IMG/VR virus record: IMGVR_UViG_3300045988_134806
Coordinates: 1 to 64,000 of that record
Reading direction: 5' to 3' (one strand)
Length of the DNA stretch: 64,000 nucleotides
Origin: a virus
Part shown: one piece after another, positions 1 to 64,000 of the stretch
How positions within the stretch are numbered: position 1 is the first letter of the stretch
Layout of the letters: each line of letters begins with the position of its first letter
Translations under genes and position numbers: made by a program
The notes under the pieces: model-generated
Told to the model about the DNA's origin: nothing
Database searches by the model: none
What the model saw: only the letters and a program-made list of their open reading frames with translations

Positions 1-680
1 ATCCCGGCAAAGACGGAGAAAAAGGCGAACGCGGCGATAAAGGCGATAAAGGCGACAAGGGTGACCAAGGTGATCCCGGTGTTGTAGGCGCTCAGGGTCC
101 CAAAGGGGATAAGGGCGACAAAGGTGACAAAGGTGACAAAGGCGATATCGGCGAGACCGGTCCGCAAGGTCCTGCCGGCCCTCAAGGTGAAAAAGGTGAC
201 GCAGGCACAAGTTTCGAGCTCAAGGGCAGCTATGAAAGCGCAGATGCTTTAAAAGAAGCTTTTCCAACGGGCGACAAAGGTGCCTACCTCATCGGTTCTG
301 AAGCCTACGTTTGGGACGGCACACAGTGGGTGTCCGTGGGAGAGATTAAAGGCCCTAAAGGCGACAAAGGCGATACCGGTGAGGCCGGTCCGCAGGGTCT
401 TCCGGGCGAAAAAGGAGATATCGGACCGACAGGCCCGCAAGGTTTGCAAGGTCCGCAAGGTCCGCAGGGTCTCCCCGGCGAAAAAGGTGATATCGGACCG
501 GCAGGTCCGGAAGGCCCGCAGGGTCCTAAAGGCGATAAGGGTGAAAAAGGGGATACCGGACCGGAAGGTCCGCAAGGTCCGCAGGGAGAGAAAGGGGAGA
601 AGGGTGATCCCGGCGAACTCAATGCAATTATTACACCCGACCCCGTGGAAACATTTGAACAAGCATTAGGAGAACCGTAA
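1..680 (+). CDS. collagen-like tail fibre protein, 5'-truncated by window edge (codons start at nt 3)
   Basis: Frame is open from nt 3. Two Gly-X-Y blocks (nt 3-206 and 351-614) flank a globular motif [21 protein letters not shown]. Stop at 678-680. Track ORF 330..680 is its 3' part. Confidence 0.85.
3..614 (+). repeat. Gly-X-Y (collagen triple-helix) coding repeats, 9-nt periodicity
   Basis: Runs of ggcga(t/c)aaa units encode GDKGDKGDK and [13 protein letters not shown]. They create spurious ORFs in the other frames and on the opposite strand. Confidence 0.9.
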
Positions 681-681
681 A

Positions 682-1350
682 ATGGCTGAAACCGAAACTA
701 AAACACTTTCTGCTCAAATTAACGCTTTTGCTACCCGCGTAGGTACAGAAGTCAAGGCTGTTAAGAACCGTGTCACAACTGCCGAAGGCAAGATTTCCTC
801 CTTGGAAACCGCCGTTGGAAACATTACGACAGAGATCGAATCTAAGTCTGAGATTAACGACGCTGCTGTTGCGACAAACTCCACTTACTCTTCCAGCAAG
901 ATCGTTTCTGAAATCACTGCCGCCAAACAGTCTGTTAAGGACGACCTTCTGGACGGAGCCGGTGCCGCTTACGACACCCTGAAAGAACTGGGAGCTTTAA
1001 TTGACACCAACAGAGACGCCATCGACGCTCTTGAAGCCATTGCTGCCGGCCACGTCGTCTTTGACAAGGCTCAGTCCCTTACTGACCCCCAGAAAGCTCA
1101 GGCCCGCACCAACATCGGTGCTGCTTCCGCTGCTGAAGTTACAACGTTGTCCGGGAAAGTCACTGTCAATGAGCAGGCCATCGCTCTCAAGGCTTCTCAG
1201 GCCGACCTCGATACAGCCAATGGCAAGATTTCTACTAACGAGCAGGCTATTGCCCAAAAGGCTTCTAAGACAGAACTGTCTGCCCTGGAAGCTAAGATTG
1301 GTGATACCAATACCGACTTTGTAGCAACTTTCGAAGCTGCATTGGTTTAA
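682..1350 (+). CDS. tail fibre protein (coiled-coil, phage fibre repeat motifs)
   Basis: Contains [21 protein letters not shown] and [17 protein letters not shown], which are typical fibre motifs. Internal repeats NEQAIA(L/Q)KAS. Starts 1 nt after the collagen-like gene stop. Confidence 0.8.
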
Positions 1351-1358
1351 TCTAAAAA

Positions 1359-1376
1359 GGAGGGGTTCGCCCCTCC
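1359..1376 (+). terminator. stem-loop GGAGGGG-TTCG-CCCCTCC between fibre genes (weak terminator or attenuator)
   Basis: Perfect 7-bp GC-rich stem with a 4-nt loop just after the stop at 1350. No strong T-run follows. Confidence 0.3.
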
Positions 1377-1395
1377 CTTATCAGGAGATAAAAAT

Positions 1396-1803
1396 ATGGC
1401 GGACGAACAAAAAACTCTTTCCGGGCAGATTAACAACTTGGCAACAAGGGTTGCGCAGGAAATTAAGACTGCGAAGGCTTTAATCCCGAACACGAGCGGG
1501 CTTGTTCCAAAATCCGGTAACCGAGGGGCACTGGCGGGCTATGAAACAGCGGTGAGTGCTGCTTATATTAACAGCGATTCTAGCGATGCAAATTATTCCG
1601 GCGCAAATGTGACGGTTGCAGACGGGGCCGGGGGTACCGCTTGGACAAAAACTGTCCTTCTGACGGGAGCCGTGTCGGTTACGTTAGGTTCTTCTTGGTC
1701 TTGGGCAGGCGGAGAGGTGCCGACGGTCACTGTTAACAGTGTACTCGTTCTCCATTGGTGCAGCAGCCACGGCATTGCAAGTGTTATTTCCCCGACAGCA
1801 TAA
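1396..1803 (+). CDS. short tail fibre / receptor-binding module
   Basis: N-terminus EQKTLSGQINNLATRVAQEIKTAK is paralogous to the N-terminus of ORF 682..1350 ([24 protein letters not shown]). The rest of the protein differs. Confidence 0.65.
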   Translation: MADEQKTLSGQINNLATRVAQEIKTAKALIPNTSGLVPKSGNRGALAGYETAVSAAYINSDSSDANYSGANVTVADGAGGTAWTKTVLLTGAVSVTLGSSWSWAGGEVPTVTVNSVLVLHWCSSHGIASVISPTA

Positions 1804-1813
1804 GAGGTGAGAA

Positions 1814-2188
1814 ATGATTAAGAAATACCTTTATAACTACAAAGAATATTCTTCTGAATACCAAGTCCGCCGAGCTGTTTGGGAGAACGAGCGCAAAGTT
1901 TTTGGTAAAGAACCGGACGAGGACCGCGAAGCGTTTTGGCTGAATTTAAACGTCGTCTATAAAGAAGAAGCCGACCCGGAAGTTCCCGAAGCAGTACTGG
2001 CCGCTCGCGCCAGAGATGAGCGCGATCGTTTGTTGGCTGAATCTGATTTTTATGTTATGCCTGACTATCCGAGCACCGAAGAAGGTCTTACTGAGGTCAA
2101 GGCGTATCGTCAGGCACTGAGGGACGTTCCTAATCAGGAAGGCTTCCCGCACAGTGTTGTGTGGCCTGTGAAACCTGAAGCGCTTTAA
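1814..2188 (+). CDS. tail fibre assembly chaperone-like protein
   Basis: C-terminal pattern RDRLLAESDFYVMPDY..EVKAYRQALRDVPNQEGFP..VVWP is typical of phage tail fibre assembly proteins. The gene lies directly after a fibre gene. Confidence 0.65.
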   Translation: MIKKYLYNYKEYSSEYQVRRAVWENERKVFGKEPDEDREAFWLNLNVVYKEEADPEVPEAVLAARARDERDRLLAESDFYVMPDYPSTEEGLTEVKAYRQALRDVPNQEGFPHSVVWPVKPEAL

Positions 2189-2189
2189 G

Positions 2190-2384
2190 ATGGTGGCGAT
2201 GCTGAACAGAGAGACGATGCTGACTGGGGGAAAGAAAAAAGCACAACTCCCAGTCACACTTGCAGTAGAAGAGCGTCTTAGCAGTAAGAACGGAGAATTT
2301 GGCTATCGTAACGATCCGGGCTTAAATATTGCTAGCTATGGAAAATTAGATAGAGTCCCATTGAGGGGAGACTGTTATGTTTAA
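2190..2384 (+). CDS. hypothetical protein (64 aa)
   Basis: ORF abuts the previous stop and overlaps the next start by 8 nt. No motif recognised. Confidence 0.4.
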   Translation: MVAMLNRETMLTGGKKKAQLPVTLAVEERLSSKNGEFGYRNDPGLNIASYGKLDRVPLRGDCYV

Positions 2385-2934
2385 TAAAGAGCTATTGTTT
2401 TCTTACAGAAAAAAGAAAACTATACGTGACATGCTGAAAACAGCCAATTTCTGGTTTAAATATTCTGGGTTTACCAGCGTACTAGAATACGGGATGTTTG
2501 ATACTTATTACACGATTACGCTAAATAATTTAACTGAAAAAAGTCAGTCATGCTCCGATATTGACTATAGCGGCCTTACAATATACCACCCAGATACGAA
2601 GGATATTATGTATGCACCGGTCTGTGCGTTATATAGTACAAACATAATCAAGGGCGATAATTATTATGGGGCCGTATTAATAGGTGACGTTTTTCGTTAT
2701 ACTTATACATCGGACGGAACATCGCTATATAGCTCCAGCACAAACCTTTACTGGTGCACGTCTAGAGATAATGATGCCACTCGGAAAGATAGCTATCGGC
2801 TAGCAAACTGGTTTAAAACAGTATATGGAGCAGGAACGTTTGGGGTTCCTGTTATCATGGCATTTTGGAAAGATGGCATTCCTGAAGATATAAAGACGTA
2901 CAAGACAAGTCTTGATGACTATCCAGATTGGTAG
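2377..2934 (+). CDS. hypothetical Tyr/Ser/Thr-rich protein (185 aa), AT-rich gene
   Basis: Long ORF with visibly lower GC than its flanks. No recognisable motif. Confidence 0.55.
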   Translation: MFNKELLFSYRKKKTIRDMLKTANFWFKYSGFTSVLEYGMFDTYYTITLNNLTEKSQSCSDIDYSGLTIYHPDTKDIMYAPVCALYSTNIIKGDNYYGAVLIGDVFRYTYTSDGTSLYSSSTNLYWCTSRDNDATRKDSYRLANWFKTVYGAGTFGVPVIMAFWKDGIPEDIKTYKTSLDDYPDW

Positions 2935-2983
2935 TACTCCTGAAACAAAAGTGGACAGCACATTTGTAAGGATTCGTAAAGAA

Positions 2984-3005
2984 CAGGGAGCTTGAAGGCT
3001 CCCTG
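2984..3005. terminator. bidirectional stem-loop between convergent genes
   Basis: CAGGGAGC-ttgaag-GCTCCCTG forms an 8-bp stem between the + gene ending at 2934 and the - gene ending at 3022. Confidence 0.5.
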
Positions 3006-3021
3006 AAGGTTTGTTAGAAGT

Positions 3022-3576
3022 TCAATGATGTTTTCCTAAGTCCGGGCCTCCGCCATGGCATTCCCATCCTGAACCATGATGACTCAATACACTTTTCCAA
3101 GAACTTGCGTACCCGCCAAGGTGGAACCCTTTCATAAAATTAGAATGATTTTTTGTTCTTACATTTTCTACCTCTATCCCCGGTCGTATTTTAGTTATCG
3201 TCTTTTGGGTTGAAGAAAACAACGTATGTTTAGTAGACCTCTTTTTCTGTTTAGTGCTTTTTTGGGAGTGGTGTGAGGACTTCACTACTATCTTGGCGTT
3301 CAAAAAGCTAGTAGGTTCAACATAAACTACTTTTACGCAAAGTATCCTCTCCTCTATGCATAAAGAGAGACCTAAGTTTTCCCCCTCTTTTTCAGGTATG
3401 TTAAGTGATGGTATGCATATTTTGACTGGTACCATGTTGAGCTCAAGCATGGTTCTTCCAGCAAGTTTTTTAGGAATTTGATGGCATCGACGAAGCTTTC
3501 CAAAGGGAAGAACATCGGTAATGACAGTGTTCGAAGGAGAGAAAAACTTAATGGGGAAGATGCCGAGGATTTTCAT
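3022..3576 (-). CDS. hypothetical protein (184 aa), opposite-strand cargo gene
   Basis: Long AT-rich ORF on the minus strand inside the rightward late region. Basic middle segment. No confident motif. Confidence 0.5.
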   Translation of the reverse strand: MKILGIFPIKFFSPSNTVITDVLPFGKLRRCHQIPKKLAGRTMLELNMVPVKICIPSLNIPEKEGENLGLSLCIEERILCVKVVYVEPTSFLNAKIVVKSSHHSQKSTKQKKRSTKHTLFSSTQKTITKIRPGIEVENVRTKNHSNFMKGFHLGGYASSWKSVLSHHGSGWECHGGGPDLGKHH

Positions 3577-3899
3577 TTCTTTTGGGACTGTTTATAAGAG
3601 TAAAACACAATTGCGCCTTCAATGAGAATCGGGACCCATAACACCCTTTCTTTCCAGCATTGATAAATGATTAAGGCCTGAGCGGCACTTAAAAAGAGCA
3701 GAGTTATTCCTTGGTCCCACGCAAATTTAGAAACTAAATAATTGCCTACGATAGGGACGATAAAAAGGGAGATTCCAATGATCAACAAGGCTCCGATAAG
3801 GATTCCTGTAGGATCATGCCCTGAATACCCTTGCCCATAGTAGTAACCGGCAGAGCAGGCGGCTGAGTAAAACAGCAGAAGAGGTAGTAACTTTTGCAT
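3573..3899 (-). CDS. small integral membrane protein (about 3 TM segments)
   Basis: Hydrophobic stretches LLPLLLFYSAACSA, ILIGALLIIGISLFIVPIV and ITLLFLSAAQALIIY. Its stop overlaps the downstream start by 4 nt (co-oriented pair). Confidence 0.6.
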   Translation of the reverse strand: MQKLLPLLLFYSAACSAGYYYGQGYSGHDPTGILIGALLIIGISLFIVPIVGNYLVSKFAWDQGITLLFLSAAQALIIYQCWKERVLWVPILIEGAIVFYSYKQSQKK

Positions 3900-4072
3900 A
3901 GTTTTCTCCTGTAACTAACTACTATCTTAACAAATCGTTACATAGGACTTTCCCGAGGGTGATCCCCTTAATAAGGCTATTTTTATCGTTTTCCCTATGC
4001 TCGTGCATACGTTACCTCAATACTTGAGACTAAATAATTTCAGGCCGATAAAATTATTGATTATCTGCAAGG

Positions 4073-4381
4073 TTGGAAATTATGCTGGATAAAGATCCAC
4101 AATCTCTGAGCCTGTTTCACACTGCACTCGCTGCCGGAATGATGCTCTTAGGCGGCGGGCTTCGTCATGTCCAAAAAGTGATTGAAGGCAAGCCTTTCAG
4201 CTTCCGTGAATTTTTATTTGAGCTTTGCTCCAGCTTATTTGTCGGAATGGTTTTTTACCTGATTGCACGAGGCTTAAGCACCCCCGAATTTGTTTCCGTG
4301 GGAATTTCGGCTGCGATGTCGTACTTCGGCACTAAAGCTTTGACGCTGATTTACAAACAGGCAGAAAAGAGGAGCGAGTAA
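4073..4381 (+). CDS. holin (class I-like, 3 predicted TM segments)
   Basis: 102 aa with three hydrophobic segments and a charged C-terminus (KQAEKRSE). First gene of the lysis cassette. The track start is TTG; ATG at 4082 is an alternative start. Confidence 0.6.
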   Translation: MEIMLDKDPQSLSLFHTALAAGMMLLGGGLRHVQKVIEGKPFSFREFLFELCSSLFVGMVFYLIARGLSTPEFVSVGISAAMSYFGTKALTLIYKQAEKRSE

Positions 4382-4866
4382 TGGACCTAAGAACGATTCT
4401 TAAAAACTTATGGCTGGCAATTACAGTGTTCGCGTTTTTCTGCGGGGGTTACTTCATAGCAAGCCAGCATTACAAAGAGGTCATCGTCGTTAAAGAAAGA
4501 CGGTTTGCTCAAGAATGCGCGAGAGTCAAGGCAGAAGCCGATCTAAAGATCGAGCATTTCCAAAGAGAAGCCGCAGAGCAGGCTAACGAGGCGGTCCTAG
4601 AGCAGCAGAGAAAGAGCAGAGAGAGGGAAAATGAAATCTATAAGGAGATGGCAGCTTTACAGCGCAGGTTTTCTGATAATCGAACTCTTATTAAGCAGCT
4701 GCACGAGTCCCAAGCCAGTTTATGTAGCCGAGGAGTTCTCCCCGCTGACACCTGTCAGCGTCATCTCAGAGCGTGCGAAAAGCTCTTGGCAGAGGGAGCA
4801 GAAGTGGTTGGAGGAAGTATCGAGGTACTTCAAGAATCGAGCATCATCACAGGAGCAGGTAAATGA
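4381..4866 (+). CDS. i-spanin (Rz-like)
   Basis: N-terminal TM segment LWLAITVFAFFCGGYFIA followed by a charged coiled-coil region. Contains the o-spanin ORF in the +1 frame. Confidence 0.7.
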   Translation: MDLRTILKNLWLAITVFAFFCGGYFIASQHYKEVIVVKERRFAQECARVKAEADLKIEHFQREAAEQANEAVLEQQRKSRERENEIYKEMAALQRRFSDNRTLIKQLHESQASLCSRGVLPADTCQRHLRACEKLLAEGAEVVGGSIEVLQESSIITGAGK

Positions 4867-4870
4867 GTGA
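4631..4870 (+). CDS. o-spanin (Rz1-like outer-membrane lipoprotein), overlapped architecture
   Basis: Signal peptide with lipobox LLSSC followed by Pro-containing mature sequence. Starts inside the i-spanin gene in another frame and ends 4 nt beyond it. Confidence 0.75.
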   Translation: MKSIRRWQLYSAGFLIIELLLSSCTSPKPVYVAEEFSPLTPVSVISERAKSSWQREQKWLEEVSRYFKNRASSQEQVNE

Positions 4871-5351
4871 AATTTTCAGACTTCCGAGCGAGTTCAACCC
4901 GGACACAGCGAAGAATTTTATTAAAGTTGCCGAAGGCTTAAGACTTCAGGCCTATCAATGTACAGCGGGTCGTTGGACCATTGGTTACGGACATGCCCGC
5001 GGCGTAAAAAAAGGCGACCGGATCACTGAGGAAGAAGCCGAACGTATTTTGGACAAAGATCTAAAAGAGTGTCATCGTGCTGTTTGCAGGCACGTCAAAC
5101 AATGTACTGAAGGTCAGTACATCGCCCTGATGAGCTTTGTCTTCAATTTTGGAGCTAACAGCTTTTCGAGTTCTACCTTGCTCAAGCTCCATAACGCAGA
5201 AGTGTACGAGACTGCTGCTGACCAGTTCGAACGATGGATTTACTCCACTGATCCGAAGACCGGCAAAAAAGGGCCGGATTCCCGCTTAATCCCGCGCAGA
5301 CGCGAAGAGAAAAAACAATATCTGAGAGGTTTGGTATGCAAGTTGAGCTGA
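4863..5351 (+). CDS. endolysin, GH24 (T4/lambda-type lysozyme family)
   Basis: Motif VAEGLRLQAYQCTAGRWTIGYGH, then ..QYIALMSFVFNFG..F..STLL, matches the phage lysozyme fold signature. Confidence 0.85.
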   Translation: MSEIFRLPSEFNPDTAKNFIKVAEGLRLQAYQCTAGRWTIGYGHARGVKKGDRITEEEAERILDKDLKECHRAVCRHVKQCTEGQYIALMSFVFNFGANSFSSSTLLKLHNAEVYETAADQFERWIYSTDPKTGKKGPDSRLIPRRREEKKQYLRGLVCKLS

Positions 5352-5587
5352 TTAAATGGGTTGACACTTTTGGATGCCCTCCCGGATGGGAGTTCGAAGA
5401 CGAGGTCGAATTTAAAGTGACTGAGGTTGTCTCCGTCGGTTTTATTAAGGATGAGGACGAAAGAATGGTTGTGCTTGTTCCGCACATGAGCAGCGCAGGT
5501 AGAAAACAAATTGCAGGACATATCTGTATCCCCCAACAGCAGATTATTGAGAGAAAGATACTTGCCTCCTTCCCCTCTATTTCCTGA
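5336..5587 (+). CDS. hypothetical protein (83 aa)
   Basis: ORF preceded by GAGAGG 7 nt upstream of its ATG. Overlaps the endolysin 3' end. Confidence 0.5.
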   Translation: MQVELIKWVDTFGCPPGWEFEDEVEFKVTEVVSVGFIKDEDERMVVLVPHMSSAGRKQIAGHICIPQQQIIERKILASFPSIS

Positions 5588-5597
5588 GAGGTTTGGT

Positions 5598-5840
5598 ATG
5601 AAGAAATACAACGATGACTATTCAAGCGAAGAATTACGAGACTTGATCGACGAAGAACTTGCGGACGCGTCCGACGGCTCGGCCTTTATTGCCACAGCTT
5701 TCGATGAAGATGAAGAGCCTGTCCTCGTGGTAGGTGTCAAAGATGCCGGTCGCGTCGGAACCGCCGTGGTAAATCTCACGGAAGGGCTTTTGAAAGAGTG
5801 GTGTGCCAACCTCGGGTACCACGTTGAGAGGGTGCAATGA
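5598..5840 (+). CDS. hypothetical acidic protein (80 aa)
   Basis: ATG at 5598 is preceded by the same 17-nt junction CTGAGAGGTTTGGTATG found at 5322-5338. The track ORF begins upstream at 5511. Confidence 0.55.
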   Translation: MKKYNDDYSSEELRDLIDEELADASDGSAFIATAFDEDEEPVLVVGVKDAGRVGTAVVNLTEGLLKEWCANLGYHVERVQ

Positions 5841-6283
5841 GCAGGATCGTTTCCGGCAGAGGCGGTCCGGTTTTGAAGTGGCTGGACAGCCGAATTTTTA
5901 CTCAGGATCACTTCCCGGAGGACACTACTTGGATTGCCCTCATAGATGAGTGTACCGGCGGGATTCTCGGTGCTACCTGCTTCACGGATTACCGTGGCTC
6001 TTGCATTTCCATGCACTTCGCAGGCGCAAAACGTGGGTGGCTTACAAGAAGGTTCATCCAGACTTGTTTCAACTACGTGTTTAACGAGCTCGGCTGCCGC
6101 CGGGCTGTTGGCTTGGTAAGGAAAGACAACTTAAAGGCGCTCATTACCGACATCAAGCTTGGATTCACCGTGGAGTGCCTGATGAGAGAAGCCGATGACG
6201 ACGGACAAGATATGTATTTACTTTCTATGCTAAGGGATGAATGTAAATGGCTGCCGAAGGCTGGGACTGGTAAGGAGGAATAA
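5837..6283 (+). CDS. GNAT-family N-acetyltransferase-like protein
   Basis: 148 aa. Segment FIQTCFNYVFNELGCRRAVGLVRKDNLKALITDIKLGF resembles the GNAT acetyl-CoA-binding core. Weak call made by eye. Confidence 0.5.
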   Translation: MSRIVSGRGGPVLKWLDSRIFTQDHFPEDTTWIALIDECTGGILGATCFTDYRGSCISMHFAGAKRGWLTRRFIQTCFNYVFNELGCRRAVGLVRKDNLKALITDIKLGFTVECLMREADDDGQDMYLLSMLRDECKWLPKAGTGKEE

Positions 6284-7186
6284 ATGGGAAAGAAAAGTAG
6301 CAGCTCAGCACCGTCTATTCCGAAAGAAATCGGAATAGCCCAAATGAAAATGGCCGAAACGGCCGAAGCTCAGCAGAAGTGGATGGAAGAGACGATTATG
6401 CCGTGGTACATGGAGTCCACGGAGAAGCAAAATGCTCTTCAGGAAAAACTGACAAATCAATATCTCTCAGACTCGGAATGGTATCGAAAGTTTACGACAG
6501 AGCAAACGGATAAAGCTAATGCGATCCGAGACGAATATTACGACCACTGGAAGAATGACTACAAGCCTATTGAACAGGGTTTGATTGATAAAGCAATTAA
6601 ATTCAACGAGCCAGCCTATGCTGAGCAACAAGCCCAAGCCGCCATCGGAGACGTAGCAAGTCAATATGCGAACCAGCGTCAGCAGACGGCTATGAATATG
6701 AGCAAATACGGCATCGACCCTAGCTCAGGCGCGTTCATGGGTCAGATGAACGCTCTCGGCATCAACCAGTCGGCAGCAACGGCAGCAGCTTCCAATGCGG
6801 CTCGTCAGGCGGCGGTCCAGTTAGGCTGGGATAAGAGTCTTCAGCTTGCGAACCTCGGAGTCCAATATGCGGGCATTACTAACAATGCCACTTCAGGGGT
6901 CAACCAAACAGTCGGGACGGGTAGTTCTGCTGTTAATAATTCTATGGGCGGCGCGTCCAATAGCTCCACTCAGCAGTTACAGAACATCGGTGGTTTAGCA
7001 ACTACGGGCCTTCAGAGCTATCAGACCCTCAGCAATGCTTGGGGAAGCTATGGACAACTTGCGAACCAAACTTACCAGAATCAGCTCTCTGCTTGGCAGG
7101 CTCAGCAGCAGGCGAGGTCGAACAGCTCAGCAGGTATTGGTTCTTTAGTCGGATCGGTAGCAACAACAGCAGCGGTGGCGTTCTAA
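6284..7186 (+). CDS. putative internal virion / ejection protein (Gln/Ala/Ser/Asn-rich)
   Basis: 300 aa with a low-complexity Q/N/S/A-rich C-terminal half and a hydrophobic tail. Function is inferred from position only. Confidence 0.45.
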   Translation: MGKKSSSSAPSIPKEIGIAQMKMAETAEAQQKWMEETIMPWYMESTEKQNALQEKLTNQYLSDSEWYRKFTTEQTDKANAIRDEYYDHWKNDYKPIEQGLIDKAIKFNEPAYAEQQAQAAIGDVASQYANQRQQTAMNMSKYGIDPSSGAFMGQMNALGINQSAATAAASNAARQAAVQLGWDKSLQLANLGVQYAGITNNATSGVNQTVGTGSSAVNNSMGGASNSSTQQLQNIGGLATTGLQSYQTLSNAWGSYGQLANQTYQNQLSAWQAQQQARSNSSAGIGSLVGSVATTAAVAF

Positions 7187-7752
7187 TGGAAAAAGAAATT
7201 TGGAAAGACATCAAAGGGTACGAAGGCCTTTATCAGGTGAGCAATCTCGGCCGAGTAAAGAGCCTTGAGAAAACAGTTCCTCATCCCACGGCTAAGTCTG
7301 GTTTCTGGACACTTCCTGAAAAGCTGAAGAGCCTTACTTGGAATAAGAAGATCAAATACTTCTACGTGACACTCAGTAAGAAAGATCATAAAAAGCTTTT
7401 TTCTGTCCACAGATTGGTTGCGGCGGCTTTCTGTGAGCACCCGGAAGGGAAAGATCAGGTTGACCACATCAATGGGGATCGAAGAGATAACCGAGCTTCC
7501 AACCTTAGATGGTGTACTGGCAAAGAAAATACAAACAATCCAGTGACTCGGCTTAGAGGTGCGGCTAATAGGAGCTATAGAAGGGGGTCTATCCATCCAA
7601 ACGCTTCGGCTGTTATCAATCGTCAAACCGGTGAACGTTTTGGCTCAATGGTAGAGGCTGCGGCGGTTTATGGCATTTCCGACAAAGTCATTTGTAATTC
7701 TGCAAGAACAGGTTGCAGAGGCGGCGGTTTCAACTGGGAGTACGCAAAATGA
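7186..7752 (+). CDS. free-standing HNH homing endonuclease (NUMOD4 + HNH_3 type)
   Basis: MEKEIWKDIKGYEGLYQVSNLGRVKSL is a NUMOD4-like motif. VDHINGDRRDNRASNLRWCTGKENTNN is an HNH motif. The start overlaps the upstream stop (TAATG). Confidence 0.85.
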   Translation: MEKEIWKDIKGYEGLYQVSNLGRVKSLEKTVPHPTAKSGFWTLPEKLKSLTWNKKIKYFYVTLSKKDHKKLFSVHRLVAAAFCEHPEGKDQVDHINGDRRDNRASNLRWCTGKENTNNPVTRLRGAANRSYRRGSIHPNASAVINRQTGERFGSMVEAAAVYGISDKVICNSARTGCRGGGFNWEYAK

Positions 7753-8471
7753 TCGAAGAGATTTTTCAACGACATAAGGAGGTGGTCCTGTTCTATAGCG
7801 GAGGCAAGGATTCGTTGGCCTTGCTTCTGCTGCTCAAGCCTTATTGGGAGAGAGTTACTGTTGTCTGGGTTGATACCGGAAATCAGTTCCCGGAAGTTTT
7901 AGAACACATGGCTAAGGTAGCGGCCTTAGTTCCGCACTTCATAAAGCTTAAAGGCGACACCCCGGGTTTCTTGGCAAAGAACGGATTTCCTGTTGATGTC
8001 GTTCCGACGAGGGCGACAACCTTCGGTCAGTTTGCTTTCGGTCCTACTCAGACGACTGTTTGCAATAGGTTTGAATGCTGCAATGCAAATTTATGGGGAC
8101 CTATGCAGGCTTTTCTTTTTGCGACCAAGCCTACGTGCGTTCTTAGAGCAGATCGTCAGACAGAACGAGTCAAAGGCCCGAGCCAAGAAAACGGGATCGA
8201 GTTTTGTTTCCCTATTTGGCGATGGACTGACGAGCAGGTTTGGGAGTTTCTCAGGCTGGAAGCCGGTGACCTCCTACAGGATCGGCATTTTATGAAACAC
8301 GGAACTTCTTTGGATTGCCAGACTTGTATGGCCTACAACGAAGAAATCCCGGAGCGGTTGGAATATTTGGCAGCACATCATCCGAAGCTGCACGAACAAA
8401 CAGTGACGTTCTTTAAAAGCTACAAGAGCTTAGTTGCGTCTGAACTTGAAAAATTAGGGGTGTTGAAATGA
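7749..8471 (+). CDS. PAPS reductase-like PP-loop ATPase family protein
   Basis: PP-loop motif FYSGGKDSLALL near the N-terminus and a C-terminal Cys pair (DCQTC). ATGA overlap with the HNH gene. Confidence 0.75.
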   Translation: MIEEIFQRHKEVVLFYSGGKDSLALLLLLKPYWERVTVVWVDTGNQFPEVLEHMAKVAALVPHFIKLKGDTPGFLAKNGFPVDVVPTRATTFGQFAFGPTQTTVCNRFECCNANLWGPMQAFLFATKPTCVLRADRQTERVKGPSQENGIEFCFPIWRWTDEQVWEFLRLEAGDLLQDRHFMKHGTSLDCQTCMAYNEEIPERLEYLAAHHPKLHEQTVTFFKSYKSLVASELEKLGVLK

Positions 8472-9715
8472 GTTTTGATTTTGGAAGTTTTGCAGGCGGA
8501 GTTTCCAAGACTTGGGATTCTAAGGCCATTGGCGGAGCGATCAATCAAGGAATGCTGAACCAAGATGTTCAAGCCGCGGAAGATAAAGCTAAGGAAGATC
8601 AGGCGGCTCTGGAGCATTTAAAAAAGGCTCAGGCTGAAAAGGGCCATCGTGTCCAAGACGACACCGGAGAAATGTTCACTTATGGAGCATCAAGAGCAGT
8701 TGATGACGATTGGGTAAAGAAGCAGCAGGAAAGATCTGCAAATAATAGAACCGAAGCAATTAAAACTGCGTATACCAAGTGGAAGTCTCCCGAGGCCTAC
8801 AACGCCTATCTGAAGTCCGAGGCCGAGGGTTCCAAGGCAAGCTTTGAAAAGTTCGTGACCGACGGCAAGATGAGCTTTGCTAAAGAGCTAAGGGACCTCA
8901 GAAGCAACAAAGCAGCTATGGTTGAAAAAGCCGTGGAAATGGGCCAACTCCCGAAGGGGTCTGTTTTTGATCCAAAGTCCGGTCAAGTTTTAACACCGGG
9001 CCAGAACGGTCAGATGGTTCCCATGCCGATTTCAGATGCGGACATTAACAGCTTTATGGATTCTTACGAGCTGCAAGGCTGGAGAAAGTTCGGTGCCGGT
9101 GTGGATGACTTTTTGAAAGGTCAGCAGGCTGAGATTGCCTTGGCAACCAAGGGAGATCAGATCGAAGCAGCGGGTCTTAAGAACAAAGAAACTAAAGCCA
9201 AAATTAACTATTTGGACAGAAGAGGTAAAGCGGCGATTATCGCGGCCGGTAGTAAAGGAACTACCGGAGGTGCGGCAAAGCCTCGCAAGGTTAAACTTGG
9301 CGATCCAGATGAGAATGGGACTCAGCTTGAAAGAGACGCAGAGACTCAGCAGCCGACCGGCTATTCAACTGATGCCCGTGGAAGCCGCTGGCCTAATGAG
9401 TTCCCTACAAATCAAGCTTATCAAGAAGCCCTCGCTGTGGCAAAAAAAGCTGGCGTCGAGATTATTCAAAACAAAGAAGGTGCGATTGCTTACCAAGCTG
9501 GATCTAAGCGCTTTAATTCTCTTTCCCAAGCAAACGCCTACGCCATGGGCTACGCAAAGGAAGTAAACAACAACGCTAAGCAGAAGAGAGCTCAAGCCAT
9601 TCAGACCGAAGCGCGTTCTCCTACCGGAAGGGCGAGGACAAAGGCGATCCAAGATGCAGCTCTGAAGCTTGTTGAGGAAGAAGAGAACCCTTACGGGGAC
9701 TACTACGCGGAGTAA
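8468..9715 (+). CDS. hypothetical protein (415 aa), putative virion/ejection protein
   Basis: Long ORF translationally coupled on both sides. Charged, Lys/Ala/Gln-rich. No motif recognised. Confidence 0.6.
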   Translation: MSFDFGSFAGGVSKTWDSKAIGGAINQGMLNQDVQAAEDKAKEDQAALEHLKKAQAEKGHRVQDDTGEMFTYGASRAVDDDWVKKQQERSANNRTEAIKTAYTKWKSPEAYNAYLKSEAEGSKASFEKFVTDGKMSFAKELRDLRSNKAAMVEKAVEMGQLPKGSVFDPKSGQVLTPGQNGQMVPMPISDADINSFMDSYELQGWRKFGAGVDDFLKGQQAEIALATKGDQIEAAGLKNKETKAKINYLDRRGKAAIIAAGSKGTTGGAAKPRKVKLGDPDENGTQLERDAETQQPTGYSTDARGSRWPNEFPTNQAYQEALAVAKKAGVEIIQNKEGAIAYQAGSKRFNSLSQANAYAMGYAKEVNNNAKQKRAQAIQTEARSPTGRARTKAIQDAALKLVEEEENPYGDYYAE

Positions 9716-9718
9716 AAC

Positions 9719-12700
9719 ATGCAGGACGACGATTGGAAAGTCATTGATAGGGACCCCGGAACTATCTCTTATAACTACGAACCGACAAAACAGCAAAACG
9801 CAGACGGTAGTTTGTTTTCCACGGACGCTTTCCGTGATACAGCAATCTCTTTGGGAAAAGGTCTTTCCTCGTTGGGTACGGGAGTTGTTGACGCCCTCGC
9901 CTTGGGGGCCTCTCAAGGATACAACGCACTGAATGCAGAACTCTACGAAAAAGCTGGCCTGGAAGCTCCTAAAAAGTACAGCATGAATGCAGAGCTGAGA
10001 AAATCGGGAGTGATGAACCCAGAGGCGATCAATTCTTGGTGGAATGACAAATACTCTGAAGGCACAAAGCAAGCTCTTCAGAACGTAAGTGAAGCCGAAG
10101 GTTTCTGGGACACTCTTGTTGCGTATGCGCAGAATCCCAGAGCCGTAATGGCGAGCATCGCAGAGAGTGCTCCTGCCATGCTGCCGGTTTTCGGCACCGC
10201 AGGCAAAGCTTACAAAGCTGCTGAAGCAGCCGGACTTGCCAAGGGGCTGGCAGGCAAAGAGCTTGAAAACTACATCAAACGTCGAGTTATGGTCGCTTCA
10301 GGGGCTGCCGAAGGCGCAGTATCTTCTGCCGCGGCCTCTCAGGCAATCGGCCAAGATAACTTGGAGAACAGCAGAGACTATTCCGAAGGACAGGGTTGGG
10401 CACTTCCTATCGGTGTTACGACAGGTGTTGTCGGGCAGCTTAACCCGATGGAAGCCAATATTATGACTAAGGGCCTCGTTAAAGGGGTCTTGATGAAAGA
10501 GGCGATTAAGACAGGTCAGCCTGTCTCTATGCTTAAGAGCACAGGCGGAGCCCTTGGAAGAGCCGGAATGTCTGCGGTTAAAGAAGGCGGAGAAGAAGTC
10601 GCTCAGGGTGTCTTTGAAACAGGCTTTACCAATCTCGGACAGAAGAAAGAGTTTATGGATGACCAAGGCAAATCAGCGGCTGAAAACTTCGTTGTCGGCG
10701 GAGCTATGGGTGTCGGGATGCATCCGTTCACGAACGGCGGCTTCCATAAAGGCAGCGCCGAGCAGGCGATTAACAACGGTTCCCCGACTCAGCAGGTTCA
10801 AGAGCAGTCTCAGCAAGCTATTCCGCTTCTTCCTTACGACAGACCTTTGGGTGCCGACGGCCGTGGCGGCGTGATGGTAGGACCGGGTTCTGACAGTCCG
10901 AGTCCGAGAATGAGGCTCAATCCTGAGGAACAGTCTCAAGTCACTCAGGCAACCACAGACGCTCAGAACCCTAACGCTCAAGTGCAGCAGCCCGTGGAAA
11001 CTCAGCAGCCCACGATGTCTCCTGAAGAGGCTGAGCTCGCCCAGATGGAAGCCGAAGAATCAGCGAGACGCCAAGCTGTTATTGATAAGTATGGGCTGGA
11101 GTTTAACCGGGAGCACGGTACAGCGTTTGCCGATGTAACTCGGAATATCACTGACGAAGCCGAAAAAGACTTCCACGCGAAAATCCTCCAAGCTGCCGGA
11201 ATGATGGGTATCAAAAATCCGTTCAAAGAAAAAGAGGCTGCTGCGAATTTTGCTACTGAATACAGGACTTTCGGAGGGGATCTTGCCAAGCTTGCAGAGT
11301 TCTACAGAAACATCGGCATAAAAGCCGAAAACGATGCCGGAAAGAAACAGGGTGCGCTTCGTCAAGCGGAGTTTTATCAGCAGTTAGCCGACCTCTTGGA
11401 AGGCGGAGAACTCTTGAACTTCGAGCAGCGTCGCGCTCGTAAAGAAGAGAAGAAAGCAGCTCAGGCAGCAGAGATACAGGCCGCACAAGTGCAGCAGACA
11501 GCAGAGCAGATGATGGCTCAGGAACCCGCCCCTGTGGAAGCTCAGCCCGAGGTGAAGACTCAGCCGAAACCGGAAGCTCCTAAGCTCTCCGGCGTCATTC
11601 CTTCCGAAGAAGAGATGTCAGACATGCAGTATGACAAGACTCGCCAATACAGAGGTGAAGTCGCTGCGGTTATGTCCCGCTTGGAAAAAGAAGGGAAGAT
11701 TACTCCAGAGCAGAAAGAAAAAGTTTTTGGTCTGTTTAACAGAAACCCTAAAAAATATAAGGTGCTCGATAATTACAAAGCTGCGATGCACGCGCTTAAA
11801 GACATCGAGAATCCTCAGCCTCCGAAGGAAGCTAAGTCCACAAGGAAGACTTTAACTAAAGAGGCGGAAGAAACTTGGCTGGCGCAAGGCAAGCTTACAC
11901 CCGAAGCGCGCCAAATACTGGGTTATACCGACGCAGAGGCAGATCAGCTGGAAAGTATCAACAAACTTTTTACTACAAAAGAAGTACCGGCCCATGCCAA
12001 GCAGGTAAACAAGCTTAACAGCCTAATTATGCATGGCGACTCTCGCGGAGCCAAGCAGCTTGCTGAACTGATGACAAAGCGGGCCGAAGCTTTACATGTC
12101 AAGGAGTACATCGAAAGCGAAGAGATGCAAGGGAGCGATGTTGATAAATTTAACTCTCTTGTTGCAGAAGAACGGTACCAAGAAGCCCTGACGATGGCTT
12201 ACAAGCCTTTTAGCGAAGGCGGCTTGGAGCTGAGCCGTGAAGAAATAAATTCTATCGACCCTTCAAGACTGAAAAAAGAAGGGGAAGCGATCAATAAGGG
12301 TACAGAGGAAGAAGGGGAAGGACAGTCTGCTGGAGAAGACTTGGAAAAGTCTGAAGAAAATTCTAATGAGGGTTCAGTAGAAGATATCGGCAGAGTAGAA
12401 GCTGAACAGAACGGAGAAAGCGGCTCCGATACTATCGGTGTTGCTGCAAGGGCGAAGGGCGGTACTGAGAAAGCAGGCCGTGCAATGGCTGCGAAGCATT
12501 CTAAGACTGTTGCCAAAAAAGAAGAGGATCGTTCCAAGGGCACAGTCAAAATAACTAAAGGTGAAGATGTAAAAGAAAAGCTTGAAGTTATCCCTCCGAA
12601 GGAGAAAGGAAAGGTTGATTTCTCCAAGAAGTTGGAGAATACGGACAAGTCTCGCACCGAGGAAACGAAGGCCGTAGAAGAAGCTGATAAAGCTGCTGCT

Positions 12701-15700
12701 AAAGCAGAAGCCAAAACGGAAGAACCGAAGAAAGCTAAATTCGGAGAAGCTCTGAAAAAGGCCTTTGACGAAGCGAAAGAGAAAGCTAAAACGGAAGGGG
12801 AAAGCAAACCCATAGAGCTTAAATCGGCCCCGAAATCTCCCAAAGATCCGTTTAAAGGGACTGAGGAGAACAAGGCTACTGTCTCTGCCGTGGAAGGAAA
12901 AGAAAAAGATGCCAAGGCAGTTGCTAAGGCAGAGATGAAGGTGCGCTCAATTCTTGAGAGCATGCAGGATTACTTAGACGGGAAGAGAAAGAAGAGACTC
13001 TCGGAAAACCAAGTAGACCTTGTCAATGAACTTAAAGACAAGGGCTTCCTGTTTGTAGACGACGAAAAGGTCCTTGACGACTATAAGAAGCGTATTGAAA
13101 CCAAATTTGGAAAATCAACACGCCATGCCTCAAAGTCTGCAAAGACTGATCCTGAAACATCCCGAATTAGAGGGCTCCAAAGACTCCAAGAAGCCTTGGA
13201 AAATAGGACATCCGCACATCGGGCGATGTGGAGTAAACCGATCAGTATGTGGAGCCCGTCTTTGAACGGATGGGTTGATTTTGACTATGGGAGACTTGGA
13301 AGCATTATCGACGAAAACTTCACCACAAAAGGAGCTATGGGTGTTTCCCATATTGTCGATAAGAGAAGTTTAGCTCAAGGATTAAATCCTGCCGAAGTGG
13401 CCTTAGTCTTAAGAGAGATGGTTAACACTGTAGCTTATGGAGAACAGGTTAAGGCACATGAAAAAGCAGTACTCTTAAAGAGTGACAAGTTCAAGGTTGT
13501 TCTTTCGAAGAGCGGAGGAAACTCGTATGTAATTACGGGTTTCGGTAAGATAAACAAAGGGGAAGCTGTGTCCTCCGGCACGTCAGACACAGTTTATTCC
13601 GCTCAAGCCAATTTGGACGCCCATGGCAAGAGCATACCCCCGATCCTAGAGAGAGAAAAGAACCTTTCTAGGATCGTAAAAATTATCGCAGACCAAAAGC
13701 TTCTTTTCAAGGGTGACGAGCTCAAAGCACGCAAAGCTTCCAAGAGTTCTCTGACCGAAAAACAGAAGAAGCAGAACTACAACGATGTCCGAAACGGCCT
13801 GAATAAGTCGTGGGGCGTTTCAACGACTAAAGAGCTGCTGGACTCCGGAAAGGTGGTGATCTGTGATTCCAACGAAGGGTTCATTGACACTATCGTCAAA
13901 GATTACCTTGCCAAGGACCCGAACTTGTCAGAGGAAGAAGTCAGAAACACTCTCCACGAAGAAGGTCTTGACAAAGGAACGAACGCTATTTACGACGAGA
14001 ACACAGGGAAGGTCTACATCAACGGCGAAAACGTTGATGAAAATGAGGCAGGCTCGGTACTTGCACATGAAATCGGTGTACACGCTGCTAAAGACTCTGA
14101 GTTCAAGGGGCTTGTCAAAGACATCGAAGACCGTGTCGCGACTTTGATGGCAGAAGGATTAAAGAGCAAGAACCCTGCGGTAAAGAAGTTTTGGGAAGAT
14201 GTTAAACGCCGGATGGATGACGCCGATGTTTCTGACAACGAAGAAAGACTTGCCTACTTCTTGGAAGTCTACGTTAAACGAAACGGCGTTATCCCTCAGT
14301 CCATCCAGTCTGAAATGTATCAGGCCATCGGCCAACTTAAGGACTGGCTTCTTAAGTTCCTTGGTATTAAGAGCATCAATGAGCACAAGGCAGCCGAGCT
14401 TCTATGTGACGTAGTGAGAGCTTACGCCGATCAGAGCGCTATGGAGAAGGGCGGCGGTCGTCATGCTTCCAAGAAAGGTAAAAACGATAAAAGCGACAAA
14501 CCCAAGAAACCCCGCAAGCAGCTCACACCCGAAGAAAAGGAAAAGAAAGAGAAGGAAAAGCTTGCCAAGATGACACCGTCGCAGAGGGCAAGTTATGAGC
14601 GGCGAAAAAAGATCGCCGATCTTAAGAAGGAAGTACAGAAGCAGAAAGACTTTAGAGAAGGCGAAGCCTACAGAGATCAAAAAGCTCAAGAGGAGGACAT
14701 GAAGGACTTCAATGACCTCCAAGGTGGGAAGCCTATTGTTGAGGTTGTCAAAAGCCGAAGTGAAAGAGCTTCCGGCATGGAAAAGCAGGCGTATGCAATC
14801 GGCGAAAAAGTTCTCGCTTATCTTAAACGGGCGGCTACATACTTAAACTTTAGATTCCTTAAGTTCACCAATGAGCTCGTAAACGATATCGGTGAAAGAT
14901 GCCCCGCTGCCAAGGTCTGGTATAACGAACTGTTGGAATGGGGCAAGGACCGTCAGAAGTACAGAGCAGAAGCTCAAGAGATTTTCTCTCGTTTTGACAA
15001 GTTCCCTAAGAACGTAAAAGACGAAGTTGAAAGCCTTCTCTTTGACAGCACCACGTCAGGGCAGTGGGCCTTCGATATTTCTGACTGGAAAGATGCTAAG
15101 GGCAATAACCTCACAGCAGAAAAATATTCCATCAATCCAGAACTTGAGGCTCGCTTCGATGAGCTGGCTAAAAATAATCCGCAGGCAGCGATGGTTGTCT
15201 ATGACACACTGAAACACGGCTACGATCGTTTCATCCAAATCAAGACCAAGATCGACACTGTCGGCAAAGCTGTCTTCGGAGATAAGTATCGTTCGCTGAT
15301 TAAGATGCCAAAGAGCGTCATGCCCTACGTACCCTTGGTTCGTACAGGTCAATACAATGTTGTGTGGCGGAGCCATCAGCTCAAGGCCGAGTACTTGATG
15401 CTGGATAAGCTCAAAGCAGAACGTGATGCATACGAAGAAAAGAAACAGGATATACCTAGCGCGCTAACCAATGCGATTAAGAACACTGAAAGCAAGATTG
15501 ATGCAATGGAACGCAACGAGAACCATTATGTCGTGTCTCGTTTCGACAGCCTCGCCAAGGCGATTGACTTCCAGTCGGAACTTAACGGCCGACAGCGTGA
15601 CAACCAAGCCACGCTGACAGATGTCGGCGATCAACAGAAGAAGTCTCTGACCGGTCAGGCCAACATCGACCGCATGCTCTCTGACTTTGAAGAGAAGTTC

Positions 15701-17677
15701 GAAGAGCACTATGGCAAAGGCATGGGGGTCGCCATGCGTCAGACTGTCCAAGAAATGCTCTTGGAAAGCGCGCAAAAGACCCTGCACTCTGCCACCAAGC
15801 AGAGAAGAAACATTGCCGGTGCCAACCCGCACGTCATGGAAACATTCATGCACCACGCCAATACGGATGCTTGGATGCTCTCCAACCTTGACCATGGCAA
15901 GAAAATATCCAATGCCTTCACAACCCTTTATAAAGAAGTAGAAGCGTTCCGCAACAGTCCGAAAACTGAGGACCAAAAGGAAGCAACGGAGCTAAGTGAC
16001 ATCTATAACGAACTTGCTCGTCGTTACAACTTCATTACCAAACGAGAAGATCACGGTCTGACAGATGACGTAGTCGAAGGGGTTCGGGCATTTAACACGT
16101 TCAGTATGCTGTCCCTGAAACCTGCATACTATATTCAGAACGCTCTCCAGCCGACCATGATGACAATGCCTTATCTATCGGGCGAGTTCGGTGTCGGCCA
16201 AACCATGGCTCAGATGAAGCACTCTTACGGAGAATGGCTGGGCTTTGTGAAAAAGACTTGGGGCACAGCAGAAACCAAAAGAGAAAAATACCACGCCATC
16301 AGCAACATTATGGATGCCATTCAGGGTTCCAAGCTTCCTGAAGACATAAAGGAAATGCTTCTTGATATGGAGCGCCTGAATCTTCTTGACTTAGGTGCTC
16401 AGGCCGACTTTGGAAGCTTCCGTGGAAACAACGCGCTTCTAAAAATGGCGAACAAAGGCATGACCGAACTCGGGTACCTAGCCCGAAGCGTAGAACTTGC
16501 CAACCGTTATGTGACTGCCACAGCGGCTTACCGCATGATGAAGACCAAGCTGTTAAGCCAAAAGGCAACAAAAGAAGAAGCGGAAGCCGGTGCCAAAGAA
16601 TATGCTGCCAAGGTTTTAAGTAAAACTCAAGGCGACTACTCAGGAATCAATGCACCAAGTGCTTTCAACACGAAGTGGGGCAAGGTTGCGTTGCAGTTTA
16701 GAAAGTTCCAAGCCATCCAACTTAATTACTTCCTCGATATGGCCAAAGGAAGTTTTAAGGGTATGACCAAAGACGAAAGAGGCGTGTACCAAAAACAGCT
16801 CACCGTTGCTATCGCAACTCACTTGGTTATGGCAGGTATGAATGGGGCTCCGGCTATGGCGATCGGCTACATGCTTGCAGGAGCGTTATTCGGAGATGAC
16901 GGAGAAGATGGGGAAGATACCGTTCGCAGACTCTTAAGTGAAGCAGGTTGGAGCGGTGACATGATTGACATTGCAATGGAAGGGCCGTTAAGCGCCATCG
17001 GTATCAACCTCTCCAACTCGGTCGGAGCAGGCCAGATGTTCTCTCCGGTTCCTTACACCCGCAAGGGCCTTACGGAAGAAGGTGGAATGATGGAGTTCCT
17101 GACATCCGCATTCGGGGGTGCTACGGCAAGCCGACTGATAAGACTTCACACAGGCGCAGTCCAAAGCAAAGAAAGCAACAACTGGGGAAGACCCTTCTGG
17201 GAGGCTGCTCTTCCGGCAGGAATCCCTCAAATGCTCAAAGCCGCCCACATCATAGATCCCACAGTGGACAAGAGGACTGGTGCCAAGATGCTTAAGGACG
17301 AAGACTTCACAGTTTGGCATAGCTTTGTACAGGCCCTTGGCTTTACACCGAGCCCCGTGGAAAGAATGTATCAGATGAGAAACGTCGCTTATAAGACTCA
17401 GAAGGCAATCAAGGAAGAAAAGGGCGATCTAACGCGCCGTTGGATTGACGCCATGAAGAACCGAGATTACAAGGCGCAGTCGGAAATCCGAAAAGAGCTG
17501 CCTGAGCTTAATCGAAAGAGAAGAGCCAAGGGGTTCAAGCCTGTGACCATGAACGACCTGATGACTGCTTGGAAGACGCGCCAGAAGGAAGAAAAACTCA
17601 TGCAGAAGAATCATGGGCTCAAACTTCCGAACAGCCAGCAGGGGTTTGCCAAGCAGCTCAACAAAATTTACAATTAG
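9719..17677 (+). CDS. giant multidomain protein (2652 aa) with zincin HExxH motif; polyvalent/ejected virion protein candidate
   Basis: Uninterrupted 7.96-kb ORF. HEIGVH at nt 14066-14083. Glu/Lys-rich low-complexity region at about 12.2-13.0 kb. Gly/Ala-rich hydrophobic segments at both ends. Confidence 0.9.
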   Translation: MQDDDWKVIDRDPGTISYNYEPTKQQNADGSLFSTDAFRDTAISLGKGLSSLGTGVVDALALGASQGYNALNAELYEKAGLEAPKKYSMNAELRKSGVMNPEAINSWWNDKYSEGTKQALQNVSEAEGFWDTLVAYAQNPRAVMASIAESAPAMLPVFGTAGKAYKAAEAAGLAKGLAGKELENYIKRRVMVASGAAEGAVSSAAASQAIGQDNLENSRDYSEGQGWALPIGVTTGVVGQLNPMEANIMTKGLVKGVLMKEAIKTGQPVSMLKSTGGALGRAGMSAVKEGGEEVAQGVFETGFTNLGQKKEFMDDQGKSAAENFVVGGAMGVGMHPFTNGGFHKGSAEQAINNGSPTQQVQEQSQQAIPLLPYDRPLGADGRGGVMVGPGSDSPSPRMRLNPEEQSQVTQATTDAQNPNAQVQQPVETQQPTMSPEEAELAQMEAEESARRQAVIDKYGLEFNREHGTAFADVTRNITDEAEKDFHAKILQAAGMMGIKNPFKEKEAAANFATEYRTFGGDLAKLAEFYRNIGIKAENDAGKKQGALRQAEFYQQLADLLEGGELLNFEQRRARKEEKKAAQAAEIQAAQVQQTAEQMMAQEPAPVEAQPEVKTQPKPEAPKLSGVIPSEEEMSDMQYDKTRQYRGEVAAVMSRLEKEGKITPEQKEKVFGLFNRNPKKYKVLDNYKAAMHALKDIENPQPPKEAKSTRKTLTKEAEETWLAQGKLTPEARQILGYTDAEADQLESINKLFTTKEVPAHAKQVNKLNSLIMHGDSRGAKQLAELMTKRAEALHVKEYIESEEMQGSDVDKFNSLVAEERYQEALTMAYKPFSEGGLELSREEINSIDPSRLKKEGEAINKGTEEEGEGQSAGEDLEKSEENSNEGSVEDIGRVEAEQNGESGSDTIGVAARAKGGTEKAGRAMAAKHSKTVAKKEEDRSKGTVKITKGEDVKEKLEVIPPKEKGKVDFSKKLENTDKSRTEETKAVEEADKAAAKAEAKTEEPKKAKFGEALKKAFDEAKEKAKTEGESKPIELKSAPKSPKDPFKGTEENKATVSAVEGKEKDAKAVAKAEMKVRSILESMQDYLDGKRKKRLSENQVDLVNELKDKGFLFVDDEKVLDDYKKRIETKFGKSTRHASKSAKTDPETSRIRGLQRLQEALENRTSAHRAMWSKPISMWSPSLNGWVDFDYGRLGSIIDENFTTKGAMGVSHIVDKRSLAQGLNPAEVALVLREMVNTVAYGEQVKAHEKAVLLKSDKFKVVLSKSGGNSYVITGFGKINKGEAVSSGTSDTVYSAQANLDAHGKSIPPILEREKNLSRIVKIIADQKLLFKGDELKARKASKSSLTEKQKKQNYNDVRNGLNKSWGVSTTKELLDSGKVVICDSNEGFIDTIVKDYLAKDPNLSEEEVRNTLHEEGLDKGTNAIYDENTGKVYINGENVDENEAGSVLAHEIGVHAAKDSEFKGLVKDIEDRVATLMAEGLKSKNPAVKKFWEDVKRRMDDADVSDNEERLAYFLEVYVKRNGVIPQSIQSEMYQAIGQLKDWLLKFLGIKSINEHKAAELLCDVVRAYADQSAMEKGGGRHASKKGKNDKSDKPKKPRKQLTPEEKEKKEKEKLAKMTPSQRASYERRKKIADLKKEVQKQKDFREGEAYRDQKAQEEDMKDFNDLQGGKPIVEVVKSRSERASGMEKQAYAIGEKVLAYLKRAATYLNFRFLKFTNELVNDIGERCPAAKVWYNELLEWGKDRQKYRAEAQEIFSRFDKFPKNVKDEVESLLFDSTTSGQWAFDISDWKDAKGNNLTAEKYSINPELEARFDELAKNNPQAAMVVYDTLKHGYDRFIQIKTKIDTVGKAVFGDKYRSLIKMPKSVMPYVPLVRTGQYNVVWRSHQLKAEYLMLDKLKAERDAYEEKKQDIPSALTNAIKNTESKIDAMERNENHYVVSRFDSLAKAIDFQSELNGRQRDNQATLTDVGDQQKKSLTGQANIDRMLSDFEEKFEEHYGKGMGVAMRQTVQEMLLESAQKTLHSATKQRRNIAGANPHVMETFMHHANTDAWMLSNLDHGKKISNAFTTLYKEVEAFRNSPKTEDQKEATELSDIYNELARRYNFITKREDHGLTDDVVEGVRAFNTFSMLSLKPAYYIQNALQPTMMTMPYLSGEFGVGQTMAQMKHSYGEWLGFVKKTWGTAETKREKYHAISNIMDAIQGSKLPEDIKEMLLDMERLNLLDLGAQADFGSFRGNNALLKMANKGMTELGYLARSVELANRYVTATAAYRMMKTKLLSQKATKEEAEAGAKEYAAKVLSKTQGDYSGINAPSAFNTKWGKVALQFRKFQAIQLNYFLDMAKGSFKGMTKDERGVYQKQLTVAIATHLVMAGMNGAPAMAIGYMLAGALFGDDGEDGEDTVRRLLSEAGWSGDMIDIAMEGPLSAIGINLSNSVGAGQMFSPVPYTRKGLTEEGGMMEFLTSAFGGATASRLIRLHTGAVQSKESNNWGRPFWEAALPAGIPQMLKAAHIIDPTVDKRTGAKMLKDEDFTVWHSFVQALGFTPSPVERMYQMRNVAYKTQKAIKEEKGDLTRRWIDAMKNRDYKAQSEIRKELPELNRKRRAKGFKPVTMNDLMTAWKTRQKEEKLMQKNHGLKLPNSQQGFAKQLNKIYN

Positions 17678-17730
17678 AAGCGCAACATTATTTGAGTCTT
17701 GTATCTAACTCGACTATTAAAGAACAGTTT

Positions 17731-17756
17731 CCCCGCCTTGTGCGGGGATCTTTTTA
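17731..17756 (+). terminator. rho-independent terminator of the late operon
   Basis: CCCCGC-cttgt-GCGGGG followed by atcttttta, 54 nt after the giant gene stop. Confidence 0.75.
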
Positions 17757-18033
17757 TCTGGTACACAAAGTGGTACCCATAAAAAATAAATAATTTAATT
17801 ATCAATAGGTTGCTATTAAAATCGGCGACCACCTCTTCCGCCATTTTTATGTCCGCAAAGAACCTCTCTGAACCTCTCAGAGCTTTTTAAATTCATAAAA
17901 TCAAATAGTTATCTAGATTCACCCATTTGCGTTTGGACCTCTGTGAACCTCCATGAATGGCCCATAAACATCAAATGGTCGGTACACATGGTGGTACACT
18001 TTCCCAAAATTTCTTACTTTGTGTACCACAATC
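17757..18033. promoter_or_regulatory. attP-like region with repeated GGTACAC and GAACCTC motifs (candidate integrase arm sites / int regulatory region)
   Basis: GGTACAC or its complement at about 17761, 17981, 17992 and 18021, plus GGTACCC at 17772. GAACCTC(T) occurs twice at 17859-17881 and again near 17945. AT-rich, non-coding, directly upstream of int. Confidence 0.5.
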
Positions 18034-19173
18034 ATGGCAAAGCTCCGTACCACCGACGTTCTCAAACTTCCCGACGGCTTCCACGCCGACGAAAACGGAC
18101 TGTACTTATATGTGCGTGGAAACTCCCGCACTTGGGTCTATCGAGGGACCGTAAGAGGAAAGAGAGTTAAACGAGGTTTAGGTTCTGCCAAACTCATTTC
18201 TCTTGCTCAAGCGCGCCAAAAGGCTTTGGAGTTCAAACAAGCCGGAGTTCAGGAAACGGTAAAGAGCGTAAAGTTCCAAGACTTCTATTTAGACGCCGTG
18301 GAACACGCAGCCAAACTGAAGCAGTGGAAAAACAAAAAGTCAAAGTCTCAGTGGATCAGTACGATTAAAACCTACGCGCTCCCCGTGATCGGAGCCAAGT
18401 CGGTTAAGTCGGTCACTTCCGAGGACATCCGCAAGATCATCGACCCCATTTATGAAACCAAGACGGAAACCGCTTCTCGGCTGGTCGGAAGACTAAAGAA
18501 TGTTTTCGACTATGCGCAAGTCTGCGGACTGCATCAGGGGCCTAACCCTGCAATGTGGGTCGGAAACCTCGATCAGTTCTTTGCCCCGAAAGCAAAAGTG
18601 GCCCCGGTCAAGCACCACAAGTCGCTATCTTGGAGGGAGCTGCCGGTTGTGTTTAAGGCTCTTTGGGAAACCGGAGGAGTTGGAGCCCTGTCCGTTATGT
18701 TCGGGGCGCTTACTGCTTCCAGAGTAAATGAATTTGTGCCTGCTCAGTGGAGCGAGATAGACATAGAAAATAAGGTGTGGACGATGCCCGCCGGGCGAAG
18801 GAAAGACCAGAAGCTCTTTCCTCACAGAGTGCCGTTAAACGACAAAACTTTAATGGTTCTCGACAGGCTGCCGACGAGAGAAGGGAATATGTTCCCCGCA
18901 TGGAGCGGGCCGAAGCATCAAAATAAGGAAACACCTCGGAAGACACTACATGACTTGGGGCTCGATGTGACGATGCACGGGATGCGCTCCACGTTCAGAG
19001 ACTGGGCGGCAGAGACCGGGCAGGATTACGCGGCAAGTGAGAAGGCGCTTTCTCATGCAGTGGGGACTGAAGTGACCCAAGCCTACCTTAGAACAGATAT
19101 GCTCGAGAAGCGCCGAGGGATTATGCAGGCTTGGGCCGACTGGTGTTTCAGTGAAATTTCAAAGAGCAGCTAA
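18034..19173 (+). CDS. int: tyrosine integrase (P4-like, with N-terminal arm-binding domain)
   Basis: N-terminus LPDGFHADENGLYLYVRGNSRTWVYRG is a DUF4102-type arm-binding domain. Catalytic region has HGMRSTFRDWAAE and AYLRTD (Tyr). ATG at 18034 is preferred over the track TTG at 18019. Confidence 0.9.
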   Translation: MAKLRTTDVLKLPDGFHADENGLYLYVRGNSRTWVYRGTVRGKRVKRGLGSAKLISLAQARQKALEFKQAGVQETVKSVKFQDFYLDAVEHAAKLKQWKNKKSKSQWISTIKTYALPVIGAKSVKSVTSEDIRKIIDPIYETKTETASRLVGRLKNVFDYAQVCGLHQGPNPAMWVGNLDQFFAPKAKVAPVKHHKSLSWRELPVVFKALWETGGVGALSVMFGALTASRVNEFVPAQWSEIDIENKVWTMPAGRRKDQKLFPHRVPLNDKTLMVLDRLPTREGNMFPAWSGPKHQNKETPRKTLHDLGLDVTMHGMRSTFRDWAAETGQDYAASEKALSHAVGTEVTQAYLRTDMLEKRRGIMQAWADWCFSEISKSS

Positions 19174-19701
19174 CTCAGAGAGAATCTTTTCTCGCTCGAT
19201 CTGAAGGTCGAGCATTCTGAGCCGGGCTTCGAGTTCTTTTCGTCTCTCGCTGGTGTTCTGACTGCGTTGTACCTCGCAAACTTCCGTAAGCACAGGTTCA
19301 TTACGTTCATCGGGTTCTTCCACGGGGATAGTCTCTTTAGCTGCTTCCAAGAAAGTTTCCGCCGTCGGGGGCGCTCCATGGATTCTTGCATACTCTCCGC
19401 GTTTGATAAGCTCCTCGTAGGTAAAAGCATAGTAAGTCAGATAGGGGTAGTAGACCGACGGATCAGTGTCGAGCTCTTCAGAGTAATAATTGCCGAGGTA
19501 GATATTGGTTGCTCTCTGCCCAAATCTAACAAAGGTACTTAGTGTCTTCTTTCCGATGCGAAGGTATATTCCAGTACCGCCGCCAAAACTTATCAGCACC
19601 TGAGTAGGTTTTTTAGATTCCGGTATTTCGAGGTAATTCTTAATGGCTTGGTCAATTTGACTTTGTGTGCGCAATGGCACCCTGCTATAATAAGCTCTCA
19701 T
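19159..19701 (-). CDS. hypothetical protein with integrase-arm-domain-like N-terminus (candidate directionality factor)
   Basis: GGGTGIYLRIGKKTLSTFVRFG resembles the integrase segment NGLYLYVRGNSRTWVYRG. C-terminal coiled coil. Converges on int and overlaps it by 15 nt. Confidence 0.55.
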   Translation of the reverse strand: MRAYYSRVPLRTQSQIDQAIKNYLEIPESKKPTQVLISFGGGTGIYLRIGKKTLSTFVRFGQRATNIYLGNYYSEELDTDPSVYYPYLTYYAFTYEELIKRGEYARIHGAPPTAETFLEAAKETIPVEEPDERNEPVLTEVCEVQRSQNTSERRKELEARLRMLDLQIEREKILSELAAL

Positions 19702-19726
19702 AACAATCTCACAGTTTTATCGACAT

Positions 19727-19754
19727 AGGGGTCCTCACAGGCCCCTTTCTTTTT
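19727..19754 (+). terminator. plus-strand rho-independent terminator downstream of int
   Basis: AGGGGTC-ctcaca-GGCCCCT followed by ttcttttt. The T-run is on the plus strand only. Confidence 0.5.
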
Positions 19755-19971
19755 ACATAGAAGCTAAGCGCTCAGCGGCGTTTTTCTTGGCAACGAGCTT
19801 TTGGCAAATGCCTTCGAGAAGAGCGTTGATGTCTTCTTCAAAATAAAGCTTGTCTTTGCCTAAACCCATCGTGCCGGTAATCTTGCCCTCGTCTTCAAGG
19901 CGCTTGAACGTGGAAAGGGAGATGCGAAGCATCTCCATCGCTTCCTTTCTTGTGACAAGCTTCTTAGGCAT
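19753..19971 (-). CDS. excisionase/AlpA-like helix-turn-helix DNA-binding protein
   Basis: 72 aa. TRKEAMEMLRISLSTFKRLEDEGKI resembles MerR/AlpA/Xis-type HTH. Located near int. Confidence 0.6.
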   Translation of the reverse strand: MPKKLVTRKEAMEMLRISLSTFKRLEDEGKITGTMGLGKDKLYFEEDINALLEGICQKLVAKKNAAERLASM

Positions 19972-19972
19972 G

Positions 19973-20407
19973 TTATTTCCTCTCTAAACGTTTGATTTCA
20001 AAATTCACGACGGTCTCTAAGTTCTGCCAGAAAGTCTTTGGCTGGTCGCCCGGATCTTCGTGGGGCCTTTCATCGTTAATTTCCACGCCCGGGTAATACG
20101 CAGCGCGGATCAGATCGTTGTCGATGTTCTCGCAGAACAAACGGAAAAGACGGCCGTCGATAAGCCACATTTCCTCTCTGTCGTTGAGGTACCAAGCGGC
20201 TTTCTTGAGATCGAGAAGCTTGGACTCTTTCTCCGTCTTCCCCGGATAGAGCTTCTTGCCAGCGCGTAAGATGTACTTCAGCGCGTTGCCCTGCGGGTAA
20301 GCGAGGAATCTGAAAACCACATGGGGTTCGATCCAAAAACGGTTTTCAACATAGTGCTTCGGGTGGTTAACTTCGTCGTATTTTTCCACGGTTATTCTCC
20401 TTAACAA
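19973..20407 (-). CDS. DUF3310-family protein
   Basis: VNHPKHY near the N-terminus, plus GNALKYILRAGKK and DLKKAAWYL, which are characteristic of DUF3310. Confidence 0.7.
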   Translation of the reverse strand: MLRRITVEKYDEVNHPKHYVENRFWIEPHVVFRFLAYPQGNALKYILRAGKKLYPGKTEKESKLLDLKKAAWYLNDREEMWLIDGRLFRLFCENIDNDLIRAAYYPGVEINDERPHEDPGDQPKTFWQNLETVVNFEIKRLERK

Positions 20408-20676
20408 GTGACTTCATATTCTTTGATGTAGTGGTCAAACGGGTTCTCCCGAGGCTCCTTAGATGGAGCAGGAGCAAAGACCAGACGTGTCATTGACGGC
20501 TTCAGGTCTCCGAGCATTCCTATAAAGTCCTTGAAGTCGTTCACGGGGATCTCTTGCACGAGGTCGGGGCTTCCTTTTATTCTCACTGTCAAGACGACAT
20601 TTTTAGAACCCGCTTGGACAGAGATCGAAAGCTCCATATTGTCTACAGCTAATTCGATTGCTTTTCTTGTCGGCAT
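20401..20676 (-). CDS. hypothetical protein (91 aa)
   Basis: ORF in the operon with short overlaps on both sides. No motif. Confidence 0.55.
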   Translation of the reverse strand: MPTRKAIELAVDNMELSISVQAGSKNVVLTVRIKGSPDLVQEIPVNDFKDFIGMLGDLKPSMTRLVFAPAPSKEPRENPFDHYIKEYEVTC

Positions 20677-20915
20677 TTCATTTCCTCTAAAAGTTTTGGG
20701 ATTGCTTCATAAAGTTCTTCGAGCTGCTCTGCGGTTAAGTAGACGAATTGAGAAGCGAAACAAGCCCTTCCTCCGTCTACATCGACCACGAAGAGATCAG
20801 GCTCGTGAAGAAATTTCTTCCCGTTGTCTTCATCAGGGATGAAGATAGAGAACGAGCCCCCGTCTTCATACTTGCTGGAATCTTTCCAGCTGAAGTAATC
20901 ATTTCCCTTCGACAT
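20649..20915 (-). CDS. hypothetical protein (88 aa)
   Basis: Internal ATG at 20915 (MSKGNDYFSW..) is preferred over the track start at 20954 because it shortens the overlap with the upstream gene. Confidence 0.5.
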   Translation of the reverse strand: MSKGNDYFSWKDSSKYEDGGSFSIFIPDEDNGKKFLHEPDLFVVDVDGGRACFASQFVYLTAEQLEELYEAIPKLLEEMKCRQEKQSN

Positions 20916-21261
20916 ATTTCTTCTCTTCTTCGATCCGCTTGAGCTGGCGTTCAACCTTGGCCTTCATGTTTTCTTCAAGCAGTGCCTCAAACTCCGGTGT
21001 TACAGAAGCGAAGTATTCAAACTGTTTGACAAGCACAAACACATCGGCCATCTCTTTGATGGAATCCTTGGAAGCGATGTCCCACTTGTGGTCGAAGTGC
21101 CCTTTGGCTTCTTCGTGCTCCACGGCTAACTGGGAATAAACAACGTTCTTCAGGGTGGCAGCAGAAAACTCAGCAGCCTCTTCGGCAAACTTAATCATTT
21201 GCACGTTCGGGCCGTAGTGTTTGGCGATGGTTTCAATATCAGTTTTCAGTTTCGAGTCCAT
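20899..21261 (-). CDS. MazG-like nucleotide pyrophosphohydrolase
   Basis: Acidic motifs KFAEEAAEFSAA and KEMADVFVLV resemble the EExxE..D pattern of all-alpha NTP pyrophosphatases. Start taken at ATG 21261. Confidence 0.6.
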   Translation of the reverse strand: MDSKLKTDIETIAKHYGPNVQMIKFAEEAAEFSAATLKNVVYSQLAVEHEEAKGHFDHKWDIASKDSIKEMADVFVLVKQFEYFASVTPEFEALLEENMKAKVERQLKRIEEEKKYVEGK

Positions 21262-21574
21262 GTTTGTAACCTTTGAAAAATTCGCCGACATAAGGGGCTC
21301 CGAGTTCTACGAGTTTGTCGGCACGGAGCTCGTAGATATGTCCGTTGCTTTTGCTTTCTCTGGTATGGCGGGTAACCAGTCCGGATTCAACCAGTTGTTG
21401 CACCGCTCTGCTGAAGGTTTGTCTGGGAAAATTTCCTCTTGCCACCAACTGCCCGGCAGATACTCTCATTTGAAGGTTCACCGAGTAGAGAAAGAAGAAA
21501 AGCAAAATTCTTGTACTTGGAGAAAAGGGTGTCTCACTTAGACACCACTCCGGTAATGTGTTGATGACTGTCAT
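21239..21574 (-). CDS. winged-helix DNA-binding protein
   Basis: RVSAGQLVARGNFPRQTFSRAVQQLVESGLVTRH resembles a MarR/wHTH recognition unit. Confidence 0.5.
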   Translation of the reverse strand: MTVINTLPEWCLSETPFSPSTRILLFFFLYSVNLQMRVSAGQLVARGNFPRQTFSRAVQQLVESGLVTRHTRESKSNGHIYELRADKLVELGAPYVGEFFKGYKHGLETEN

Positions 21575-21820
21575 TTAAAAGCCCTGGTACATGCGAATGG
21601 CCGTGAGCCCGCTTGGCAGAAGGGCCGTTAGCGCAAAAAGTCCAAGCGCCCAGAAAAACGCTATGGTTACTGCTCTTTTTTGGCTAGATGAGGTAGCGTC
21701 AGCGGAACCGGCGATTGAGATAACAAGAAAGAAAGCCGCCACAGCGCCCAAACAAATTCTGATTGCAGAAGCGCTTCCCGCGTAGTAAGCGAGCCACCAA
21801 GGAAGATTGATTTCTGTCAT
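21575..21820 (-). CDS. small membrane protein (2-3 TM)
   Basis: Three hydrophobic stretches, including ICLGAVAAFFLVISIAG and FFWALGLFALTALL. Confidence 0.55.
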   Translation of the reverse strand: MTEINLPWWLAYYAGSASAIRICLGAVAAFFLVISIAGSADATSSSQKRAVTIAFFWALGLFALTALLPSGLTAIRMYQGF

Positions 21821-21821
21821 G

Positions 21822-22172
21822 TCATTCCTCTTTCAATTTCTTTTGAACATATTGGTCGGCCCATTGGAGAGCCCCCTTGGAAATGCTTTGAACCTCAACG
21901 TTGTTAACGACCGCAGGTATTAGGATCATCGCAGCAACTGTTTTTTGGCTCGGAACCAATATCTTTCCTGTTAGAAAAACTAATGAAGACGTGGTTGCGA
22001 TGAGAAACCATTTAATAAAGGTTCTTTTGCCTCTTTCGTCGAAGTCTCCGGTAATTAGGCTAAATGCTGTAACCCCGGCAGCACATGCGCAGAAAACAGA
22101 AATCGCTTCAAAAGCACCCCTGATCGGATCGAGAATGCTTAGAAGGTAAATATCTAATGGTGTTATTTCCAT
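21822..22172 (-). CDS. membrane protein (about 3 TM)
   Basis: Hydrophobic segments AISVFCACAAGVTAFSLI, FIKWFLIATTSSLVFL and VAAMILIPAVV. Confidence 0.55.
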   Translation of the reverse strand: MEITPLDIYLLSILDPIRGAFEAISVFCACAAGVTAFSLITGDFDERGKRTFIKWFLIATTSSLVFLTGKILVPSQKTVAAMILIPAVVNNVEVQSISKGALQWADQYVQKKLKEE

Positions 22173-22181
22173 CTTTCCCTC

Positions 22182-23084
22182 CTAAACTGCCACGGGGGCT
22201 TTGATTGCCGGGTGATACTTGTAGTTGTAGACAGTGATGTCTTCGAACTCGTAGTCCCACGGATACTCGTGCTGACGGCCGAACTGAATGAACGCTTGCT
22301 GCGGGTAGGGAGAGCGGGAAAGCTGGAGCTTTGCCTGCTCGATGTGGTTCTCGTAGATGTGAACGTCACCGCCTGTCCAAACGAACTCACCCGGCTTAAC
22401 ACCCAGACAGTCAGCAAAAATGGCTGTCAAGATGGCGTAAGAAGTAATATTGAAGGGGAGCCCTAAAAACGCATCACAGCTTCTTTGGTAGAGTTGGCAG
22501 GAAAGCTCCTCGTTGTTGTTCAAGTAAAACTGGAACAGGCAGTGACATGGTGGAAGCGCCATCTGAGGCAGCTGAAGAGGGTTCCACGCCACAACCAAGT
22601 GACGGCGGGATGTCGGGTTTGTCTTAAGACTTTCAAACACTCGCCGGATCTGGTCGGCAGACTCCGTCATAGAAAACTTTGCTCTTTCGTCCTCGTCGTA
22701 ATACATGCCGGAACGCAAGACTTCGCCCGTCTTTATCTTTCCCTTCTTGGTACGGATCGTGGCAACCGTTCCAGCAGCAGAGAAGTCTCGGAACTGAGCT
22801 CCATAGATGGGTCCAAGGTCGCCGTCTTCACGCGCCCATTCATTCCAAATAGTGACTCCTCTTTCTTTAAGGTACTCGTTGTTGGTCTTGCCTTTGAGCA
22901 TCCACAGAAGCTCGTGGATGACGGACTTCAGATGGACACGTTTCGTGGTAACAATCGGGAGATACTTGCGCATATCAAAGCGCATTTGGTACCCGAAGAT
23001 GGCTCGGGTACCGACGCCTGTGCGGTCGTCTCTGTGTTCACCTTCCTTGAGGATTTTGTCTAAGAGTTCTAAGTATTGTTTCAT
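22182..23084 (-). CDS. thyA: thymidylate synthase (ThyA type)
   Basis: MKQYLELLDKILKEGEHRDDRTGVGT, catalytic LPPCHCLFQFY, and DAFLGLPFNITSYA (Asn at the dUMP-specifying position). Confidence 0.9.
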   Translation of the reverse strand: MKQYLELLDKILKEGEHRDDRTGVGTRAIFGYQMRFDMRKYLPIVTTKRVHLKSVIHELLWMLKGKTNNEYLKERGVTIWNEWAREDGDLGPIYGAQFRDFSAAGTVATIRTKKGKIKTGEVLRSGMYYDEDERAKFSMTESADQIRRVFESLKTNPTSRRHLVVAWNPLQLPQMALPPCHCLFQFYLNNNEELSCQLYQRSCDAFLGLPFNITSYAILTAIFADCLGVKPGEFVWTGGDVHIYENHIEQAKLQLSRSPYPQQAFIQFGRQHEYPWDYEFEDITVYNYKYHPAIKAPVAV

Positions 23085-23087
23085 TTT

Positions 23088-23267
23088 TTAGCCGAAGTTG
23101 ATGGTGTAAATCAATGCGATAACAAATGTCAGAGTCACGATGAGAATGGAGAAAGCCATTCCCCCTTTAGTACGTGCAACGGCGAGTATTGCTAAATACA
23201 TCATTAAGCCGCCTATGCATGTGGCTAACCGCACAAACTCAATAGTGGTTTTTAAAAGAAGTTCCAT
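23088..23267 (-). CDS. small membrane protein (59 aa, 2 TM); below the track size cut-off
   Basis: Translates as MELLLKTTIEFVRLATCIGGLMMYLAILAVARTKGGMAFSILIVTLTFVIALIYTINFG. Lies between the tRNA-like gene and thyA. Confidence 0.45.
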   Translation of the reverse strand: MELLLKTTIEFVRLATCIGGLMMYLAILAVARTKGGMAFSILIVTLTFVIALIYTINFG

Positions 23268-23281
23268 AGTTATCCTTAAAG

Positions 23282-23374
23282 TGCGAGGGGAGAGATTCGA
23301 ACTCTCAATGCCGATCTGATCGTGCTTCGATTCACGCCATGTCGTCGGTGTTTCGCCTTCCTAACAGCCCTCGC
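23282..23374 (-). tRNA. tRNA-like gene (93 nt, no encoded CCA), anticodon not assignable
   Basis: Minus-strand RNA has 5' GCGAGGG pairing 7/7 with 3' CCCTCGC, discriminator A, and a canonical T-arm GAGAG-TTCGAAT-CTCTC. A D-arm-like GTT-AGGAAGGCGA-AAC is present. No 5-7-5 anticodon arm can be drawn. Confidence 0.55.
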
Positions 23375-23749
23375 TTAAATTCCCAAGGCGGAGAATGGAG
23401 AAGGATTCTGATTTCGCTTCATCTCGTCGATGGTCTTTTGAATCCTCGCCAAATCTGCCTGTCTGCGGCGGAGTCTTTTTGCCTCTTTAATCCTTTCCTC
23501 AAGGGCATACTCCGCGTCTTTTCGTTTAATCAGTTCTACTTTTTTCTCGTATGTGTGGAGAGTTGAAAAAGCAATTTCCTTTTTCATGTAATCCAAGAGC
23601 ACTTCGACGTTGGCTGCGAGCTCTATCAACCCCGGCTCCCGCAGCCAATTCAATCTGGCGTCGGTCGGAATCAGATCCCTAATCACTCCCAGATACTCTC
23701 TGATTTCCGAGTTACTTGGTTCCGGTGAGCTTGATGTCGTCTCTGTCAT
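23375..23749 (-). CDS. hypothetical coiled-coil protein (124 aa)
   Basis: ATG at 23749 (MTETTSS..) avoids the long overlap with the primase gene. Its TAA stop abuts the tRNA-like 5' end. Confidence 0.55.
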   Translation of the reverse strand: MTETTSSSPEPSNSEIREYLGVIRDLIPTDARLNWLREPGLIELAANVEVLLDYMKKEIAFSTLHTYEKKVELIKRKDAEYALEERIKEAKRLRRRQADLARIQKTIDEMKRNQNPSPFSALGI

Positions 23750-26666
23750 CCAAAAGCCTCTTAAGGGTGAACCAGTCGCACCGGATCTGTGTCTTTGCCA
23801 GCTTAGGAATACCACGAGTAATCGTGGCCTTCTCGTTCTTCTTCCAAAGAAGACCCATCTGGAAAAGATCAGCTTCGAGCTTCTTAAGATCATGGCGGTT
23901 AGCCAAGCACCATTGGTTAAGCATTTTTCGGTCCACGATGAAGAGACCAATATTCACATCCTGAATACTCTTATCACCGACAATCATCCGAGCGATGTAT
24001 TTCTTCAGCGGAACTCTGTCTGCGTCATCAGGCGGAACCTCTTCATAACGACGAGTAGCAAGAATTTGCTCGCTATTGTCCTGAATAAACGAGAAGAGAA
24101 TTTCGTCGGCGGTCATCTCATTAGTTTCTTTAGATGCCACGCAGAGACTGATTACAGCTTCTTTGGCGAACTCAATCAGTTCTTTGATGTCGAACTTGCA
24201 AACTCCCAAATCCCGCATGATCTTTGCCGCCGTGATCGTCGTGACCATGTGCCAGCGGTAGAAGCGGTATTTCGGCTCCACACCTAAGAACTTGTTATCC
24301 ATGATCTCTTTCAGAGTGTCCGCCATCATCTGTCTGACATGTGTCAGATTGTCCATGATGTAGCTGATGTACAAGGGTCCTACAACACCCGAGTTGGCCT
24401 CCATCTTGGAAAGCGCTGCGGTCACTTCCAGCGGGTCAAGTGTGGGGATACCGTAGTTGTCCACACGGATCTCGAAGATACGCATGGCCTCAGCATCCGA
24501 TGTGCCGTTCTGAGAGAGACGGTCAATCAAACAAGAGTTGCCGGTCAGACCCACCTGAGTACACCAAGTGGCCGTGTCCGCGAAACCCACGCCGCCCACG
24601 TCTTTATTGACCTGCAAGCGGTTGCGGTCGCCTCCGTTGGAAACCACATAGGCGAGATTGGAGAGTTCGCCTGATTTAATGTTGGTAATCTCGTCGATCA
24701 GGATCGGCAGAGACTGCATGACACCAAGGAACGCAGTTCTTGCGTTCGGCGTAGCGCCTTGCTCACCCTTAATCGTCATCTTCTCAGCGTTGCCGAAAGC
24801 GTAGAGCCCGGCGGTAAAAGCCGATGTTTTGCCTCGGCCGGATGTCACACCGGTCAGAGCACACGGGATGCCTTTGTAAAGAGCGTCTTCCACGAGGCCT
24901 GCAAGCGGAGCGCCCCAGAGGGAGGCAATCGCATACTGCATCGGCTCCATGCCTTTACGAGCGTAGATGGAGTTGAGCGCCTCGGCGTACTTCATAGGAT
25001 CGCCCTCAGCCCCTACCTTAAAGAGCGCTGCCTTGGTTCTGGCATGTCCTCTTAAGACCACCTTGGCATCGACCTCGTGGGGTTTGTAGAGCTTCTCTCC
25101 GAGTAAGAACGCCTGCTTATCGTCTTGCCAACCGAAGCTCGTGAACGAGCGGGTCAGATCGACAGTGCGGCGCAGTGAGTTCATTGAATCTCTCAGATAG
25201 CCTGTCATCACTTGTTCACTTCCTTTATTCGTTGAAGGAGCAATTTCGTTTTTTCCTAACTCTTGCAGCAGGGTCACACCGCCAACCGAGATCGCTTTAC
25301 AAGAAACATAAAACTCTCTCTTTGCTCCGAAGGGTTCGTAGAGCACAGCTTTGCAGACGTAAGAGCCGTCGATCTCCCGAATGCGGGAGACGAGGTAGAA
25401 GCGGTAGGGCGTGAACGGAAACGCAGTTTCTCCGTCTTTGCTCTTAAGCACTTTGACCATCACTTCGTTCTGAGAGTCCCAGAAGTAGCCCTCCGGGTGT
25501 ACCTCATTAGTGAGCGGCAGTGCCGGTCTTTCTTCCTCGGGAACTTCCAGAGGAGGTTCCTCGACGGGTTCCACGACCACGCGGCCCGCAGTCAGCGGAG
25601 TTGCACACTTGTTCTTGCAGTCCTTGCAAAGTTCAGGACAGAGTGACCTAAAAGTTTCGCACTTGGTAGGCGCAGAGTTCCACGTGTCAAAACGAGTAGC
25701 AACGTCTGTGTTGGAGTGCCCCGTTTCGGATCTTTTGGCAGACCACTTAAACGCGGTTTCTCTACCATCCTTGCAGAACGTCAAAATGCCTATGGCGCTC
25801 CGCCAAGCGTCGTAACTCAGATCGCCTTGCGTCTCTCTGAACCGGTGCATCACCTGACAGTTGTCGGCAACTTTGTTCGCGTCGTACTCGTAGTTGTCAG
25901 AAAAATGGCTTAATTCCGAGTTGTCCGCTGAGTTGCCGAGCAAGTATGAAGGTAATTCACCTAGTTCAAACTCTTCTCCGGTGAGAGACGCAAGGACGGT
26001 CTTAACTTTCTCTCTGAAATCAGTAGGGGAAACCGGCATGTAGGGCACGCCCGTCCACTTAACTTCCTTGCTGCTTTCGTACTTCCTGTTATGTGTCCCC
26101 ACAGGGCGCAGAATCGAAGCTGAATCCGCTGTCCGGCTGGGGTCCGTAATAATGCCAAGCTCGCTAAAGAGTCTCTTTAGGAGCAGTGCGGTTTGTGTCC
26201 ATTGCGAAGCCTCAATCTCTTCCGTCAGCACCCAGTAAGCGTGAACTCCGTAGCCGGAGCTAATTACCAAGGGCATTGGCAGGTCTGTCTTCTCTTTAAA
26301 TGCCAGAAGTGCCTTAACCGCATCTTTCTGCGTGGCGTAGCCAATTCCTTTCTCTGCCTTGTCCTGACCACAATCTAGGTCAAGCCAAAACGACTTACAG
26401 TATGCCGCGTTCCTTTGGGATCGGGAAAACTTTTCTCCGGGAGCCGGTTTCTTATAACTTGCACAAGCGTGGTAGACCGTTCTTGCTGCATCCAGTTGTA
26501 CGATTTTTTCAGACATCTGTTCAAGCGTTTCACATTGGAAATGCTCGAAAATCAAACGAGGCTTTTCACCTTCGTCGGCAACGTTCCTCGGAGCTGCAAT
26601 GACATACAAACCGTTTCGGGGCAGAACGGCCCTCAAAAATTCGATTGTATTCATTGAGAACCTCAA
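23712..26666 (-). CDS. DNA primase/polymerase-helicase fusion (prim-pol N-terminus, SF3/D5-like helicase C-terminus)
   Basis: 984 aa. Cys cluster CPELCKDCKNKC. Walker A GVTSGRGKTS and Walker B LPILIDEIT in the C-terminal half. Sits in the replication module. Confidence 0.8.
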   Translation of the reverse strand: MRFSMNTIEFLRAVLPRNGLYVIAAPRNVADEGEKPRLIFEHFQCETLEQMSEKIVQLDAARTVYHACASYKKPAPGEKFSRSQRNAAYCKSFWLDLDCGQDKAEKGIGYATQKDAVKALLAFKEKTDLPMPLVISSGYGVHAYWVLTEEIEASQWTQTALLLKRLFSELGIITDPSRTADSASILRPVGTHNRKYESSKEVKWTGVPYMPVSPTDFREKVKTVLASLTGEEFELGELPSYLLGNSADNSELSHFSDNYEYDANKVADNCQVMHRFRETQGDLSYDAWRSAIGILTFCKDGRETAFKWSAKRSETGHSNTDVATRFDTWNSAPTKCETFRSLCPELCKDCKNKCATPLTAGRVVVEPVEEPPLEVPEEERPALPLTNEVHPEGYFWDSQNEVMVKVLKSKDGETAFPFTPYRFYLVSRIREIDGSYVCKAVLYEPFGAKREFYVSCKAISVGGVTLLQELGKNEIAPSTNKGSEQVMTGYLRDSMNSLRRTVDLTRSFTSFGWQDDKQAFLLGEKLYKPHEVDAKVVLRGHARTKAALFKVGAEGDPMKYAEALNSIYARKGMEPMQYAIASLWGAPLAGLVEDALYKGIPCALTGVTSGRGKTSAFTAGLYAFGNAEKMTIKGEQGATPNARTAFLGVMQSLPILIDEITNIKSGELSNLAYVVSNGGDRNRLQVNKDVGGVGFADTATWCTQVGLTGNSCLIDRLSQNGTSDAEAMRIFEIRVDNYGIPTLDPLEVTAALSKMEANSGVVGPLYISYIMDNLTHVRQMMADTLKEIMDNKFLGVEPKYRFYRWHMVTTITAAKIMRDLGVCKFDIKELIEFAKEAVISLCVASKETNEMTADEILFSFIQDNSEQILATRRYEEVPPDDADRVPLKKYIARMIVGDKSIQDVNIGLFIVDRKMLNQWCLANRHDLKKLEADLFQMGLLWKKNEKATITRGIPKLAKTQIRCDWFTLKRLLDDRDDIKLTGTK

Positions 26667-26728
26667 AAATTTGGCCCGGTTTTTGTCCAGAACCGGGAAA
26701 CTGGCTTACCTTCGGCCTAACGGAGGTA

Positions 26729-27691
26729 TTAGAACTTGAAGTCTTCCAAGCCCGGGACTTCATCAGAAGAAGCAATCTGAGTGACCTCTTCTTTCTTAGT
26801 CTCTACGACTTCTTTGACAACTTCGGGTGTGATCTTACCGGTGGCAACAGCGGCTTCCACGGGGGAAACCTTGGGCTTGTCAGCGGCTGCGGGAGCCGGA
26901 GCGGCCGTCGGAGCAACACCGTTTTTGACAGCCTCTTCATAGGCTTTCAAGTGCTCCAGCACATCGGGAGTTTCACCCGTGATCGCCATAACGGTCGGGT
27001 CATTGTGCTCTTCCTGCACCAGACGGAACTGGTCTTCGTCGAGGAAGCCGACAGGCTCAAACACGAGCTTCTGAGCGGTCTCGTTCGGGTCGAACTTAAT
27101 GCGTGTAACGGCAGCCATGTAGGGCACATTGTGCTTCGTGAGCTTGGCGCCATAGTCGCCCAGAGCCTTAATGGATGTGGGCGGAACGCGCAGCAGCATG
27201 GTTTCTTTCAGAGATCCTCTCGGGGCGATTGCCAAGCGGACTGCGTCACGGCATGCTTTGCCTTTACCGGCGATACCCTTGGCGTCAACAGCGGAGCCCC
27301 ATGCGTTCTTCGGACAAGTCTTGCAGCTGGCACTCTGAGGCTGAGCACAACCCTGATCGGGGATGATACCTGTGGAAGAGAAGCAGATCGGAGTCTGAGC
27401 TTCTTCATTGTCAGCATTGTAAGTGCCGGAGTAGTAAGCCTTGGCTGTGAATTTCGGAACACGAACGAGAACCACGTCAATGTACTGAGCGGTGGAGCTC
27501 GGGTCCAGCGGGTTCATAACCACTTTCTTTTCATCGCCGCGAATGACAGTGAAACGCTTGCCGTTCAAGGACAGAACAGGGAAGGACAAAGAAGCGTGGG
27601 CGGTAATATCGCCGTTTAAAGCTTCAACGTTTGTCTGAGCGAGGTATGCAGGAAGGGGTGCGGATGCAAAAATAGAAATGTCATTAGCCAT
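26729..27691 (-). CDS. putative ssDNA-binding / recombination-associated protein
   Basis: 320 aa with CKTCPKNAWGS..GKGKAC and an acidic, Ala/Pro-rich C-terminal tail. Function inferred from position between primase and helicase genes. Confidence 0.4.
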   Translation of the reverse strand: MANDISIFASAPLPAYLAQTNVEALNGDITAHASLSFPVLSLNGKRFTVIRGDEKKVVMNPLDPSSTAQYIDVVLVRVPKFTAKAYYSGTYNADNEEAQTPICFSSTGIIPDQGCAQPQSASCKTCPKNAWGSAVDAKGIAGKGKACRDAVRLAIAPRGSLKETMLLRVPPTSIKALGDYGAKLTKHNVPYMAAVTRIKFDPNETAQKLVFEPVGFLDEDQFRLVQEEHNDPTVMAITGETPDVLEHLKAYEEAVKNGVAPTAAPAPAAADKPKVSPVEAAVATGKITPEVVKEVVETKKEEVTQIASSDEVPGLEDFKF

Positions 27692-27703
27692 TATCTTCTC
27701 CAG

Positions 27704-28093
27704 TTAGGCCTTACGGAAATTGAGCGTGATTTCTTCATTGTAATCGACGCCCGGTGGCAGAACGCCGCGTCCTGCCTTGTACTCTTCTACAGCAGACTTG
27801 AGCGGACGAACTTCCAAAAGTTCAAACATGTTGTTGTCTTTGACAAAGTCCATGAAGGCTGCTTTGTCGGGACAGGAAATTTTTACTCGGGTAGAGCGAT
27901 AAGCAGTACCGGATTCAGTCTTGTAGGACTGCACGCCGTCAATAGCCATTTTGTTGAGAATCGCAGATTCCAGCTTGGCAATATTAGCGTTAATCGGAGC
28001 CATCGCTTCTTTGAAGGCCGCCTCTTTAGCTGCCTTTTCTTCCTTGCATTTACGAAGGAAACCGATTGCTTCTTGAATTGTACACATAAGCAT
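27704..28093 (-). CDS. hypothetical protein (129 aa), N-terminal coiled coil
   Basis: ORF in the replication module. No confident motif. Confidence 0.55.
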   Translation of the reverse strand: MLMCTIQEAIGFLRKCKEEKAAKEAAFKEAMAPINANIAKLESAILNKMAIDGVQSYKTESGTAYRSTRVKISCPDKAAFMDFVKDNNMFELLEVRPLKSAVEEYKAGRGVLPPGVDYNEEITLNFRKA

Positions 28094-28132
28094 TCCTGTA
28101 GGTAAGTAATTGCATTCTATATGTGAAGTCGT

Positions 28133-29704
28133 TTAATTGCAAGATTGAGTACTTTCCCGCATGAGGTCTAGTAAAGTTCCTTGCAAGCTTTGGCGGTTCT
28201 TCAATCGTTCATAAACAACTTCTTCATACTTCGTGGAAACAATGTGAACGATAACCGTCGTGTGCTTCTGGCCGGGGCGTCTGACGCGGGCGCAAGCCTG
28301 CTGATATGTCTCGTTGGAATAAACCGGCCCAAACCAAATAATGGTTGTAGCTGCTGTCAGTGTTAGACCGTGGGACATCGCTGTCGGGTTTGCCACGAGC
28401 ACTTTCGGATCATCGGTGCGCTGGAAAAGAGCAAATATTCTGTCTCGATCTTCCTTTGAAGTAGAGCCGTCAATCACTTCGTTGGTCACTCCAGTATCTG
28501 TTAGATATTTGGAAACTCTTTGTAAAGCGGCTGTGAACGGGATGAACACGATGCACTTGCCCTCAGAGGCCTCAATCGTCTCCATGAGCACTTCCAAGCG
28601 CTTCAAGATGGGATACTCGACCACAGTATCGTTATCGCCGTAGAGCGAGCCCAAGGCGATCTGCATGAGCTTGGAAGCCTTGATGGCTTCGTTGCTTGCC
28701 GTTATGTCTCCTTCTTCGAATTGCACCTGAAGCGAAGAGAGCATCGCCTTATATGCCAGCTCTTGAGGCGCAGACATCTCTGCTTTCTTGGTGAGGAACA
28801 CCTGCGGGGGCAGGTCCAAGCACTCGTCGATACTGAAACGCACGGCGGGCTGCATGACACGATGAACATAAGCAGCAGAATCAGGCTTAGGCAACCATTT
28901 GAACTGGTTGACTTGCGTCATTACCTGATTGCGGAAGCTGTTGTAATAGAGCGGGCAGTCCTTATTATTCGGCGTTACCAACCGGATCTGAGCGTAAGCA
29001 TCAGCAGGGGAGTTCGGGATCGGAGAACCTGTCAGCCCCCAGACACGGCGCGGTGTCTGCTTGTTGCAGATGGTGTTGAGTGCCTTCCAGCGGTCGGTCG
29101 TTTTCGTGCGCATAAGCGCCAGCTCGTCGATCACGATGAGATCAATGTCTCTTCGGGCAGCCAGCTCATCGACGATGATCTTGGCACCGTCGGTGTTAAT
29201 GAGATAAATGTCCGCCGGATCTTTGAGAAGCTTCAGGCGTTTATCTTTCGTGCCGTAGAGCACATTAACCTTGTACTGCGGGAAGCTGAAAAACGCTTCG
29301 TCAGCCCATGTTCTTTCCAAGGTGGAAAGAGGACAGACAACGAGCATGGAACGAACCTGACCGCACTTTTTCAAGTAGTCGTAGGCCCACAGCGTTGTGA
29401 TTGTTTTGCCAAGGCCCATGCTGTTAAGGATGAAGCAGCGGTCGTTCATCGTGGCGAACTCCGCCGAGATCCTCTGAGCTTCAAAGGGTTTGAACTTCGC
29501 AGGGAAGTCGTAGTACATCTGCATGGGAGAGGGCACATCGTAGCCCAAAGAACGAAGCACCCTCGTTTCGTCGGGCCGGTGCGGCACGGCTACCATCGGC
29601 CCCTTGGCGGTTTTAACAACTTTGGCCGCCGGGATGACGGTTGTAATCTGTGCGGGATTCTGCGGCTGAAGCAGAACCGCTTGTTTGTCTTTGAGAATAA
29701 TCAT
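28133..29704 (-). CDS. SNF2-family (SF2) helicase
   Basis: Motif I MGLGKTIT, motif II LIVIDELA, and C-terminal helicase motifs LVANPTAMSHGLTL and QQACARVRRPGQ. Confidence 0.85.
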   Translation of the reverse strand: MIILKDKQAVLLQPQNPAQITTVIPAAKVVKTAKGPMVAVPHRPDETRVLRSLGYDVPSPMQMYYDFPAKFKPFEAQRISAEFATMNDRCFILNSMGLGKTITTLWAYDYLKKCGQVRSMLVVCPLSTLERTWADEAFFSFPQYKVNVLYGTKDKRLKLLKDPADIYLINTDGAKIIVDELAARRDIDLIVIDELALMRTKTTDRWKALNTICNKQTPRRVWGLTGSPIPNSPADAYAQIRLVTPNNKDCPLYYNSFRNQVMTQVNQFKWLPKPDSAAYVHRVMQPAVRFSIDECLDLPPQVFLTKKAEMSAPQELAYKAMLSSLQVQFEEGDITASNEAIKASKLMQIALGSLYGDNDTVVEYPILKRLEVLMETIEASEGKCIVFIPFTAALQRVSKYLTDTGVTNEVIDGSTSKEDRDRIFALFQRTDDPKVLVANPTAMSHGLTLTAATTIIWFGPVYSNETYQQACARVRRPGQKHTTVIVHIVSTKYEEVVYERLKNRQSLQGTLLDLMRESTQSCN

Positions 29705-29716
29705 AGTTGCAGAGAA

Positions 29717-29989
29717 TTAAACTTTCCGAACTTTATACCCGGACTCTCCTTTACGCCACCCTCGATTACGATGACGCGAGATCACGCGGGTGTTGGACTT
29801 CGCACCGGAACCACCGGCCGATAAGGGTGTAATGTGGTCGATGTCCTTGTTATCCCCCTTCGAGACAAGTCCTTCACGGATCGCTTGGCGTCTTGCCTTG
29901 TTGCGGAGCACACGCTTATGGATATTTTCCGGTTTTGCGTCTCTGATTCTGTTGTACTCCCGTCCGCGGGGAGTGTTGCTGTTAGCCAT
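29717..29989 (-). CDS. small HNH endonuclease-like protein (90 aa)
   Basis: DIDHITPLSAGGSGAKSNTRVISRHRNRG fits the His-Me finger pattern. ATG at 29989 is preferred over the track start. Confidence 0.6.
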   Translation of the reverse strand: MANSNTPRGREYNRIRDAKPENIHKRVLRNKARRQAIREGLVSKGDNKDIDHITPLSAGGSGAKSNTRVISRHRNRGWRKGESGYKVRKV

Positions 29990-30200
29990 AATTTCTCCTT
30001 TCCGCTTCTTGGCGGGCTCTGTAGTCCATCTCGCACTCAATGCAGCAGAACTTATGCGCCGTTGTCTCCACGGGTTCTCCGCAGTTGATGCACTTCTGCT
30101 CATAATTGATGAACTGTGGCGGGGCTTTTGACTGCCCTTTAATGAGAGCGCTGAGGATTACTCCTTCGTTCTCGGTTGCTCGGTCGATCTCGTCGGCCAT
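29982..30200 (-). CDS. TraR/DksA-family C4 zinc-finger protein
   Basis: 72 aa with CINCGEPV...CCIEC spacing typical of phage TraR-like proteins. Confidence 0.7.
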   Translation of the reverse strand: MADEIDRATENEGVILSALIKGQSKAPPQFINYEQKCINCGEPVETTAHKFCCIECEMDYRARQEAERRNYG

Positions 30201-30212
30201 GTCACTATCTCC

Positions 30213-30572
30213 TTATGGGACATACTTGGTTGTTTCTGCTTCTTTTTTTAATAAATCAATACACTCCTTGGCAAATGATGCTGTCTCAGTGACAATAGCC
30301 ATCCCGCCTGCGGCGTATATTTCATTTAGGGCCTTCTTTTGATTTGGAGTCGTATTCTTCAGCTTGCCCTTTGCTTTTGCTTCTATGCCTCCGAACACTC
30401 CCAAGGTCTTGCCAACCATATCCTGTGTGATAGTCACCGGGATACAGCAAATAAAATCTGGAACTCCGACAGAGCTAAAACCACATGGCACTACCATGTA
30501 GAAGTAGCAATTCTCGTTTTTGAGAAGAATTTTAATCTCTTTCTTAACCTTCCCCTCTGGTGTTGTTGCCAT
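30213..30572 (-). CDS. VRR-NUC domain nuclease
   Basis: GVPDFICC ... GGIEAKAKGK (PD-ExK core) and ..NQKKALNEIYAAGG. Start taken at ATG 30572; the track start is 30602. Confidence 0.75.
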   Translation of the reverse strand: MATTPEGKVKKEIKILLKNENCYFYMVVPCGFSSVGVPDFICCIPVTITQDMVGKTLGVFGGIEAKAKGKLKNTTPNQKKALNEIYAAGGMAIVTETASFAKECIDLLKKEAETTKYVP

Positions 30573-31269
30573 TTCTTCTCCCTCTATAAACCAGCGGATC
30601 AAATAAGTGCTCTTCGCTCCAACCTCTTTTTATTCTGTGCATTACAGTATCTAAACTAATTCCTGTTTGCTTGCAGCGTTCTTCATAGAACTTTGTTATA
30701 TCGCCCTTAGTTATCGGCCGTCTGAGCCTCTCGCCGCGGTCACCGTCAGAATACCGCGACACCAAAGTGACGTACGAGATACCCGTTTCTTGACTTATTT
30801 CCTTTAACGTTTGCCCGTTATCTTTTATTGTCAGTCTCTTGTTGTAAGCCTGTTCCTCAGTAGTTGCCCACCGACAATTTTCTTTGCAATAGCCTTTGTT
30901 AGGGTCAATCCTATCAATAGATTTATCCTCAGAATAGCCAGACTTCATGTCCTTCCAAAAACCGTTAAAAGTCTCCCAATCATCAGAAACTTTAATTCCT
31001 CTGGCTCCGTAGTTCTTAAAGTCTTTGTTCTTCGGATTGTTGCAACGGTTTTTCATACCTACCCAAATCCGATAAGGTCGTGATCTACGCCCATGCTTTT
31101 GAATCTCTCCGTGTGTAGGGTCCCCTCTGCAACCACAAGAAGGCTTTGCTCCTTGCTTAACGTGAGAGCGGAGAGAAGCAAGTCTCTTTACAACAACTGT
31201 TCCACAAACGCACTGACACTCAACCATAGTAGTCCATCTTTGCCCCTGTGCTTCTCTAAGAACGGTCAA
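30544..31269 (-). CDS. free-standing homing-endonuclease-like protein (Zn-ribbon + LDRID..NCRW HNH-like core + C-terminal HTH)
   Basis: CQCVCG..PSCGC, NYGARGIKVSDDW, SIDRIDPNKGYCKENCRWATTEEQAYNKR. Clear paralog of the ORF nested in the PolA intein (33411..34121). Confidence 0.75.
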   Translation of the reverse strand: MTVLREAQGQRWTTMVECQCVCGTVVVKRLASLRSHVKQGAKPSCGCRGDPTHGEIQKHGRRSRPYRIWVGMKNRCNNPKNKDFKNYGARGIKVSDDWETFNGFWKDMKSGYSEDKSIDRIDPNKGYCKENCRWATTEEQAYNKRLTIKDNGQTLKEISQETGISYVTLVSRYSDGDRGERLRRPITKGDITKFYEERCKQTGISLDTVMHRIKRGWSEEHLFDPLVYRGRRNGNNTRGEG

Positions 31270-31303
31270 AAATCCGAACTTCTCTCCGACAGGGATGGGG
31301 AGT

Positions 31304-31525
31304 TTATTCGCGGGAATCCTGCGATGTGCCTTCTGGGTTCTCCTTTGGTTCTAAGAGAACTGAGACGGCTAAGCTCGCCAGCTGGTTGACGTAATCTTCC
31401 AGTCTCGTAGCAAGCTCCTTTTCAAATGGTTTCAGATGATCCCAGCTTTGCGCGGCCATCTTAATCAGTTCTCTGTCGCTGAGCTTCTCAAGCTCTTCTA
31501 CTTTCAATAAGTCTTTTTGTCTCAT
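31304..31525 (-). CDS. hypothetical protein (73 aa)
   Basis: ORF overlapping the upstream stop by 4 nt. Helical and charged. Confidence 0.5.
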   Translation of the reverse strand: MRQKDLLKVEELEKLSDRELIKMAAQSWDHLKPFEKELATRLEDYVNQLASLAVSVLLEPKENPEGTSQDSRE

Positions 31526-32178
31526 TTCTTGGCCTCATAGTGCTCACAGGTTATACATGGACACCAACCTTTACATAGGCCGGAAGGTCTTGCGGGCCAA
31601 TCGTCATTGTTGTAAGCGTTCTCAAGTCGGGAAGCTCGGGTGAGGAACGGTTTCCACAACTCCGGGATGTCGTCTCGCTTAAAGATTGTCTTATCAACTT
31701 TCTTTTCTTTGAGCCAAATAAACCCTGACTCAACTTCCTTCACTGTCGGATAGTGAGCAAAGGCAAAGAGTGCGTAGAGTTCTAACTGCTCAGTCACCTT
31801 GCGTTTCCCTGTCTTGTAGTCCACCAGCAATACTTTGGAAGGTGTTTCCACAAGCAAATCAGCGATTCCTCGGGCCCAGCCCTTACGCCATTCCGTCGGC
31901 TGGAAAGCCTTGTCAACTGCGAGCTTAATCTCGCAGTGCTTGATGCCCGGCATTGCCCTTAATTGATCTCCAATGTTTTGGAAACTTGCCATCTCAGCAG
32001 GGAAGGGCTTCCCAAAAGAGATATTTTCTTCAAACGCTTTGTGGACGGTGTTTCCCCACTTGATGTATTCCGACTCAGGCTCCTTAACATCATAGGCAAC
32101 CCGAGTGTGATAGAAACGCTTCGGACAAGTCTCGAAGCCATCTAAGTGGGAGTACGTCCACGGCTTCATCTTCGCCAT
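31522..32178 (-). CDS. PD-(D/E)xK Cas4/RecB-like exonuclease with Cys cluster (DUF2800-like)
   Basis: IADLLV..VLLVDYKTGK (D..DxK core). N-terminal Cys in FETCPKRFY plus C-terminal CKGWCPCITC resembles a Cas4-type Fe-S arrangement. Confidence 0.7.
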   Translation of the reverse strand: MAKMKPWTYSHLDGFETCPKRFYHTRVAYDVKEPESEYIKWGNTVHKAFEENISFGKPFPAEMASFQNIGDQLRAMPGIKHCEIKLAVDKAFQPTEWRKGWARGIADLLVETPSKVLLVDYKTGKRKVTEQLELYALFAFAHYPTVKEVESGFIWLKEKKVDKTIFKRDDIPELWKPFLTRASRLENAYNNDDWPARPSGLCKGWCPCITCEHYEAKK

Positions 32179-32213
32179 GTTTGTCTCCGTGGGGACAGCG
32201 TGTCCCCGGGTAG

Positions 32214-33083
32214 TTACTTCTTAAATTTCTGTTGGAGTTTCTGAATCTTATCCATTCGCTTATCGCTGTGAAAGTATTTACCTACAATATCGGGAAACCG
32301 AATATTGCTTCGCACAATCTTCGCGCCGCGCTCTTCAGCATCCAATGCTCGGATCGTGGCTGAGAGGTCTCTGTCATACTCTTCCCAGAACTTAGCCCGA
32401 GCTTCATGCTTCGATACTCCATTAACTGCGTGCTCTTGGGCGTAGAACCCTGCGGCAAGCGCAGCTCTGGAAGTCATTTTCTTAAAATCCTTGGCGAGAT
32501 CTCCCTTGAGCTCGTCTACGTTATGCAAGTAGCAGAAGAGACGCTCCTGCGCTGCTCTGCGGGCGCGGAAAACCTTCAGGTAAGCATTCTGCTTAGTGCT
32601 GATCTCTTCCTTTTTTACCATCAAGCGGGCGTCAACCAGCTTGCGGAAGCGTGTCATGCTCGCCTTGGCAATAGGCACCAAGACCTCCAAGCACGCTTTG
32701 TCGCCTCGGAGCGCAGAGAGTCGAGCTTTTGTCACATCCCCGTCATAAGAGATGATCGAATTAACCACGCGAAGCGGGCGATCCAAGGCACTTAAAAAGT
32801 CAAACGCTTTATCGATCTTTTCTTTGTTCTCAGAAATGTAGGCTTCCAAGTCAAAATCATGCTTCTTTATACGCATTACCAGATCAAACAAGCGCTCAAT
32901 GGCCTGTGGATTTTCGCGTCCGAAGTTGATAAGAGTCTTTGTCCGGGGAAGGATACCGCTGTTGACAGGCTTACCCGGGTTGCGGATGTAGTCGCGAATG
33001 GTGGATAGAGCTGCTCTCCAGTGTCTTGAATCGCAGATATCTTGAATTGCATCAGCAATCTCTTGATATTGTTTATCTTCCAT
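32214..33083 (-). CDS. hypothetical protein (289 aa)
   Basis: Long helical ORF between the polymerase and nuclease genes. No motif. Confidence 0.6.
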   Translation of the reverse strand: MEDKQYQEIADAIQDICDSRHWRAALSTIRDYIRNPGKPVNSGILPRTKTLINFGRENPQAIERLFDLVMRIKKHDFDLEAYISENKEKIDKAFDFLSALDRPLRVVNSIISYDGDVTKARLSALRGDKACLEVLVPIAKASMTRFRKLVDARLMVKKEEISTKQNAYLKVFRARRAAQERLFCYLHNVDELKGDLAKDFKKMTSRAALAAGFYAQEHAVNGVSKHEARAKFWEEYDRDLSATIRALDAEERGAKIVRSNIRFPDIVGKYFHSDKRMDKIQKLQQKFKK

Positions 33084-33120
33084 TTCGGCTCCATTTTGAA
33101 ACTTTGATATATTTTACATG

Positions 33121-35874
33121 CTATTTTGCTTCTCCGTATGACTTTCCGATACCACCTTCACAATCCACTGGGAGATCAGGCGCCCAAGCGGGACGAACTC
33201 TCATCATCTCTTCCATCATTGCCTTGGTTTCCTCAGCTTCTTCTTCAGGTACGACTACTACGACTTCGTCGTGTACGGTAAGTACAACTTGTCGGATCTT
33301 GCCATTGGAGTTTCCTCCTTTCTCCTTGAGCTTCTGGGCTATCCGGCCCATCTGCCAAAAGACCACTTCTCTCGCTAATGCTTGGATGATGTTCTCGCAG
33401 TTATGGACGATTAACGGCTTCCCGTCTGATCCTTGGACGACGTACCTGTGTCGGCGTCCGCAGTTTGTAATGTCGAAAACCTCCGACTCAAATCCGGTGG
33501 GTCTGCCAAGTGCTCTAAGGGCACTCCGTTCTTGATCCTGTAGTGAACTGTTGTTACTCCCAAGCCATGCTTTCTGGCAAACTCCGCTATTGTCAGGTCG
33601 CCGATCCTTACATTGTTGCGTTTGTTGTTTGCCTGTTTCCGCATCGTAATCCAACGACAATTCGATGGCTCGTAGTTCCCATTCACGTCTATACGGTCCA
33701 GCGAAAGCCCAGCCTTGTAAGTCGGACCCATATCCGCATAGAAGTTCTCGAACTTTTCCAGCCACCTTTCGCAGACCTTGATCCCACGTCCTCCGTAGTT
33801 TTTCCAAGCCTGAGCATTGGGGTCCGTACATCTTTGCTTCATTGAGTGCCAGACATTCCATATTGGCGTTGCTGCCATGCCATGCCTTGTTAAGGCCTTG
33901 GAAAAATGCTCTCTGTGTTTGCATCCACAGCTTGGAAGGTAGCCGGCTCTTACTTGACTCTTTAGCTCGTGTGAATCCCTTAATACCTCTTTCCCACATT
34001 CGCATCTGTATTTCCAGTAGCTGTGATGCTTTCTGATGTGAGAGAAGCTCAAAGCCGTTAGGTAACCGAACTTCTGCCCGGTCAAATCTTTCCGCGGTTT
34101 CCCCGGTGCGCCAGCCGTCATTTGTTAGCACCTTATGATCCTTTGTCATTGAAACTCCGAATACTTCAATGACTTGTTTTTTTCCGTTAAAAGCAACTCC
34201 GGTGTGCTTAACCCATTCAACACCGTCCCATACCTTGTCAGTGAGTTCAACATCCTGAATAGGAATCCATCCTCTGGAAGTTAGGACGGGTGTGTCCTTT
34301 GCTATGCAAAGCTTTCCGCCGTAGATCTTTGTCCTAAAGTTCTTCCTCCTATAAGAGTAGCCTTTCTCTTCTTTGTCGTTAGCTTCTGCGCGGTAGCGAA
34401 GCTCAGGGTAGAGCAGATAAGTACCGTTAGGAAGCCAAATCTTTCCGGGCTCGTACTTGAGCTTGACGCCTTCTCCAAACTCGCCGCTGTAGCCTGCAAC
34501 CATATTGGAAAGAACGTCACTACATGTCTGCCACATGGACTTAATGGCATAATTTGAGCTCCTATAGATGTCAACAATTCGTTGGCATTCTGCATCACTC
34601 ATTATAACGTTTCCGTTCTTCAATGCAGATTGAAGTTTTCTCCAACCCACCTGATAACCTAATCCAAGCGTAGCGGTTTTTCCGACGAATCTTTCAAGCT
34701 TATCAGCCTTCGTAATTTTCCGTCCGTAGATCTTAGAAGCCAGTTCGCAATACACATCGTTCCCTTCGGCAAAATGCTTAACTAGGTCTAATTGACCGCT
34801 AAACCAAGCATTAACCCTCCCTTCAATGTTGCTCGAGTCGCAGGCGCAGATCATGTGCTTAGGCGGAGCAATCAGCGACTTCCTTATTTCTCCTCCGCGG
34901 GGGAGATTTTGAAGATTTAATTTGTCACCCCCTGAAGCTCTTCCTGTTGACCCTCCCCAATAATTAAGTAGTATAGGTAAGGGTCCCCGATTAGCCACCC
35001 CTATGAGACTTTCCGTTCTTGTCTCTTCAATCGTGCTCTTAGTCCCGAGGCGTGCTGCTGCCACGGCCTGCACACGTTCGTCCGGGTGCTCCAAGAGTTC
35101 CTTAAAGCCGTCGTCCGTCTTAGCAAACGCAAACGTTTCCTTACCAGTAGTAGGGCTCACCTTCATGGGAGGCGTAACTCCAAGGCTTTTCAGAACCTCA
35201 GCGAAGAGGTTGTTGCTCATCAGCTGATCCTTCGTGAAAGGGATTCGGGAGAGAAGCTCTTGTTTCTTCGCTCTTACGTCAGCTAGGTGGGCTTCGAGCC
35301 TCGGCTTGTCCAAGACGATCTTTGGCTCCGTGAACATCCGCAGCATCATGTCGATGATGACAAGCTCGCCTTTGGTCGTGTATGGGAGCAGTTTCTTAAA
35401 GAGGTGGTACGTAAGGTTCACGTCCTGCCTGCAATAAACACCGAAGGCATCGAGCTCCGACCTCGTGAAGTCTTTCTTGCGTTTGCCCAGCGTGTTGTAG
35501 ATCTCCGTGCCTTTCTCGCCCAAGCCGAACAGCTTGGAAAGCGCTCGCAACGAACTTCCCACTGTAAGCCCAGTGAGAGGGCGGGCCATGCTCAATGTGT
35601 CGAGCAGAAACTTCGGATGGATGTCGTAGATCCACGAAAGAATCGCGCCATCAAATGCAGTGTTGTGGCAGAGGACTTGGTGATCCTCCAAGTGAAGAGC
35701 CTTAAGCTCTTCGCCTATGTTCTCCGTGATCCATCTGATGCCTCCTGAATCAATCTTCACCGAGACACCGATTACCTCAAATCTGGGATCTCTTATGTAG
35801 GATTCTGTGGTCATCTTTGAAAGACTAAAGTCTTTGCTATAGAAAGTCTCAAAGTCCAAAACGACTAGCGACAT
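33121..35874 (-). CDS. family A DNA polymerase with 3'-5' exonuclease domain, interrupted by a 303-aa intein
   Basis: Exo motifs VLDFETF, HNTAFDGAIL, YCRQDV. Pol motif A CACDSSNIEGRV, motif B RFVGKTATLGLGYQVG, motif C LTVHDEVVVV. The intein lies between KIYGGKL and CENIIQALARE. Confidence 0.9.
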   Translation of the reverse strand: MSLVVLDFETFYSKDFSLSKMTTESYIRDPRFEVIGVSVKIDSGGIRWITENIGEELKALHLEDHQVLCHNTAFDGAILSWIYDIHPKFLLDTLSMARPLTGLTVGSSLRALSKLFGLGEKGTEIYNTLGKRKKDFTRSELDAFGVYCRQDVNLTYHLFKKLLPYTTKGELVIIDMMLRMFTEPKIVLDKPRLEAHLADVRAKKQELLSRIPFTKDQLMSNNLFAEVLKSLGVTPPMKVSPTTGKETFAFAKTDDGFKELLEHPDERVQAVAAARLGTKSTIEETRTESLIGVANRGPLPILLNYWGGSTGRASGGDKLNLQNLPRGGEIRKSLIAPPKHMICACDSSNIEGRVNAWFSGQLDLVKHFAEGNDVYCELASKIYGRKITKADKLERFVGKTATLGLGYQVGWRKLQSALKNGNVIMSDAECQRIVDIYRSSNYAIKSMWQTCSDVLSNMVAGYSGEFGEGVKLKYEPGKIWLPNGTYLLYPELRYRAEANDKEEKGYSYRRKNFRTKIYGGKLCIAKDTPVLTSRGWIPIQDVELTDKVWDGVEWVKHTGVAFNGKKQVIEVFGVSMTKDHKVLTNDGWRTGETAERFDRAEVRLPNGFELLSHQKASQLLEIQMRMWERGIKGFTRAKESSKSRLPSKLWMQTQRAFFQGLNKAWHGSNANMECLALNEAKMYGPQCSGLEKLRRTWDQGLRKVAGKVRELLCGYGSDLQGWAFAGPYRREWELRAIELSLDYDAETGKQQTQQCKDRRPDNSGVCQKAWLGSNNSSLQDQERSALRALGRPTGFESEVFDITNCGRRHRYVVQGSDGKPLIVHNCENIIQALAREVVFWQMGRIAQKLKEKGGNSNGKIRQVVLTVHDEVVVVVPEEEAEETKAMMEEMMRVRPAWAPDLPVDCEGGIGKSYGEAK
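33400..34308 (-). mobile_element. intein in PolA (Cys1 ... His-Asn / Cys+1)
   Basis: Block A CIAKDTPVLT, block B MTKDHKVLTNDGW, blocks F/G EVFDITN..HRYVVQGSDGKPLIVHN followed by C. Length is 909 nt, in frame with the polymerase. Confidence 0.85.
33411..34121 (-). CDS. homing-endonuclease-like ORF nested inside the intein in a different reading frame
   Basis: 236 aa, frame-shifted by 1 nt relative to the pol/intein frame. Shares the motifs of ORF 30544..31269 (PSCGC, NYGGRGIKVCERW, SLDRIDVNGNYEPSNCRWIT, HTH). AAGGTG lies 8 nt upstream of its ATG. Confidence 0.75.
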   Translation of the reverse strand: MTAGAPGKPRKDLTGQKFGYLTALSFSHIRKHHSYWKYRCECGKEVLRDSHELKSQVRAGYLPSCGCKHREHFSKALTRHGMAATPIWNVWHSMKQRCTDPNAQAWKNYGGRGIKVCERWLEKFENFYADMGPTYKAGLSLDRIDVNGNYEPSNCRWITMRKQANNKRNNVRIGDLTIAEFARKHGLGVTTVHYRIKNGVPLEHLADPPDLSRRFSTLQTADADTGTSSKDQTGSR

Positions 35875-35884
35875 TTTTCCTCCT

Positions 35885-36256
35885 TTAGTAATCTATTCCT
35901 TGTAGTTTCTGAATTGTTTTTAAAACTTCGTAGTTGGGAATCTCTTCCGGCCATTCGTCTCTGAGTCTGTAATCAGCCATGCGCTCTACCCACTTGGTAG
36001 CTTCGTCAAAGTCTTCAAACACCTTGTAGAGCCCCATAGAAATAGACCAAGCAATACAGCGGCAATCGTCGTCCGCATAGGCCCGATAAACCTCTCCTAA
36101 GTCATGCTCGTCTTGTAAGCTATTCTCAAGAGCTCTTATCACCAAGACATCTGCCCAACGATTAAGCTCAAAACCAAAGGCTTCTTCTAAGTAGTCGAGA
36201 GTGCCGACGTTGTACTTATCACACGTCCACTCAGCATCTTTGATCGTGTAGCTCAC
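35885..36256 (-). CDS. hypothetical acidic protein (123 aa)
   Basis: GTG at 36256 overlaps the upstream TGA (GTGA) and has GGAG 8 nt upstream. The longer track ORF has an implausible N-terminus overlapping the upstream gene. Confidence 0.5.
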   Translation of the reverse strand: MSYTIKDAEWTCDKYNVGTLDYLEEAFGFELNRWADVLVIRALENSLQDEHDLGEVYRAYADDDCRCIAWSISMGLYKVFEDFDEATKWVERMADYRLRDEWPEEIPNYEVLKTIQKLQGIDY

Positions 36257-36597
36257 TTCATCAACTCCATCCGAATCACTGTTCGATAAGCATTCAAAAG
36301 AGGCTCTAAATTCGTTCTGGTGAGCTTCCCTTCCTTTGGAATGAACTGCTTGAAAAAGTCTCGGTACCGATCCCGATCCTCCTTCCCGGTGATGCGGGGC
36401 ATATAGAGCAGAGTGATTTCTCTGCACCGCCCGTAGGCAATCACCTCTATGAACTCCTGTGTAGCCCACTTAAGCCGTGGACGGAGCGTTGCCTTAACAT
36501 GCTTTGGAGTAAAGTGCCAGAAGGCTCCGTCTTCTTCCAGCACCGGCGCAAACTCCTGCTGAAACCATTCCTTATCAGTTGGAACTATGGTAATCAT
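36253..36597 (-). CDS. hypothetical protein (114 aa)
   Basis: ORF in the early operon. No motif. Confidence 0.55.
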   Translation of the reverse strand: MITIVPTDKEWFQQEFAPVLEEDGAFWHFTPKHVKATLRPRLKWATQEFIEVIAYGRCREITLLYMPRITGKEDRDRYRDFFKQFIPKEGKLTRTNLEPLLNAYRTVIRMELMK

Positions 36598-36847
36598 TTA
36601 AGCACTCCCGAGTTTCTTCAAGCTTCTTCAGTGTGTTTCCCAAAAAGATGGAAGCATTTTGCCAATAGCCTTCTTCGACCATGTCGGCGTACTTTGACCA
36701 AGCCCAAGCGATGATCGCGTCAACATCGAACTGCGTGTCTTCGACCACCGGGTTGTTTGCCAAATGCTTAGACGCGTAATACTCAAGCTCCATGGCGGAA
36801 AGTTCTTCCATTGTGTATGTGTGTCCGTTGATAGAAATTTTGCTCAT
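36575..36847 (-). CDS. hypothetical protein (90 aa)
   Basis: ORF overlaps the downstream gene by 23 nt. Confidence 0.55.
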   Translation of the reverse strand: MSKISINGHTYTMEELSAMELEYYASKHLANNPVVEDTQFDVDAIIAWAWSKYADMVEEGYWQNASIFLGNTLKKLEETRECLNDYHSSN

Positions 36848-36858
36848 TTGTTTCTCCT

Positions 36859-37419
36859 TTATTTGCCCAGTCTTTCCAATATGCGGAAGTACTCGGCTAC
36901 TTCCTTAAGCGTCATTCTTTCTCCCTTGATGACTGATTTACCAAGGGCATCTGCTGCATAGACCTTACCTGTGTGTTGTAGGTAGCCTGAGTAATAGCGG
37001 CTTCCAATTCGGTAATTGAAAAAGGCTTTGTTGTTGTAGACACAGGGTTCCCAATACTTAGACGGATCAGACGGGATTTCTGCGTAAACAGTGTGCCTGA
37101 AGAAGTTCTCAAGGACGAGATCTATCGCTTCTTGCAGGGTCCCGCATATCTTGGTGAAGCTCCTGTTTGGACTGTACTTGCTGAACAACGTTGTCGCACT
37201 AATCCAATCATCTCGTGTAGAACTGTGGAAGCAAGTAATTAACCCGTGCTTGTCGTCATAAATCCGACGCAGCTTCCGCTCCTTTAAAAGCCATCCGAGA
37301 TGCCAAAGTTCGTACCGATCATAGATCGGAGATGACAACTTCTGAATAAAAACACCGCTCTGCATAGCACCATCGACTAACCCCGGCAGCTCATCTTCAA
37401 AAACGCCTAAATATTTCAT
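36859..37419 (-). CDS. hypothetical protein (186 aa)
   Basis: ORF in the early operon. No confident motif. Confidence 0.6.
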   Translation of the reverse strand: MKYLGVFEDELPGLVDGAMQSGVFIQKLSSPIYDRYELWHLGWLLKERKLRRIYDDKHGLITCFHSSTRDDWISATTLFSKYSPNRSFTKICGTLQEAIDLVLENFFRHTVYAEIPSDPSKYWEPCVYNNKAFFNYRIGSRYYSGYLQHTGKVYAADALGKSVIKGERMTLKEVAEYFRILERLGK

Positions 37420-37688
37420 TCAATCTCTCCGTTAAGCATTGCCATCGTCGTACGGTAGGCGAAGTAGTCGTTCCAGTTCCTTACGTTGTATTTCCAAAGC
37501 TTTTCAGTGATGCACTGGGGCTCCCAGTCGCGGCTGGTTGTGGTATCAAATTCAACTTCCACCCAACGTTTGTTGTCCAACTCATACAATTCATCCCAGC
37601 TCATATCTTCCAGAACATCTTCGGCACAACTCTCTGTAAGGTGTGAATATTTGTCATACTCATCAAACTCGACTTTCGGTTTCATCAT
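37416..37688 (-). CDS. small paralog family A, member 1 (C-terminal NWNDY..YRTTM motif)
   Basis: C-terminus RNWNDYFAYRTTMAMLNG is shared with the three following ORFs. Confidence 0.6.
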   Translation of the reverse strand: MMKPKVEFDEYDKYSHLTESCAEDVLEDMSWDELYELDNKRWVEVEFDTTTSRDWEPQCITEKLWKYNVRNWNDYFAYRTTMAMLNGEIE

Positions 37689-37987
37689 CCCCCCAATCGT
37701 TTAATTGTTAAGAGTTCCCAGAGGTAGTCATTCCAATTCAACATGTAGTCACTGCGAACAGACAGAAGGACCGGTTTTATTACATACGGCCCCATGTGCA
37801 GCGCGCCTTGCATTGGATCAGGGTCAAAATTCATATACCCGGTTTCCAAAGCATCTGAAATCTTGTCCGGCAAAGCATGTGTTAAGAAATTTTCTATCTC
37901 CTTGATAGTCGTTCCTTTTCTATTACCGAAAATACTGTCGATTGCTTCACACTGATGAACAAAAATCGATTCCCATATAGGTTTCAT
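37685..37987 (-). CDS. small paralog family A, member 2
   Basis: C-terminus LNWNDYLWELLTIKRLGG. ATGA-type 4-nt overlaps with its neighbours. Confidence 0.6.
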   Translation of the reverse strand: MKPIWESIFVHQCEAIDSIFGNRKGTTIKEIENFLTHALPDKISDALETGYMNFDPDPMQGALHMGPYVIKPVLLSVRSDYMLNWNDYLWELLTIKRLGG

Positions 37988-38289
37988 GCTGTTTTCTCCA
38001 ACAAGAACATCGTTTTGCGGTACATGTAGTATTCATGCCAGTTGAGAATGCTGCCTCTATCGACATCGAACCTGTCAATGTGTCCTGTGAAAGGCCCTGC
38101 ATCTATCAACCAATCACTGAACCCAAAGGAAACCGAGCCGGTCTGATCCAACTCGTCCAAATCTTCCTCGTAGTAAGCGTGGTCAAGAATATTTGACGCT
38201 CTCTCTAAAGCTTCTCCTTCTTCCCAACCATAAGACTTATCCGCTTTTGCGCACCGTTTCTTGAAATCTTCAGACCATTCAATCTTCAT
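37984..38289 (-). CDS. small paralog family A, member 3
   Basis: N-terminus KIEWSEDFKKRCA and C-terminus LNWHEYYMYRKTMFLLE. Confidence 0.6.
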   Translation of the reverse strand: MKIEWSEDFKKRCAKADKSYGWEEGEALERASNILDHAYYEEDLDELDQTGSVSFGFSDWLIDAGPFTGHIDRFDVDRGSILNWHEYYMYRKTMFLLEKTA

Positions 38290-38599
38290 CGCATTCTCCC
38301 AGCAAGAACATCGTCAGCCGCGTAGAAATGAACTCATCCCAGTTGGTCATATCATCTCTGTAGATTGTTATTGCATTGATGCTCGCCTTGTAAGCAGTAC
38401 CAAGATCTATGTATTCCTCGTCATCTAGGGTAAGGTAGAGGAAGTCGTTTCTCATCCCTTCCTCCAACTCGCTTCGGTTGGCTTTCTCGACAGCACTTAT
38501 GAGATCATCAACTACAATCCCTTCGCCCCAGCCCATGAACTTTTCAAAGGCGGCGCATTTTTCCAAGAACTCGAGTGTCCATTTAGGCGCGTTCTTCAT
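38279..38599 (-). CDS. small paralog family A, member 4
   Basis: N-terminus KWTLEFLEKCA and C-terminus TNWDEFISTRLTMFLLG. Confidence 0.6.
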   Translation of the reverse strand: MKNAPKWTLEFLEKCAAFEKFMGWGEGIVVDDLISAVEKANRSELEEGMRNDFLYLTLDDEEYIDLGTAYKASINAITIYRDDMTNWDEFISTRLTMFLLGECDED

Positions 38600-39778
38600 T
38601 TATTCCTCCATGTCGATCTTCACGACTTCACCGCAGGGCGGAGTTTCATCCGACTCAGTAATCGCCCAAACGAGAGAGCAGGGCGTCTCTTGCGGGAAGG
38701 GTGTCCAGCCGTCTGTCAAAATGCAGCAAACGTCGCACTCAACGTTGTTGTCTTCGATCCACTGAGTAATCGCTCTCATGTCGGTACCACCGCCGCCATA
38801 GGCGTGAAGTTCAACGGGGTATGTCTCCTGCGTGAACTCTTCGACCTTGGCAACCGCTGAATCGCAGTAAACGACAATCACTTTCTCCGGTCGGCACTGT
38901 TCGATGATGGCATTTAGATGACCGCCAAAATACTGCAACTCACGAGGTCCGATGGAGCCCGAGGTATCCACGCCGATCACAACCGTTCCCATCGAAGGTT
39001 CCTTAGCATTGATCGGAAGGTAGATGTCCATGGATGTAAAGCGTCGGTTCGGTCTCTCCCAGCTTTGATTCTGCTTGGTAAAGCCTGAGAAGTATTTCTC
39101 AAGAACTTCGTACCACTTCATCTTGGTGGTGAGAAGGTCGTTGACCATTCTTTCCAAGGCGCCTGATGCTCTGCCTCTTTCGCGGCAAACTCTTGCGGCG
39201 TCCGCCACATCAAGTTTTACTTGGAGCTCAATCTGCTTGGCTTCAGCTTCAGACATGGCGCCTCCTTCGTCCAAGAGGTCGTTGTTCAGCGGGTCTTTAG
39301 AAGGATCAGAGTTTCCGCTTCCGTCTCCGTCGTCTGTATCGCCGTTGCCTTTACCTTGCCCTTTGCCTTTTTGCTTCTGGGCTCGTTCAAGAAGCTCGTT
39401 ATAAATCTCCTCTGTAGTCTTATCTTCCGAGCCTTCCTTAAAGAGCGCGCCTTTAGGCATAGAGCCAACGCCGCTGGAACACAAAAAAGAATTGATGTAG
39501 AAGTCGCCTGCCATATTCCAAAGTTGAGGGTCTCTGCTCTGCTGCCGAAGGGCATGCATGCACACCATGTGCATAACCTCGTGACACATAACAAACATCA
39601 GTTCGCGACGTTCGAGTGTCTCAACCCACCGAGGGTTGTAGTAGATGTTGCCTCCCTTATCCACCGCCATCGTAGGAATGTCCTCACGGGCTTTCAGCGG
39701 GCGCTTCATCAACAGACTTGCAAAAAACGGCTGGTCAAATGCCAGCTCGGCCTTGGCGGCCATGATCTTATCGCTCAT
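38600..39778 (-). CDS. zincin metallopeptidase-like + von Willebrand A domain protein (DUF2201-like)
   Basis: HExxH in FVMCHEVMHMVCMH. MIDAS-like VVIGVDTSGSIG. ATG at 39778 overlaps the upstream stop (ATGA). Confidence 0.75.
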   Translation of the reverse strand: MSDKIMAAKAELAFDQPFFASLLMKRPLKAREDIPTMAVDKGGNIYYNPRWVETLERRELMFVMCHEVMHMVCMHALRQQSRDPQLWNMAGDFYINSFLCSSGVGSMPKGALFKEGSEDKTTEEIYNELLERAQKQKGKGQGKGNGDTDDGDGSGNSDPSKDPLNNDLLDEGGAMSEAEAKQIELQVKLDVADAARVCRERGRASGALERMVNDLLTTKMKWYEVLEKYFSGFTKQNQSWERPNRRFTSMDIYLPINAKEPSMGTVVIGVDTSGSIGPRELQYFGGHLNAIIEQCRPEKVIVVYCDSAVAKVEEFTQETYPVELHAYGGGGTDMRAITQWIEDNNVECDVCCILTDGWTPFPQETPCSLVWAITESDETPPCGEVVKIDMEE

Positions 39779-40041
39779 ACATCCTCCAAAAGTTTGTCCC
39801 ATACACCTAAGCGAAGCATCGTTTCTATGTAGGATTTCTTTGCTTCAAGTTTGCGGTAGTAGTTTTTCGGGAATCTCATCGTTACTGACGCATGCACAAA
39901 AAAGTTGTTTCTGATAATGAACTCGCTTCGCTTCGGAAAAACGATGATGTATCGGTCGTTTTTACTCCATAAGCTGACGTACAGCTTGTAGATGACTTGG
40001 CCTCGGTTTTTTATCCTCTTCCAAGGAAGTTCCGGTTTCAC
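39775..40041 (-). CDS. small paralog family B, member 1 (C-terminal ETxLRL motif)
   Basis: C-terminus KKSYIETMLRLGVW. Confidence 0.55.
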   Translation of the reverse strand: MKPELPWKRIKNRGQVIYKLYVSLWSKNDRYIIVFPKRSEFIIRNNFFVHASVTMRFPKNYYRKLEAKKSYIETMLRLGVWDKLLEDV

Positions 40042-40075
40042 ATATCCTCCAAGACACCTTCCACGGCTCCGATTT

Positions 40076-40318
40076 TCATATCACTCCCTTCAGTCTCAGC
40101 AGGGTTTCGACATACTTCTTCATCTCCTCTGAAGTCCTAACCTGCTCAGGAAAGTCCCGTGCATAAGGTTCTGTAGAACAATCGAAAATTCTGTAGGTCT
40201 GACGGGACGGCCAAAAAGCTGCCATACAACAATCTGCATCATCCTCCCTACGGAGCCAAAACTCATACCTCGGAGCCGTGCCAAATCTTCGGTATGCCCA
40301 GAAAAAGCGCTTCTTCAT
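40076..40318 (-). CDS. small paralog family B, member 2
   Basis: C-terminus MKKYVETLLRLKGVI. Trp/Arg-rich N-terminus. Confidence 0.55.
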   Translation of the reverse strand: MKKRFFWAYRRFGTAPRYEFWLRREDDADCCMAAFWPSRQTYRIFDCSTEPYARDFPEQVRTSEEMKKYVETLLRLKGVI

Positions 40319-40351
40319 AGTGTCTCCTGCGGGACCCGAAGGCCCCCTCAG

Positions 40352-41374
40352 TTATGCCAAGAGCTTGGCGTTAGACACCGCCCAGTCAGTAAAGCCCGGG
40401 ACGGAAATCAAGTCTTTGTACCGTTTGTAGCATCCTATCATTAGGATGGTTTGAAATTCGGGTGACAAGCGAGCGCCATAAGCAACGATATTCTTGGCTG
40501 TCTTCTTGTCGATGAGGCTTTCAACCGCACCTAAGAACGCATAGAGCACATCAGGCTTGGTGGGCACAGGGGCTTTCTTCGGGTCTTTCAAGACTTCCTG
40601 CGGGTCAGGCATCTCTTTGGCAACCTTAATGAACGCTGCAAACTCAGTGGCTGCGCCTTCGCCGATGGCTCCCTTGGCGTGTTCATAGAACGTTGCTGCA
40701 TCGAGCTCAGTCGGGATTCTGTTGACGTCTTCCCAGCTTCTGGGCGTGGGGTTCACGGCCACCTTCGGATCGAAGCTGGAGAGTAGAACAGGGCGGAACT
40801 TAATGAAGGAAGTCACGATAGGCTTGATGCCGTGGGAATAAGCCCAGTCCATCCAGTCCTCGACGTTGGACTCAAACTCCAAGGTTCTGACACGGTTTCC
40901 AAGTTTGGTGCTCAGGCGGTTAGCGCCTGACTTATCTTCGACTCGGTTGCCCGTGGCGATAATGAACAACTGCTCAGAGAGTTTCATCTGACCTGCATAG
41001 CGGTCTAAAATTACTCGACAAAGCGGGTTCTGCATTGCCATCCCTGCGTCAGACATTTCTTCCAAGATGAGGATAGAGGGGCCTTGGCCTGCACGGATCG
41101 CATAGAACTCCTGCGGGGGAAGCCACTCGGAATGCGTGCCATCTTCAGATTTAAACGGAACACCCATAATGTCAACCGGGTCACGCAGGGAAGGATTGAA
41201 CTCAACCACTCTTTCATCAGGGATGTCGAACTTGGCCTGCAACTCTTTAGCAATCTCACGAGCACAGGCGGACTTGCCCCCGCCTGGCTGACCGGTGATG
41301 AAGGGAACTACCAAGTGACCGTTTTCTTGACTGAATTGCAGAAGAACAGAAGATTTAAGAGTAGAAAATTTCAT
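40352..41374 (-). CDS. MoxR-like AAA+ ATPase (AAA_5 type)
   Basis: Walker A GQPGGGKSACA and Walker B SILILEEMSDA. 340 aa. The VWA-domain gene lies two small ORFs downstream. Confidence 0.8.
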   Translation of the reverse strand: MKFSTLKSSVLLQFSQENGHLVVPFITGQPGGGKSACAREIAKELQAKFDIPDERVVEFNPSLRDPVDIMGVPFKSEDGTHSEWLPPQEFYAIRAGQGPSILILEEMSDAGMAMQNPLCRVILDRYAGQMKLSEQLFIIATGNRVEDKSGANRLSTKLGNRVRTLEFESNVEDWMDWAYSHGIKPIVTSFIKFRPVLLSSFDPKVAVNPTPRSWEDVNRIPTELDAATFYEHAKGAIGEGAATEFAAFIKVAKEMPDPQEVLKDPKKAPVPTKPDVLYAFLGAVESLIDKKTAKNIVAYGARLSPEFQTILMIGCYKRYKDLISVPGFTDWAVSNAKLLA

Positions 41375-41376
41375 AA

Positions 41377-41649
41377 TTAACCTCGCTTGTTAAGCCGAAT
41401 AACCGTCTCAGACCAACGCTTTGCTTCGTTGAAGTCTGAGAAAATCCTGAATGCCGATACTGTTTTATCGGGGAACTCCCAGCACTCTTTGCCGATAGGT
41501 TTGTCCCCGAAGACGAAAGTAAAAGTAATCGGGTATTGGTATGCAACATAAGCCGCCCTTTCAACACCCGACCAATAAACCTCCGCAGGATCGCATCCGT
41601 TTTTGTCTATGACAGGAATCCATGTCCTATCCTCATAGAAAATTCCCAT
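41377..41649 (-). CDS. small paralog family B, member 3
   Basis: C-terminus AKRWSETVIRLNKRG. Confidence 0.55.
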   Translation of the reverse strand: MGIFYEDRTWIPVIDKNGCDPAEVYWSGVERAAYVAYQYPITFTFVFGDKPIGKECWEFPDKTVSAFRIFSDFNEAKRWSETVIRLNKRG

Positions 41650-41698
41650 TGTGTTTAACTCATATCTTACTCTTACTTGAAACTAATTTATTACATTT

Positions 41699-41980
41699 TT
41701 ATGTGAAATTATTTAATCGCAGGATTGTGTCTGCGTACTGCGTGGCCTCTATGAGAAGGCGAAAGTGTATGTGCTTTGATTCACTAGGTCTCTTGGCGTA
41801 AATACAAACCGTGTAAGGTTTCTTTCTGCCTTCCCAGTTGGCCATGACACCTTGGTAGTGATACTTGAAGATGTCAACGACGCACTTTTTGATGTCCTCC
41901 CTGCGCCATGTAGCCTCCAAGAGAATGCAATCTCGAGGGTCTCCGCCCTTTGCCGCTTTTCGTATCCATTTATGCGGCAT
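41699..41980 (-). CDS. small paralog family B, member 4
   Basis: C-terminus ATQYADTILRLNNFT. Confidence 0.55.
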   Translation of the reverse strand: MPHKWIRKAAKGGDPRDCILLEATWRREDIKKCVVDIFKYHYQGVMANWEGRKKPYTVCIYAKRPSESKHIHFRLLIEATQYADTILRLNNFT

Positions 41981-42632
41981 GCTTCAGCCTCTGAACTGTT
42001 ATCCACTCCAAGAAGTTTTCAGGGACGTTTCGGATCGCTTCCTCCTTCGTGGCGAACCCGCCGTCCACCCACACACCCTTAAAACGTTTGTACTTCTGCA
42101 AATTCTCGTTATAAACTTGGTAACGAAGCCCTGAAGCGTAACTTCGGTAGGCCTGAATCTTGACGTCTCCTGCTAATTCCTCCACGGTCAAGCCTGCTGC
42201 AAACTTATTTGGACCGACACGCAGGATCTCCATTTTGTTCCATGTGTCCGGCTCAAACGGATCGCCTTGTCCTACATATTCGTCTGCACCGTCCGAGCTT
42301 TCCTTTGTATTGAACCACCAGCGAGGCAAAAGCTCTGTGGCCCGCTCGCCGTAAATACTGCCGAACATACGCATCTGCCTTGCAGTAGTGGCCGAATACC
42401 ACCCAAACGGAACATCAACCATTGTTAAGTTAGGGTTGTAGAAATTGAAAATGATTTCCACGATAGTGGAGTAAGACTGGAGAGCTATGTGTCCGCGTTC
42501 AGTTCTTAAGACACAGCAGTTTCCGCGGTAATCCTTCTTGAGGTGCTGAGCATCGACAACATAATCAATCGCAGAGCTTCCGTCCCACTTAAGAACAACT
42601 CTAGTAAGAGGCCTCGTTAAAAATTTTCTCAT
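41970..42632 (-). CDS. hypothetical protein (220 aa)
   Basis: Long ORF overlapping both neighbours by 11 and 32 nt. No motif. Confidence 0.6.
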   Translation of the reverse strand: MRKFLTRPLTRVVLKWDGSSAIDYVVDAQHLKKDYRGNCCVLRTERGHIALQSYSTIVEIIFNFYNPNLTMVDVPFGWYSATTARQMRMFGSIYGERATELLPRWWFNTKESSDGADEYVGQGDPFEPDTWNKMEILRVGPNKFAAGLTVEELAGDVKIQAYRSYASGLRYQVYNENLQKYKRFKGVWVDGGFATKEEAIRNVPENFLEWITVQRLKHAA

Positions 42633-42930
42633 CCTTAATCTCCTTTAGAATTTTCCATAAGTTAAGAAGGGCATGCCCATAGGCCTCCTTCATCACTCCC
42701 TTCACACCTGATGTTTTGCTGAGGTCCCAATAGTAGTCAGGGAATTCAAACACCTCACACAACTCCGTCTCGCGCCAAAAAGCGTAGTGATCTTTATCGT
42801 AACCAGTCTCAGCAGCGGGATATTCTTCTATGAATCCCATCTCATATTTCTTGCCGTCCTTATCGTAAAGGTAGAGGGTAGTGTAACCTTGCCATGAGCG
42901 CTCCCATTTAAGCTTGATTTCCTTGTTCAC
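42601..42930 (-). CDS. small paralog family C, member 1 (C-terminal LLNLWK motif)
   Basis: N-terminal IKLKWE and C-terminal YGHALLNLWKILKEIK. Confidence 0.6.
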   Translation of the reverse strand: MNKEIKLKWERSWQGYTTLYLYDKDGKKYEMGFIEEYPAAETGYDKDHYAFWRETELCEVFEFPDYYWDLSKTSGVKGVMKEAYGHALLNLWKILKEIKDEKIFNEASY

Positions 42931-43228
42931 CTTCGATCTCCTTTAGCCTCCGAACAATTCTCCACAGATTGGTGATGATGTACGCATTCATTTTCTTTTG
43001 GTAAGGTTCAAGGGGTGCGTTTGCTTTCAGCATAAAAAAGCCATCGTCCATGAAATTGAACAGCTCGTTTCTCCAAATAATCTCCCAATGGAACCGTTGT
43101 CCTTTCTTGGAAAAGAATTTTCCTGCGGAGCCCAGCAAGTATTCCTTGCCTTCAAACTTAAGAACGATCCTTAGACATTCAACCTCGCTGATGCTGAAAT
43201 CACGGCGCCACTCGATAACGTCCTTCAT
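42908..43228 (-). CDS. small paralog family C, member 2
   Basis: N-terminal VIEWRR and C-terminal AYIITNLWRIVRRLKEI. Confidence 0.6.
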   Translation of the reverse strand: MKDVIEWRRDFSISEVECLRIVLKFEGKEYLLGSAGKFFSKKGQRFHWEIIWRNELFNFMDDGFFMLKANAPLEPYQKKMNAYIITNLWRIVRRLKEIEGEQGNQA

Positions 43229-43526
43229 ACGCTCTTAACTCCTTAATAAGTTTCCAGAGGTTCAAAAGAACACGCCCCTCCAGCCTCTTTTTGCACACTT
43301 CAAAGGGTTCGTCGTTTTCCTGTGCGACATAAGTTTTTAGCGCCCACGCGGCCGGTAGCGTCAAACCTTCGTTCCAGAAGTAATCAGGCTCATCAAGTCC
43401 AATAGCTTCCACTTCTGCGAAAAAATACTTTTCATCTTCGTAGTTCAAGTACACTTTGTATGCTTCAATAGCAGGGGGCTTGGGGTTTTCAACTTTTACC
43501 CATTCAATAAGGTCTGCCACAGCCAT
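43200..43526 (-). CDS. small paralog family C, member 3
   Basis: N-terminal LIEWVK and C-terminal GRVLLNLWKLIKELR. Confidence 0.6.
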   Translation of the reverse strand: MAVADLIEWVKVENPKPPAIEAYKVYLNYEDEKYFFAEVEAIGLDEPDYFWNEGLTLPAAWALKTYVAQENDEPFEVCKKRLEGRVLLNLWKLIKELRAYEGRYRVAP

Positions 43527-43830
43527 CCTCCTTTGCTGTCTTCAGCACTTTCCACAGGTTGAGTAAGACGGCGCGCTTTACGTTTTCCTTTATTTCCTGA
43601 AGATAGTCAAACTTCCAGCCGAGATCTCCGCCAATTGTGTCAACCTCTTCGTACTCTTCGCAGACCCATCTGAGATACCAGTATCCCTTGCGGTCGTACT
43701 TGGCGGCCGTACAAAGCGGATACTCAACGCCCTCATACCTCAGCCAACCGCCACGCCTACGCGCTATTCGCGTCCCGTTCTGTCTGAGCAGGTCATCTTC
43801 CTTCCAAACGATCTTCACCTTGTCCGGCAT
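43504..43830 (-). CDS. small paralog family C, member 4
   Basis: N-terminal KIVWKE and C-terminal RAVLLNLWKVLKTAK. Confidence 0.6.
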   Translation of the reverse strand: MPDKVKIVWKEDDLLRQNGTRIARRRGGWLRYEGVEYPLCTAAKYDRKGYWYLRWVCEEYEEVDTIGGDLGWKFDYLQEIKENVKRAVLLNLWKVLKTAKEDGCGRPY

Positions 43831-44144
43831 GATGTCTCCTTATGCCCGAAGTCTTTCACAAGCGGAGCGAACTTCCACAGGTATAAAAACACAAAGCTCT
43901 CAATCTTTTTCTTTTCGTCCTCTAAGGTAGGGACAGCTTCCTGAATAAGAAACGGGCGAAAGTTCTCAGCCTCGAACAGGTCATAGACAGCATCACTAAT
44001 CCAAAAGAGCCAAGGGGCATCGGAATCCTCGGTAGTCATACGCGCGGCTCTCCCTAAAAAGAGCCCTTTGCCGTTCATACACAGGGTGGCATTGATGCTT
44101 CTAAAATCAACATCTGAGCTATGCCACTCAATCCTCGCTGACAT
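43815..44144 (-). CDS. small paralog family C, member 5 (divergent)
   Basis: N-terminal RIEWHS and C-terminal SFVFLYLWKFAPLVK. Confidence 0.55.
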   Translation of the reverse strand: MSARIEWHSSDVDFRSINATLCMNGKGLFLGRAARMTTEDSDAPWLFWISDAVYDLFEAENFRPFLIQEAVPTLEDEKKKIESFVFLYLWKFAPLVKDFGHKETSCRTR

Positions 44145-44262
44145 GTTCTTCTCCTTCGTGCATCTCGAACCACTTATCCCTTATGCTTTCGGCGAAGGCA
44201 TCGATGTCAACGAGACTTTTGTACCTCTCAGGTGAGAGCTTTTTCGGTTTAACGAAGTTCAT
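44128..44262 (-). CDS. hypothetical small protein (44 aa)
   Basis: ATG at 44262 (MNFVKPKKLSPERYKSL..). The longer track ORF overlaps the upstream gene extensively. Confidence 0.35.
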   Translation of the reverse strand: MNFVKPKKLSPERYKSLVDIDAFAESIRDKWFEMHEGEEHVSED

Positions 44263-44518
44263 GGTTTTTAGCCTCCAAAGAATTGAGCACGACTTCGGCT
44301 GCCGTCCTCGCTCTGCGAAGGCTTTGGAAGCAGGTACGAAGTGCCGCATTGAGCGCAGGAACTGCCTGCGCCTTTTTCCACGTCTGCGAGTCAGAGTCCA
44401 CCCTAGAGAACACATACCCGGGATAGAATCCGCCTCTATAAATCGAAATCATGTGGTTTCCAAGGGTAGCGGACCATTGCGACGATCCATGACTCACCCA
44501 AACGATTTTGCTGTGCAT
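44249..44518 (-). CDS. hypothetical protein (89 aa), possibly a distant family C relative
   Basis: N-terminal KIVWVS and C-terminal AAEVVLNSLEAK loosely follow the family C pattern. Confidence 0.45.
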   Translation of the reverse strand: MHSKIVWVSHGSSQWSATLGNHMISIYRGGFYPGYVFSRVDSDSQTWKKAQAVPALNAALRTCFQSLRRARTAAEVVLNSLEAKNHELR

Positions 44519-44970
44519 GATGTCTCCTTTCGGGGTGCCACGCAGGGGCTCCCGTCCTCATAGAACAAAAGATCATTGGCTTGGCAGTGGTCGATGACTT
44601 CGTCGGTGTAATCTCGGTTGCCGATCTCCTCATTGAGCCTGTCGAATACGCCACGGATCAAGTCTTCCAAGTTGTCCAAGTCAATTTCCAAGAAAAACTT
44701 CTTTTTGACAACCCGTTCAACAATTTCCATGGCATACACGTGCCCGATCTCATTGCCGATCTTTACGAAGTCAGTAAAACGCACAACCTGCTGAAAGTCA
44801 TCCGTGAGGTCTGAGACTTCTTGGACCTTTCCCACCACCTCTTTATAGTTGTACTCAAGCTCGTTGTATTCAAAGCCCATCAGCTCCTCAGCAATGGGCC
44901 AATACGCATTGTCACGAGCGGACTGCGTGAGCTCCGTGTACTCATACACGGGAATTGTTACTTGCTTCAT
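44494..44970 (-). CDS. hypothetical acidic protein (158 aa)
   Basis: ORF in the early operon. Acidic. No confident motif. Confidence 0.6.
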   Translation of the reverse strand: MKQVTIPVYEYTELTQSARDNAYWPIAEELMGFEYNELEYNYKEVVGKVQEVSDLTDDFQQVVRFTDFVKIGNEIGHVYAMEIVERVVKKKFFLEIDLDNLEDLIRGVFDRLNEEIGNRDYTDEVIDHCQANDLLFYEDGSPCVAPRKETSCTAKSFG

Positions 44971-44979
44971 AAGGCCACC

Positions 44980-45507
44980 TTAAAACGGCATCTGGCAATC
45001 CCTAAGAACCTTTCTGTCCGGGTCGTCAATGTCTCTGAAATCAAAGAAACTTCGTGCCACGGCTTCAGGGTCTTTCACGTCATGAGCCTTGGCCCATAAG
45101 AATGTTTCCCATAAGGGTGTGCTGTTCTCGTCCACAATCACAGGCACTCCGCCAAACTCGAAGTAAGTAAACGGCGTGGCCTGCTGCTCCTTTGTCTTTA
45201 GGCGTCGAGACGCTTTAACCGCGCTGGCTTCCGCCTTGGCAAACCATTCAAGCAAAGCCCGCATAAACTCCGAGCCTCCGTGGGTCTTAATGAAAAGAAA
45301 CTGCTGCATGGTAAGCTGGTAGGTGCATGCCCTCTTGGTGGAGAGAACGCTGTTTTCCACGACTACCGTGTGCTGCTCCTCAATAACACCAGCCTGTCTT
45401 GGCACGGTATTGCCACGGATGACAGTGTATGGGGCAGAGGCTTGCGCCTGAATACGGTCTTTCATAACGGACATACTTTTCTCCTTAAGGGATGATTCCA
45501 AAGACAC
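44980..45507 (-). CDS. hypothetical protein (175 aa)
   Basis: ORF in the early operon. No motif. Confidence 0.6.
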   Translation of the reverse strand: MSLESSLKEKSMSVMKDRIQAQASAPYTVIRGNTVPRQAGVIEEQHTVVVENSVLSTKRACTYQLTMQQFLFIKTHGGSEFMRALLEWFAKAEASAVKASRRLKTKEQQATPFTYFEFGGVPVIVDENSTPLWETFLWAKAHDVKDPEAVARSFFDFRDIDDPDRKVLRDCQMPF

Positions 45508-45592
45508 ACATCAATCCGACGATCACAAAGACAATCGGATACACAACTGCTTCGAGCCGGTTGATAAGCTCGTCATATTCCTTATCGCTCAT
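45485..45592 (-). CDS. tiny single-TM protein (35 aa); below the track cut-off
   Basis: Translates as MSDKEYDELINRLEAVVYPIVFVIVGLMCVFGIIP. AAGGAAG lies 8 nt upstream of the ATG. Overlaps the next gene start by 23 nt. Confidence 0.35.
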   Translation of the reverse strand: MSDKEYDELINRLEAVVYPIVFVIVGLMCVFGIIP

Positions 45593-45604
45593 GGTTATGC
45601 TTCC

Positions 45605-46039
45605 TTAACACATATGTGCATCGGTGTCGAAACAGACGTAATTAGCGACTGTCTCTAACAACCTCCAAATGATTTTTTCTTTGACTTCATCAGTGGGACG
45701 GCCACATTCCAAAGAGACAGCTTCGTTTCTTGTGAGACCGAACTCGCCTTCGATTTCTTCTTCAATGTCACGGTCAAAATAGCCGTCGTAGTCTCCGAAA
45801 ATGAACGAGAAGATTTCTTCTTTGTTGCAGTCCCAGAACTCCAAGAGGTCGCAGTGTTCCACGAAACCATGGGGCGCAGTCATGGGGGCGCCGTATTCAG
45901 CGATTGCCTTGAGGTCAACCATGATTTGGCTTTCGTCTTCGTCGCTCATGTCATCCCCGGGGACGTAGTGGTATCCCATTTGATTGAAAAAATTCGGTGC
46001 AAACGGGAAAGTATTGGACGCTTGATCTAATGCAAACAT
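45605..46039 (-). CDS. highly acidic protein (144 aa), promoter-proximal first gene of the leftward early operon
   Basis: Asp/Glu-rich (DDMSDEDESQ, DRDIEEEIEGE). Located directly downstream of the large non-coding region. Confidence 0.65.
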   Translation of the reverse strand: MFALDQASNTFPFAPNFFNQMGYHYVPGDDMSDEDESQIMVDLKAIAEYGAPMTAPHGFVEHCDLLEFWDCNKEEIFSFIFGDYDGYFDRDIEEEIEGEFGLTRNEAVSLECGRPTDEVKEKIIWRLLETVANYVCFDTDAHMC

Positions 46040-46280
46040 AGTTAGCTCCTAAAAGAATGCGCCTACAGTGTTTCCACGGCAGGCGCGACGAAAGAAAGGA
46101 CAGGCGATTAGCCTGTTAATTGATTTAAAAAGTGCCCTAAAAATATCTTTAATAATCAATCACCTACAAAGGTGCTCCGGTGGGTTATCGGAAAATGTGT
46201 ATGATTATTAAAGACTTTTTAGAAAAGTAGGGGTAGTTTGAGAGCGGGGTGAGCTTAGCGGGCTTTGTGGACTATAGGTG

Positions 46281-46557
46281 CAACTATCCAAACTATCCAT
46301 TTTTGGATTGTAACTAGGCAGGTGTAACCTATTGATTTAAAAGCAACTATCCTTATTATCCCAACTATCCATGCTTTTTAGGATGGATTCAAATATAGAA
46401 AAATTTTTTCCGAAAAATGGTGTCACATTAAAATTCTCTCGTGACGTAAAAGCTATTTCTATTGGATATTAAGGATAATAAGGATAATAAGGATAGTTAT
46501 ATAAAAATACAGTTGTTTACCTCACTTGGAAACACCCGCAAACTATCCCAATTATCC
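46281..46557. promoter_or_regulatory. iteron cluster with inverted-repeat arms and AT-rich core (candidate origin of replication or operator array)
   Basis: At least 10 copies of (A/T)(A/T)(C/T)TATCC at 9-nt spacing. Forward copies start at 46282, 46291, 46345, 46354, 46363, 46541, 46550; reverse copies at 46473, 46482, 46491. AACTATCCTTATTATCC (46345-61) is mirrored by GGATAATAAGGATAATAAGGATAGTT (46473-98). Confidence 0.7.
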
Positions 46558-46631
46558 AAAATACCCTTAGTATGGTATAGTCACTAAGCCCATAAGTACA
46601 CGTAAACCCTAGGTATACGCAAAAACCTCCT

Positions 46632-46658
46632 AAAAAAGCGGGCTACTGCATAGCCCGC
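46632..46658 (-). terminator. minus-strand rho-independent terminator
   Basis: Plus strand reads aaaaaa-GCGGGCTA-ctgca-TAGCCCGC. On the minus strand the 8-bp hairpin is followed by T6. Confidence 0.7.
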
Positions 46659-46694
46659 CCTGGAAACTAGGCACACTTTGCCCACGAAATCCGC

Positions 46695-46781
46695 CTAACT
46701 GCGTGAATCCCATTCCTGAGAATCGAGGTAGTCCTCGATAGCTTCGATTATTTGTTCAAGGTCTTCATAATCTGCGGACAT
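46695..46781 (-). CDS. possible 28-aa acidic micropeptide gene
   Basis: Translates as MSADYEDLEQIIEAIEDYLDSQEWDSRS. AAGGGAG lies 7 nt upstream of the ATG. Bracketed by two minus-strand terminators. Confidence 0.3.
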   Translation of the reverse strand: MSADYEDLEQIIEAIEDYLDSQEWDSRS

Positions 46782-46831
46782 GATTTCACTCCCTTGGAGA
46801 CTTGGCACCCAATGCGCCTGATGTCTCCTTT

Positions 46832-46848
46832 TCGAAAAAATTTTTCGA
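46832..46848. promoter_or_regulatory. 17-nt perfect palindrome TCGAAAAA-A-TTTTTCGA (candidate operator)
   Basis: 8+1+8 palindrome upstream of the micropeptide ORF. A related palindrome, GAAAAA-T-TTTTTC, lies at 46398-46410 inside the iteron region. Confidence 0.4.
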
Positions 46849-46876
46849 GGGCTGCGGGCCCCCGGATTTTGGGTAC

Positions 46877-46901
46877 AAAAAAGCGCCCCACTTGGGGGCG
46901 C
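46877..46901 (-). terminator. minus-strand rho-independent terminator after gene 46917..47654
   Basis: Plus strand reads aaaaaa-GCGCCCC-acttg-GGGGCGC. On the minus strand the hairpin is followed by T6, 16 nt after the stop. Confidence 0.75.
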
Positions 46902-46916
46902 CGTTCACTTGGTTAC

Positions 46917-47654
46917 TTAGTTTCCATTGACCGCTTTGTTATCTGAGAAGTCCACGGGCTTGATCTTGGTATCCGCAGGAGATTCGATGATAGCCACGGG
47001 CTTCGGTGATATCTGAATCTGATGCAGGGCTATAGAGATTTTTTCGATGTCGTGGATATTCTCAGCAATGAAGGCTAGGCATTCAAGGGCCGCGCGGTCT
47101 CGGTTCGTTGTATACGCGGCTGCATAGCGTTCTTTGGCTTTTAGTAGGCGTTTTTCAAGCGTGATTGTGGACTTGATTTCCGTATTATTTGACGATTTTG
47201 TAGCAGTTTCAGCCTCGAAAAGGTATTGAGAAATTTTGCCACTATCACAAGCGGAATCGAATTTACCGCTTTTTTTCTTGAGATCATCATAATCTACAGA
47301 GGTGTCCTCAGACGGTAGGGTGATTGTTCGACCTTCGACCTTGACGGGATACCCTGCTTTGCGTAACCCCTTAGCCAACCAAATTCTGACATTGAGAATA
47401 AGAGAATCATCGGTGAGGAGCTGAGGGATCTCTGTATCTCCAATATTTGCGAGGGTGATGGCACCCACTGATTTACGGCGGGCCTCAGAGGCCAAATCAC
47501 GGAAGCGGTCAATATGGAAGCGGACCACGATAGCAACATCAGCATTGACCTTGTGGAGACCTTTGAGCCGGGTGAGGGCTGCGTTCATTTTGGCACGAGC
47601 GGGTGAAAACTTTTTAACTTTTACGGAAGCCATTGCATTAAGTTTATTTGTCAT
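46917..47654 (-). CDS. hypothetical protein (245 aa), monocistronic unit between two large non-coding regions
   Basis: Long ORF with its own terminator. No motif. Its position suggests a regulatory or replication-initiation role (inference only). Confidence 0.65.
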   Translation of the reverse strand: MTNKLNAMASVKVKKFSPARAKMNAALTRLKGLHKVNADVAIVVRFHIDRFRDLASEARRKSVGAITLANIGDTEIPQLLTDDSLILNVRIWLAKGLRKAGYPVKVEGRTITLPSEDTSVDYDDLKKKSGKFDSACDSGKISQYLFEAETATKSSNNTEIKSTITLEKRLLKAKERYAAAYTTNRDRAALECLAFIAENIHDIEKISIALHQIQISPKPVAIIESPADTKIKPVDFSDNKAVNGN

Positions 47655-47986
47655 TTTTTAACTCCTTTTGAGTTGGTGGGTAAAAATATCTGCATACTCG
47701 ACGAATACACATATATTTTTAGTTTCATGCCGATCGCTTACTGCTATTCGGGGCGGTCGGTGGGTATTGCCTTTTTAATCCACCACAAGCCTGAATCGTC
47801 ACCTCAGTTAAGAGGGTAATCCTTGCTATCCTATATAGGGGGTGAATATTATTAAGACTGAATACCGTTGAGAGGGGTGTCTACCTCTCGGTAGTCTCGT
47901 AGCCTCATTGATTCATGGTGGGCCTCTGTTTTTAGTTTCCATATCGATCCTCCTTATATGTCCTATATCTAAGGGATTCATGGCCC

Positions 47987-48025
47987 GGGGGAGGGGGTGG
48001 GCTAGGTGGACAAGGGGGCTGGGGG
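47987..48025 (+). other. G-tract cluster (G5-A-G5-T-G3 ... G5-ct-G5), potential G-quadruplex
   Basis: Sequence gggggagggggtgggctaggtggacaagggggctggggg lies in the divergent non-coding region upstream of the packaging genes. Confidence 0.5.
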
Positions 48026-48169
48026 TACCGGGTATGTTTTAATAAAAGGTCATAAAGCACACCCAGTTTTCTCAGAATGTGCATACATTTGACATACATT
48101 TACCGACTAACCCCGTGTCCACGAAAAACACGAGTAAAATCAAGGAATAACTTCCTCTAATCTCTAAAA

Positions 48170-48331
48170 ATGAAGAAAAAGTGCTTTTACTTGGAGGAAG
48201 AGCTTTCCGCACGTCTCAAGGATTACTGTGTCCGCTACGGGCTCAAAGAAGCCCAAGTAGTTCGGATGGCTCTTCACATATTCATCAGAAACCACGGAGA
48301 ACTTCTGAAACGAGATGCCCAACGAGCTTGA
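48170..48331 (+). CDS. ribbon-helix-helix (CopG/Arc-like) DNA-binding protein (53 aa); below the track cut-off
   Basis: MKKKCFYLEEELSARLKDYCVRYGLKEAQVVRMALHIFIRNHGELL fits the beta-alpha-alpha RHH pattern. Overlaps the TerS start. Confidence 0.5.
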   Translation: MKKKCFYLEEELSARLKDYCVRYGLKEAQVVRMALHIFIRNHGELLKRDAQRA

Positions 48332-48809
48332 CTTGGAAACCATCCCGTTCGTCGTGGAGGCAATGGACAATTTGGCGCTTTTAACCGACATAGCGATCGG
48401 GGATTATTCAGATGCCAAAGAGGTCTATGAGCGCTACAACCTGACGGTTAAAGACTGGGAGGTTCTCGAAAAATCCAAAGCATTCCAAGCGGCAGTGCTG
48501 CAAGTGCGCTCCGAGCTGGAAAAAGACGGACGGATGAGTCGGTACAAGGCCCGCATGATGGCCGACGACCTGATGGACGTGGTGTACCGGGAAGCAATGG
48601 ATGAGAACAACGCGCTCCCTATCGAGAAGCGGCTGGAAACCCTGAAGGTTCTGGCTCGCCTAGGTGACATGGAACCTAAGAACACTTTGGGATCTAAAGG
48701 TTCGACCGGGCCGCAGTTCTCAATTCAGATTAATCTTCCGTCAACACCTACGAACGCAGGTAAAGTGGAAATCGTAGAAGCAAAATTAGTAGAGGCAAAC
48801 AATGGCTGA
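48315..48809 (+). CDS. small terminase subunit (by position)
   Basis: 164-aa helical protein immediately upstream of TerL and overlapping it by 8 nt. No diagnostic motif. Confidence 0.5.
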   Translation: MPNELDLETIPFVVEAMDNLALLTDIAIGDYSDAKEVYERYNLTVKDWEVLEKSKAFQAAVLQVRSELEKDGRMSRYKARMMADDLMDVVYREAMDENNALPIEKRLETLKVLARLGDMEPKNTLGSKGSTGPQFSIQINLPSTPTNAGKVEIVEAKLVEANNG

Positions 48810-51216
48810 AGCTATTAACTACACGCCGCCTAACTCATTGGTGCCGTTTTTTACCAGCGAAAAATTTATTTCTTTGGTCTGTGGTCCGGTCGGATGTGTG
48901 TCCTGTGACACGGAGTTCCTTAGCCCGACAGGCTGGAAACGGATCGACCAGTACAGTGACGGAGGCTTGGTGGCTCAGTGGAACCCGGAAACGGAGCAGG
49001 CTGAGTTTGTGAAGCCCTCTGAGTACATTAAGTTGCCGTGTAAAGAGTTCTATCGTTTTTGGCATAGCCACGGCTTAGACATGGTTCTTAGCGCTGAGCA
49101 CAGAGTTCTCTTAAAGAATCCCCGTGCAGTTGGTAAACGTTCCCCGAGCACAGTTGTGTTCACAGCAGCGGAAGTTGCTGAAAAGATCAAAAGCGGCTTT
49201 TCATTAGAGCGGAAGAATATTCCCGCCTCCTTCAAGGCACCGGTTTCTGAAGGAATGCCTTTTACTGATGATGAGATTCGTCTAGGCGTCGCTATTTGCG
49301 CTGATGGCTGGCTCCCAAAGAGACTCCCGGGAGTCAACATAGAAATTAAAAAGGAATATAAGAAGCGGCAGCTTCGCGAACTTTTAGATCGGATGGGCAT
49401 TCATTATTCGGAGACAAAAACTTCTCAAGAGGGTTTCTTACGGTTTTATTTCCGCTCTCCGCTGCGAGATAAGGTCTTTGATGAAAAATGGTGGAAGGCC
49501 AGCCAGCATCAGTTGGAAGTTATCGCTGAAGAACTGATTAAATGGGACGGTGGTAAGACCCACGCAGGCGGTAATATCTTCAGGACACGAGTGAAGGAGA
49601 ATGCAGACTTTGCGCAGTACGCTTTTACTTGTGCCGGATATAAGACCTCGTTGAACTTTGAAAATGGGCTTACTTATCATGTCGTTACTCCGAAGGATAA
49701 AAAGCCGTTTACAAACCTTCCTTCTCACAGAGCGGTTTTGAGAGGCGAGGGTGTTGAGATTGTTCCTTCTGAGGATGGCTTCAAATACTGTTTCAGCGTC
49801 CCTACGTCGTATTTGATTCTGAGGCATAACAACTGTATTTTTGTCACCGGAAATTCTACGAAGACTTCAGCGTCCATTATGAAAATCGCCTACCATGCAA
49901 AGAAAATGGCCCCTTGTTACGACGGAATCAGGCGTTCTAGGTGTTGCTGGGTGAGAAATACTCGTCAACAGCTTGCTGATACGAGCATCAAGGACTTTAT
50001 GAAATGGTTCCCGGACGGCATCGCAGGCACTTTTGAAAAGACGAACACTCAGTTCAAGCTCAAATTTGATGACGTTGAATGCGAGGTCTTGTTCCGTGGT
50101 CTTGATGACGCAAACGACGTTCGGCGCTTGTTGTCTTTGCAGTTGTCATTCGCTGTGTTTGATGAGTTTCGCGAGATCAATCGAGACATCTTTGAAACGA
50201 TGCAAGGCCGCGTGGGCCGTTATCCCGACAAAATGTTAGTCCCTCCGCGTCCTGAGTGGGGTGTGGATTCCCGCGGGAACCCGGTAGGTGGATGTGTAAC
50301 AGACGAGGGTAAGAGTAATGCGCACGTTTGGGGTGCAAGTAACCCACCCGATCTTGAGAGCTATTGGGAAGAACTTCTTTCCGATCCGCCCGATAATGTA
50401 CATGTGACCATTCAGCCCGGGGGCCTTTCCCCGGAAGCCGACTGGCTTGAATACCTCCCGGAAGACTACTATGAAAACCTTACGAAGGGTAAGAGCCAAG
50501 ATTGGATTGATGTCTACGTAAATTCAAAGTTTGGAAAAACACTCGCAGGGTCTCCCGTTTTCAGAGCCTTTGCAAGAGACGTTCACGTGGCAAAAGAGCC
50601 GCTGAATTACATCCGATCGTCTTCGTTCCCGCTGATCGTGGGGATGGACGTAGGGCTGCATCCGGCAGCCGTGATCGGCCAGATGACGCCGACCGGAAGA
50701 TTGGTCGTGCTGCACTCGATGTCTGAGTCAGGCATGGGAGCCTTACGTTTCGTTCGCGAGAGATTAAAACCCGTGTTGTCACAGAGGTTTCCGGGGCAGC
50801 CTGCGATTGTGATCCTTGACCCGGCAGCGAATACCCGCTCGCAGACCGATGAGCGCACCGTGCTGGAGGTTTTGAAGGAAGAAGGGTTCCAAGTACGTAC
50901 CGCAAAAACAAACGCGCTACAGCCCCGGATAAGCGCCGTAGACAGCTTTTTAACAAGGATGATCGACGGCAAGGGCGGCATTGTGTTCGATGAGGCTTAC
51001 TGTCACGGGATCATCACGGCGTTGGCCGGTAAGTACCGTTATCGCCTCAAAAAGAACGGGGATGCTGAAGATTCACCGGAAAAGAACCATCCGTGGTCCG
51101 ATTTGGCGGACTCTTTGCAGTATTTATGCCTTCATACCGACACTTCCGGGGTCTTCGGAGGCCATAAAAATACCAAATCTAGGCCCGTAAAACAGGTGAA
51201 TTACCGCTATGTTTAG
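48802..51216 (+). CDS. terL: large terminase subunit, interrupted by a 320-aa intein in the P-loop
   Basis: Spliced P-loop would read LVCGPVG/STKTSAS. Walker B-like FAVFDEF. Nuclease-half acidic motifs (ILDPAAN, WSDLADSLQY). Lies upstream of the portal gene. Confidence 0.8.
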   Translation: MAEAINYTPPNSLVPFFTSEKFISLVCGPVGCVSCDTEFLSPTGWKRIDQYSDGGLVAQWNPETEQAEFVKPSEYIKLPCKEFYRFWHSHGLDMVLSAEHRVLLKNPRAVGKRSPSTVVFTAAEVAEKIKSGFSLERKNIPASFKAPVSEGMPFTDDEIRLGVAICADGWLPKRLPGVNIEIKKEYKKRQLRELLDRMGIHYSETKTSQEGFLRFYFRSPLRDKVFDEKWWKASQHQLEVIAEELIKWDGGKTHAGGNIFRTRVKENADFAQYAFTCAGYKTSLNFENGLTYHVVTPKDKKPFTNLPSHRAVLRGEGVEIVPSEDGFKYCFSVPTSYLILRHNNCIFVTGNSTKTSASIMKIAYHAKKMAPCYDGIRRSRCCWVRNTRQQLADTSIKDFMKWFPDGIAGTFEKTNTQFKLKFDDVECEVLFRGLDDANDVRRLLSLQLSFAVFDEFREINRDIFETMQGRVGRYPDKMLVPPRPEWGVDSRGNPVGGCVTDEGKSNAHVWGASNPPDLESYWEELLSDPPDNVHVTIQPGGLSPEADWLEYLPEDYYENLTKGKSQDWIDVYVNSKFGKTLAGSPVFRAFARDVHVAKEPLNYIRSSSFPLIVGMDVGLHPAAVIGQMTPTGRLVVLHSMSESGMGALRFVRERLKPVLSQRFPGQPAIVILDPAANTRSQTDERTVLEVLKEEGFQVRTAKTNALQPRISAVDSFLTRMIDGKGGIVFDEAYCHGIITALAGKYRYRLKKNGDAEDSPEKNHPWSDLADSLQYLCLHTDTSGVFGGHKNTKSRPVKQVNYRYV
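48895..49854 (+). mobile_element. intein with LAGLIDADG-type homing endonuclease domain in TerL
   Basis: Block A CVSCDTEFLSPTGW and block B SAEHRVLL. DOD-like motifs LGVAICADGW and IAEELIKWDG. C-terminus YCFSVPTSYLILRHNNCIFVTGN followed by S. Length is 960 nt, in frame. Confidence 0.75.
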
Positions 51217-51224
51217 GAGAAAAA

Positions 51225-53483
51225 ATGCCATTAAATTCCGCAGAAGTCCCTGAAAACGGGGCTATAAATGTACAAAATTTGGGGGTGGGACCAAATGGTG
51301 GGGGAAATTCGCCAAACCCTGCGCCGGATATGGGTTTTGTACCCGGGACTAACTCACCTTTATTGCTGGGCCATGACGGCAGACCCGCAGGATCGGTCAG
51401 TATCGGCGGAATCGTCGAAATTAAGAGCGCAGCTCAGCTCATCGAAGAAGAAAGGGCCAAAGCTGACGAAGAAAACGCAGAACCGATGATTCAAGGCTTG
51501 GCGAGCCACATTCGTAAATGCTGGGAAGAAGCTAAATCTGCGAAAGAGACCACAGTCGAGCCACGAATGCTTAAGAGCCTGCGTCAGAGACGCGGTCAGT
51601 ATGATCCTGACTTGGAAGCAATCCTTAAGTCTCAGGGTTCGACACTCGTCTACATGATGCTGACCTCAAATAAATGCCGGTCGGCTGCTGCGTGGCTCAG
51701 AGAAGCGATGGCCGATATGCCGTGGGAGTGCGAGCCCACACCGGTCGCAGACATCGACCCCAAGACGCAAAGCACGATTTTTAAAGAAGCCCAAAGCGCG
51801 GCGATGATGTCGGCTAAGATGGGCTACATCCCGTCGCCTTCCGAGATCATGGGCTACATGCTTGCCATGAAGAATATGGCGATGGTCAAGGTCCAAGAGA
51901 TCGCCAAGCATAAAGCGGAGCTGATGACCCGCAAGATGAAGGACCAGATGACAGAAGGGGGCTTCCAGAAAGCCATCGAGGATTTCATTGATGACTTGGT
52001 GACGTTCCCGGCGGCATGCTTCAAAGGGCCCGTCGTGCGCTACAAGCCTGCGCTTAAATGGACGCCGGATGTCAACGGCGCCTACAAGGTCGAAGTTCAG
52101 AAAGAGTTCCTGCTTGAGTGGGAGAGAGTCGATCCGTTCAACCTTTATCCGGCCCCCGATGCTACGGGTGTGGACGACGGCTACCTCATTGAGCGTCATA
52201 AATTGTCGCGGGAAGACTTAGTCGCGTTAAAGGGTGTCGAAGGGTACTCGGAAGCGTCGATCAACGCGGTCTTGGCAGATTATTACCAGACCGGACTTGA
52301 GCGGCAAATTTCGATAGATTCTGAGCGTGATTCAGCCGAAGGAAGGGATGGAATGCCCGGTAATAACCCTTCGGGCCTCATCGAGGCTTTGCAGTTCTGG
52401 GGCAGTGTCAACGGTCAGCTCCTGCTTGACTGGGGCATGGATGAAAGCGAGATTGAAGATCCGCTGGGCGAATACCACATCGAGGCTTGGCTCATCGGGA
52501 ACTATGTGATAAAGGCCACAATCAATCCCGATCCTCTGCATCGCAAACCCTACTACAAGACCTCTTGGGAAAACGTTCCCGGGTGCTTCTGGGGGAACTC
52601 TGTACCCGATCTTTGCCGTGACGCTCAGGGCGTCTGCAACGCAGCAGCCCGAGCTCTGGTAAACAACATGGGACTTTCGTCCGGCCCGCAGGTGATGATT
52701 AACTCGTCCCGCCTACCGGAAGGCGAAGAACTCACAAACATGTACCCGTGGAAAATTTGGCAGTATTCGGATGACGGTTACGGCACAACAGCAGGGGCTT
52801 TGCAGCCGATTGCATTCTTCCAGCCGAACTCCAACGCGCAGGAGCTCATGCAGATCTACCAGCAGTTTTCGCTTATGGCTGACGAGCACACAGGTATCCC
52901 GCGTTACATGACGGGTGACTCCGCCACGGGCGGCGCAGGCAGAACGGCCTCGGGCCTTTCCATGCTGATGAGCAATGCGGGCAAGACGATTAAAGGTGTG
53001 ATCTCTTCGATTGACCGGATCTTGGAGCCTGCGATTGAGCGCCTCTACGTTTACAACATGCAGTTCTTAGAAGACCCGGATCTCAAGGGCGACGTGAAGA
53101 TCGTAGCCCGCGGTGCGATGGCGCTTGCGATGAAAGAGCAGCAGCAACAGCGAGTGAACGAAGTGTTCCAGATGTGCTTGCAGTCTCCGGTATTGCAGAA
53201 CATCGTGGGGCCGACCGGTATCGCTTACTTGTTCCGAAACGTCATCGAGCGCTTGGACATCAACCCGGACGAGCTTGTTCCGTCCGTGGAAGTTTTGAAA
53301 CAGCAGCAGGCTCAGCAGCAAGCCATGATGATGCAGGCTCAAGGTCAGATTGCCGCTCAACAGCAGCAAGCCGAAGGTCAGCCCGACGCAGGCGGGTCAG
53401 CCGCAAAACCGGAGAACAAGTCTCAGGGAAAACAGCTCATGGACGGCACGCCTCAGGCAGGGGCCAAAATGCAGGGAAGTTAG
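51225..53483 (+). CDS. portal protein
   Basis: 752 aa, immediately after TerL. Gln-rich C-terminal tail. Called from size and synteny. Confidence 0.7.
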   Translation: MPLNSAEVPENGAINVQNLGVGPNGGGNSPNPAPDMGFVPGTNSPLLLGHDGRPAGSVSIGGIVEIKSAAQLIEEERAKADEENAEPMIQGLASHIRKCWEEAKSAKETTVEPRMLKSLRQRRGQYDPDLEAILKSQGSTLVYMMLTSNKCRSAAAWLREAMADMPWECEPTPVADIDPKTQSTIFKEAQSAAMMSAKMGYIPSPSEIMGYMLAMKNMAMVKVQEIAKHKAELMTRKMKDQMTEGGFQKAIEDFIDDLVTFPAACFKGPVVRYKPALKWTPDVNGAYKVEVQKEFLLEWERVDPFNLYPAPDATGVDDGYLIERHKLSREDLVALKGVEGYSEASINAVLADYYQTGLERQISIDSERDSAEGRDGMPGNNPSGLIEALQFWGSVNGQLLLDWGMDESEIEDPLGEYHIEAWLIGNYVIKATINPDPLHRKPYYKTSWENVPGCFWGNSVPDLCRDAQGVCNAAARALVNNMGLSSGPQVMINSSRLPEGEELTNMYPWKIWQYSDDGYGTTAGALQPIAFFQPNSNAQELMQIYQQFSLMADEHTGIPRYMTGDSATGGAGRTASGLSMLMSNAGKTIKGVISSIDRILEPAIERLYVYNMQFLEDPDLKGDVKIVARGAMALAMKEQQQQRVNEVFQMCLQSPVLQNIVGPTGIAYLFRNVIERLDINPDELVPSVEVLKQQQAQQQAMMMQAQGQIAAQQQQAEGQPDAGGSAAKPENKSQGKQLMDGTPQAGAKMQGS

Positions 53484-53565
53484 GGAAATCGATACCTGAA
53501 AATAAATGATTTCACGTATGCACATTATCAATTAAATGCAACATTGCTTATAGGAGCTGTGTAAA

Positions 53566-53775
53566 ATGAAAGCCAATAACCAGCAGTTGGAGAGTTTTTT
53601 CAAGCAAATGAAGGGACCGCAAGGGGAGATCTTCAGAGAATACTTGAGAAAAACAAAGACTGACCGGCTCGATGATCTTGCCAAAGCCTCGGACTCGGTA
53701 TCCATATATCGACTTCAGGGGGAGGTAAGAGTCATCGACATGCTTCTCGGCTTAGTCACCGAGAAGCGTGGCTAA
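53566..53775 (+). CDS. hypothetical protein (69 aa)
   Basis: Small ORF between the portal and scaffold genes. Confidence 0.5.
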   Translation: MKANNQQLESFFKQMKGPQGEIFREYLRKTKTDRLDDLAKASDSVSIYRLQGEVRVIDMLLGLVTEKRG

Positions 53776-53847
53776 AAGACAGCTCAAAGCACTTTTAACC
53801 ATTAAGCACACCGACAAAACGTCGGAGCTATACAGACGGAGAAAACA

Positions 53848-54765
53848 ATGGCATTACCTAGTTCAGTTCAAAGACAGGTCGAAGAAGTCGAACAGATCGA
53901 AAAGCATCTTAACGGAGAGCAGAAGGCACCGGAAGAGCAGGAAAGTGGAGCGACAGCACCCGCAGAACCGAAACCGCAGGAACCCGTTGAAAGTAACAGG
54001 GAAGAGGAATTTAGAAAGCTTGAGGCTCGATATAAGACACTTCAAGGCATGCACCAAGCAGAGAACGCCCGCTGGAAGGCCCTCCGTGAAGAGGACGAAA
54101 AACAGCGCCGCGAGCTGATGGAAGAGATCCAAAAGCTGAAATCTCAGGTGAAAGAAAAATCCGCTCCCTTGGTAAGCGAACAGGATAAAGAGACATTTGG
54201 CGAAGAAATGTACGATTTCGTCAACCGCGTTGCGGAGCAGGCCTCCAGAAAGGTTCAGCCTCAGAGCGACGACATGGTTAAGGCTGAAATCGAACAGATG
54301 AAACGCGAGATGCAGGCTCAGCGTGAGGCCCGTGCGGCCGCCGAAGAGCAGCGATTCTTGAACTCTATGGACGAGATGCTGCCCGATTGGCGCGACCAAA
54401 ACGTGGACAAAGACTTCTTGGCGTGGCTTGCGGAAGCAGATACGACATACGGTTTCCAAAGACAAGAGATGTTAAGCAGAGCTGTAGCAGCGCGTGACGC
54501 AGCCAGCGCGGTATCTATTTTCAAGCTCTACCGCGACAGCAAAAATTCTCCGACTCCCAATCCGCTTGCTCGGCAAATAGCACCGGCGCACAACCGAAAC
54601 ACACCGGTCCAGACCACCGAGCCTCAGAAGAAGATTTACACCCAGTGGGACGTGAAGGCTTTCTACGAGGATCTCAGACGCGGAAGGATCTCAGGCGAAG
54701 AGGCAGAGCGCATGGAAAAAGAAATTGACCGAGCTGTCGCAGAAGGCCGTGTGAAACTCAAGTAA
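53848..54765 (+). CDS. scaffolding protein
   Basis: 305 aa, Glu/Lys/Gln/Arg-rich with predicted coiled coil. Lies directly upstream of the capsid gene. Confidence 0.6.
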   Translation: MALPSSVQRQVEEVEQIEKHLNGEQKAPEEQESGATAPAEPKPQEPVESNREEEFRKLEARYKTLQGMHQAENARWKALREEDEKQRRELMEEIQKLKSQVKEKSAPLVSEQDKETFGEEMYDFVNRVAEQASRKVQPQSDDMVKAEIEQMKREMQAQREARAAAEEQRFLNSMDEMLPDWRDQNVDKDFLAWLAEADTTYGFQRQEMLSRAVAARDAASAVSIFKLYRDSKNSPTPNPLARQIAPAHNRNTPVQTTEPQKKIYTQWDVKAFYEDLRRGRISGEEAERMEKEIDRAVAEGRVKLK

Positions 54766-54818
54766 ACGCTTAATGGTACGTCTGTGGCGGCTCTTAAGAA
54801 TCATCAGGAGAGCAATAA

Positions 54819-55913
54819 ATGGCTACAGTAACACCGGGCGTAGTATTTCCTCAAGGTACTACGTTCAACTATCCGGGCGGCAGTGCAGCCGCCCCGACAA
54901 CTCCGTACTCCGGTACCTTTATCCCGACCCTCTGGTCCGGTAAGTTAACCGCGAAGTTCTACAAGACCACGATTTTCGGTGAAATTTCCAACACTGACTA
55001 TCAGGGTGAGATTTCCGGTATGGGCGACCGTGTCATCATTAACACGATCCCTGACCTGACAATCAAGGACTACAAACTCGGCGGCAACCTCGAATATGAA
55101 ATGCCGCAGGGTGAAACCATCGACCTCGTTATTGACCGTGGTAAGTATTTTGCTTTCCAAGTCAATGACCTGCTCGAACTCCAGTCCAAGCCCAATCTTA
55201 TGAGCATGTTCACGGACGATGCCACAGAGCGTATGAAGATCGCGATTGACTCCGACCTTCTATACCGCACTTTCTTCAATCCTGATGGCTCTTGGAACTC
55301 TTATAGCCCGACACGTGATAACGCTTATGGCGCTATCGACGAACGCAACATGGGTGCTTCTGCCGGCCGTGAATCCGGCGAGTACAACATGGGTACTGAT
55401 GATGCACCGGTTGCTCTGACAGGCGCCAACATCATCGAAAAGATCACTGCAATGTCCACAATTCTGGATGAAGCAAACGTTCCGCAGGAAGGCCGCTTCT
55501 TGGTGATCTCTCCGCGCGAACGTCACATCCTGATGCAGTCTAACCTTGCTCAGGCTCAGTTCATGGGCGACCAGAAGTCCATCATCCGCAACGGTAAGAT
55601 TGGTATGATTGACCGCTTTACGATCTATGTGTCTAACCAGCTTCCGAAGGCTGCTGCCGGTAAGACTTGGGACAACACTACGGTTTGGAAAGAGCCGGGT
55701 CTCGGTGAAGGCCAGACCTCTACCAAGGCCGCGCTTAAGCGCCATCTGATCTTCGCAGGCCACAAGTCTGCTATCACGTTCGCTTCTCAGTTTACTAAGA
55801 CTGAGCATCTGCGTAACCCGCAGGATTTCGGCGATCTTGTTCGCGGATTGAACGTTTACGGCTCTAAGGTTATTAAGGGCGACGCTCTGGTACCGATGGT
55901 CGTATCTGGCTAA
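54819..55913 (+). CDS. major capsid protein
   Basis: 364 aa after the scaffold gene. N-terminal pattern FIPTLWSGKL..IFGEISNTDYQGEISGMGDRVIINT resembles P22/podovirus-type coat families. GGAG-containing RBS. Confidence 0.7.
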   Translation: MATVTPGVVFPQGTTFNYPGGSAAAPTTPYSGTFIPTLWSGKLTAKFYKTTIFGEISNTDYQGEISGMGDRVIINTIPDLTIKDYKLGGNLEYEMPQGETIDLVIDRGKYFAFQVNDLLELQSKPNLMSMFTDDATERMKIAIDSDLLYRTFFNPDGSWNSYSPTRDNAYGAIDERNMGASAGRESGEYNMGTDDAPVALTGANIIEKITAMSTILDEANVPQEGRFLVISPRERHILMQSNLAQAQFMGDQKSIIRNGKIGMIDRFTIYVSNQLPKAAAGKTWDNTTVWKEPGLGEGQTSTKAALKRHLIFAGHKSAITFASQFTKTEHLRNPQDFGDLVRGLNVYGSKVIKGDALVPMVVSG

Positions 55914-55980
55914 CCAAGACTTGAGGGGGTTTAAGGGGTTGCAGCTGTGCGGCCGGCCCCCTCGATTCGCCGGAGGTTTT

Positions 55981-56658
55981 ATGGGAGTTCTTACTGCTAA
56001 AGACATTATCAATCGGGCCTCTTTCATTTTGAAAGATCCCGAGAATGTTCGTTGGCTCAGAGATGTCATGTTGGACTACGTCAACGAGGCCCAAGCGGCT
56101 GTTGTGCGATTCCAGCCGTCGGCCAACAAGGTTAGAACTACCATAAAACTTCAGGAAGGGACTTCTCAGGAGCTCCCGGAAGACGCCCTTTGCCTGCTTA
56201 CTGTCACACGCAACATGCTGGACGGAGAGCCGGGACCTGCCATTCGCTTGGCAACACGCAGCATTTATGACGCGATGTTCTACGACTGGCACGAACAGTG
56301 GCCCGAGTCTTACGTTATCAACTACATCTACGACGACAGAGAAGGCAGAGAATTTGAGGTTTACCCGCCTAACGACGGGTCAGGAGAAATTGAGGTCGTT
56401 TATTCGGCCCTTCCGCCGGTCATCAAAGAAGACGATGAGCTTACGCTCGGAGACGAGTTCGGGACCATTATTACGAACTACGTGCTCTATAAATGTGCTC
56501 TTCTGGATAGTGACTTCAACGGCACGCAAAGCCTCGCTCAGTTCTACTACCAGCTCTATCTCTCTGAGCTTAACGGACAGAGCCAAGCCCAAAGCAAGGA
56601 AGGCCCGAACCCGTCGCATTCGACAGGGCCCATCGCCGCAAACGGAGGCACTGAATGA
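55981..56658 (+). CDS. head-tail connector/adaptor candidate (225 aa)
   Basis: ATG at 55981 preceded by GGAGG. Position after the capsid gene. No motif. Confidence 0.45.
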   Translation: MGVLTAKDIINRASFILKDPENVRWLRDVMLDYVNEAQAAVVRFQPSANKVRTTIKLQEGTSQELPEDALCLLTVTRNMLDGEPGPAIRLATRSIYDAMFYDWHEQWPESYVINYIYDDREGREFEVYPPNDGSGEIEVVYSALPPVIKEDDELTLGDEFGTIITNYVLYKCALLDSDFNGTQSLAQFYYQLYLSELNGQSQAQSKEGPNPSHSTGPIAANGGTE

Positions 56659-57284
56659 CACCTGTGGATAAGTTTTTACCCTTTGTTCTGCCCTATGCCG
56701 ACAGTGTTCCGCTGCCTGTGGCAAAAGTGGCGATTGCAAAGGCTGCCAGTCAGTTTTGTACTCAGTCTCTGCTTTGGCAGGAAGAATACCCGGAGGTGAA
56801 AGTCCACCCCGGAAAGTTCGTTGAAATTCCTGTTCCTAAATCAGCTATGGTGGTGAAGGTGATGTCTGTGGCCTACAACGGATATCGGCTCACCTCAACC
56901 TCTCGGGATGAGCTTAATTCTACAAACGTGATCGACTATCGCCTCTTTGACGGGCCTCCGAAGTTCTTCTTTCAAGCGGATTTAAACGTTTTAAGACTCG
57001 TTCCCGAACCGGTTAAACACGGTGTTTTATCCATCGTGGTAGCTCTGGCTCCGACGCCTGAGTCAACCGAGGTGCCAAGCAGCCTCTATACGCGCTTCTG
57101 GGAAGCGATTGCAAACGGGGCCTTAGCGGATATCAAGCAGATTCAAGGACAGTCCTACAGCGATCCTAATGCGGCTCTGGCCTATAAGACGCTCTTTCAG
57201 CAGGGTGTTAGAGAAGCGAAAAATGAAGCGGTAAGGAGTTTGGGAAGAACGGTCGGAAGAGTTGCATATCAGAGGGTTGTATGA
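56655..57284 (+). CDS. virion structural protein (209 aa)
   Basis: Translationally coupled (4-nt overlaps) with both neighbours in the structural operon. Confidence 0.5.
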   Translation: MTPVDKFLPFVLPYADSVPLPVAKVAIAKAASQFCTQSLLWQEEYPEVKVHPGKFVEIPVPKSAMVVKVMSVAYNGYRLTSTSRDELNSTNVIDYRLFDGPPKFFFQADLNVLRLVPEPVKHGVLSIVVALAPTPESTEVPSSLYTRFWEAIANGALADIKQIQGQSYSDPNAALAYKTLFQQGVREAKNEAVRSLGRTVGRVAYQRVV

Positions 57285-58561
57285 CAGTAAAAATTACAAA
57301 CAATGCGTGGGGAACACTCGCCGTCGGTGTAAACGACTCCGACACAACGCTGCTCCTTGGTACAGCCCAAGGGGATCGTTTCCCGACATTACCGGCGAAT
57401 AATGCTTTGAAGCCGGTTGACTGCTTCTACGTCACGTTAATCGATGAGTCTACGAATGAAGTTGAAATCGTTCGTGTGATTGAGAGAAACGTTGATGTTC
57501 TATCAGTGGTTCGTTCTCAGGACGGGTCGCGTAGAAAGCAGTTCCTAGCGGGCTCTCGTGTAGAGCTTAGACCGGTTGCTGCTCTTTTTAATTCAAAGAA
57601 AGACGCAGTCGAGGCCGCTGAGGATAAACAGGAAATTCTTGACAAAATTGGCTTATTAGAACGAGAAGCTAAAGAAGGGATTGAGAATGCAGTTCAGAAA
57701 GGTGAGCAGAATTTAACCGACGGGGAACAGGCGCAAGCCCGCGAAAACATCGGTGCGATGTCTTTAGATACAGACGAAGAAGCCAACGGGTCTAAAACTT
57801 GGTTAAAACCGCAGTTTCACAAGAACAATGTTGTTTTGTTGCAGCGAAGCGAAGATAAAAACAGCTTCGCACTCATCGGCCGCATGGCAGAAAACGACGC
57901 TTGGATTATTCGCGGCATTGCAGAAAACATTCAGAACGGCGCTAATAATACTTGGACGACTACTGACAACGGAGCCTTGGAGTTGGCGACCGCAGACAAC
58001 GGCACAGAGCCTATCTACGTTACGCAGTATTCCGGCGGAAAAATTCCGGATTTAGATCAGGTAAGTATCGAAGGCTGGGATGGTTGTTTTGGAGAAGTCT
58101 TACATAGGGCTGTGATTTTGGACCGTTCCGGCAACACTTTTTTTCCAGGAGTTGTTTATGGTTCTAGCTTTCAAGCTACGTCCGACAGAAGACTTAAGTT
58201 CGGTTTTGAAGAGGTTGCTAAAGAGTCTGTGCTGGACGCAATAACACCATACCGTTATGGCCGCTTGGATAAGCATCCTAAAGAACGTTTTATCGGGGTT
58301 ATTGCTCAAGACGTACAAGAGGTTATCCCAGAAGCTGTGAGAGAAGACGGTAATGGGTATTTGAGCGTTGACTATGCCGCGCTTACAGCTGTGCTGTGGG
58401 GCGAAGTCAAACGATTGAAAAACGAAATTAAGGAGATCAAAGATGGCATGCGGAAAGAAACCTTGCAAACCGAGCAAAAAGACGCCCTCCAAGAAGCCGT
58501 GCAAGAAGTGCTAGTTAAACCTGCTAAGCAGGTTTGTTCAGGACGACAAACTAAGAGGTAG
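57281..58561 (+). CDS. tail fibre/spike with C-terminal intramolecular chaperone (peptidase S74) domain
   Basis: N-terminal fibre domain (GDRFPTL..EIVRVIERNVDVLSVVRSQDGS). Fibre repeat LTDGEQAQARENIGA. S74 signature SDRRLKF..IGVIAQDVQEVIPEAV..YLSVDYAALTAVLWGEVKRL starts at nt 58181. Confidence 0.85.
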   Translation: MTVKITNNAWGTLAVGVNDSDTTLLLGTAQGDRFPTLPANNALKPVDCFYVTLIDESTNEVEIVRVIERNVDVLSVVRSQDGSRRKQFLAGSRVELRPVAALFNSKKDAVEAAEDKQEILDKIGLLEREAKEGIENAVQKGEQNLTDGEQAQARENIGAMSLDTDEEANGSKTWLKPQFHKNNVVLLQRSEDKNSFALIGRMAENDAWIIRGIAENIQNGANNTWTTTDNGALELATADNGTEPIYVTQYSGGKIPDLDQVSIEGWDGCFGEVLHRAVILDRSGNTFFPGVVYGSSFQATSDRRLKFGFEEVAKESVLDAITPYRYGRLDKHPKERFIGVIAQDVQEVIPEAVREDGNGYLSVDYAALTAVLWGEVKRLKNEIKEIKDGMRKETLQTEQKDALQEAVQEVLVKPAKQVCSGRQTKR

Positions 58562-58563
58562 AG

Positions 58564-58845
58564 ATGGCATATAGCAAAACGGACTACCGGCTTTCCGACG
58601 GTACAGATTTGATCGAGCTTTTTAAAAACCCGAATTTAAGCGGCTTAACTCAGTCGATTCAGAACGTTATGAGAGTTGGTGCTCAAACGTTCTCTGTCAC
58701 GAAAGACCGTTTAACAGTCTCGGCAAGCAGAGATGATTTTGGCAGGCTTATCGGAGTGAATCTTGATTACAAGTGTCCTGATTGTGCGGATTATCCGTGC
58801 AGCGACTCAGGGGATAGTTGCTGTAACGAATGCGATGCGGGCTAG
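58564..58845 (+). CDS. small protein (93 aa) with six-Cys acidic C-terminus; candidate radical-SAM substrate
   Basis: C-terminal KCPDCADYPCSDSGDSCCNECDAG (nt 58765-58842). Lies 18 nt upstream of the rSAM/SPASM gene. Confidence 0.6.
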   Translation: MAYSKTDYRLSDGTDLIELFKNPNLSGLTQSIQNVMRVGAQTFSVTKDRLTVSASRDDFGRLIGVNLDYKCPDCADYPCSDSGDSCCNECDAG

Positions 58846-58863
58846 GAACAACGGAGATTTTTA

Positions 58864-60030
58864 ATGAAAACAGACTTCGGAAGAATCTATGTGATGATGG
58901 GTACAGCTTGCAACTTTAATTGTGTGTACTGTTCCCAATCGACTTCTCAGCAGGGTATTCAAAAGACAGAGTGCCGTCCTCACATATCTAAGCGTCCAAG
59001 CAAAGAGTTCTTAGACTACATGAAGCGCTACGGCGAGGCTCTCGATGTAACTAACTTAAAGCGAAAGCCCACCATTGCCTTCTGGGGCGGGGAGCCTTTG
59101 CTTTATTTCGATACTATCAAGCAGATTATCGATGTGCTTGGAGAAAATGTCTCTAAGTTCCGTCTTGGGACAGTCACTAATGGAGAGATGATTACTGATG
59201 AGATGGTTGATTTCTTCAACAAAAACCATGTAGTGGTCAACCTTTCTCACGACGGCCCTAAGACAGTTGTTACACGCGGAAAAGACGTGCTGAAGAGCTC
59301 GGTCATTAGAGATCGCTTCCATGCTTTGAACTCTGTGACGTTCCATACGGTTATCAGCGGCGTGACACAGGATCTCTACAGGAACTGGGACTATTTTGCT
59401 GAGATGGGTTTTCCTGAGAATGAGAATACTTCTTATATGCAGATGATGGTGTACCCGTATGACGGTATCCCGGACTATCTGCTCAAGTTCGATCTTGCTA
59501 AATGGGAAGAGACCCTTCAGAAAGTCGTGGCTTCGCTCTACAAGTCTTTCTTGGAAAACAACGGTGAAGTCAATGTCAGAAGCAAAGAATTTCAGGTGAT
59601 TACACATCAGCTTGGAAGTCTTTATCGCTCTAACTATGAACATTTCAAGGCTACGGGCGAAGTCCATTATTGCCAGACAGCGACGAAGATGCTGGCAGTG
59701 GATGTGCAAGGTAAGACTTATTTCTGTCACAACTCCAGCAAAGAAATCCTGCCTGTTTACGACCCAAATTTTGACAGCCTTTATGCGGGCCTCGCAGAAG
59801 ACATGGTTTGCAAAACCATGAAGGACAGTCGAGATTATTGCAGGGATTGTGAATACGGTTATTTCTGTACAACGTCTTGTCCGCTCCCGCATGATAAAAG
59901 CAAAGCTCAAACGCTTTGTGGCGCTGTTAAGTTGCTTTGCGAATACGTTCGTAGGTATTTCCATTTAACGGAAGCATACAGAGGGAATATCGTTCTTCCC
60001 GACTCTATTAAGGTGCCTAGACATGCCTAA
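58864..60030 (+). CDS. radical SAM enzyme with SPASM auxiliary Fe-S domain
   Basis: CNFNCVYC (CX3CX2C, nt 58909-58932), GGEPLL, and C-terminal YCQ..GKTYFC plus CRDCEYGYFCTTSC (CX2CX5CX3C). Confidence 0.85.
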   Translation: MKTDFGRIYVMMGTACNFNCVYCSQSTSQQGIQKTECRPHISKRPSKEFLDYMKRYGEALDVTNLKRKPTIAFWGGEPLLYFDTIKQIIDVLGENVSKFRLGTVTNGEMITDEMVDFFNKNHVVVNLSHDGPKTVVTRGKDVLKSSVIRDRFHALNSVTFHTVISGVTQDLYRNWDYFAEMGFPENENTSYMQMMVYPYDGIPDYLLKFDLAKWEETLQKVVASLYKSFLENNGEVNVRSKEFQVITHQLGSLYRSNYEHFKATGEVHYCQTATKMLAVDVQGKTYFCHNSSKEILPVYDPNFDSLYAGLAEDMVCKTMKDSRDYCRDCEYGYFCTTSCPLPHDKSKAQTLCGAVKLLCEYVRRYFHLTEAYRGNIVLPDSIKVPRHA

Positions 60031-60769
60031 TTTTGTCTGCTATCGGTCGCCTACAAGCGCCCAGAAACGAAAGGAAACTGGTAATCCTGATCGAATTATG
60101 AGGAAACCGGGATTTGATCTTGTGCTTTTTCCGACAGAAAAAGGAATCAGGATTGATTACAAAGTTCTGATGATGGAAAAGCTGTTGATGGCCGAGGGCA
60201 GCAAAGAAGTAGAGCCGGAAGTCGGTGTTCTTTATTCCGTCGATTATTCTCTTTCAACTAAAGACGCATTTGTTAGAGAAAGTTCTTTCGGGAGTATTTC
60301 CGAAGTTAGCAACGCTCCGAAGATCAACATTGCTGCGATTCTTAAGCTTTCGGACGGAACAGTGTTAGTCAAGATCTCGAACATGATTTCTATTTCCTGC
60401 AACTCTAATGAATTTGGATGTGCGGAAGAAAAAATCGTTGAGGCAGGAACGCGGCCCTTCACCTGTTTTAGCAGCTATAACGAAGAAGCGGCCGAGCTTA
60501 TGCACGCCAGCCAAGCCAAAAAGAGCGCCTTGGTAGATATCAATTTTTTGGATTCGCTGTCTTATCTGGAAGCTCAGGTAGATATCTTGACGAAGGTTGT
60601 TTTGGCGGGCGGACTAGCAGATAAAGACGAGCTTAAGGAAGTGCTCATTAGGGCAGATGCTGAAGGTATTTGGCGCTCTAACAGCAAGGAAAAACTTCTA
60701 AAGAAGATGGATAAGAAACGCAAGTTCAGAGAGCTCCAACTAACCTACTACGAAGCTAATAAAAAATGA
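60023..60769 (+). CDS. hypothetical protein (248 aa), third gene of the rSAM cassette
   Basis: Overlaps the rSAM gene by 8 nt and the next gene by 4 nt. No motif. The true start could be an internal Met. Confidence 0.5.
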   Translation: MPNFVCYRSPTSAQKRKETGNPDRIMRKPGFDLVLFPTEKGIRIDYKVLMMEKLLMAEGSKEVEPEVGVLYSVDYSLSTKDAFVRESSFGSISEVSNAPKINIAAILKLSDGTVLVKISNMISISCNSNEFGCAEEKIVEAGTRPFTCFSSYNEEAAELMHASQAKKSALVDINFLDSLSYLEAQVDILTKVVLAGGLADKDELKEVLIRADAEGIWRSNSKEKLLKKMDKKRKFRELQLTYYEANKK

Positions 60770-62634
60770 CCACGCTTTCCCTCTCCAACTTCAACGGCCT
60801 CATCCCTCGCACGGGCCCGGCCAACCTCGATCCGACAAATGCTCAGATCGCAGTCAATACTCGCCTTCAGTCAGGCGAGATTAAGTCTTGGAAAGGAAAG
60901 ACAGTCGAATACCAGACGATCCAAGAGGGCGTGCAGACGATCTTTAAGCTCGAAGGGCCTTCCGGTGAAGGCGCTTGGGCGGAGTGGACAGTAGACACGG
61001 ACGTGGTTTTCAGCCCGATGGCAGACTTGAAGGAACATCGCTTCTACTACTCCGAAGCCGGTATTTGCAAAAAAGCTAACTGGACGATGGCCCATGACGG
61101 TCTTGATGGTACGCCGATCCCGAGAAACTGGCTCTATCTTGGTGTTCCTCGCCCCAATAAGGCGCCTCACGCTACAGCTACCCGCACAGACACGAGTCCT
61201 GAGAACACGGAAGAGCGAGCCTATGTCTATACCTACGTGAGCACATTCGGAGACGTGAAGGAAGAGTCCGCTCCGTCGGATGCCTGCAATGTCACGGCCG
61301 ATATCGTTGGTGGCAAAGTCGTTTTTGACGAGTTCCCGGTTGCGCCCACCGAGCACTACAACATCACGGCTCTGCGTCTTTATCGTGCAGTCATCGGATC
61401 GTCCGAGATCTCCTACATGCTTGTGGACGAGTTCACAGTCGTCAAAGGCGAGGTAGTCACTTCCAAGAGGTCTCTCAACGGCGTTCGTTTCGAGGACGGC
61501 AAGTACCCGGACACGAGAAAGACCGAGCAGCTCGGCATTGTCTTAGAGTCGATGTACTACGAAGAGCCGCCGGAAGGCTTGCGCGGGCTTGTGAATATGC
61601 CGAACGGCATGATTGCAGGGTTTGTCGGAAATCAGGTGTGGTTCTGCGAGCCCTACCTGCCGCACGCGTGGCCGTCAACCTACATGCTGACGACTGATGC
61701 TCAGATCGTGGGTTTGGGTGTCTACGGTAACACTCTGGTGGTCTGCACAGAGCGCCAGCCCTTTACGATTGCCGGTACTCATCCGGCCGCCATGACGCAG
61801 GAAAAGCTTCCTATGCTGCAACCCTGCGTCAATAAACGTTCCATCGCATACGACCAGTACGGCGTGCTTTACGCCTCATCCAACGGTCTAGTGGTAATTG
61901 CTGGTGGGCAGATGGATGTATTTTCCCGTCCTTTGTTCACACGAGAAGGCTGGCTAGAGTATAACCCTGTAGTAATGGTAGGCTCCATGTATAACAACAA
62001 CTACCTGTGCGGCTACCAGCAGGGCAACACTTCCGGCATGTTTGTTTTCGCTCGCGGTGATACCCCTGCGTTAATTAAAGTTGAGTTCGACCCGGTTTGC
62101 CTTTTCGTGGAAAGAATCACGGGCTACGTTTACGGACTGTCGCATGCCGACGGGATCGTTTACCGCTTGGACGCTTCCTCTACAAACCTCATGGGCTACA
62201 CGTGGAAGAGCAAGATGTTCGTTTATCCGCGCTCGGTCTCGTTTTCCTGCGCCAAGCTCGATGCAGAGTTTGACGACAAAGAAGTGGCTGACATGCTTAA
62301 CAAGCAGCGGCAGGACATCATCGACTACAACCGCACACAAGCTGAAAAATACAAGGGGCAGTGCCTGCTGGGGTGCTTAAACGATGTGCCGGTGAACACT
62401 TGGACAGTAAACGGCGGAGTGCTCTTGGATGTTCCCGAGGAAGCGGAGGTGCGCTATGTGCAGCTCACGTTCTACTCCGACGGGAAAGCGATCTATACCA
62501 AGGACGTGGAAAACTGCGTTGCGTTCCGATTGCCCGCATACAACGGCTATCGCTGGGAAGTTCGCATGGCAGGACACCTGCCGATTAGGGCGTTTCAGAT
62601 GGCAACCTCAATGGCGGAGCTGGTAGGCGAATGA
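60766..62634 (+). CDS. large tail structural protein (622 aa)
   Basis: Long ORF in the structural operon. No diagnostic motif. Confidence 0.6.
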   Translation: MTTLSLSNFNGLIPRTGPANLDPTNAQIAVNTRLQSGEIKSWKGKTVEYQTIQEGVQTIFKLEGPSGEGAWAEWTVDTDVVFSPMADLKEHRFYYSEAGICKKANWTMAHDGLDGTPIPRNWLYLGVPRPNKAPHATATRTDTSPENTEERAYVYTYVSTFGDVKEESAPSDACNVTADIVGGKVVFDEFPVAPTEHYNITALRLYRAVIGSSEISYMLVDEFTVVKGEVVTSKRSLNGVRFEDGKYPDTRKTEQLGIVLESMYYEEPPEGLRGLVNMPNGMIAGFVGNQVWFCEPYLPHAWPSTYMLTTDAQIVGLGVYGNTLVVCTERQPFTIAGTHPAAMTQEKLPMLQPCVNKRSIAYDQYGVLYASSNGLVVIAGGQMDVFSRPLFTREGWLEYNPVVMVGSMYNNNYLCGYQQGNTSGMFVFARGDTPALIKVEFDPVCLFVERITGYVYGLSHADGIVYRLDASSTNLMGYTWKSKMFVYPRSVSFSCAKLDAEFDDKEVADMLNKQRQDIIDYNRTQAEKYKGQCLLGCLNDVPVNTWTVNGGVLLDVPEEAEVRYVQLTFYSDGKAIYTKDVENCVAFRLPAYNGYRWEVRMAGHLPIRAFQMATSMAELVGE

Positions 62635-62849
62635 AAAAGGTAGTAGCAAGAAAGCCCGTGATTTCTACGATGGGTATGCCCGCGGAGCTCGCGTGGTTTT
62701 TAAAACCCGTGAAGGAAAACATCGAGATGGTGACGGGAGCCAGAGGCGGAGAGTTGAAAGGGCTCAAACCCGAAGCAACTCAGGACGAGATTATTAAGAA
62801 GGTGAACGAGCTTATCGCTCGGATCAACGTGAGCGGAGAGGCGAAGTAA
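62631..62849 (+). CDS. hypothetical protein (72 aa)
   Basis: Coupled small ORF in the structural operon. Confidence 0.5.
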   Translation: MKKVVARKPVISTMGMPAELAWFLKPVKENIEMVTGARGGELKGLKPEATQDEIIKKVNELIARINVSGEAK

Positions 62850-63103
62850 TGGCAAGAATTTCTATTAAGACGGCGAACTACGGGCGCAAAGCTGCCGTAC
62901 GCCAGACCGGTTCTCGCATTTGGCAGCCTCCGCACAGAACAAAACAGGTTCCGGTTAAAGACAGCAAGTTGCCTAAGCCCGCTGAGAAGCAACCGACATT
63001 AACGGCCAAAGACGCAAATAAACTGAAACGAGGGTCCGTTAAGTCGGCTGCCGCTCCGGCAAATGTGAATGTCAAACGCAAGCGCGCGTGGAGTAAGAGA
63101 TGA
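62849..63103 (+). CDS. highly basic protein (84 aa)
   Basis: Lys/Arg-rich (KRKRAWSKR at the C-terminus). Coupled to its neighbours. Confidence 0.5.
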   Translation: MARISIKTANYGRKAAVRQTGSRIWQPPHRTKQVPVKDSKLPKPAEKQPTLTAKDANKLKRGSVKSAAAPANVNVKRKRAWSKR

Positions 63104-63423
63104 GACCCACGATAAAAGTTCTTAGAGGAAGCGATCAGATTGTAAAAATCCCCTTTTGCGGGCATGCAAACTTGGAAGGGTACAAGGCATGGGCTCAGCT
63201 TAGACGCTCTCCCTTCAGCGAAGAAGTTCTTGATGAGCTGACCACTGAGAACGAAAGAATTGTTATTTGTCGCGACCACTTCGATTTGAGCTTCCCCCAC
63301 GATGTTACGCAAAAGTGGAAGTTCAGAAAAGCGGTTTTTGATATTAAAGCACTAAGCCCAAACGGCGGAGAAGTAAGGATGGCCGAAGGGAGGATTTTGG
63401 TGATACCGGAGGTTACACGATGA
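63100..63423 (+). CDS. hypothetical protein (107 aa)
   Basis: Coupled ORF (ATGA overlaps) immediately upstream of the collagen-like fibre gene. Confidence 0.55.
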
Positions 63424-64000
63424 GAGAATTATTTGGCGACTGCCATGACCATTGTCACGATCACTGCCAAGACGGGCGCCTGCTGCAAGGCCCGAAGGGT
63501 GATAAAGGTGACAAAGGCGATAAGGGAGATAAAGGCGACGCTCTGAAGTGGAGCGACCTTACAGATGCTCAGAAAGCTGAAATCAAAGGTGAAAAAGGCG
63601 ACAAAGGCGATAAGGGTGACCGCGGCCTGAAAGGCGATAAGGGCGATGCCTTTACTATTGATGACTTCACCGACGCGCAGCTTGAAAGTTTAAGAGGCCC
63701 GAGAGGCCTAAGAGGCGAGAAAGGCGACACGGGTGAAACCGGTCCCCGAGGCGAGCGCGGAGAAAAAGGCGAACGAGGCGACGAAGGCCCCCGCGGGTAT
63801 CCCGGCAAGGCTCTTACGTTTGAAGAATTGACTGCTGACCAGAAAGCTCAGCTTAAAGGCGACAAAGGCGATCAAGGTTTAGGCTTGGTTGTTAGAGGCG
63901 TTTACAGTTCGTCTAAGCAGTTAATTAACGACCATCCTCATGGCTGTATCGGAGATGCCTATGTTGTCGGTAGAAATATCTGGTTCTGGGATCACGATAA
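63420..64000 (+). CDS. collagen-like tail fibre protein, 3'-truncated by window edge
   Basis: ATG at 63420 overlaps the upstream TGA. N-terminus is [19 protein letters not shown]. Gly-X-Y blocks alternate with a repeated linker, then [16 protein letters not shown]. The frame is open to the window end. Confidence 0.85.
63489..63870 (+). repeat. collagen Gly-X-Y blocks alternating with three copies of a 16-aa linker
   Basis: Linker copies are [32 protein letters not shown] and [16 protein letters not shown], each followed by a GXY run. Confidence 0.85.

Follow-up and report, generated by a model that had tools for sequence, protein, structure and literature searches.

An intein in a phage family A DNA polymerase overlapped by an endonuclease-family gene in the +1 frame

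Inteins with out-of-frame endonuclease genes

Inteins with the endonuclease gene out of frame had already been described before the present case: the alternative-frame layout as such was published by Gorbalenya (1998), and the same kind of layout is found in Gogarten-lab preprints of 2025 and 2026. In an intein of a bacterial chromosomal gene, a LAGLIDADG endonuclease is encoded in a +2 ORF that lies between the splicing domains and overlaps them in an alternative frame; the host frame is open yet evolves freely, the endonuclease frame is under purifying selection, Shine-Dalgarno (SD)-like motifs are located upstream, mini-intein derivatives occur alongside, and a mini-intein is proposed to have been invaded secondarily. 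The intein described here is similar in all these respects but differs in its endonuclease, which belongs to an uncharacterized HNH_3-like family, in the frame (+1) and in the host gene, a phage PolA; furthermore, the present clade covers several insertion sites and host genes. The non-canonical inteins of actinobacteriophages (bioRxiv 10.1101/2025.01.02.630785) likewise have an in-frame middle without a recognizable fold; their proposed origin is invasion by a free-standing endonuclease gene, and they were predicted to be overlooked and more common. However, these inteins contain an endonuclease VII-like gene in frame 3 or antisense LAGLIDADG or Vsr-like genes, and reside in DNA polymerase (in the survey, the Pol III alpha subunit), minor capsid, TerL and thymidylate synthase genes, whereas the present endonuclease has no Pfam or InterPro-type match and the host is PolA, in phages of Gram-negative and other bacteria.

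Two further systems are comparable in part. In fractured genes (Dassa et al. 2009, PMC2677866), a free-standing-type endonuclease gene (GIY-YIG or Vsr-like) lies within the intein-coding region, between the halves of a split intein, with short coding overlaps, and the proposed model is endonuclease invasion of inteins. In contrast, the host gene analyzed here is unbroken, a single 917-codon ORF with predicted cis splicing, and among its relatives only one locus (L073), in which five stops close the polymerase frame around an intact ORF, looks fractured. The ShiLan-type HNH insertions in phage methylases (Arsenault et al. 2025, PMC11855218) also hide an endonuclease ORF in an alternative frame without adding a stop to the host frame; they have neither splicing domains nor a detectable ribosome-binding site, unlike the present ORF, which is flanked by canonical intein blocks and preceded by an SD-like motif.

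The intein family and the insertion site are shared with the Hamiltonella phage APSE-1 (NC_000935; KTYGGKS/CLAKG...IVHN/CENI), where the intein of the P45 DNA polymerase and an overlapping P46 'HNH endonuclease' CDS have been in GenBank since 1999. P46 shows the same +1 offset, belongs to the same endonuclease family (45% identity) and leaves the polymerase frame free of stops, although the polymerase itself is only about 30% identical to the PolA analyzed here. The APSE intein is known and has been differentially lost among APSE variants (PMC7313666); no link of P46 to the intein was found in the papers on APSE and inteins that were searched.

The PolA intein and its splice junction

The window, that is, the whole analyzed stretch of 64,000 nucleotides of an IMG/VR virus record, encodes a PolA for which a megablast search of 50,697 phage records yielded no match, so that the phage is not a sequenced isolate. 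The sequence-only reading of the window had placed in this gene a 303-aa intein and, shifted by one nucleotide, a 236-aa ORF; all these coordinates hold, on the minus strand (Table 1).

Table 1. Features of the intein-containing polA gene and of the free-standing paralog (window coordinates)
Feature	Coordinates	Strand	Remarks
Family A DNA polymerase gene, PolA	33121..35874	minus	PF00476, E=1e-31; 3'-5' exonuclease domain
N-extein, 522 aa, ending in RTKIYGGKL	34309..35874	minus	Gap-free alignment over the junction to KPP25 PolA
Class-1 intein, exactly 303 aa	33400..34308	minus	Cys1, block B TKDH, C-terminal HN followed by Cys+1
N-terminal splicing (Hint) domain, intein aa 1 to ~88, blocks A and B through RLPNG	34045..34308	minus	Approximate limits
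Intein-frame center, ~183 codons, open, poorly conserved linker	33496..34044	minus	The +1 frame contains the endonuclease body
C-terminal splicing domain, blocks F and G: GFESEVFDITNCGRRHRYVVQGSDGKPLIVHN	33400..33495	minus	Invariant columns in alignment
C-extein, 92 aa and stop, beginning with CENIIQALAR	33121..33399	minus	Holds motif C (LTVHDE)
+1-frame ORF, 236 aa, endonuclease-family protein	33411..34121	minus	phrog_374, E=6.6e-68
SD-like AAGGTG, 7 nt 5' of the ATG	34129..34134	minus	Lys-Val codons of intein block B
TAA in the frame of the +1 ORF, two codons upstream of the ATG	34125..34127	minus	
ATG start of the +1 ORF	34119..34121	minus	
Free-standing paralog of the +1 ORF, 241 aa, 33% identity, outside the intein	30544..31269	minus	Natural control, possible donor type

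The insert is a genuine class-1 intein, with splicing predicted from its motifs. It extends from KIYGGKL/CIAKDTPVLT to PLIVHN/CENII, so its first residue, directly after KIYGGKL, is the nucleophile Cys1; block B (TxxH) is present as MTKDH at intein positions 54-58, with T, D and H invariant in four lineages, and the C-terminal LIVHN/C is invariant in the alignment of relatives. The Hint N-domain is conserved in the same number of lineages (mean pairwise identity of 54% among 52 elements), is retained in a mini-intein (L071) and is matched by phrog_93 and phrog_26005 over intein positions 3-72. HMM matches to the C-domain were detected in all relatives. A Pfam search with the splicing domain produced no match, and TIGR01445 scored 15.2 bits (E=0.031), below its cut-off of 24.5. 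As the sequence-only reading had stated, the center of the intein frame shows no endonuclease motif: family matches of the intein-frame translation are confined to the first ~70 residues, with no HMM match in the center. Over the whole intein, stops number zero in the polymerase frame, five in the +1 frame (none of them within the ORF) and 25 in the +2 frame.

Removal of the insert restores a contiguous, conserved PolA of 614 aa from the 917-aa precursor. The spliced protein aligns with the intein-less PolA of Pseudomonas phage KPP25 with no gap over the junction (KIYGGKLCENIIQALAR vs KIYGGLLTENIVQCLAR), Cys+1 being opposite Thr, and related inteins inserted one residue earlier or three residues later provide reciprocal empty sites. 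Alignment of the spliced C-terminal region to the sequences of PolA crystal structures was too weak for a junction test, and the KPP25 comparison was used instead.

The account of the locus that we consider probable combines these features with those of the overlapping ORF. In this non-canonical arrangement, a class-1 intein occupies the conserved GGKL|xEN motif of a phage family A DNA polymerase, with a free-standing-type endonuclease gene in the +1 frame taking the usual place of the in-frame endonuclease domain. Because the polymerase frame has no stop, ribosomes on polA can read straight through, and the precursor would consist of the Hint N- and C-lobes joined by a linker of ~180 aa without conserved sequence; protein splicing would then remove the entire insert, restoring YGGKL-CENIIQ. 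The +1 protein would be made separately from the polA mRNA via internal initiation and would cut intein-less polA alleles in co-infection, whereupon repair would copy the intein and the gene as one unit (homing). Degenerate derivatives expected of a homing cycle exist, namely, three mini-inteins (L071, P0002 and P0003).

The +1-frame protein and its start

The +1 ORF consists of a Zn-ribbon, an HNH_3-like core and a helix-turn-helix, followed by a low-confidence tail of the last ~27 aa that overlaps blocks F and G; the AF2 model of the protein has a pLDDT of 90.5. The ORF matches phage "HNH endonuclease" families and has at least 7,890 homologs. The window itself encodes one of these, as the sequence-only reading had recognized: the free-standing paralog is matched by the same two families, phrog_374 and phrog_3377.

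The designation of the +1 ORF as an HNH endonuclease comes only from family names (PHROG and BFVD), and the BFVD names of the relatives vary (AP2/ERF, DNA-binding, PVL ORF-50-like and HNH). Searches of the ORF against Pfam and NCBIfam gave no match, a phmmer search against the PDB gave a chance match only, and Foldseek comparisons of the full model and of the core domain with the PDB returned nothing significant, the best matches of the core being HNH enzymes (E=1.1 and 3, not significant). The sole profile link of the family is to I-HmuI (E=0.011, over the motif): LDRID of the family aligns with VDHKD of I-HmuI, so that the position of the general-base His is occupied by Arg143, which is invariant in 77 aligned members. 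Because of this replacement, we do not classify the ORF as a bona fide HNH enzyme. The Arg at this position, the lack of a Pfam HNH match and of a significant structural match, and the varied BFVD names speak for a different reading, under which the protein is a sequence-specific DNA-binding protein, a regulator or a nuclease-recruiting partner, carried in the intein, with the architecture unchanged and mobility achieved without catalysis of its own; the longer relatives, in which the Zn-ribbon and core modules form tandem repeats, as DNA-binding modules do, point in the same direction. However, the family shows the behavior of a mobile gene. Two collinear phages differ by an indel of the free-standing copy, which the relative L003 lacks; inteins at seven or more sites in two host genes come with embedded copies; mini-inteins arise when the ORF is lost, as in the homing cycle; and the invariant H80, Y109, D142 and N166 could make up an unconventional active site. 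We regard a purely DNA-binding role as unlikely, if worth bearing in mind.

Translation of the +1 ORF probably starts at the ATG preceded by the SD-like motif inside block B. Both elements had been noted by the sequence-only reading, with a spacer of 8 nt that is actually 7 nt. AAGGTG in the window is a moderate SD match. A start codon was found in 61 of 62 related elements (37 ATG, 19 GTG, 5 TTG), and an SD core is present in 74% of these 61, compared to 15% of control positions, a five-fold enrichment. Inside polA, a scan for sigma-70 promoters detected no site on the minus strand, and RNA folding near the ribosome-binding site is no stronger than in shuffled sequences (z=-0.39), with no regulatory structure found; neither result points to separate transcription or to masking of the ribosome-binding site.

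Internal initiation and frameshifting had both been proposed as modes of expression, and the conserved start with its SD-like motif favors the former. Programmed +1 ribosomal frameshifting after block B would instead produce a fusion of the N-extein, the Hint N-domain and the endonuclease without internal initiation. An offset of +1 in nearly all family members and an ORF that begins immediately 3' of a conserved coding motif are what such a mechanism would lead one to expect; the uniform offset, however, is explained by stop avoidance, which in that register is free of amino-acid cost (see below). Frameshifting is disfavored because an in-frame stop lies 0-19 codons upstream of the conserved start in the related elements, as does the TAA in the window, leaving little or no room for a conserved shift site. 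Neither a frame open back to a shift site nor a slippery motif or stimulatory RNA structure is evident. We accordingly consider frameshifting very improbable.

Codon choice and selection in the overlap

The openness of the polymerase frame over the +1 ORF is far beyond chance. The sequence-only reading had expected ~11 stops; in 20,000 synonymous shuffles of the +1 ORF, the mean is 12.7 (range 4-24) and none is free of stops; when codons are drawn according to the codon usage of the window, the mean is ~15. In the free-standing paralog, the relative frame that is open in the embedded copy contains 24 stops. A stop in the polymerase frame requires an NNT codon followed by a codon starting with AA, AG or GA, and such pairs are wholly avoided in the +1 ORF: none of the 71 at-risk codons ends in T, compared to 42 of 164 elsewhere and 24 of 83 in the free-standing paralog. 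Thus, synonymous codon choice alone keeps the polymerase frame open, and the overlap costs the endonuclease no amino-acid freedom.

The two frames evolve under different regimes. Relative to L003, a locus from a different metagenome, the endonuclease frame shows 51 synonymous and 20 non-synonymous codon changes, with 60 of the 83 substitutions in the third codon position. The polymerase frame shows 11 and 60, respectively, over the whole overlap (7 and 47 in the core), and is therefore merely kept open. Amino acid identity to L003 is 92% in the endonuclease frame vs 75% in the polymerase frame; across the family (52 elements), identity is 50% in the +1 frame vs 26% in the intein frame. Of the earlier suggestion that both frames are constrained, the part on the endonuclease, which is under purifying selection, stands, whereas the only constraint on the intein-frame center, ~190 codons, is the need to be free of stops. 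Only the two ends are truly double-coding: ~25 codons on the 5' side (Hint N-domain through RLPNG) and, on the 3' side, ~30 codons with blocks F and G. The gene pair thus has unlike constraints, on the amino acid sequence in one frame and on the absence of stops alone in the other, reconciled by a simple codon rule.

These data also bear on the possibility that the +1 ORF is a decaying, unexpressed relic, so that the element is a mini-intein with a junk linker or, in a variant of this explanation, a non-splicing insert in a polA pseudogene. Decayed derivatives do occur in the family, with shortened ORFs in L012, L020 and L070, stops in L032 and L073, and a +1 remnant (MHHRAIDIT...) in the mini-intein L071. 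In the window and in L003, however, purifying selection acts on an intact ORF; its product is confidently modeled; all of the splicing residues (C1, TxxH and HN/C) are retained; the conserved exteins show only synonymous change near the N-junction (9/0); and the polymerase is the replicase of the phage. We consider the relic explanation very improbable. An artifact, with a normally in-frame endonuclease domain shifted by a pair of compensating indels, as in the refuting condition of the sequence-only reading, has nothing in its favor beyond prior expectation and can be dismissed. It would not create a stop-free 237-codon alternative frame, and the SD-like motif, the ATG and the nearby upstream TAA are in keeping with an independent gene. 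Assembly error is ruled out, the frames being identical in independent assemblies and in isolates sequenced by the Sanger method. L003 (gap-free alignment over 1,089 nt, 11% divergence), APSE-1 and Caulobacter phage isolates, GB2A among them, with the +1 offset and no polymerase-frame stops as in L003, and about 90 IMG/VR contigs share the layout.

The intein clade and its implications

The endonuclease is in the +1 frame, with an open polymerase frame, in 77 of 82 related loci (79 from an IMG/VR scan and L001-L003), in line with the out-of-frame reading. Of the endonuclease homologs in IMG/VR, the closest 80 include 15 that are embedded in inteins, all at +1 with no stops; the other 65 are free-standing, with 1-42 stops in the corresponding frame except for two cases with none (L142 and L143), which were rejected as embedded copies and are GC-rich free-standing genes. 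A search of the 120 top-ranking endonuclease homologs for in-frame fusions of Hint and endonuclease found none; such versions may exist in the 88 of 168 IMG/VR matches that lie outside the layout survey. Insertion sites of the clade number at least four in PolA and three in SNF2-type helicases. The +1 layout is ancestral to this large intein clade and did not originate in this phage. The proposal that a free-standing endonuclease gene invaded a mini-intein thus remains plausible as an old event, but the invasion did not happen in this phage, because the large clade shares the layout.

A wider interpretation is possible, although on balance we hold it as doubtful: the window would belong to a clade that is large, old and hitherto undescribed, found in at least 168 IMG/VR contigs and in prophages of Proteobacteria, Firmicutes and others, in which the mobility gene is almost always at +1, its ribosome-binding site is within the block B codons, and the mobility protein belongs to an uncharacterized HNH_3-derived family with the catalytic His replaced by the invariant Arg. 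If true, this would constitute a new homing endonuclease family with an unconventional active site, and a natural demonstration that the endonuclease loop of inteins tolerates ~180 residues of essentially arbitrary sequence, a tolerance relevant to intein engineering. Independently of this interpretation, the case draws attention to the nuclease chemistry of an abundant phage protein family.

The layout supports the view of intein evolution in which the splicing domain came first and the endonuclease was acquired later, and shows that such inteins are common in phages but escape annotation: one long gene is called for the polymerase, and the endonuclease is dropped or shortened, as in the case of APSE-1 P46. 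In RefSeq, the annotated P46 CDS begins at an internal ATG (141 aa), whereas homology reaches a GTG 76 codons upstream (216 aa).

The PolA intein and its embedded ORF

The sequence-only reading, a PolA intein with an endonuclease-family ORF in a shifted frame, is confirmed as an observation at the positions listed in the table, and its interpretation is supported. The insert begins with Cys, contains MTKDH as block B and ends with LIVHN, followed by Cys. Spliced PolA aligns without a gap at the junction with the PolA of Pseudomonas phage KPP25, which has no intein, Cys+1 standing opposite Thr, and relatives with the insertion one residue earlier (YGGK/C...HN/CVEN) or three residues later (...EN/C...HN/CxQA) serve as reciprocal empty sites. 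The splicing domain is only faintly recognised by curated intein HMMs, and assignment to the inteins is therefore based on the motifs and the junction; the insert is predicted to splice.

Features of the polA region in the window
Feature	Coordinates	Strand	Remarks
Family-A DNA polymerase PolA, 917 aa	33121..35874	-	PF00476 E=1e-31; 3'-5' exonuclease domain
Intein insert, 303 aa	33400..34308	-	between KIYGGKL and CENIIQALAR
+1 ORF, 236 aa	33411..34121	-	+1 relative to polymerase frame
Free-standing paralog of +1 ORF	30544..31269	-	33% identity to +1 ORF, PHROG families in common

Across the insert, the polymerase frame contains no stops, the +1 frame five, none of them within the ORF, and the +2 frame 25. 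The +1 ORF matches phrog_374 "HNH endonuclease" (E=6.6e-68), and its paralogy with the free-standing gene also holds. The in-frame translation of the intein shows family matches within the first ~70 residues only, in agreement with the claim that its middle lacks endonuclease similarity. The ATG of the ORF is preceded by AAGGTG with a spacer of 7 nt (not 8 nt, as previously given) and, two codons 5', by a TAA in the frame of the ORF itself.

The same layout is found in relatives. The collinear locus L003, which comes from another metagenome and was reached through P0001, aligns with the window without gaps over the intein and its flanks at 11% nucleotide divergence, and has a 303-aa intein with the same +1 ORF and zero polymerase-frame stops. 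The polymerases of the Hamiltonella phage APSE-1 and Caulobacter phage GB2A are only 30-32% identical to that of the window; in both, the insertion site, offset (+1) and endonuclease family are those of the window. In the RefSeq record of APSE-1, the "HNH endonuclease" P46 is annotated within the P45 DNA polymerase. The P46 CDS (L001, NC_000935; locus 2645..3067, 141 aa) takes an internal ATG as its start; homology to the family reaches a GTG 76 codons upstream (locus 2417..3067, 216 aa), including the Zn-ribbon module.

Searching IMG/VR with the intein alignment yielded 168 contigs, and the layout was tallied for 82 loci (79 from the scan and L001-L003). In 77 of these, both splicing domains lie in a single unbroken ORF with an endonuclease homolog at +1; the remainder are two loci with a polymerase-frame stop, one mini-intein (135 aa), one gene at +2 and one incomplete locus, and none of the 82 has an in-frame endonuclease homolog. 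Prophages of Parapusillimonas, Oscillospiraceae, Arsenophonus and others also carry copies. A sequencing or assembly artefact, such as a pair of indel errors that moved the endonuclease out of frame, is ruled out by the recurrence of these frames in independent relatives, namely L003, APSE-1, GB2A and the bulk of the tallied loci.

Openness of the polymerase frame and selection

The absence of stops from the polymerase frame exceeds chance, as had been proposed. When the protein sequence of the +1 ORF was held fixed and synonymous codons were shuffled, 4 to 24 polymerase-frame stops appeared (mean 12.7), and none of the 20,000 shuffles was free of them; resampling codons from the usage of the window itself gave a mean of ~15, and in the free-standing paralog the corresponding frame is interrupted by 24 stops. 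As a natural control, we took the ORF's 80 nearest homologs in IMG/VR: the 15 that are embedded in inteins all lack stops in that frame, and the 65 free-standing ones have 1 to 42, except for two GC-rich genes that have zero. Given the +1 position of the ORF, a stop in the polymerase frame requires an NNT codon whose 3' neighbour begins with AA, AG or GA. None of the 71 at-risk codons of the embedded ORF ends in T (26% of its other codons do), compared to 24 of 83 in the free-standing paralog. Every NNT codon has a synonymous NNC, so the overlap would carry no amino-acid cost to the endonuclease, and such cost-free avoidance of stops may explain the near-universal +1 offset.

The two frames differ in the mode of selection. 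In the overlap, the window and L003 differ by 83 substitutions, 60 of them at the third codon position of the endonuclease frame. In this frame, 51 codon differences are synonymous and 20 non-synonymous (92% amino-acid identity); in the polymerase frame, the numbers are 11 and 60, respectively (75%), and the flanking exteins show 9/0 and 13/3. Among 52 unique full-length elements, mean pairwise identity reaches 54% in the Hint N-domain and 50% in the endonuclease core, compared to 26% when the nucleotides of that core are read in the polymerase frame, and polymerase-frame stops are absent from all 52. This frame-specific pattern shows that the endonuclease protein evolves under purifying selection and that the middle of the intein frame is selected only for openness. 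The earlier view that both frames are constrained thus stands for the endonuclease frame and, in the intein frame, reduces to openness in the middle. True double coding is confined to the ends of the ORF, where the first ~25 codons lie over the Hint N-domain, up to and including its invariant RLP motif, and the last ~30 lie over blocks F and G; the C-terminal tail of the ORF is of low confidence in the structure model and is missing from APSE-1 and GB2A.

The layout with an out-of-frame endonuclease has been published before. Gorbalenya (1998), as cited in later papers, proposed that alternative ORFs of inteins hold endonuclease homologs; a 2025 preprint (bioRxiv 10.1101/2025.01.02.630785) reported an endonuclease VII-like gene in frame 3 of actinophage inteins and predicted that such inteins are under-detected. 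A 2026 preprint described a cyanobacterial dnaX intein with a LAGLIDADG enzyme in a +2 ORF, which shows the same frame-dependent selection as the PolA intein of the window; the ShiLan insertions (PMC11855218) and fractured genes (PMC2677866) are related arrangements. Our literature search found no paper that describes the PolA/APSE intein family or ties P46 to an intein, and this clade exceeds the published examples in size.

Expression and nature of the embedded protein

Among 62 unique embedded ORFs, 61 have a start codon at the beginning of the homology (ATG 37, GTG 19, TTG 5). These starts map to intein residues ~57-77, directly after block B, with an in-frame stop 0-19 codons 5'. A Shine-Dalgarno core (>=4 nt, 4-17 nt upstream), frequently built from conserved (E/K)-G-W codons, is present in 74%, compared to 15% at control positions. 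Neither an internal sigma-70-like promoter nor unusual RNA structure was found. Of the two routes previously envisaged, frameshifting is disfavoured by the upstream stops, the conserved start and the Shine-Dalgarno cores; the same features favour independent internal initiation on the polA mRNA, by which the +1 ORF would be translated.

The family of the +1 protein, with at least 7,890 matches at E≤1e-5, consists mostly of free-standing phage genes variously named HNH endonuclease, HTH homing endonuclease, AP2/ERF or PVL ORF-50-like. In the AF2 model, which is confident (pLDDT 90.5), a beta/Zn-ribbon module (CxC...CGC) at the N-terminus is followed by a helical core closing in a beta-beta-alpha unit, and by an HTH (helix-turn-helix). 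The +1 protein has no match in Pfam or NCBIfam, and Foldseek found nothing significant for it in the PDB. The family profile aligns with I-HmuI at E=0.011, LDRID...N...NCRW...N standing opposite VDHKD...N...NLRW...N, and the position of the HNH general-base His is occupied by an invariant Arg. Four longer free-standing homologs (P0005, P0008, P0010, P0019) contain 2-3 tandem copies of the Zn-ribbon and/or the YGGRGI...DRID...NCRW core, which suggests that these may be modular DNA-binding units.

Nuclease activity is inferred from behaviour: embedded copies accompany inteins to many sites, and the free-standing copy corresponds to an indel between the window (30573..31327) and L003 (3828..3857), its flanks being directly joined in L003, as would be expected of a mobile free-standing endonuclease gene. 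The adjacent VRR_NUC region (~30213..30542) does not align to L003. Divergence from L003 across 24000..35157 is mosaic: the polA-to-PD-(D/E)XK segment (31328..35157) is 79% identical, and the adjacent 24000..30212 is 93-95% identical.

Mini-inteins, degenerate copies and other insertion sites

In mini-intein L071, the first ~20 codons of the ORF, still at +1, and part of the HTH region remain, which shows that the body of the endonuclease has been deleted, an outcome expected towards the end of a homing cycle; P0002 and P0003 are also mini-inteins. In L073 (~2997..4053), the endonuclease ORF is intact (E=5e-67) and surrounded by five polymerase-frame stops, and block G is VSN; this locus could be a fractured-gene/split-intein state or a pseudogene. 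L032 has one stop, within the Hint N-domain.

The same intein family with the +1 ORF occupies KLxQIA/CG..Y in helicases of L028, L029, L062, L069, L070 and L072; in the homologous SNF2-type helicase of the window (28133..29704, minus strand), the site is unoccupied (KLMQIA-LGSLYG). L076 and L081 carry the intein and +1 ORF in PolA motif B (..AKT/C...HN/CGLGI.YGMG), a site other than that in the window, as do, with tentative boundaries, L079, L080 and L082; motif B of the window PolA (VGKTATLGLGYQVG) has no insert. L078 (679..2802) encodes one PolA with two inteins of this family. In the first, N- and C-domain matches fall in different frames; the second, at motif B (GKT/C...HN/CILGLGYG), is the sole +2 case among the loci compared, with the host frame open. 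Extra upstream intein-like inserts are present in the L064 helicase (CFVKGTLVQT...VLVHN/C) and the L076 PolA (C-VSADTLIET...LIHHN/S), so that these genes carry multiple inteins.

Follow-up and report, generated by a model that had tools for sequence, protein, structure and literature searches.

Several radical-SAM (rSAM) enzymes of the SPASM subfamily install thioether cross-links in Cys-rich peptides or proteins. QhpD acts in the cytoplasm on a small (~100-aa) Cys- and acid-rich protein, the gamma subunit QhpC of quinohemoprotein amine dehydrogenase, which becomes a structural subunit of a larger assembly and not a natural product. It makes three Cys-Asp/Glu thioethers, which replace disulfides, and a partner protein, QhpG, stimulates cross-linking (PMC7876137). 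In the ranthipeptide systems PapB/PapA (freyrasin) and CteB/CteA (SCIFF), SPASM maturases form Cys S to C-beta or C-gamma thioethers with Asp, Asn or Glu acceptors in Cys- and Asp-rich C-terminal cores, and PapB makes six Cys-Asp thioethers (PMC8172795). CcpM, next to CLI_3235-type Cys-rich peptides (TIGR04068/TIGR04065), belongs to a clostridial, chromosomal system annotated as a bacteriocin. Phage tail fibres, for their part, carry self-processing C-terminal modules, the Peptidase_S74 intramolecular chaperone and Hint domains. We describe here a locus, within the tail-fibre genes of a gut phage, that combines an rSAM/SPASM enzyme, a small Cys-tailed protein and a third, conserved protein. 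Literature searches found no published description of such a system.

Gene content and sequence features of the locus

The locus lies in a 64,000-nt stretch of viral DNA (IMG/VR record IMGVR_UViG_3300045988_134806), hereafter the window. The original prediction described an rSAM/SPASM gene preceded by a 93-aa ORF with six Cys near its end and followed by a 248-aa ORF without motif, and this observation was confirmed in every detail (Table 1). The AT-rich tract that it noted by eye is also real, but it includes the tail-fibre gene as well as the cassette. The genes are packed with gaps or overlaps of 18 nt or less, without internal signals.

Table 1. Features of the locus (positions in the window; residues numbered within each protein)
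Coordinates	Strand	Feature	Observations
57250-60750		Low-GC tract	GC 0.44-0.46, versus 0.50-0.56 in the flanks
57281-58561	+	Tail-fibre gene (426 aa), C-terminal Peptidase_S74 intramolecular chaperone domain	Pfam PF13884 at 2.3e-10; many tail-fibre PHROGs
58564-58845	+	93-aa Cys-tailed protein, putative substrate	dN/dS 0.077 at dS 1.7; residues 37-63 match the C-terminal tip of a tail fibre
58591-58632	+	N-terminal motif LSDGTDLIELFKNP (aa 10-23), tentatively a docking or recognition element	Invariant in the family alignment; a similar ASGTDLANIF lies upstream of the Cys tail in L123; the related GTYxLxxLLxxL motif is enriched upstream of Cys tails
58771-58842	+	Cys/Asp-rich C-terminal tail KCPDCADYPCSDSGDSCCNECDAG (aa 70-93), predicted site of modification	Six Cys in the last 23 residues; C74, C79, C86, C87 and C90 conserved across the family, C71 not conserved
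58864-60030	+	rSAM/SPASM enzyme (388 aa), no N-terminal RRE domain	Starts 18 nt downstream of the 93-aa ORF; GGEPLL at residues 75-80
58909-58932	+	CX3CX2C rSAM cluster motif, CNFNCVYC (C16, C20, C23)	Invariant in 20 homologues
59671-59919	+	SPASM region: C270-X12-G283-X4-C288 (YCQ...GKTYFC), C326-X2-C329-X5-C335-X3-C339 (CRDCEYGYFCTTSC), C352; seven Cys for two predicted auxiliary [4Fe-4S] clusters	All seven Cys and G283 invariant in 20 homologues
60023-60769	+	248-aa putative accessory protein	Overlaps the rSAM gene 3' end by 8 nt and the start of the 622-aa ORF by 4 nt
		622-aa ORF downstream	phrog_511 at 4.8e-130

The enzyme scored 48.8 bits with the Pfam Radical_SAM model PF04055, above the cut-off of 29.5 (E 1.1e-12). 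All ten Cys of the rSAM and SPASM motifs are invariant in an alignment of 20 relatives at 18-74% identity. No hit to the Pfam SPASM model PF13186 was found at E ≤ 0.1, but a full-length profile alignment to the SPASM enzymes CteB and anSME covers the C-terminal domain. Among the NCBIfam families, the nearest were PapB, CcpM, QhpD, nif11 and SCIFF maturases, and the enzyme fell far below the cut-off of every curated family. In a profile search of the PDB, the best hit was CteB (5WGG, 6e-33), aligned from chain residue 96, i.e. without its first ~95 residues. The enzyme family is also clearly related to anSME (1e-22). The second-closest structure was a cyclopropylglycine synthase (8VPO), so that SPASM chemistry cannot be read from similarity. 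Robust clustering with non-peptide rSAM families had been named beforehand as a result that would refute the prediction; this is not the case, as the best matches are peptide- and protein-modifying SPASM maturases and not small-molecule families.

The 93-aa ORF is a real gene, as indicated by its dN/dS against the relative L001 (L numbers designate the loci compared in this work). No other genuine ORF of the window has such a tail. An exhaustive HMMER search over 1.84 billion representatives found only its own cluster plus one spurious repeat protein: the family is tiny. Its AF2 model is unreliable (pLDDT 50), with an N-terminus predicted to be disordered. The 248-aa protein gave a better model (AF2 pLDDT 76.5), with a predicted beta-rich N-domain and a helical C-terminal part carrying the conserved motif DS.sYLEAQVD.LT...K...R..Q..YY. 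It had no PDB sequence hit, no Pfam hit, no PDB fold hit with E below 0.001, and only weak BFVD hits to uncharacterised phage proteins. Neither this protein nor the enzyme had a PqqD or RRE Pfam hit, and the idea that the 248-aa protein is an RRE or PqqD-like domain is not supported.

Conservation of the cassette and Cys-rich tails in other phages

Megablast of the region found nothing in GenBank phages or in complete E. coli genomes. In all relatives found, however, the order fibre, 91-93 aa, rSAM, 247-248 aa, 622 aa is kept, and the small Cys-tailed gene stays next to the enzyme down to 56% peptide identity. As an IMG/VR scan with the 622-aa protein found no close relatives, the only comparison with a phage lacking the cassette is with the distant cultured relative GP4, where the same slot holds only tail-fibre genes. 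The phage is temperate (it has an integrase), and its likely host is Parasutterella: a 99% identical copy lies in a MAG of this strict anaerobe, which suits an oxygen-labile enzyme. We asked whether the fibre and the small gene are always exchanged as one unit. This is not the case, since in L098 the fibre is 98-100% identical but the small gene is the other allele. The small gene is therefore its own mosaic segment.

Relatives of the enzyme were found in at least 312 viral contigs of IMG/VR and in 340 genome stretches, and the family occurs in many prophages. Among 88 other loci, 60 have a Cys-rich Asx/Gln/Ser/Gly tail within 3 kb of the enzyme, whereas about a quarter of the loci show no Cys-rich neighbour. 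Overall, 109 such tails lie within 2 kb of an rSAM gene, against 4 in the remaining 458 kb. The filter used (a C-terminal stretch with at least 4 Cys in 30 residues, rich in D/N/Q/S/G, within 3 kb of a homologous rSAM/SPASM gene) is passed by the window tail, whose composition matches that of the 63 distinct tails from other loci (C 27%, D 12%, N 11%). Of these 63, 45 are on proteins under 150 aa, which could be free peptides. The Cys-rich proteins match no curated NCBIfam or Pfam family. The Cys-to-acceptor spacing differs between the window (C-x-D) and other tails (CNCDC), so no common ring pattern can be derived.

The same kind of tail is also often the C-terminus of real tail-fibre proteins of 350-670 aa. 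In L008/L009, a T7-type fibre ends with NCNCDCNCDCH and is followed directly by three rSAM genes. In Achromobacter phage JWF, the gp36-like fibre gp028 carries NCNCDCNCNCS followed by a Hint domain, then come gp029, a homologue of the 248-aa protein, and the rSAM gp030. L017 and L077 hit tail-fibre PHROGs, and in L027 the module lies between Dit/Tal and the endolysin. In L051, the tip of a fibre-like protein matches the window's 93-aa protein outside the Cys tail: residues 37-63 align to fibre residues 318-344 (BLASTP, 41% identity, 70% positives, E 3e-5; jackhmmer 1.5e-17), although this rests on a single bridging sequence. In total, the three components recur beside tail fibres in at least five unrelated phage architectures.

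A helix motif, GTYxLxxLLxxL, often with HxH, is enriched 20-29 aa upstream of Cys tails (20 of 103, versus about 0.5 expected). The window protein has only a looser GTDLIELF motif, about 50 aa upstream of the Cys stretch, and no His at all; a similar GTDLANIF lies upstream of the Cys tail in L123.

The 248-aa protein was found next to the enzyme in 13 further diverse loci, including cultured phage JWF. A second type of neighbour, the 275-296-aa proteins of L007, L008, RP31 (ORF071) and RSP15, was suspected to belong to this family, but hhalign rejected the relationship (probability 0.05%). The 276-aa neighbour in RSP15 resembled an Asp/Asn hydroxylase by eye; it has no Pfam hit, and this idea was dropped.

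A model for the cassette, and alternative readings

We propose that the three genes form a protein-maturation cassette belonging to the tail-fibre apparatus. Late in infection, the 93-aa protein would be made unmodified, in the same operon as the fibre. Its upstream part would dock on the enzyme, the invariant N-terminal motif being the likely contact, possibly held by the 248-aa partner, which would stand in for the missing RRE domain. The enzyme would cleave SAM reductively at its CX3CX2C cluster, and the 5'-deoxyadenosyl radical would abstract a hydrogen from a side-chain (or alpha) carbon of an Asp, Asn or Glu in the C-terminal tail. A neighbouring Cys thiolate, probably bound to an auxiliary SPASM cluster, would then capture the radical and form a thioether. 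Repeated for the five or six Cys, this would give a compact cross-linked knot, insensitive to redox conditions. The matured protein would serve as a virion-associated fibre-tip or accessory subunit, the free-standing counterpart of the tip fused to the fibre in many other phages, and would stabilise or form the distal receptor-contacting end.

We hold this model with moderate confidence only. Gene content, motifs and coding status, conserved synteny, the co-occurrence of enzyme, tail and accessory protein across unrelated phages, the fusion of the tail to real fibres and the similarity to protein- and peptide-modifying SPASM enzymes are established by the present data. That the 93-aa protein is the substrate, that two auxiliary clusters are bound, that thioethers are formed, what the 248-aa protein does and that the product enters the virion are all inferred from sequence, without direct evidence for any modification. 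The only available virion proteome of a carrier, RP31, detected neither the small protein, its neighbours nor the enzymes; that survey covered 32 gel bands, and RP31 carries a Cys-less variant. The central inference of the original prediction, a precursor, its maturase and possibly an accessory protein, is supported. Of the two products it considered, the evidence favours a cross-linked fibre or virion component over a peptide released at lysis, because the same tail is fused to real tail fibres elsewhere. It needs correction where it viewed the cassette as cargo, as the genes sit in the variable tail-fibre slot and are present in all relatives found.

A phage-encoded RiPP is the strongest alternative, though we consider it unlikely. 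Here the 93-aa protein would be a leader-plus-core precursor of a ranthipeptide- or sactipeptide-like product, released at lysis or from lysogens and acting as a signal, a bacteriocin or a superinfection-exclusion factor. The precursor-next-to-maturase layout and the best family hits (PapB, CcpM, SCIFF) are typical of RiPP clusters, the N-terminus is invariant and predicted to be disordered, like a leader, the small gene is a diversity hotspot of its own, as RiPP cores often are, most tails are on small ORFs, and the phage is temperate. In addition, a small L007 protein has a sub-threshold match to the CLI_3235 bacteriocin precursor family (TIGR04065, 0.0066). However, no leader peptidase, exporter, immunity gene or RRE was found in the cassette, whose neighbours are a tail fibre and virion proteins, and the peptide has no double-glycine or signal sequence. 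The genes lie inside the late structural operon, and tails on 350-670-aa fibres cannot be diffusible peptides.

It is somewhat less likely still that the tail is mainly a metal- or iron-sulfur-binding tip, like the HxH iron sites of T4 gp37 or the zinc sites of PAAR spikes, the enzyme performing other chemistry on it or on another target (Cys-to-formylglycine oxidation as in anSME, carbon-carbon cross-links, or modification of the fibre itself). The window tail contains CxxC pairs (C71-C74, C87-C90). Ten proteins carry the GTY helix motif upstream of the Cys stretch, several of them (for example L007, L008, L013, L017, L024) with an HxH motif in between, and RP31 ORF070 and a small L007 ORF have the HxH motifs but no Cys, so that the common denominator across putative substrates is not cysteine. 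The relationship to anSME and to the cyclopropylglycine synthase also leaves room for other chemistry. On the other hand, C71 is not conserved, so the zinc-ribbon pattern is lost in relatives, the window protein has no His, and its tail has no C/S-x-P/A-x-R sulfatase motif, none of the six Cys having Arg at +4. The enrichment of Asp, Asn and Gln next to Cys fits the known thioether acceptors, and metal binding alone does not explain one to four dedicated rSAM genes next to each tail. Finally, a moron (for example an anti-defence or metabolic rSAM) merely lodged in an insertion-prone fibre region would fit the lower GC content, the mosaicism among relatives and a weak NCBIfam hit to prokaryotic viperin over the rSAM core only, but is very unlikely given the recurrence of the three components beside tail fibres, the fusion of the tail to fibres, the presence of the cassette in all relatives found and the full-length match to SPASM protein and peptide maturases.

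A broader reading is possible, but remains tentative: phages of many lineages would use dedicated rSAM/SPASM enzymes, one to four per phage, to cross-link covalently, in the host cytoplasm, the Cys/Asx/Gln-rich distal tips of tail-fibre or receptor-binding proteins, whether fused to the fibre, exposed by Hint self-cleavage or free-standing as in the window. Such staples would not depend on oxygen or redox state and would replace disulfides, which cannot form in anoxic habitats. This would be the first radical-enzyme post-translational modification of a virion structural protein, and a new layer of host-range and stability determinants. Tail fibres decide which bacteria a phage can infect and are the main target of phage engineering. 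If their tips are so cross-linked, fibres from such phages, which are common in gut anaerobes including Parasutterella, Sutterella, Negativicutes and Bacteroidales, may not fold or function when expressed without the enzyme, which affects heterologous expression, host-range swapping and structure prediction. It would also extend rSAM/SPASM "RiPP" chemistry from diffusible peptides to large virion proteins, and offers a rationale for how viruses of anaerobes obtain disulfide-like stability without oxygen. The loci provide hundreds of new candidate enzyme-substrate pairs, with compact CNCDC and CQxCQx cores, for biocatalytic peptide stapling, and suggest functions to look for in two widespread protein families of unknown function, the 248-aa accessory and the CQ-repeat proteins.

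Comparison with described maturation systems

QhpD/QhpC is so far the main protein-level precedent. As in that system, enzyme and putative substrate are encoded together, the putative substrate is a small Cys- and acid-rich protein, and a third protein is present; QhpD (TIGR03906) is among the top three family hits (3.6e-17). However, the score is far below the family cut-off (62.2 versus 453 bits), the enzyme is ~80-100 residues shorter at the N-terminus, and there is no CTQ cofactor, no QhpE protease and no QhpF exporter. The 248-aa partner is unrelated to the flavoprotein QhpG, and no qhp genes (QhpA/B/C/E/F/G) are present, the context being a phage structural module.

With the ranthipeptide systems, the locus shares six Cys in a short acidic tail. 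PapB (NF047865) is the best NCBIfam hit (1.7e-20, nearly full length) and CteB the best PDB hit, but the scores are below cut-off (73.5 versus 340 bits for PapB, 54.1 versus 425 for the SCIFF maturase, TIGR03974), and the enzyme is therefore not a member of these families. The 93-aa protein matches no SCIFF or PapA model, nor any other NCBIfam family. CteB's N-terminal RRE is absent, there is no C-x3-D periodicity, and homologous tails are fused to large tail-fibre proteins. The enzyme is not an anSME member either (TIGR03942, 47.8 versus 349 bits). CcpM, the second-best NCBIfam hit (1.2e-17), resembles the locus by a short Cys-rich C-terminal core next to an rSAM/SPASM maturase, but this hit and that of the small L007 protein to TIGR04065 are below cut-off, and the window protein itself has no hit.

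Lastly, Peptidase_S74 and Hint domains are, like the proposed cassette, dedicated maturation devices encoded at or next to the distal end of fibre proteins. The window fibre carries S74, and in JWF, L010, L033, L102 and L134 the Cys stretch is followed directly by a Hint domain, which would leave the Cys stretch as the new C-terminus. Those modules are autoproteolytic folding aids, requiring neither a separate enzyme nor radical chemistry, whereas here a trans-acting rSAM enzyme, predicted to act on the tip, is added.

The cassette and its enzyme

Every element of the original prediction was recovered from the sequence: a radical-SAM enzyme with SPASM-type cysteines, a small Cys-tailed ORF just upstream, a 248-aa ORF overlapping the 3′ end of the enzyme gene, and a tail-fibre context. 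The 93-aa ORF ends KCPDCADYPCSDSGDSCCNECDAG, and the 388-aa ORF starts 18 nt later. The latter has CNFNCVYC (C16/C20/C23), GGEPLL (residues 75-80), YCQ-X12-G-X4-C (C270...C288), CRDCEYGYFCTTSC (C326/329/335/339) and a further Cys at 352. The 248-aa ORF overlaps the enzyme gene by 8 nt, and the next gene, encoding a 622-aa protein that matches phrog_511, by 4 nt. The upstream gene is a tail fibre with a Peptidase_S74 intramolecular chaperone. The tract had been described as AT-richer than its neighbours, and this is the case (GC 0.44-0.46, versus 0.50-0.56 in the flanks), but the dip includes the fibre gene. No promoter- or terminator-like signals beyond chance were found inside the cassette on the + strand. 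The cassette is part of one tightly packed late operon. The small ORF is a real gene: compared with a relative at 82% amino-acid identity, dN/dS is 0.077 at dS 1.7. In contrast, an antisense ORF lying entirely inside the rSAM gene is most likely a by-product of the composition of the coding strand, and not a gene. Coordinates are collected in the table below.

Coordinates of the features discussed in the text
Sequence	Coordinates	Strand	Feature
Window	9719-17677		DarB-like antirestriction protein, 2652 aa
Window	18019-19170		Integrase (phrog_1, 1.4e-42)
Window	33121-35874	-	DNA polymerase ORF, 916 aa
Window	about 57250-60750		Low-GC tract
Window	58400-58860		Diversity hotspot (small gene and end of fibre gene)
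Window	58564-58845		93-aa Cys-tailed ORF
Window	58864-60030		Radical-SAM/SPASM enzyme, 388 aa
Window	59056-59964	-	Antisense ORF, 302 aa
Window	59300-59450		Divergent patch inside the rSAM gene
Window	60023-60769		248-aa ORF
L007 (jumbo-phage-like contig)	7273-7458		Small Cys-less ORF
L007	9938-10828		Second type of accessory protein
L008 (locus with T7-type fibre)	11076-11903		Second type of accessory protein
L010	678-1439		Cys stretch followed by Hint domain
L027 (Gram-positive-type siphophage)	7088-7821		Pair of CQ-repeat proteins (example)
L033	3337-4194		Cys stretch followed by Hint domain
L051 (locus with JWF-like fibre)	81-1562		NrdD-like and NrdG-like genes
L093 (Achromobacter phage JWF)	3655-5106		gp028, Cys stretch followed by Hint domain
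L094	4125-4940		Second type of accessory protein
L102 (Sutterella)	3333-4058		Cys stretch followed by Hint domain
L134 (Halomonas)	1696-2916		Cys stretch followed by Hint domain
L181 (Ralstonia phage RP31)	2376-2753		ORF070, small Cys-less ORF
L181	3034-3921		Second type of accessory protein

The enzyme scores above threshold with the Pfam Radical_SAM model. In an alignment of 20 relatives at 18-74% identity, the three rSAM Cys, GGEP and all seven SPASM Cys are invariant, meaning that the enzyme has the sequence requirements for three [4Fe-4S] clusters. The best matches among curated families are all peptide or protein maturases, namely PapB (1.7e-20, almost full length), CcpM, QhpD, nif11, HxsB and SCIFF, but every score is far below the family cut-off. 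Among solved structures, a family profile detected CteB (5WGG, 6e-33), the rSAM cyclopropylglycine synthase 8VPO (1.2e-32) and anSME (1e-22). The alignments begin at residue ~96-107 of CteB and 8VPO, whereas the cluster motif of the phage enzyme starts at residue 16; the phage enzyme therefore lacks the N-terminal RRE domain. We conclude that it belongs to a new, phage-associated SPASM clade, whose chemistry cannot be assigned from similarity alone.

Conservation in the phage group

The phage is temperate, with an integrase, a DarB-like protein, its own DNA polymerase and helicase, and an SU10-type portal and adaptors, and is related in architecture to the Ralstonia GP4 and Stx-phage type podoviruses. 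An internal segment of the DNA polymerase (aa ~521-592) matches endonuclease PHROGs, and may be an inserted homing endonuclease or intein-like element. A 99% identical rSAM gene lies in a MAG of Parasutterella sp., a strictly anaerobic gut betaproteobacterium.

All relatives recovered through any of the three proteins keep the order fibre(S74), 91-93 aa, rSAM 388 aa, 247-248 aa, 622 aa, down to 56% peptide identity. In the small protein, five Cys (C74, C79, C86, C87, C90) and residues 1-23 are conserved, while the middle varies. Among nine close relatives (L001-L005 and L096-L099), the rSAM gene, the 248-aa gene and most of the 622-aa gene are 97-100% identical in DNA, whereas the small gene, together with the last ~150 nt of the fibre gene, is only 71-86% identical in all nine. 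This includes one relative, L098, whose fibre body is 98-100% identical to that of the window but whose small gene does not match. The small gene is therefore a mosaic hotspot of its own. The allele of the window (P0042) is the rare one, with 3 contigs against at least 23 for the other allele (P0043). In addition, a short patch inside the otherwise ~99% identical rSAM gene is only 88% identical in all nine close relatives, which may reflect a small gene-conversion tract specific to the window's copy. In the distantly related cultured phage GP4, the slot between the adaptors and the 622-aa homologue holds only tail-fibre genes. The cassette occupies the variable fibre slot.

Cys-rich tails beside homologous enzymes and in tail fibres

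To see how general this arrangement is, relatives of the enzyme were sought more widely, and the family was found to be encoded in 312 IMG/VR stretches and 340 stretches of bacterial genomes. In the loci retrieved, ORFs ending in a stretch with at least 4 Cys in 30 residues, rich in D/N/Q/S/G, are concentrated beside the enzyme genes: 109 lie within 2 kb, against 4 in the remaining 458 kb, and 60 of 88 non-window loci have one within 3 kb. A further few have the stretch internally, and about a quarter of the loci show no Cys-rich neighbour. Over 63 distinct tails, Cys makes up 27% of residues (background 1.7%), and the residues that follow Cys are mostly Q, N, D, S and G. Typical endings are ...CNCNCDCSDDS and ...GDDGG. 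In gut siphophage or prophage loci of Negativicutes (Acidaminococcus, Megasphaera; L014-L065 and L103/L104), pairs of ~100-135-aa proteins sit just downstream of an rSAM gene and carry long period-3 CQxCQxCQ repeats, up to about 12 units, with a terminal CNCDCSDDS or GDDGG tail. No curated family covers them.

In several loci, the tail is the C-terminus of a real tail-fibre protein. A T7-type fibre (PF03906, loci L008/L009) ends ...GTYNIATILQQLINESHQHTYSNGKTTVSNCNCDCNCDCH and is followed directly by three rSAM paralogues and then the lysis genes. Achromobacter phage JWF gp028 is a gp36-like fibre with ...KPRQNCNCDCNCNCS joined to a Hint domain, followed by gp029, the rSAM gp030 and the endolysin. 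L051 has a fibre with a JWF-like N-terminus and fibre repeats ending ...RTFRVSAGGYTITAKRDAYGRLLDLGFAKSDCNCDCNCNCDCGDSDSDGA, after which come three rSAM genes, an accessory gene and lysis genes. Directly upstream of this fibre and rSAM cluster lie an anaerobic ribonucleotide reductase (NrdD-like) and its activase (NrdG-like), assigned only by eye from the translations, which is consistent with an anaerobic host lifestyle for that phage. The proteins of two other loci, L017 and L077, match tail-fibre PHROGs. In the siphophage L027, the module lies between Dit/Tal and the endolysin, and the contig L007 has four rSAM genes among fibre genes, with two small Cys-tailed ORFs.

The Hint (intein-like) domain placed directly after the Cys stretch in JWF gp028 recurs in L010, L033, L102 and L134 (for example ...NCNCDCNCNCS followed by CFPAGTMVLMADG). 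Self-cleavage there would leave the Cys stretch as the new C-terminus of the fibre protein. A GTYxLxxLLxxL helix, often followed by HxH, was found 20-29 residues upstream of the Cys stretch in 20 of 103 distinct putative substrates, against about 0.5 expected. The small ORFs of RP31 (ORF070) and L007 (7273-7458), upstream of rSAM clusters, carry the amphipathic helix plus HxH motif (...WIQHTHNYYD..., ...AIRSHTHYSPDGSY; ...ILEKLIQYSHYHSS) but have no Cys at all. Part of the enzyme family may target other residues.

We next asked where the proteins of the window fit. Residues 37-63 of the 93-aa protein (RVGAQTFSVTKDRLTVSASRDDFGRLI) align with the tip of the L051 fibre (KIQARTFRVSAGGYTITAKRDAYGRLL), in a region lying outside the Cys stretch (E 3e-5; jackhmmer 1.5e-17). 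The window protein therefore looks like a free-standing version of a fibre tip. Its invariant SDGTDLIELF resembles ASGTDLANIF, upstream of the Cys tail in a 347-aa Magnetospirillum prophage protein, but it matches the canonical GTY helix only loosely, and this resemblance is tentative.

The 248-aa protein belongs to a family found next to the rSAM in 13 further loci, including JWF gp029 and a Sutterella prophage, with a conserved C-terminal motif DS.sYLEAQVD.LT...K...R..Q..YY. Its AF2 model (pLDDT 76.5) has a confident beta-rich N-domain and long C-terminal helices. Searches by sequence and by fold gave no significant match in PDB, none in Pfam, and only weak matches to uncharacterised phage proteins. 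It is a conserved partner, not a recognisable RRE. A second conserved accessory protein (271-296 aa, C-terminal ...YLENG..RF.PL.YEG...) accompanies multi-rSAM loci that lack the 248-aa type (L007, L008, L094 and L181). It is unrelated to the 248-aa family by hhalign, and has no Pfam hit.

Interpretation and relation to known maturation systems

The reading of these genes as a precursor, a maturase and an accessory is supported by the comparison of loci, and of the two products first proposed, a peptide released at lysis or a cross-linked fibre or virion component, the second is favoured. The gene content, motifs, conserved order, concentration of tails beside the enzymes and fusion of tails to fibres were observed directly in the sequences, while occupancy of the three clusters, modification of the 93-aa protein, the thioether chemistry, the role of the 248-aa protein and the location in the virion are inferred. 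We are fairly confident that the enzyme and the 93-aa protein are a maturase-substrate pair, whereas the full model, a thioether-type cross-linking of a virion-associated fibre-tip protein, is about as likely as not.

The best-supported model is protein maturation of the QhpD/QhpC kind. In that system, an rSAM/SPASM enzyme installs several Cys-to-Asp/Glu thioethers in a ~100-aa acidic, Cys-rich protein that becomes a structural subunit; a third protein helps, and everything happens in the cytoplasm (PMC7876137). PapB does the same on a peptide, making six Cys-Asp bonds (PMC8172795). The abundance of Asp, Asn and Gln beside Cys in the tails fits the known acceptor residues, although the spacing of Cys and acceptors is not uniform, some putative substrates lack Cys, and the nearest structures include an enzyme with unrelated chemistry. 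As a functional rationale, which is our inference, phage proteins fold in a reducing cytoplasm and many of these hosts live without oxygen: disulfides are therefore unavailable, while thioethers are redox-inert.

The alternative, a released RiPP, is less well supported. The fusion of the tail to fibres, the operon position, and the absence of a peptidase, exporter, RRE or signal sequence all argue for a virion component instead, although this location rests on sequence alone. The virion proteome of RP31 lists neither the neighbours nor the enzymes, but it covered only 32 gel bands and a Cys-less variant.

Literature searches, curated family libraries and annotated phage records gave no description of rSAM enzymes acting on tail fibres. 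In cultured carriers, the genes are annotated only as "radical SAM domain-containing protein", "anaerobic sulfatase-maturating enzyme" or hypothetical. Only five cultured phages carry the enzyme (JWF, 2-1, RSP15, RP12 and RP31), which probably explains why it has been overlooked.

Compared with known systems, the proposed mode of action is like that of QhpD/QhpC and like ranthipeptide maturation. The system is however a member of none of the curated families, as all cut-offs are missed, and there is no RRE, no SCIFF or PapA-type precursor and no sulfatase motif. A SPASM maturase with a Cys-rich substrate is already known; what would be new here is the biological role, together with the partners.
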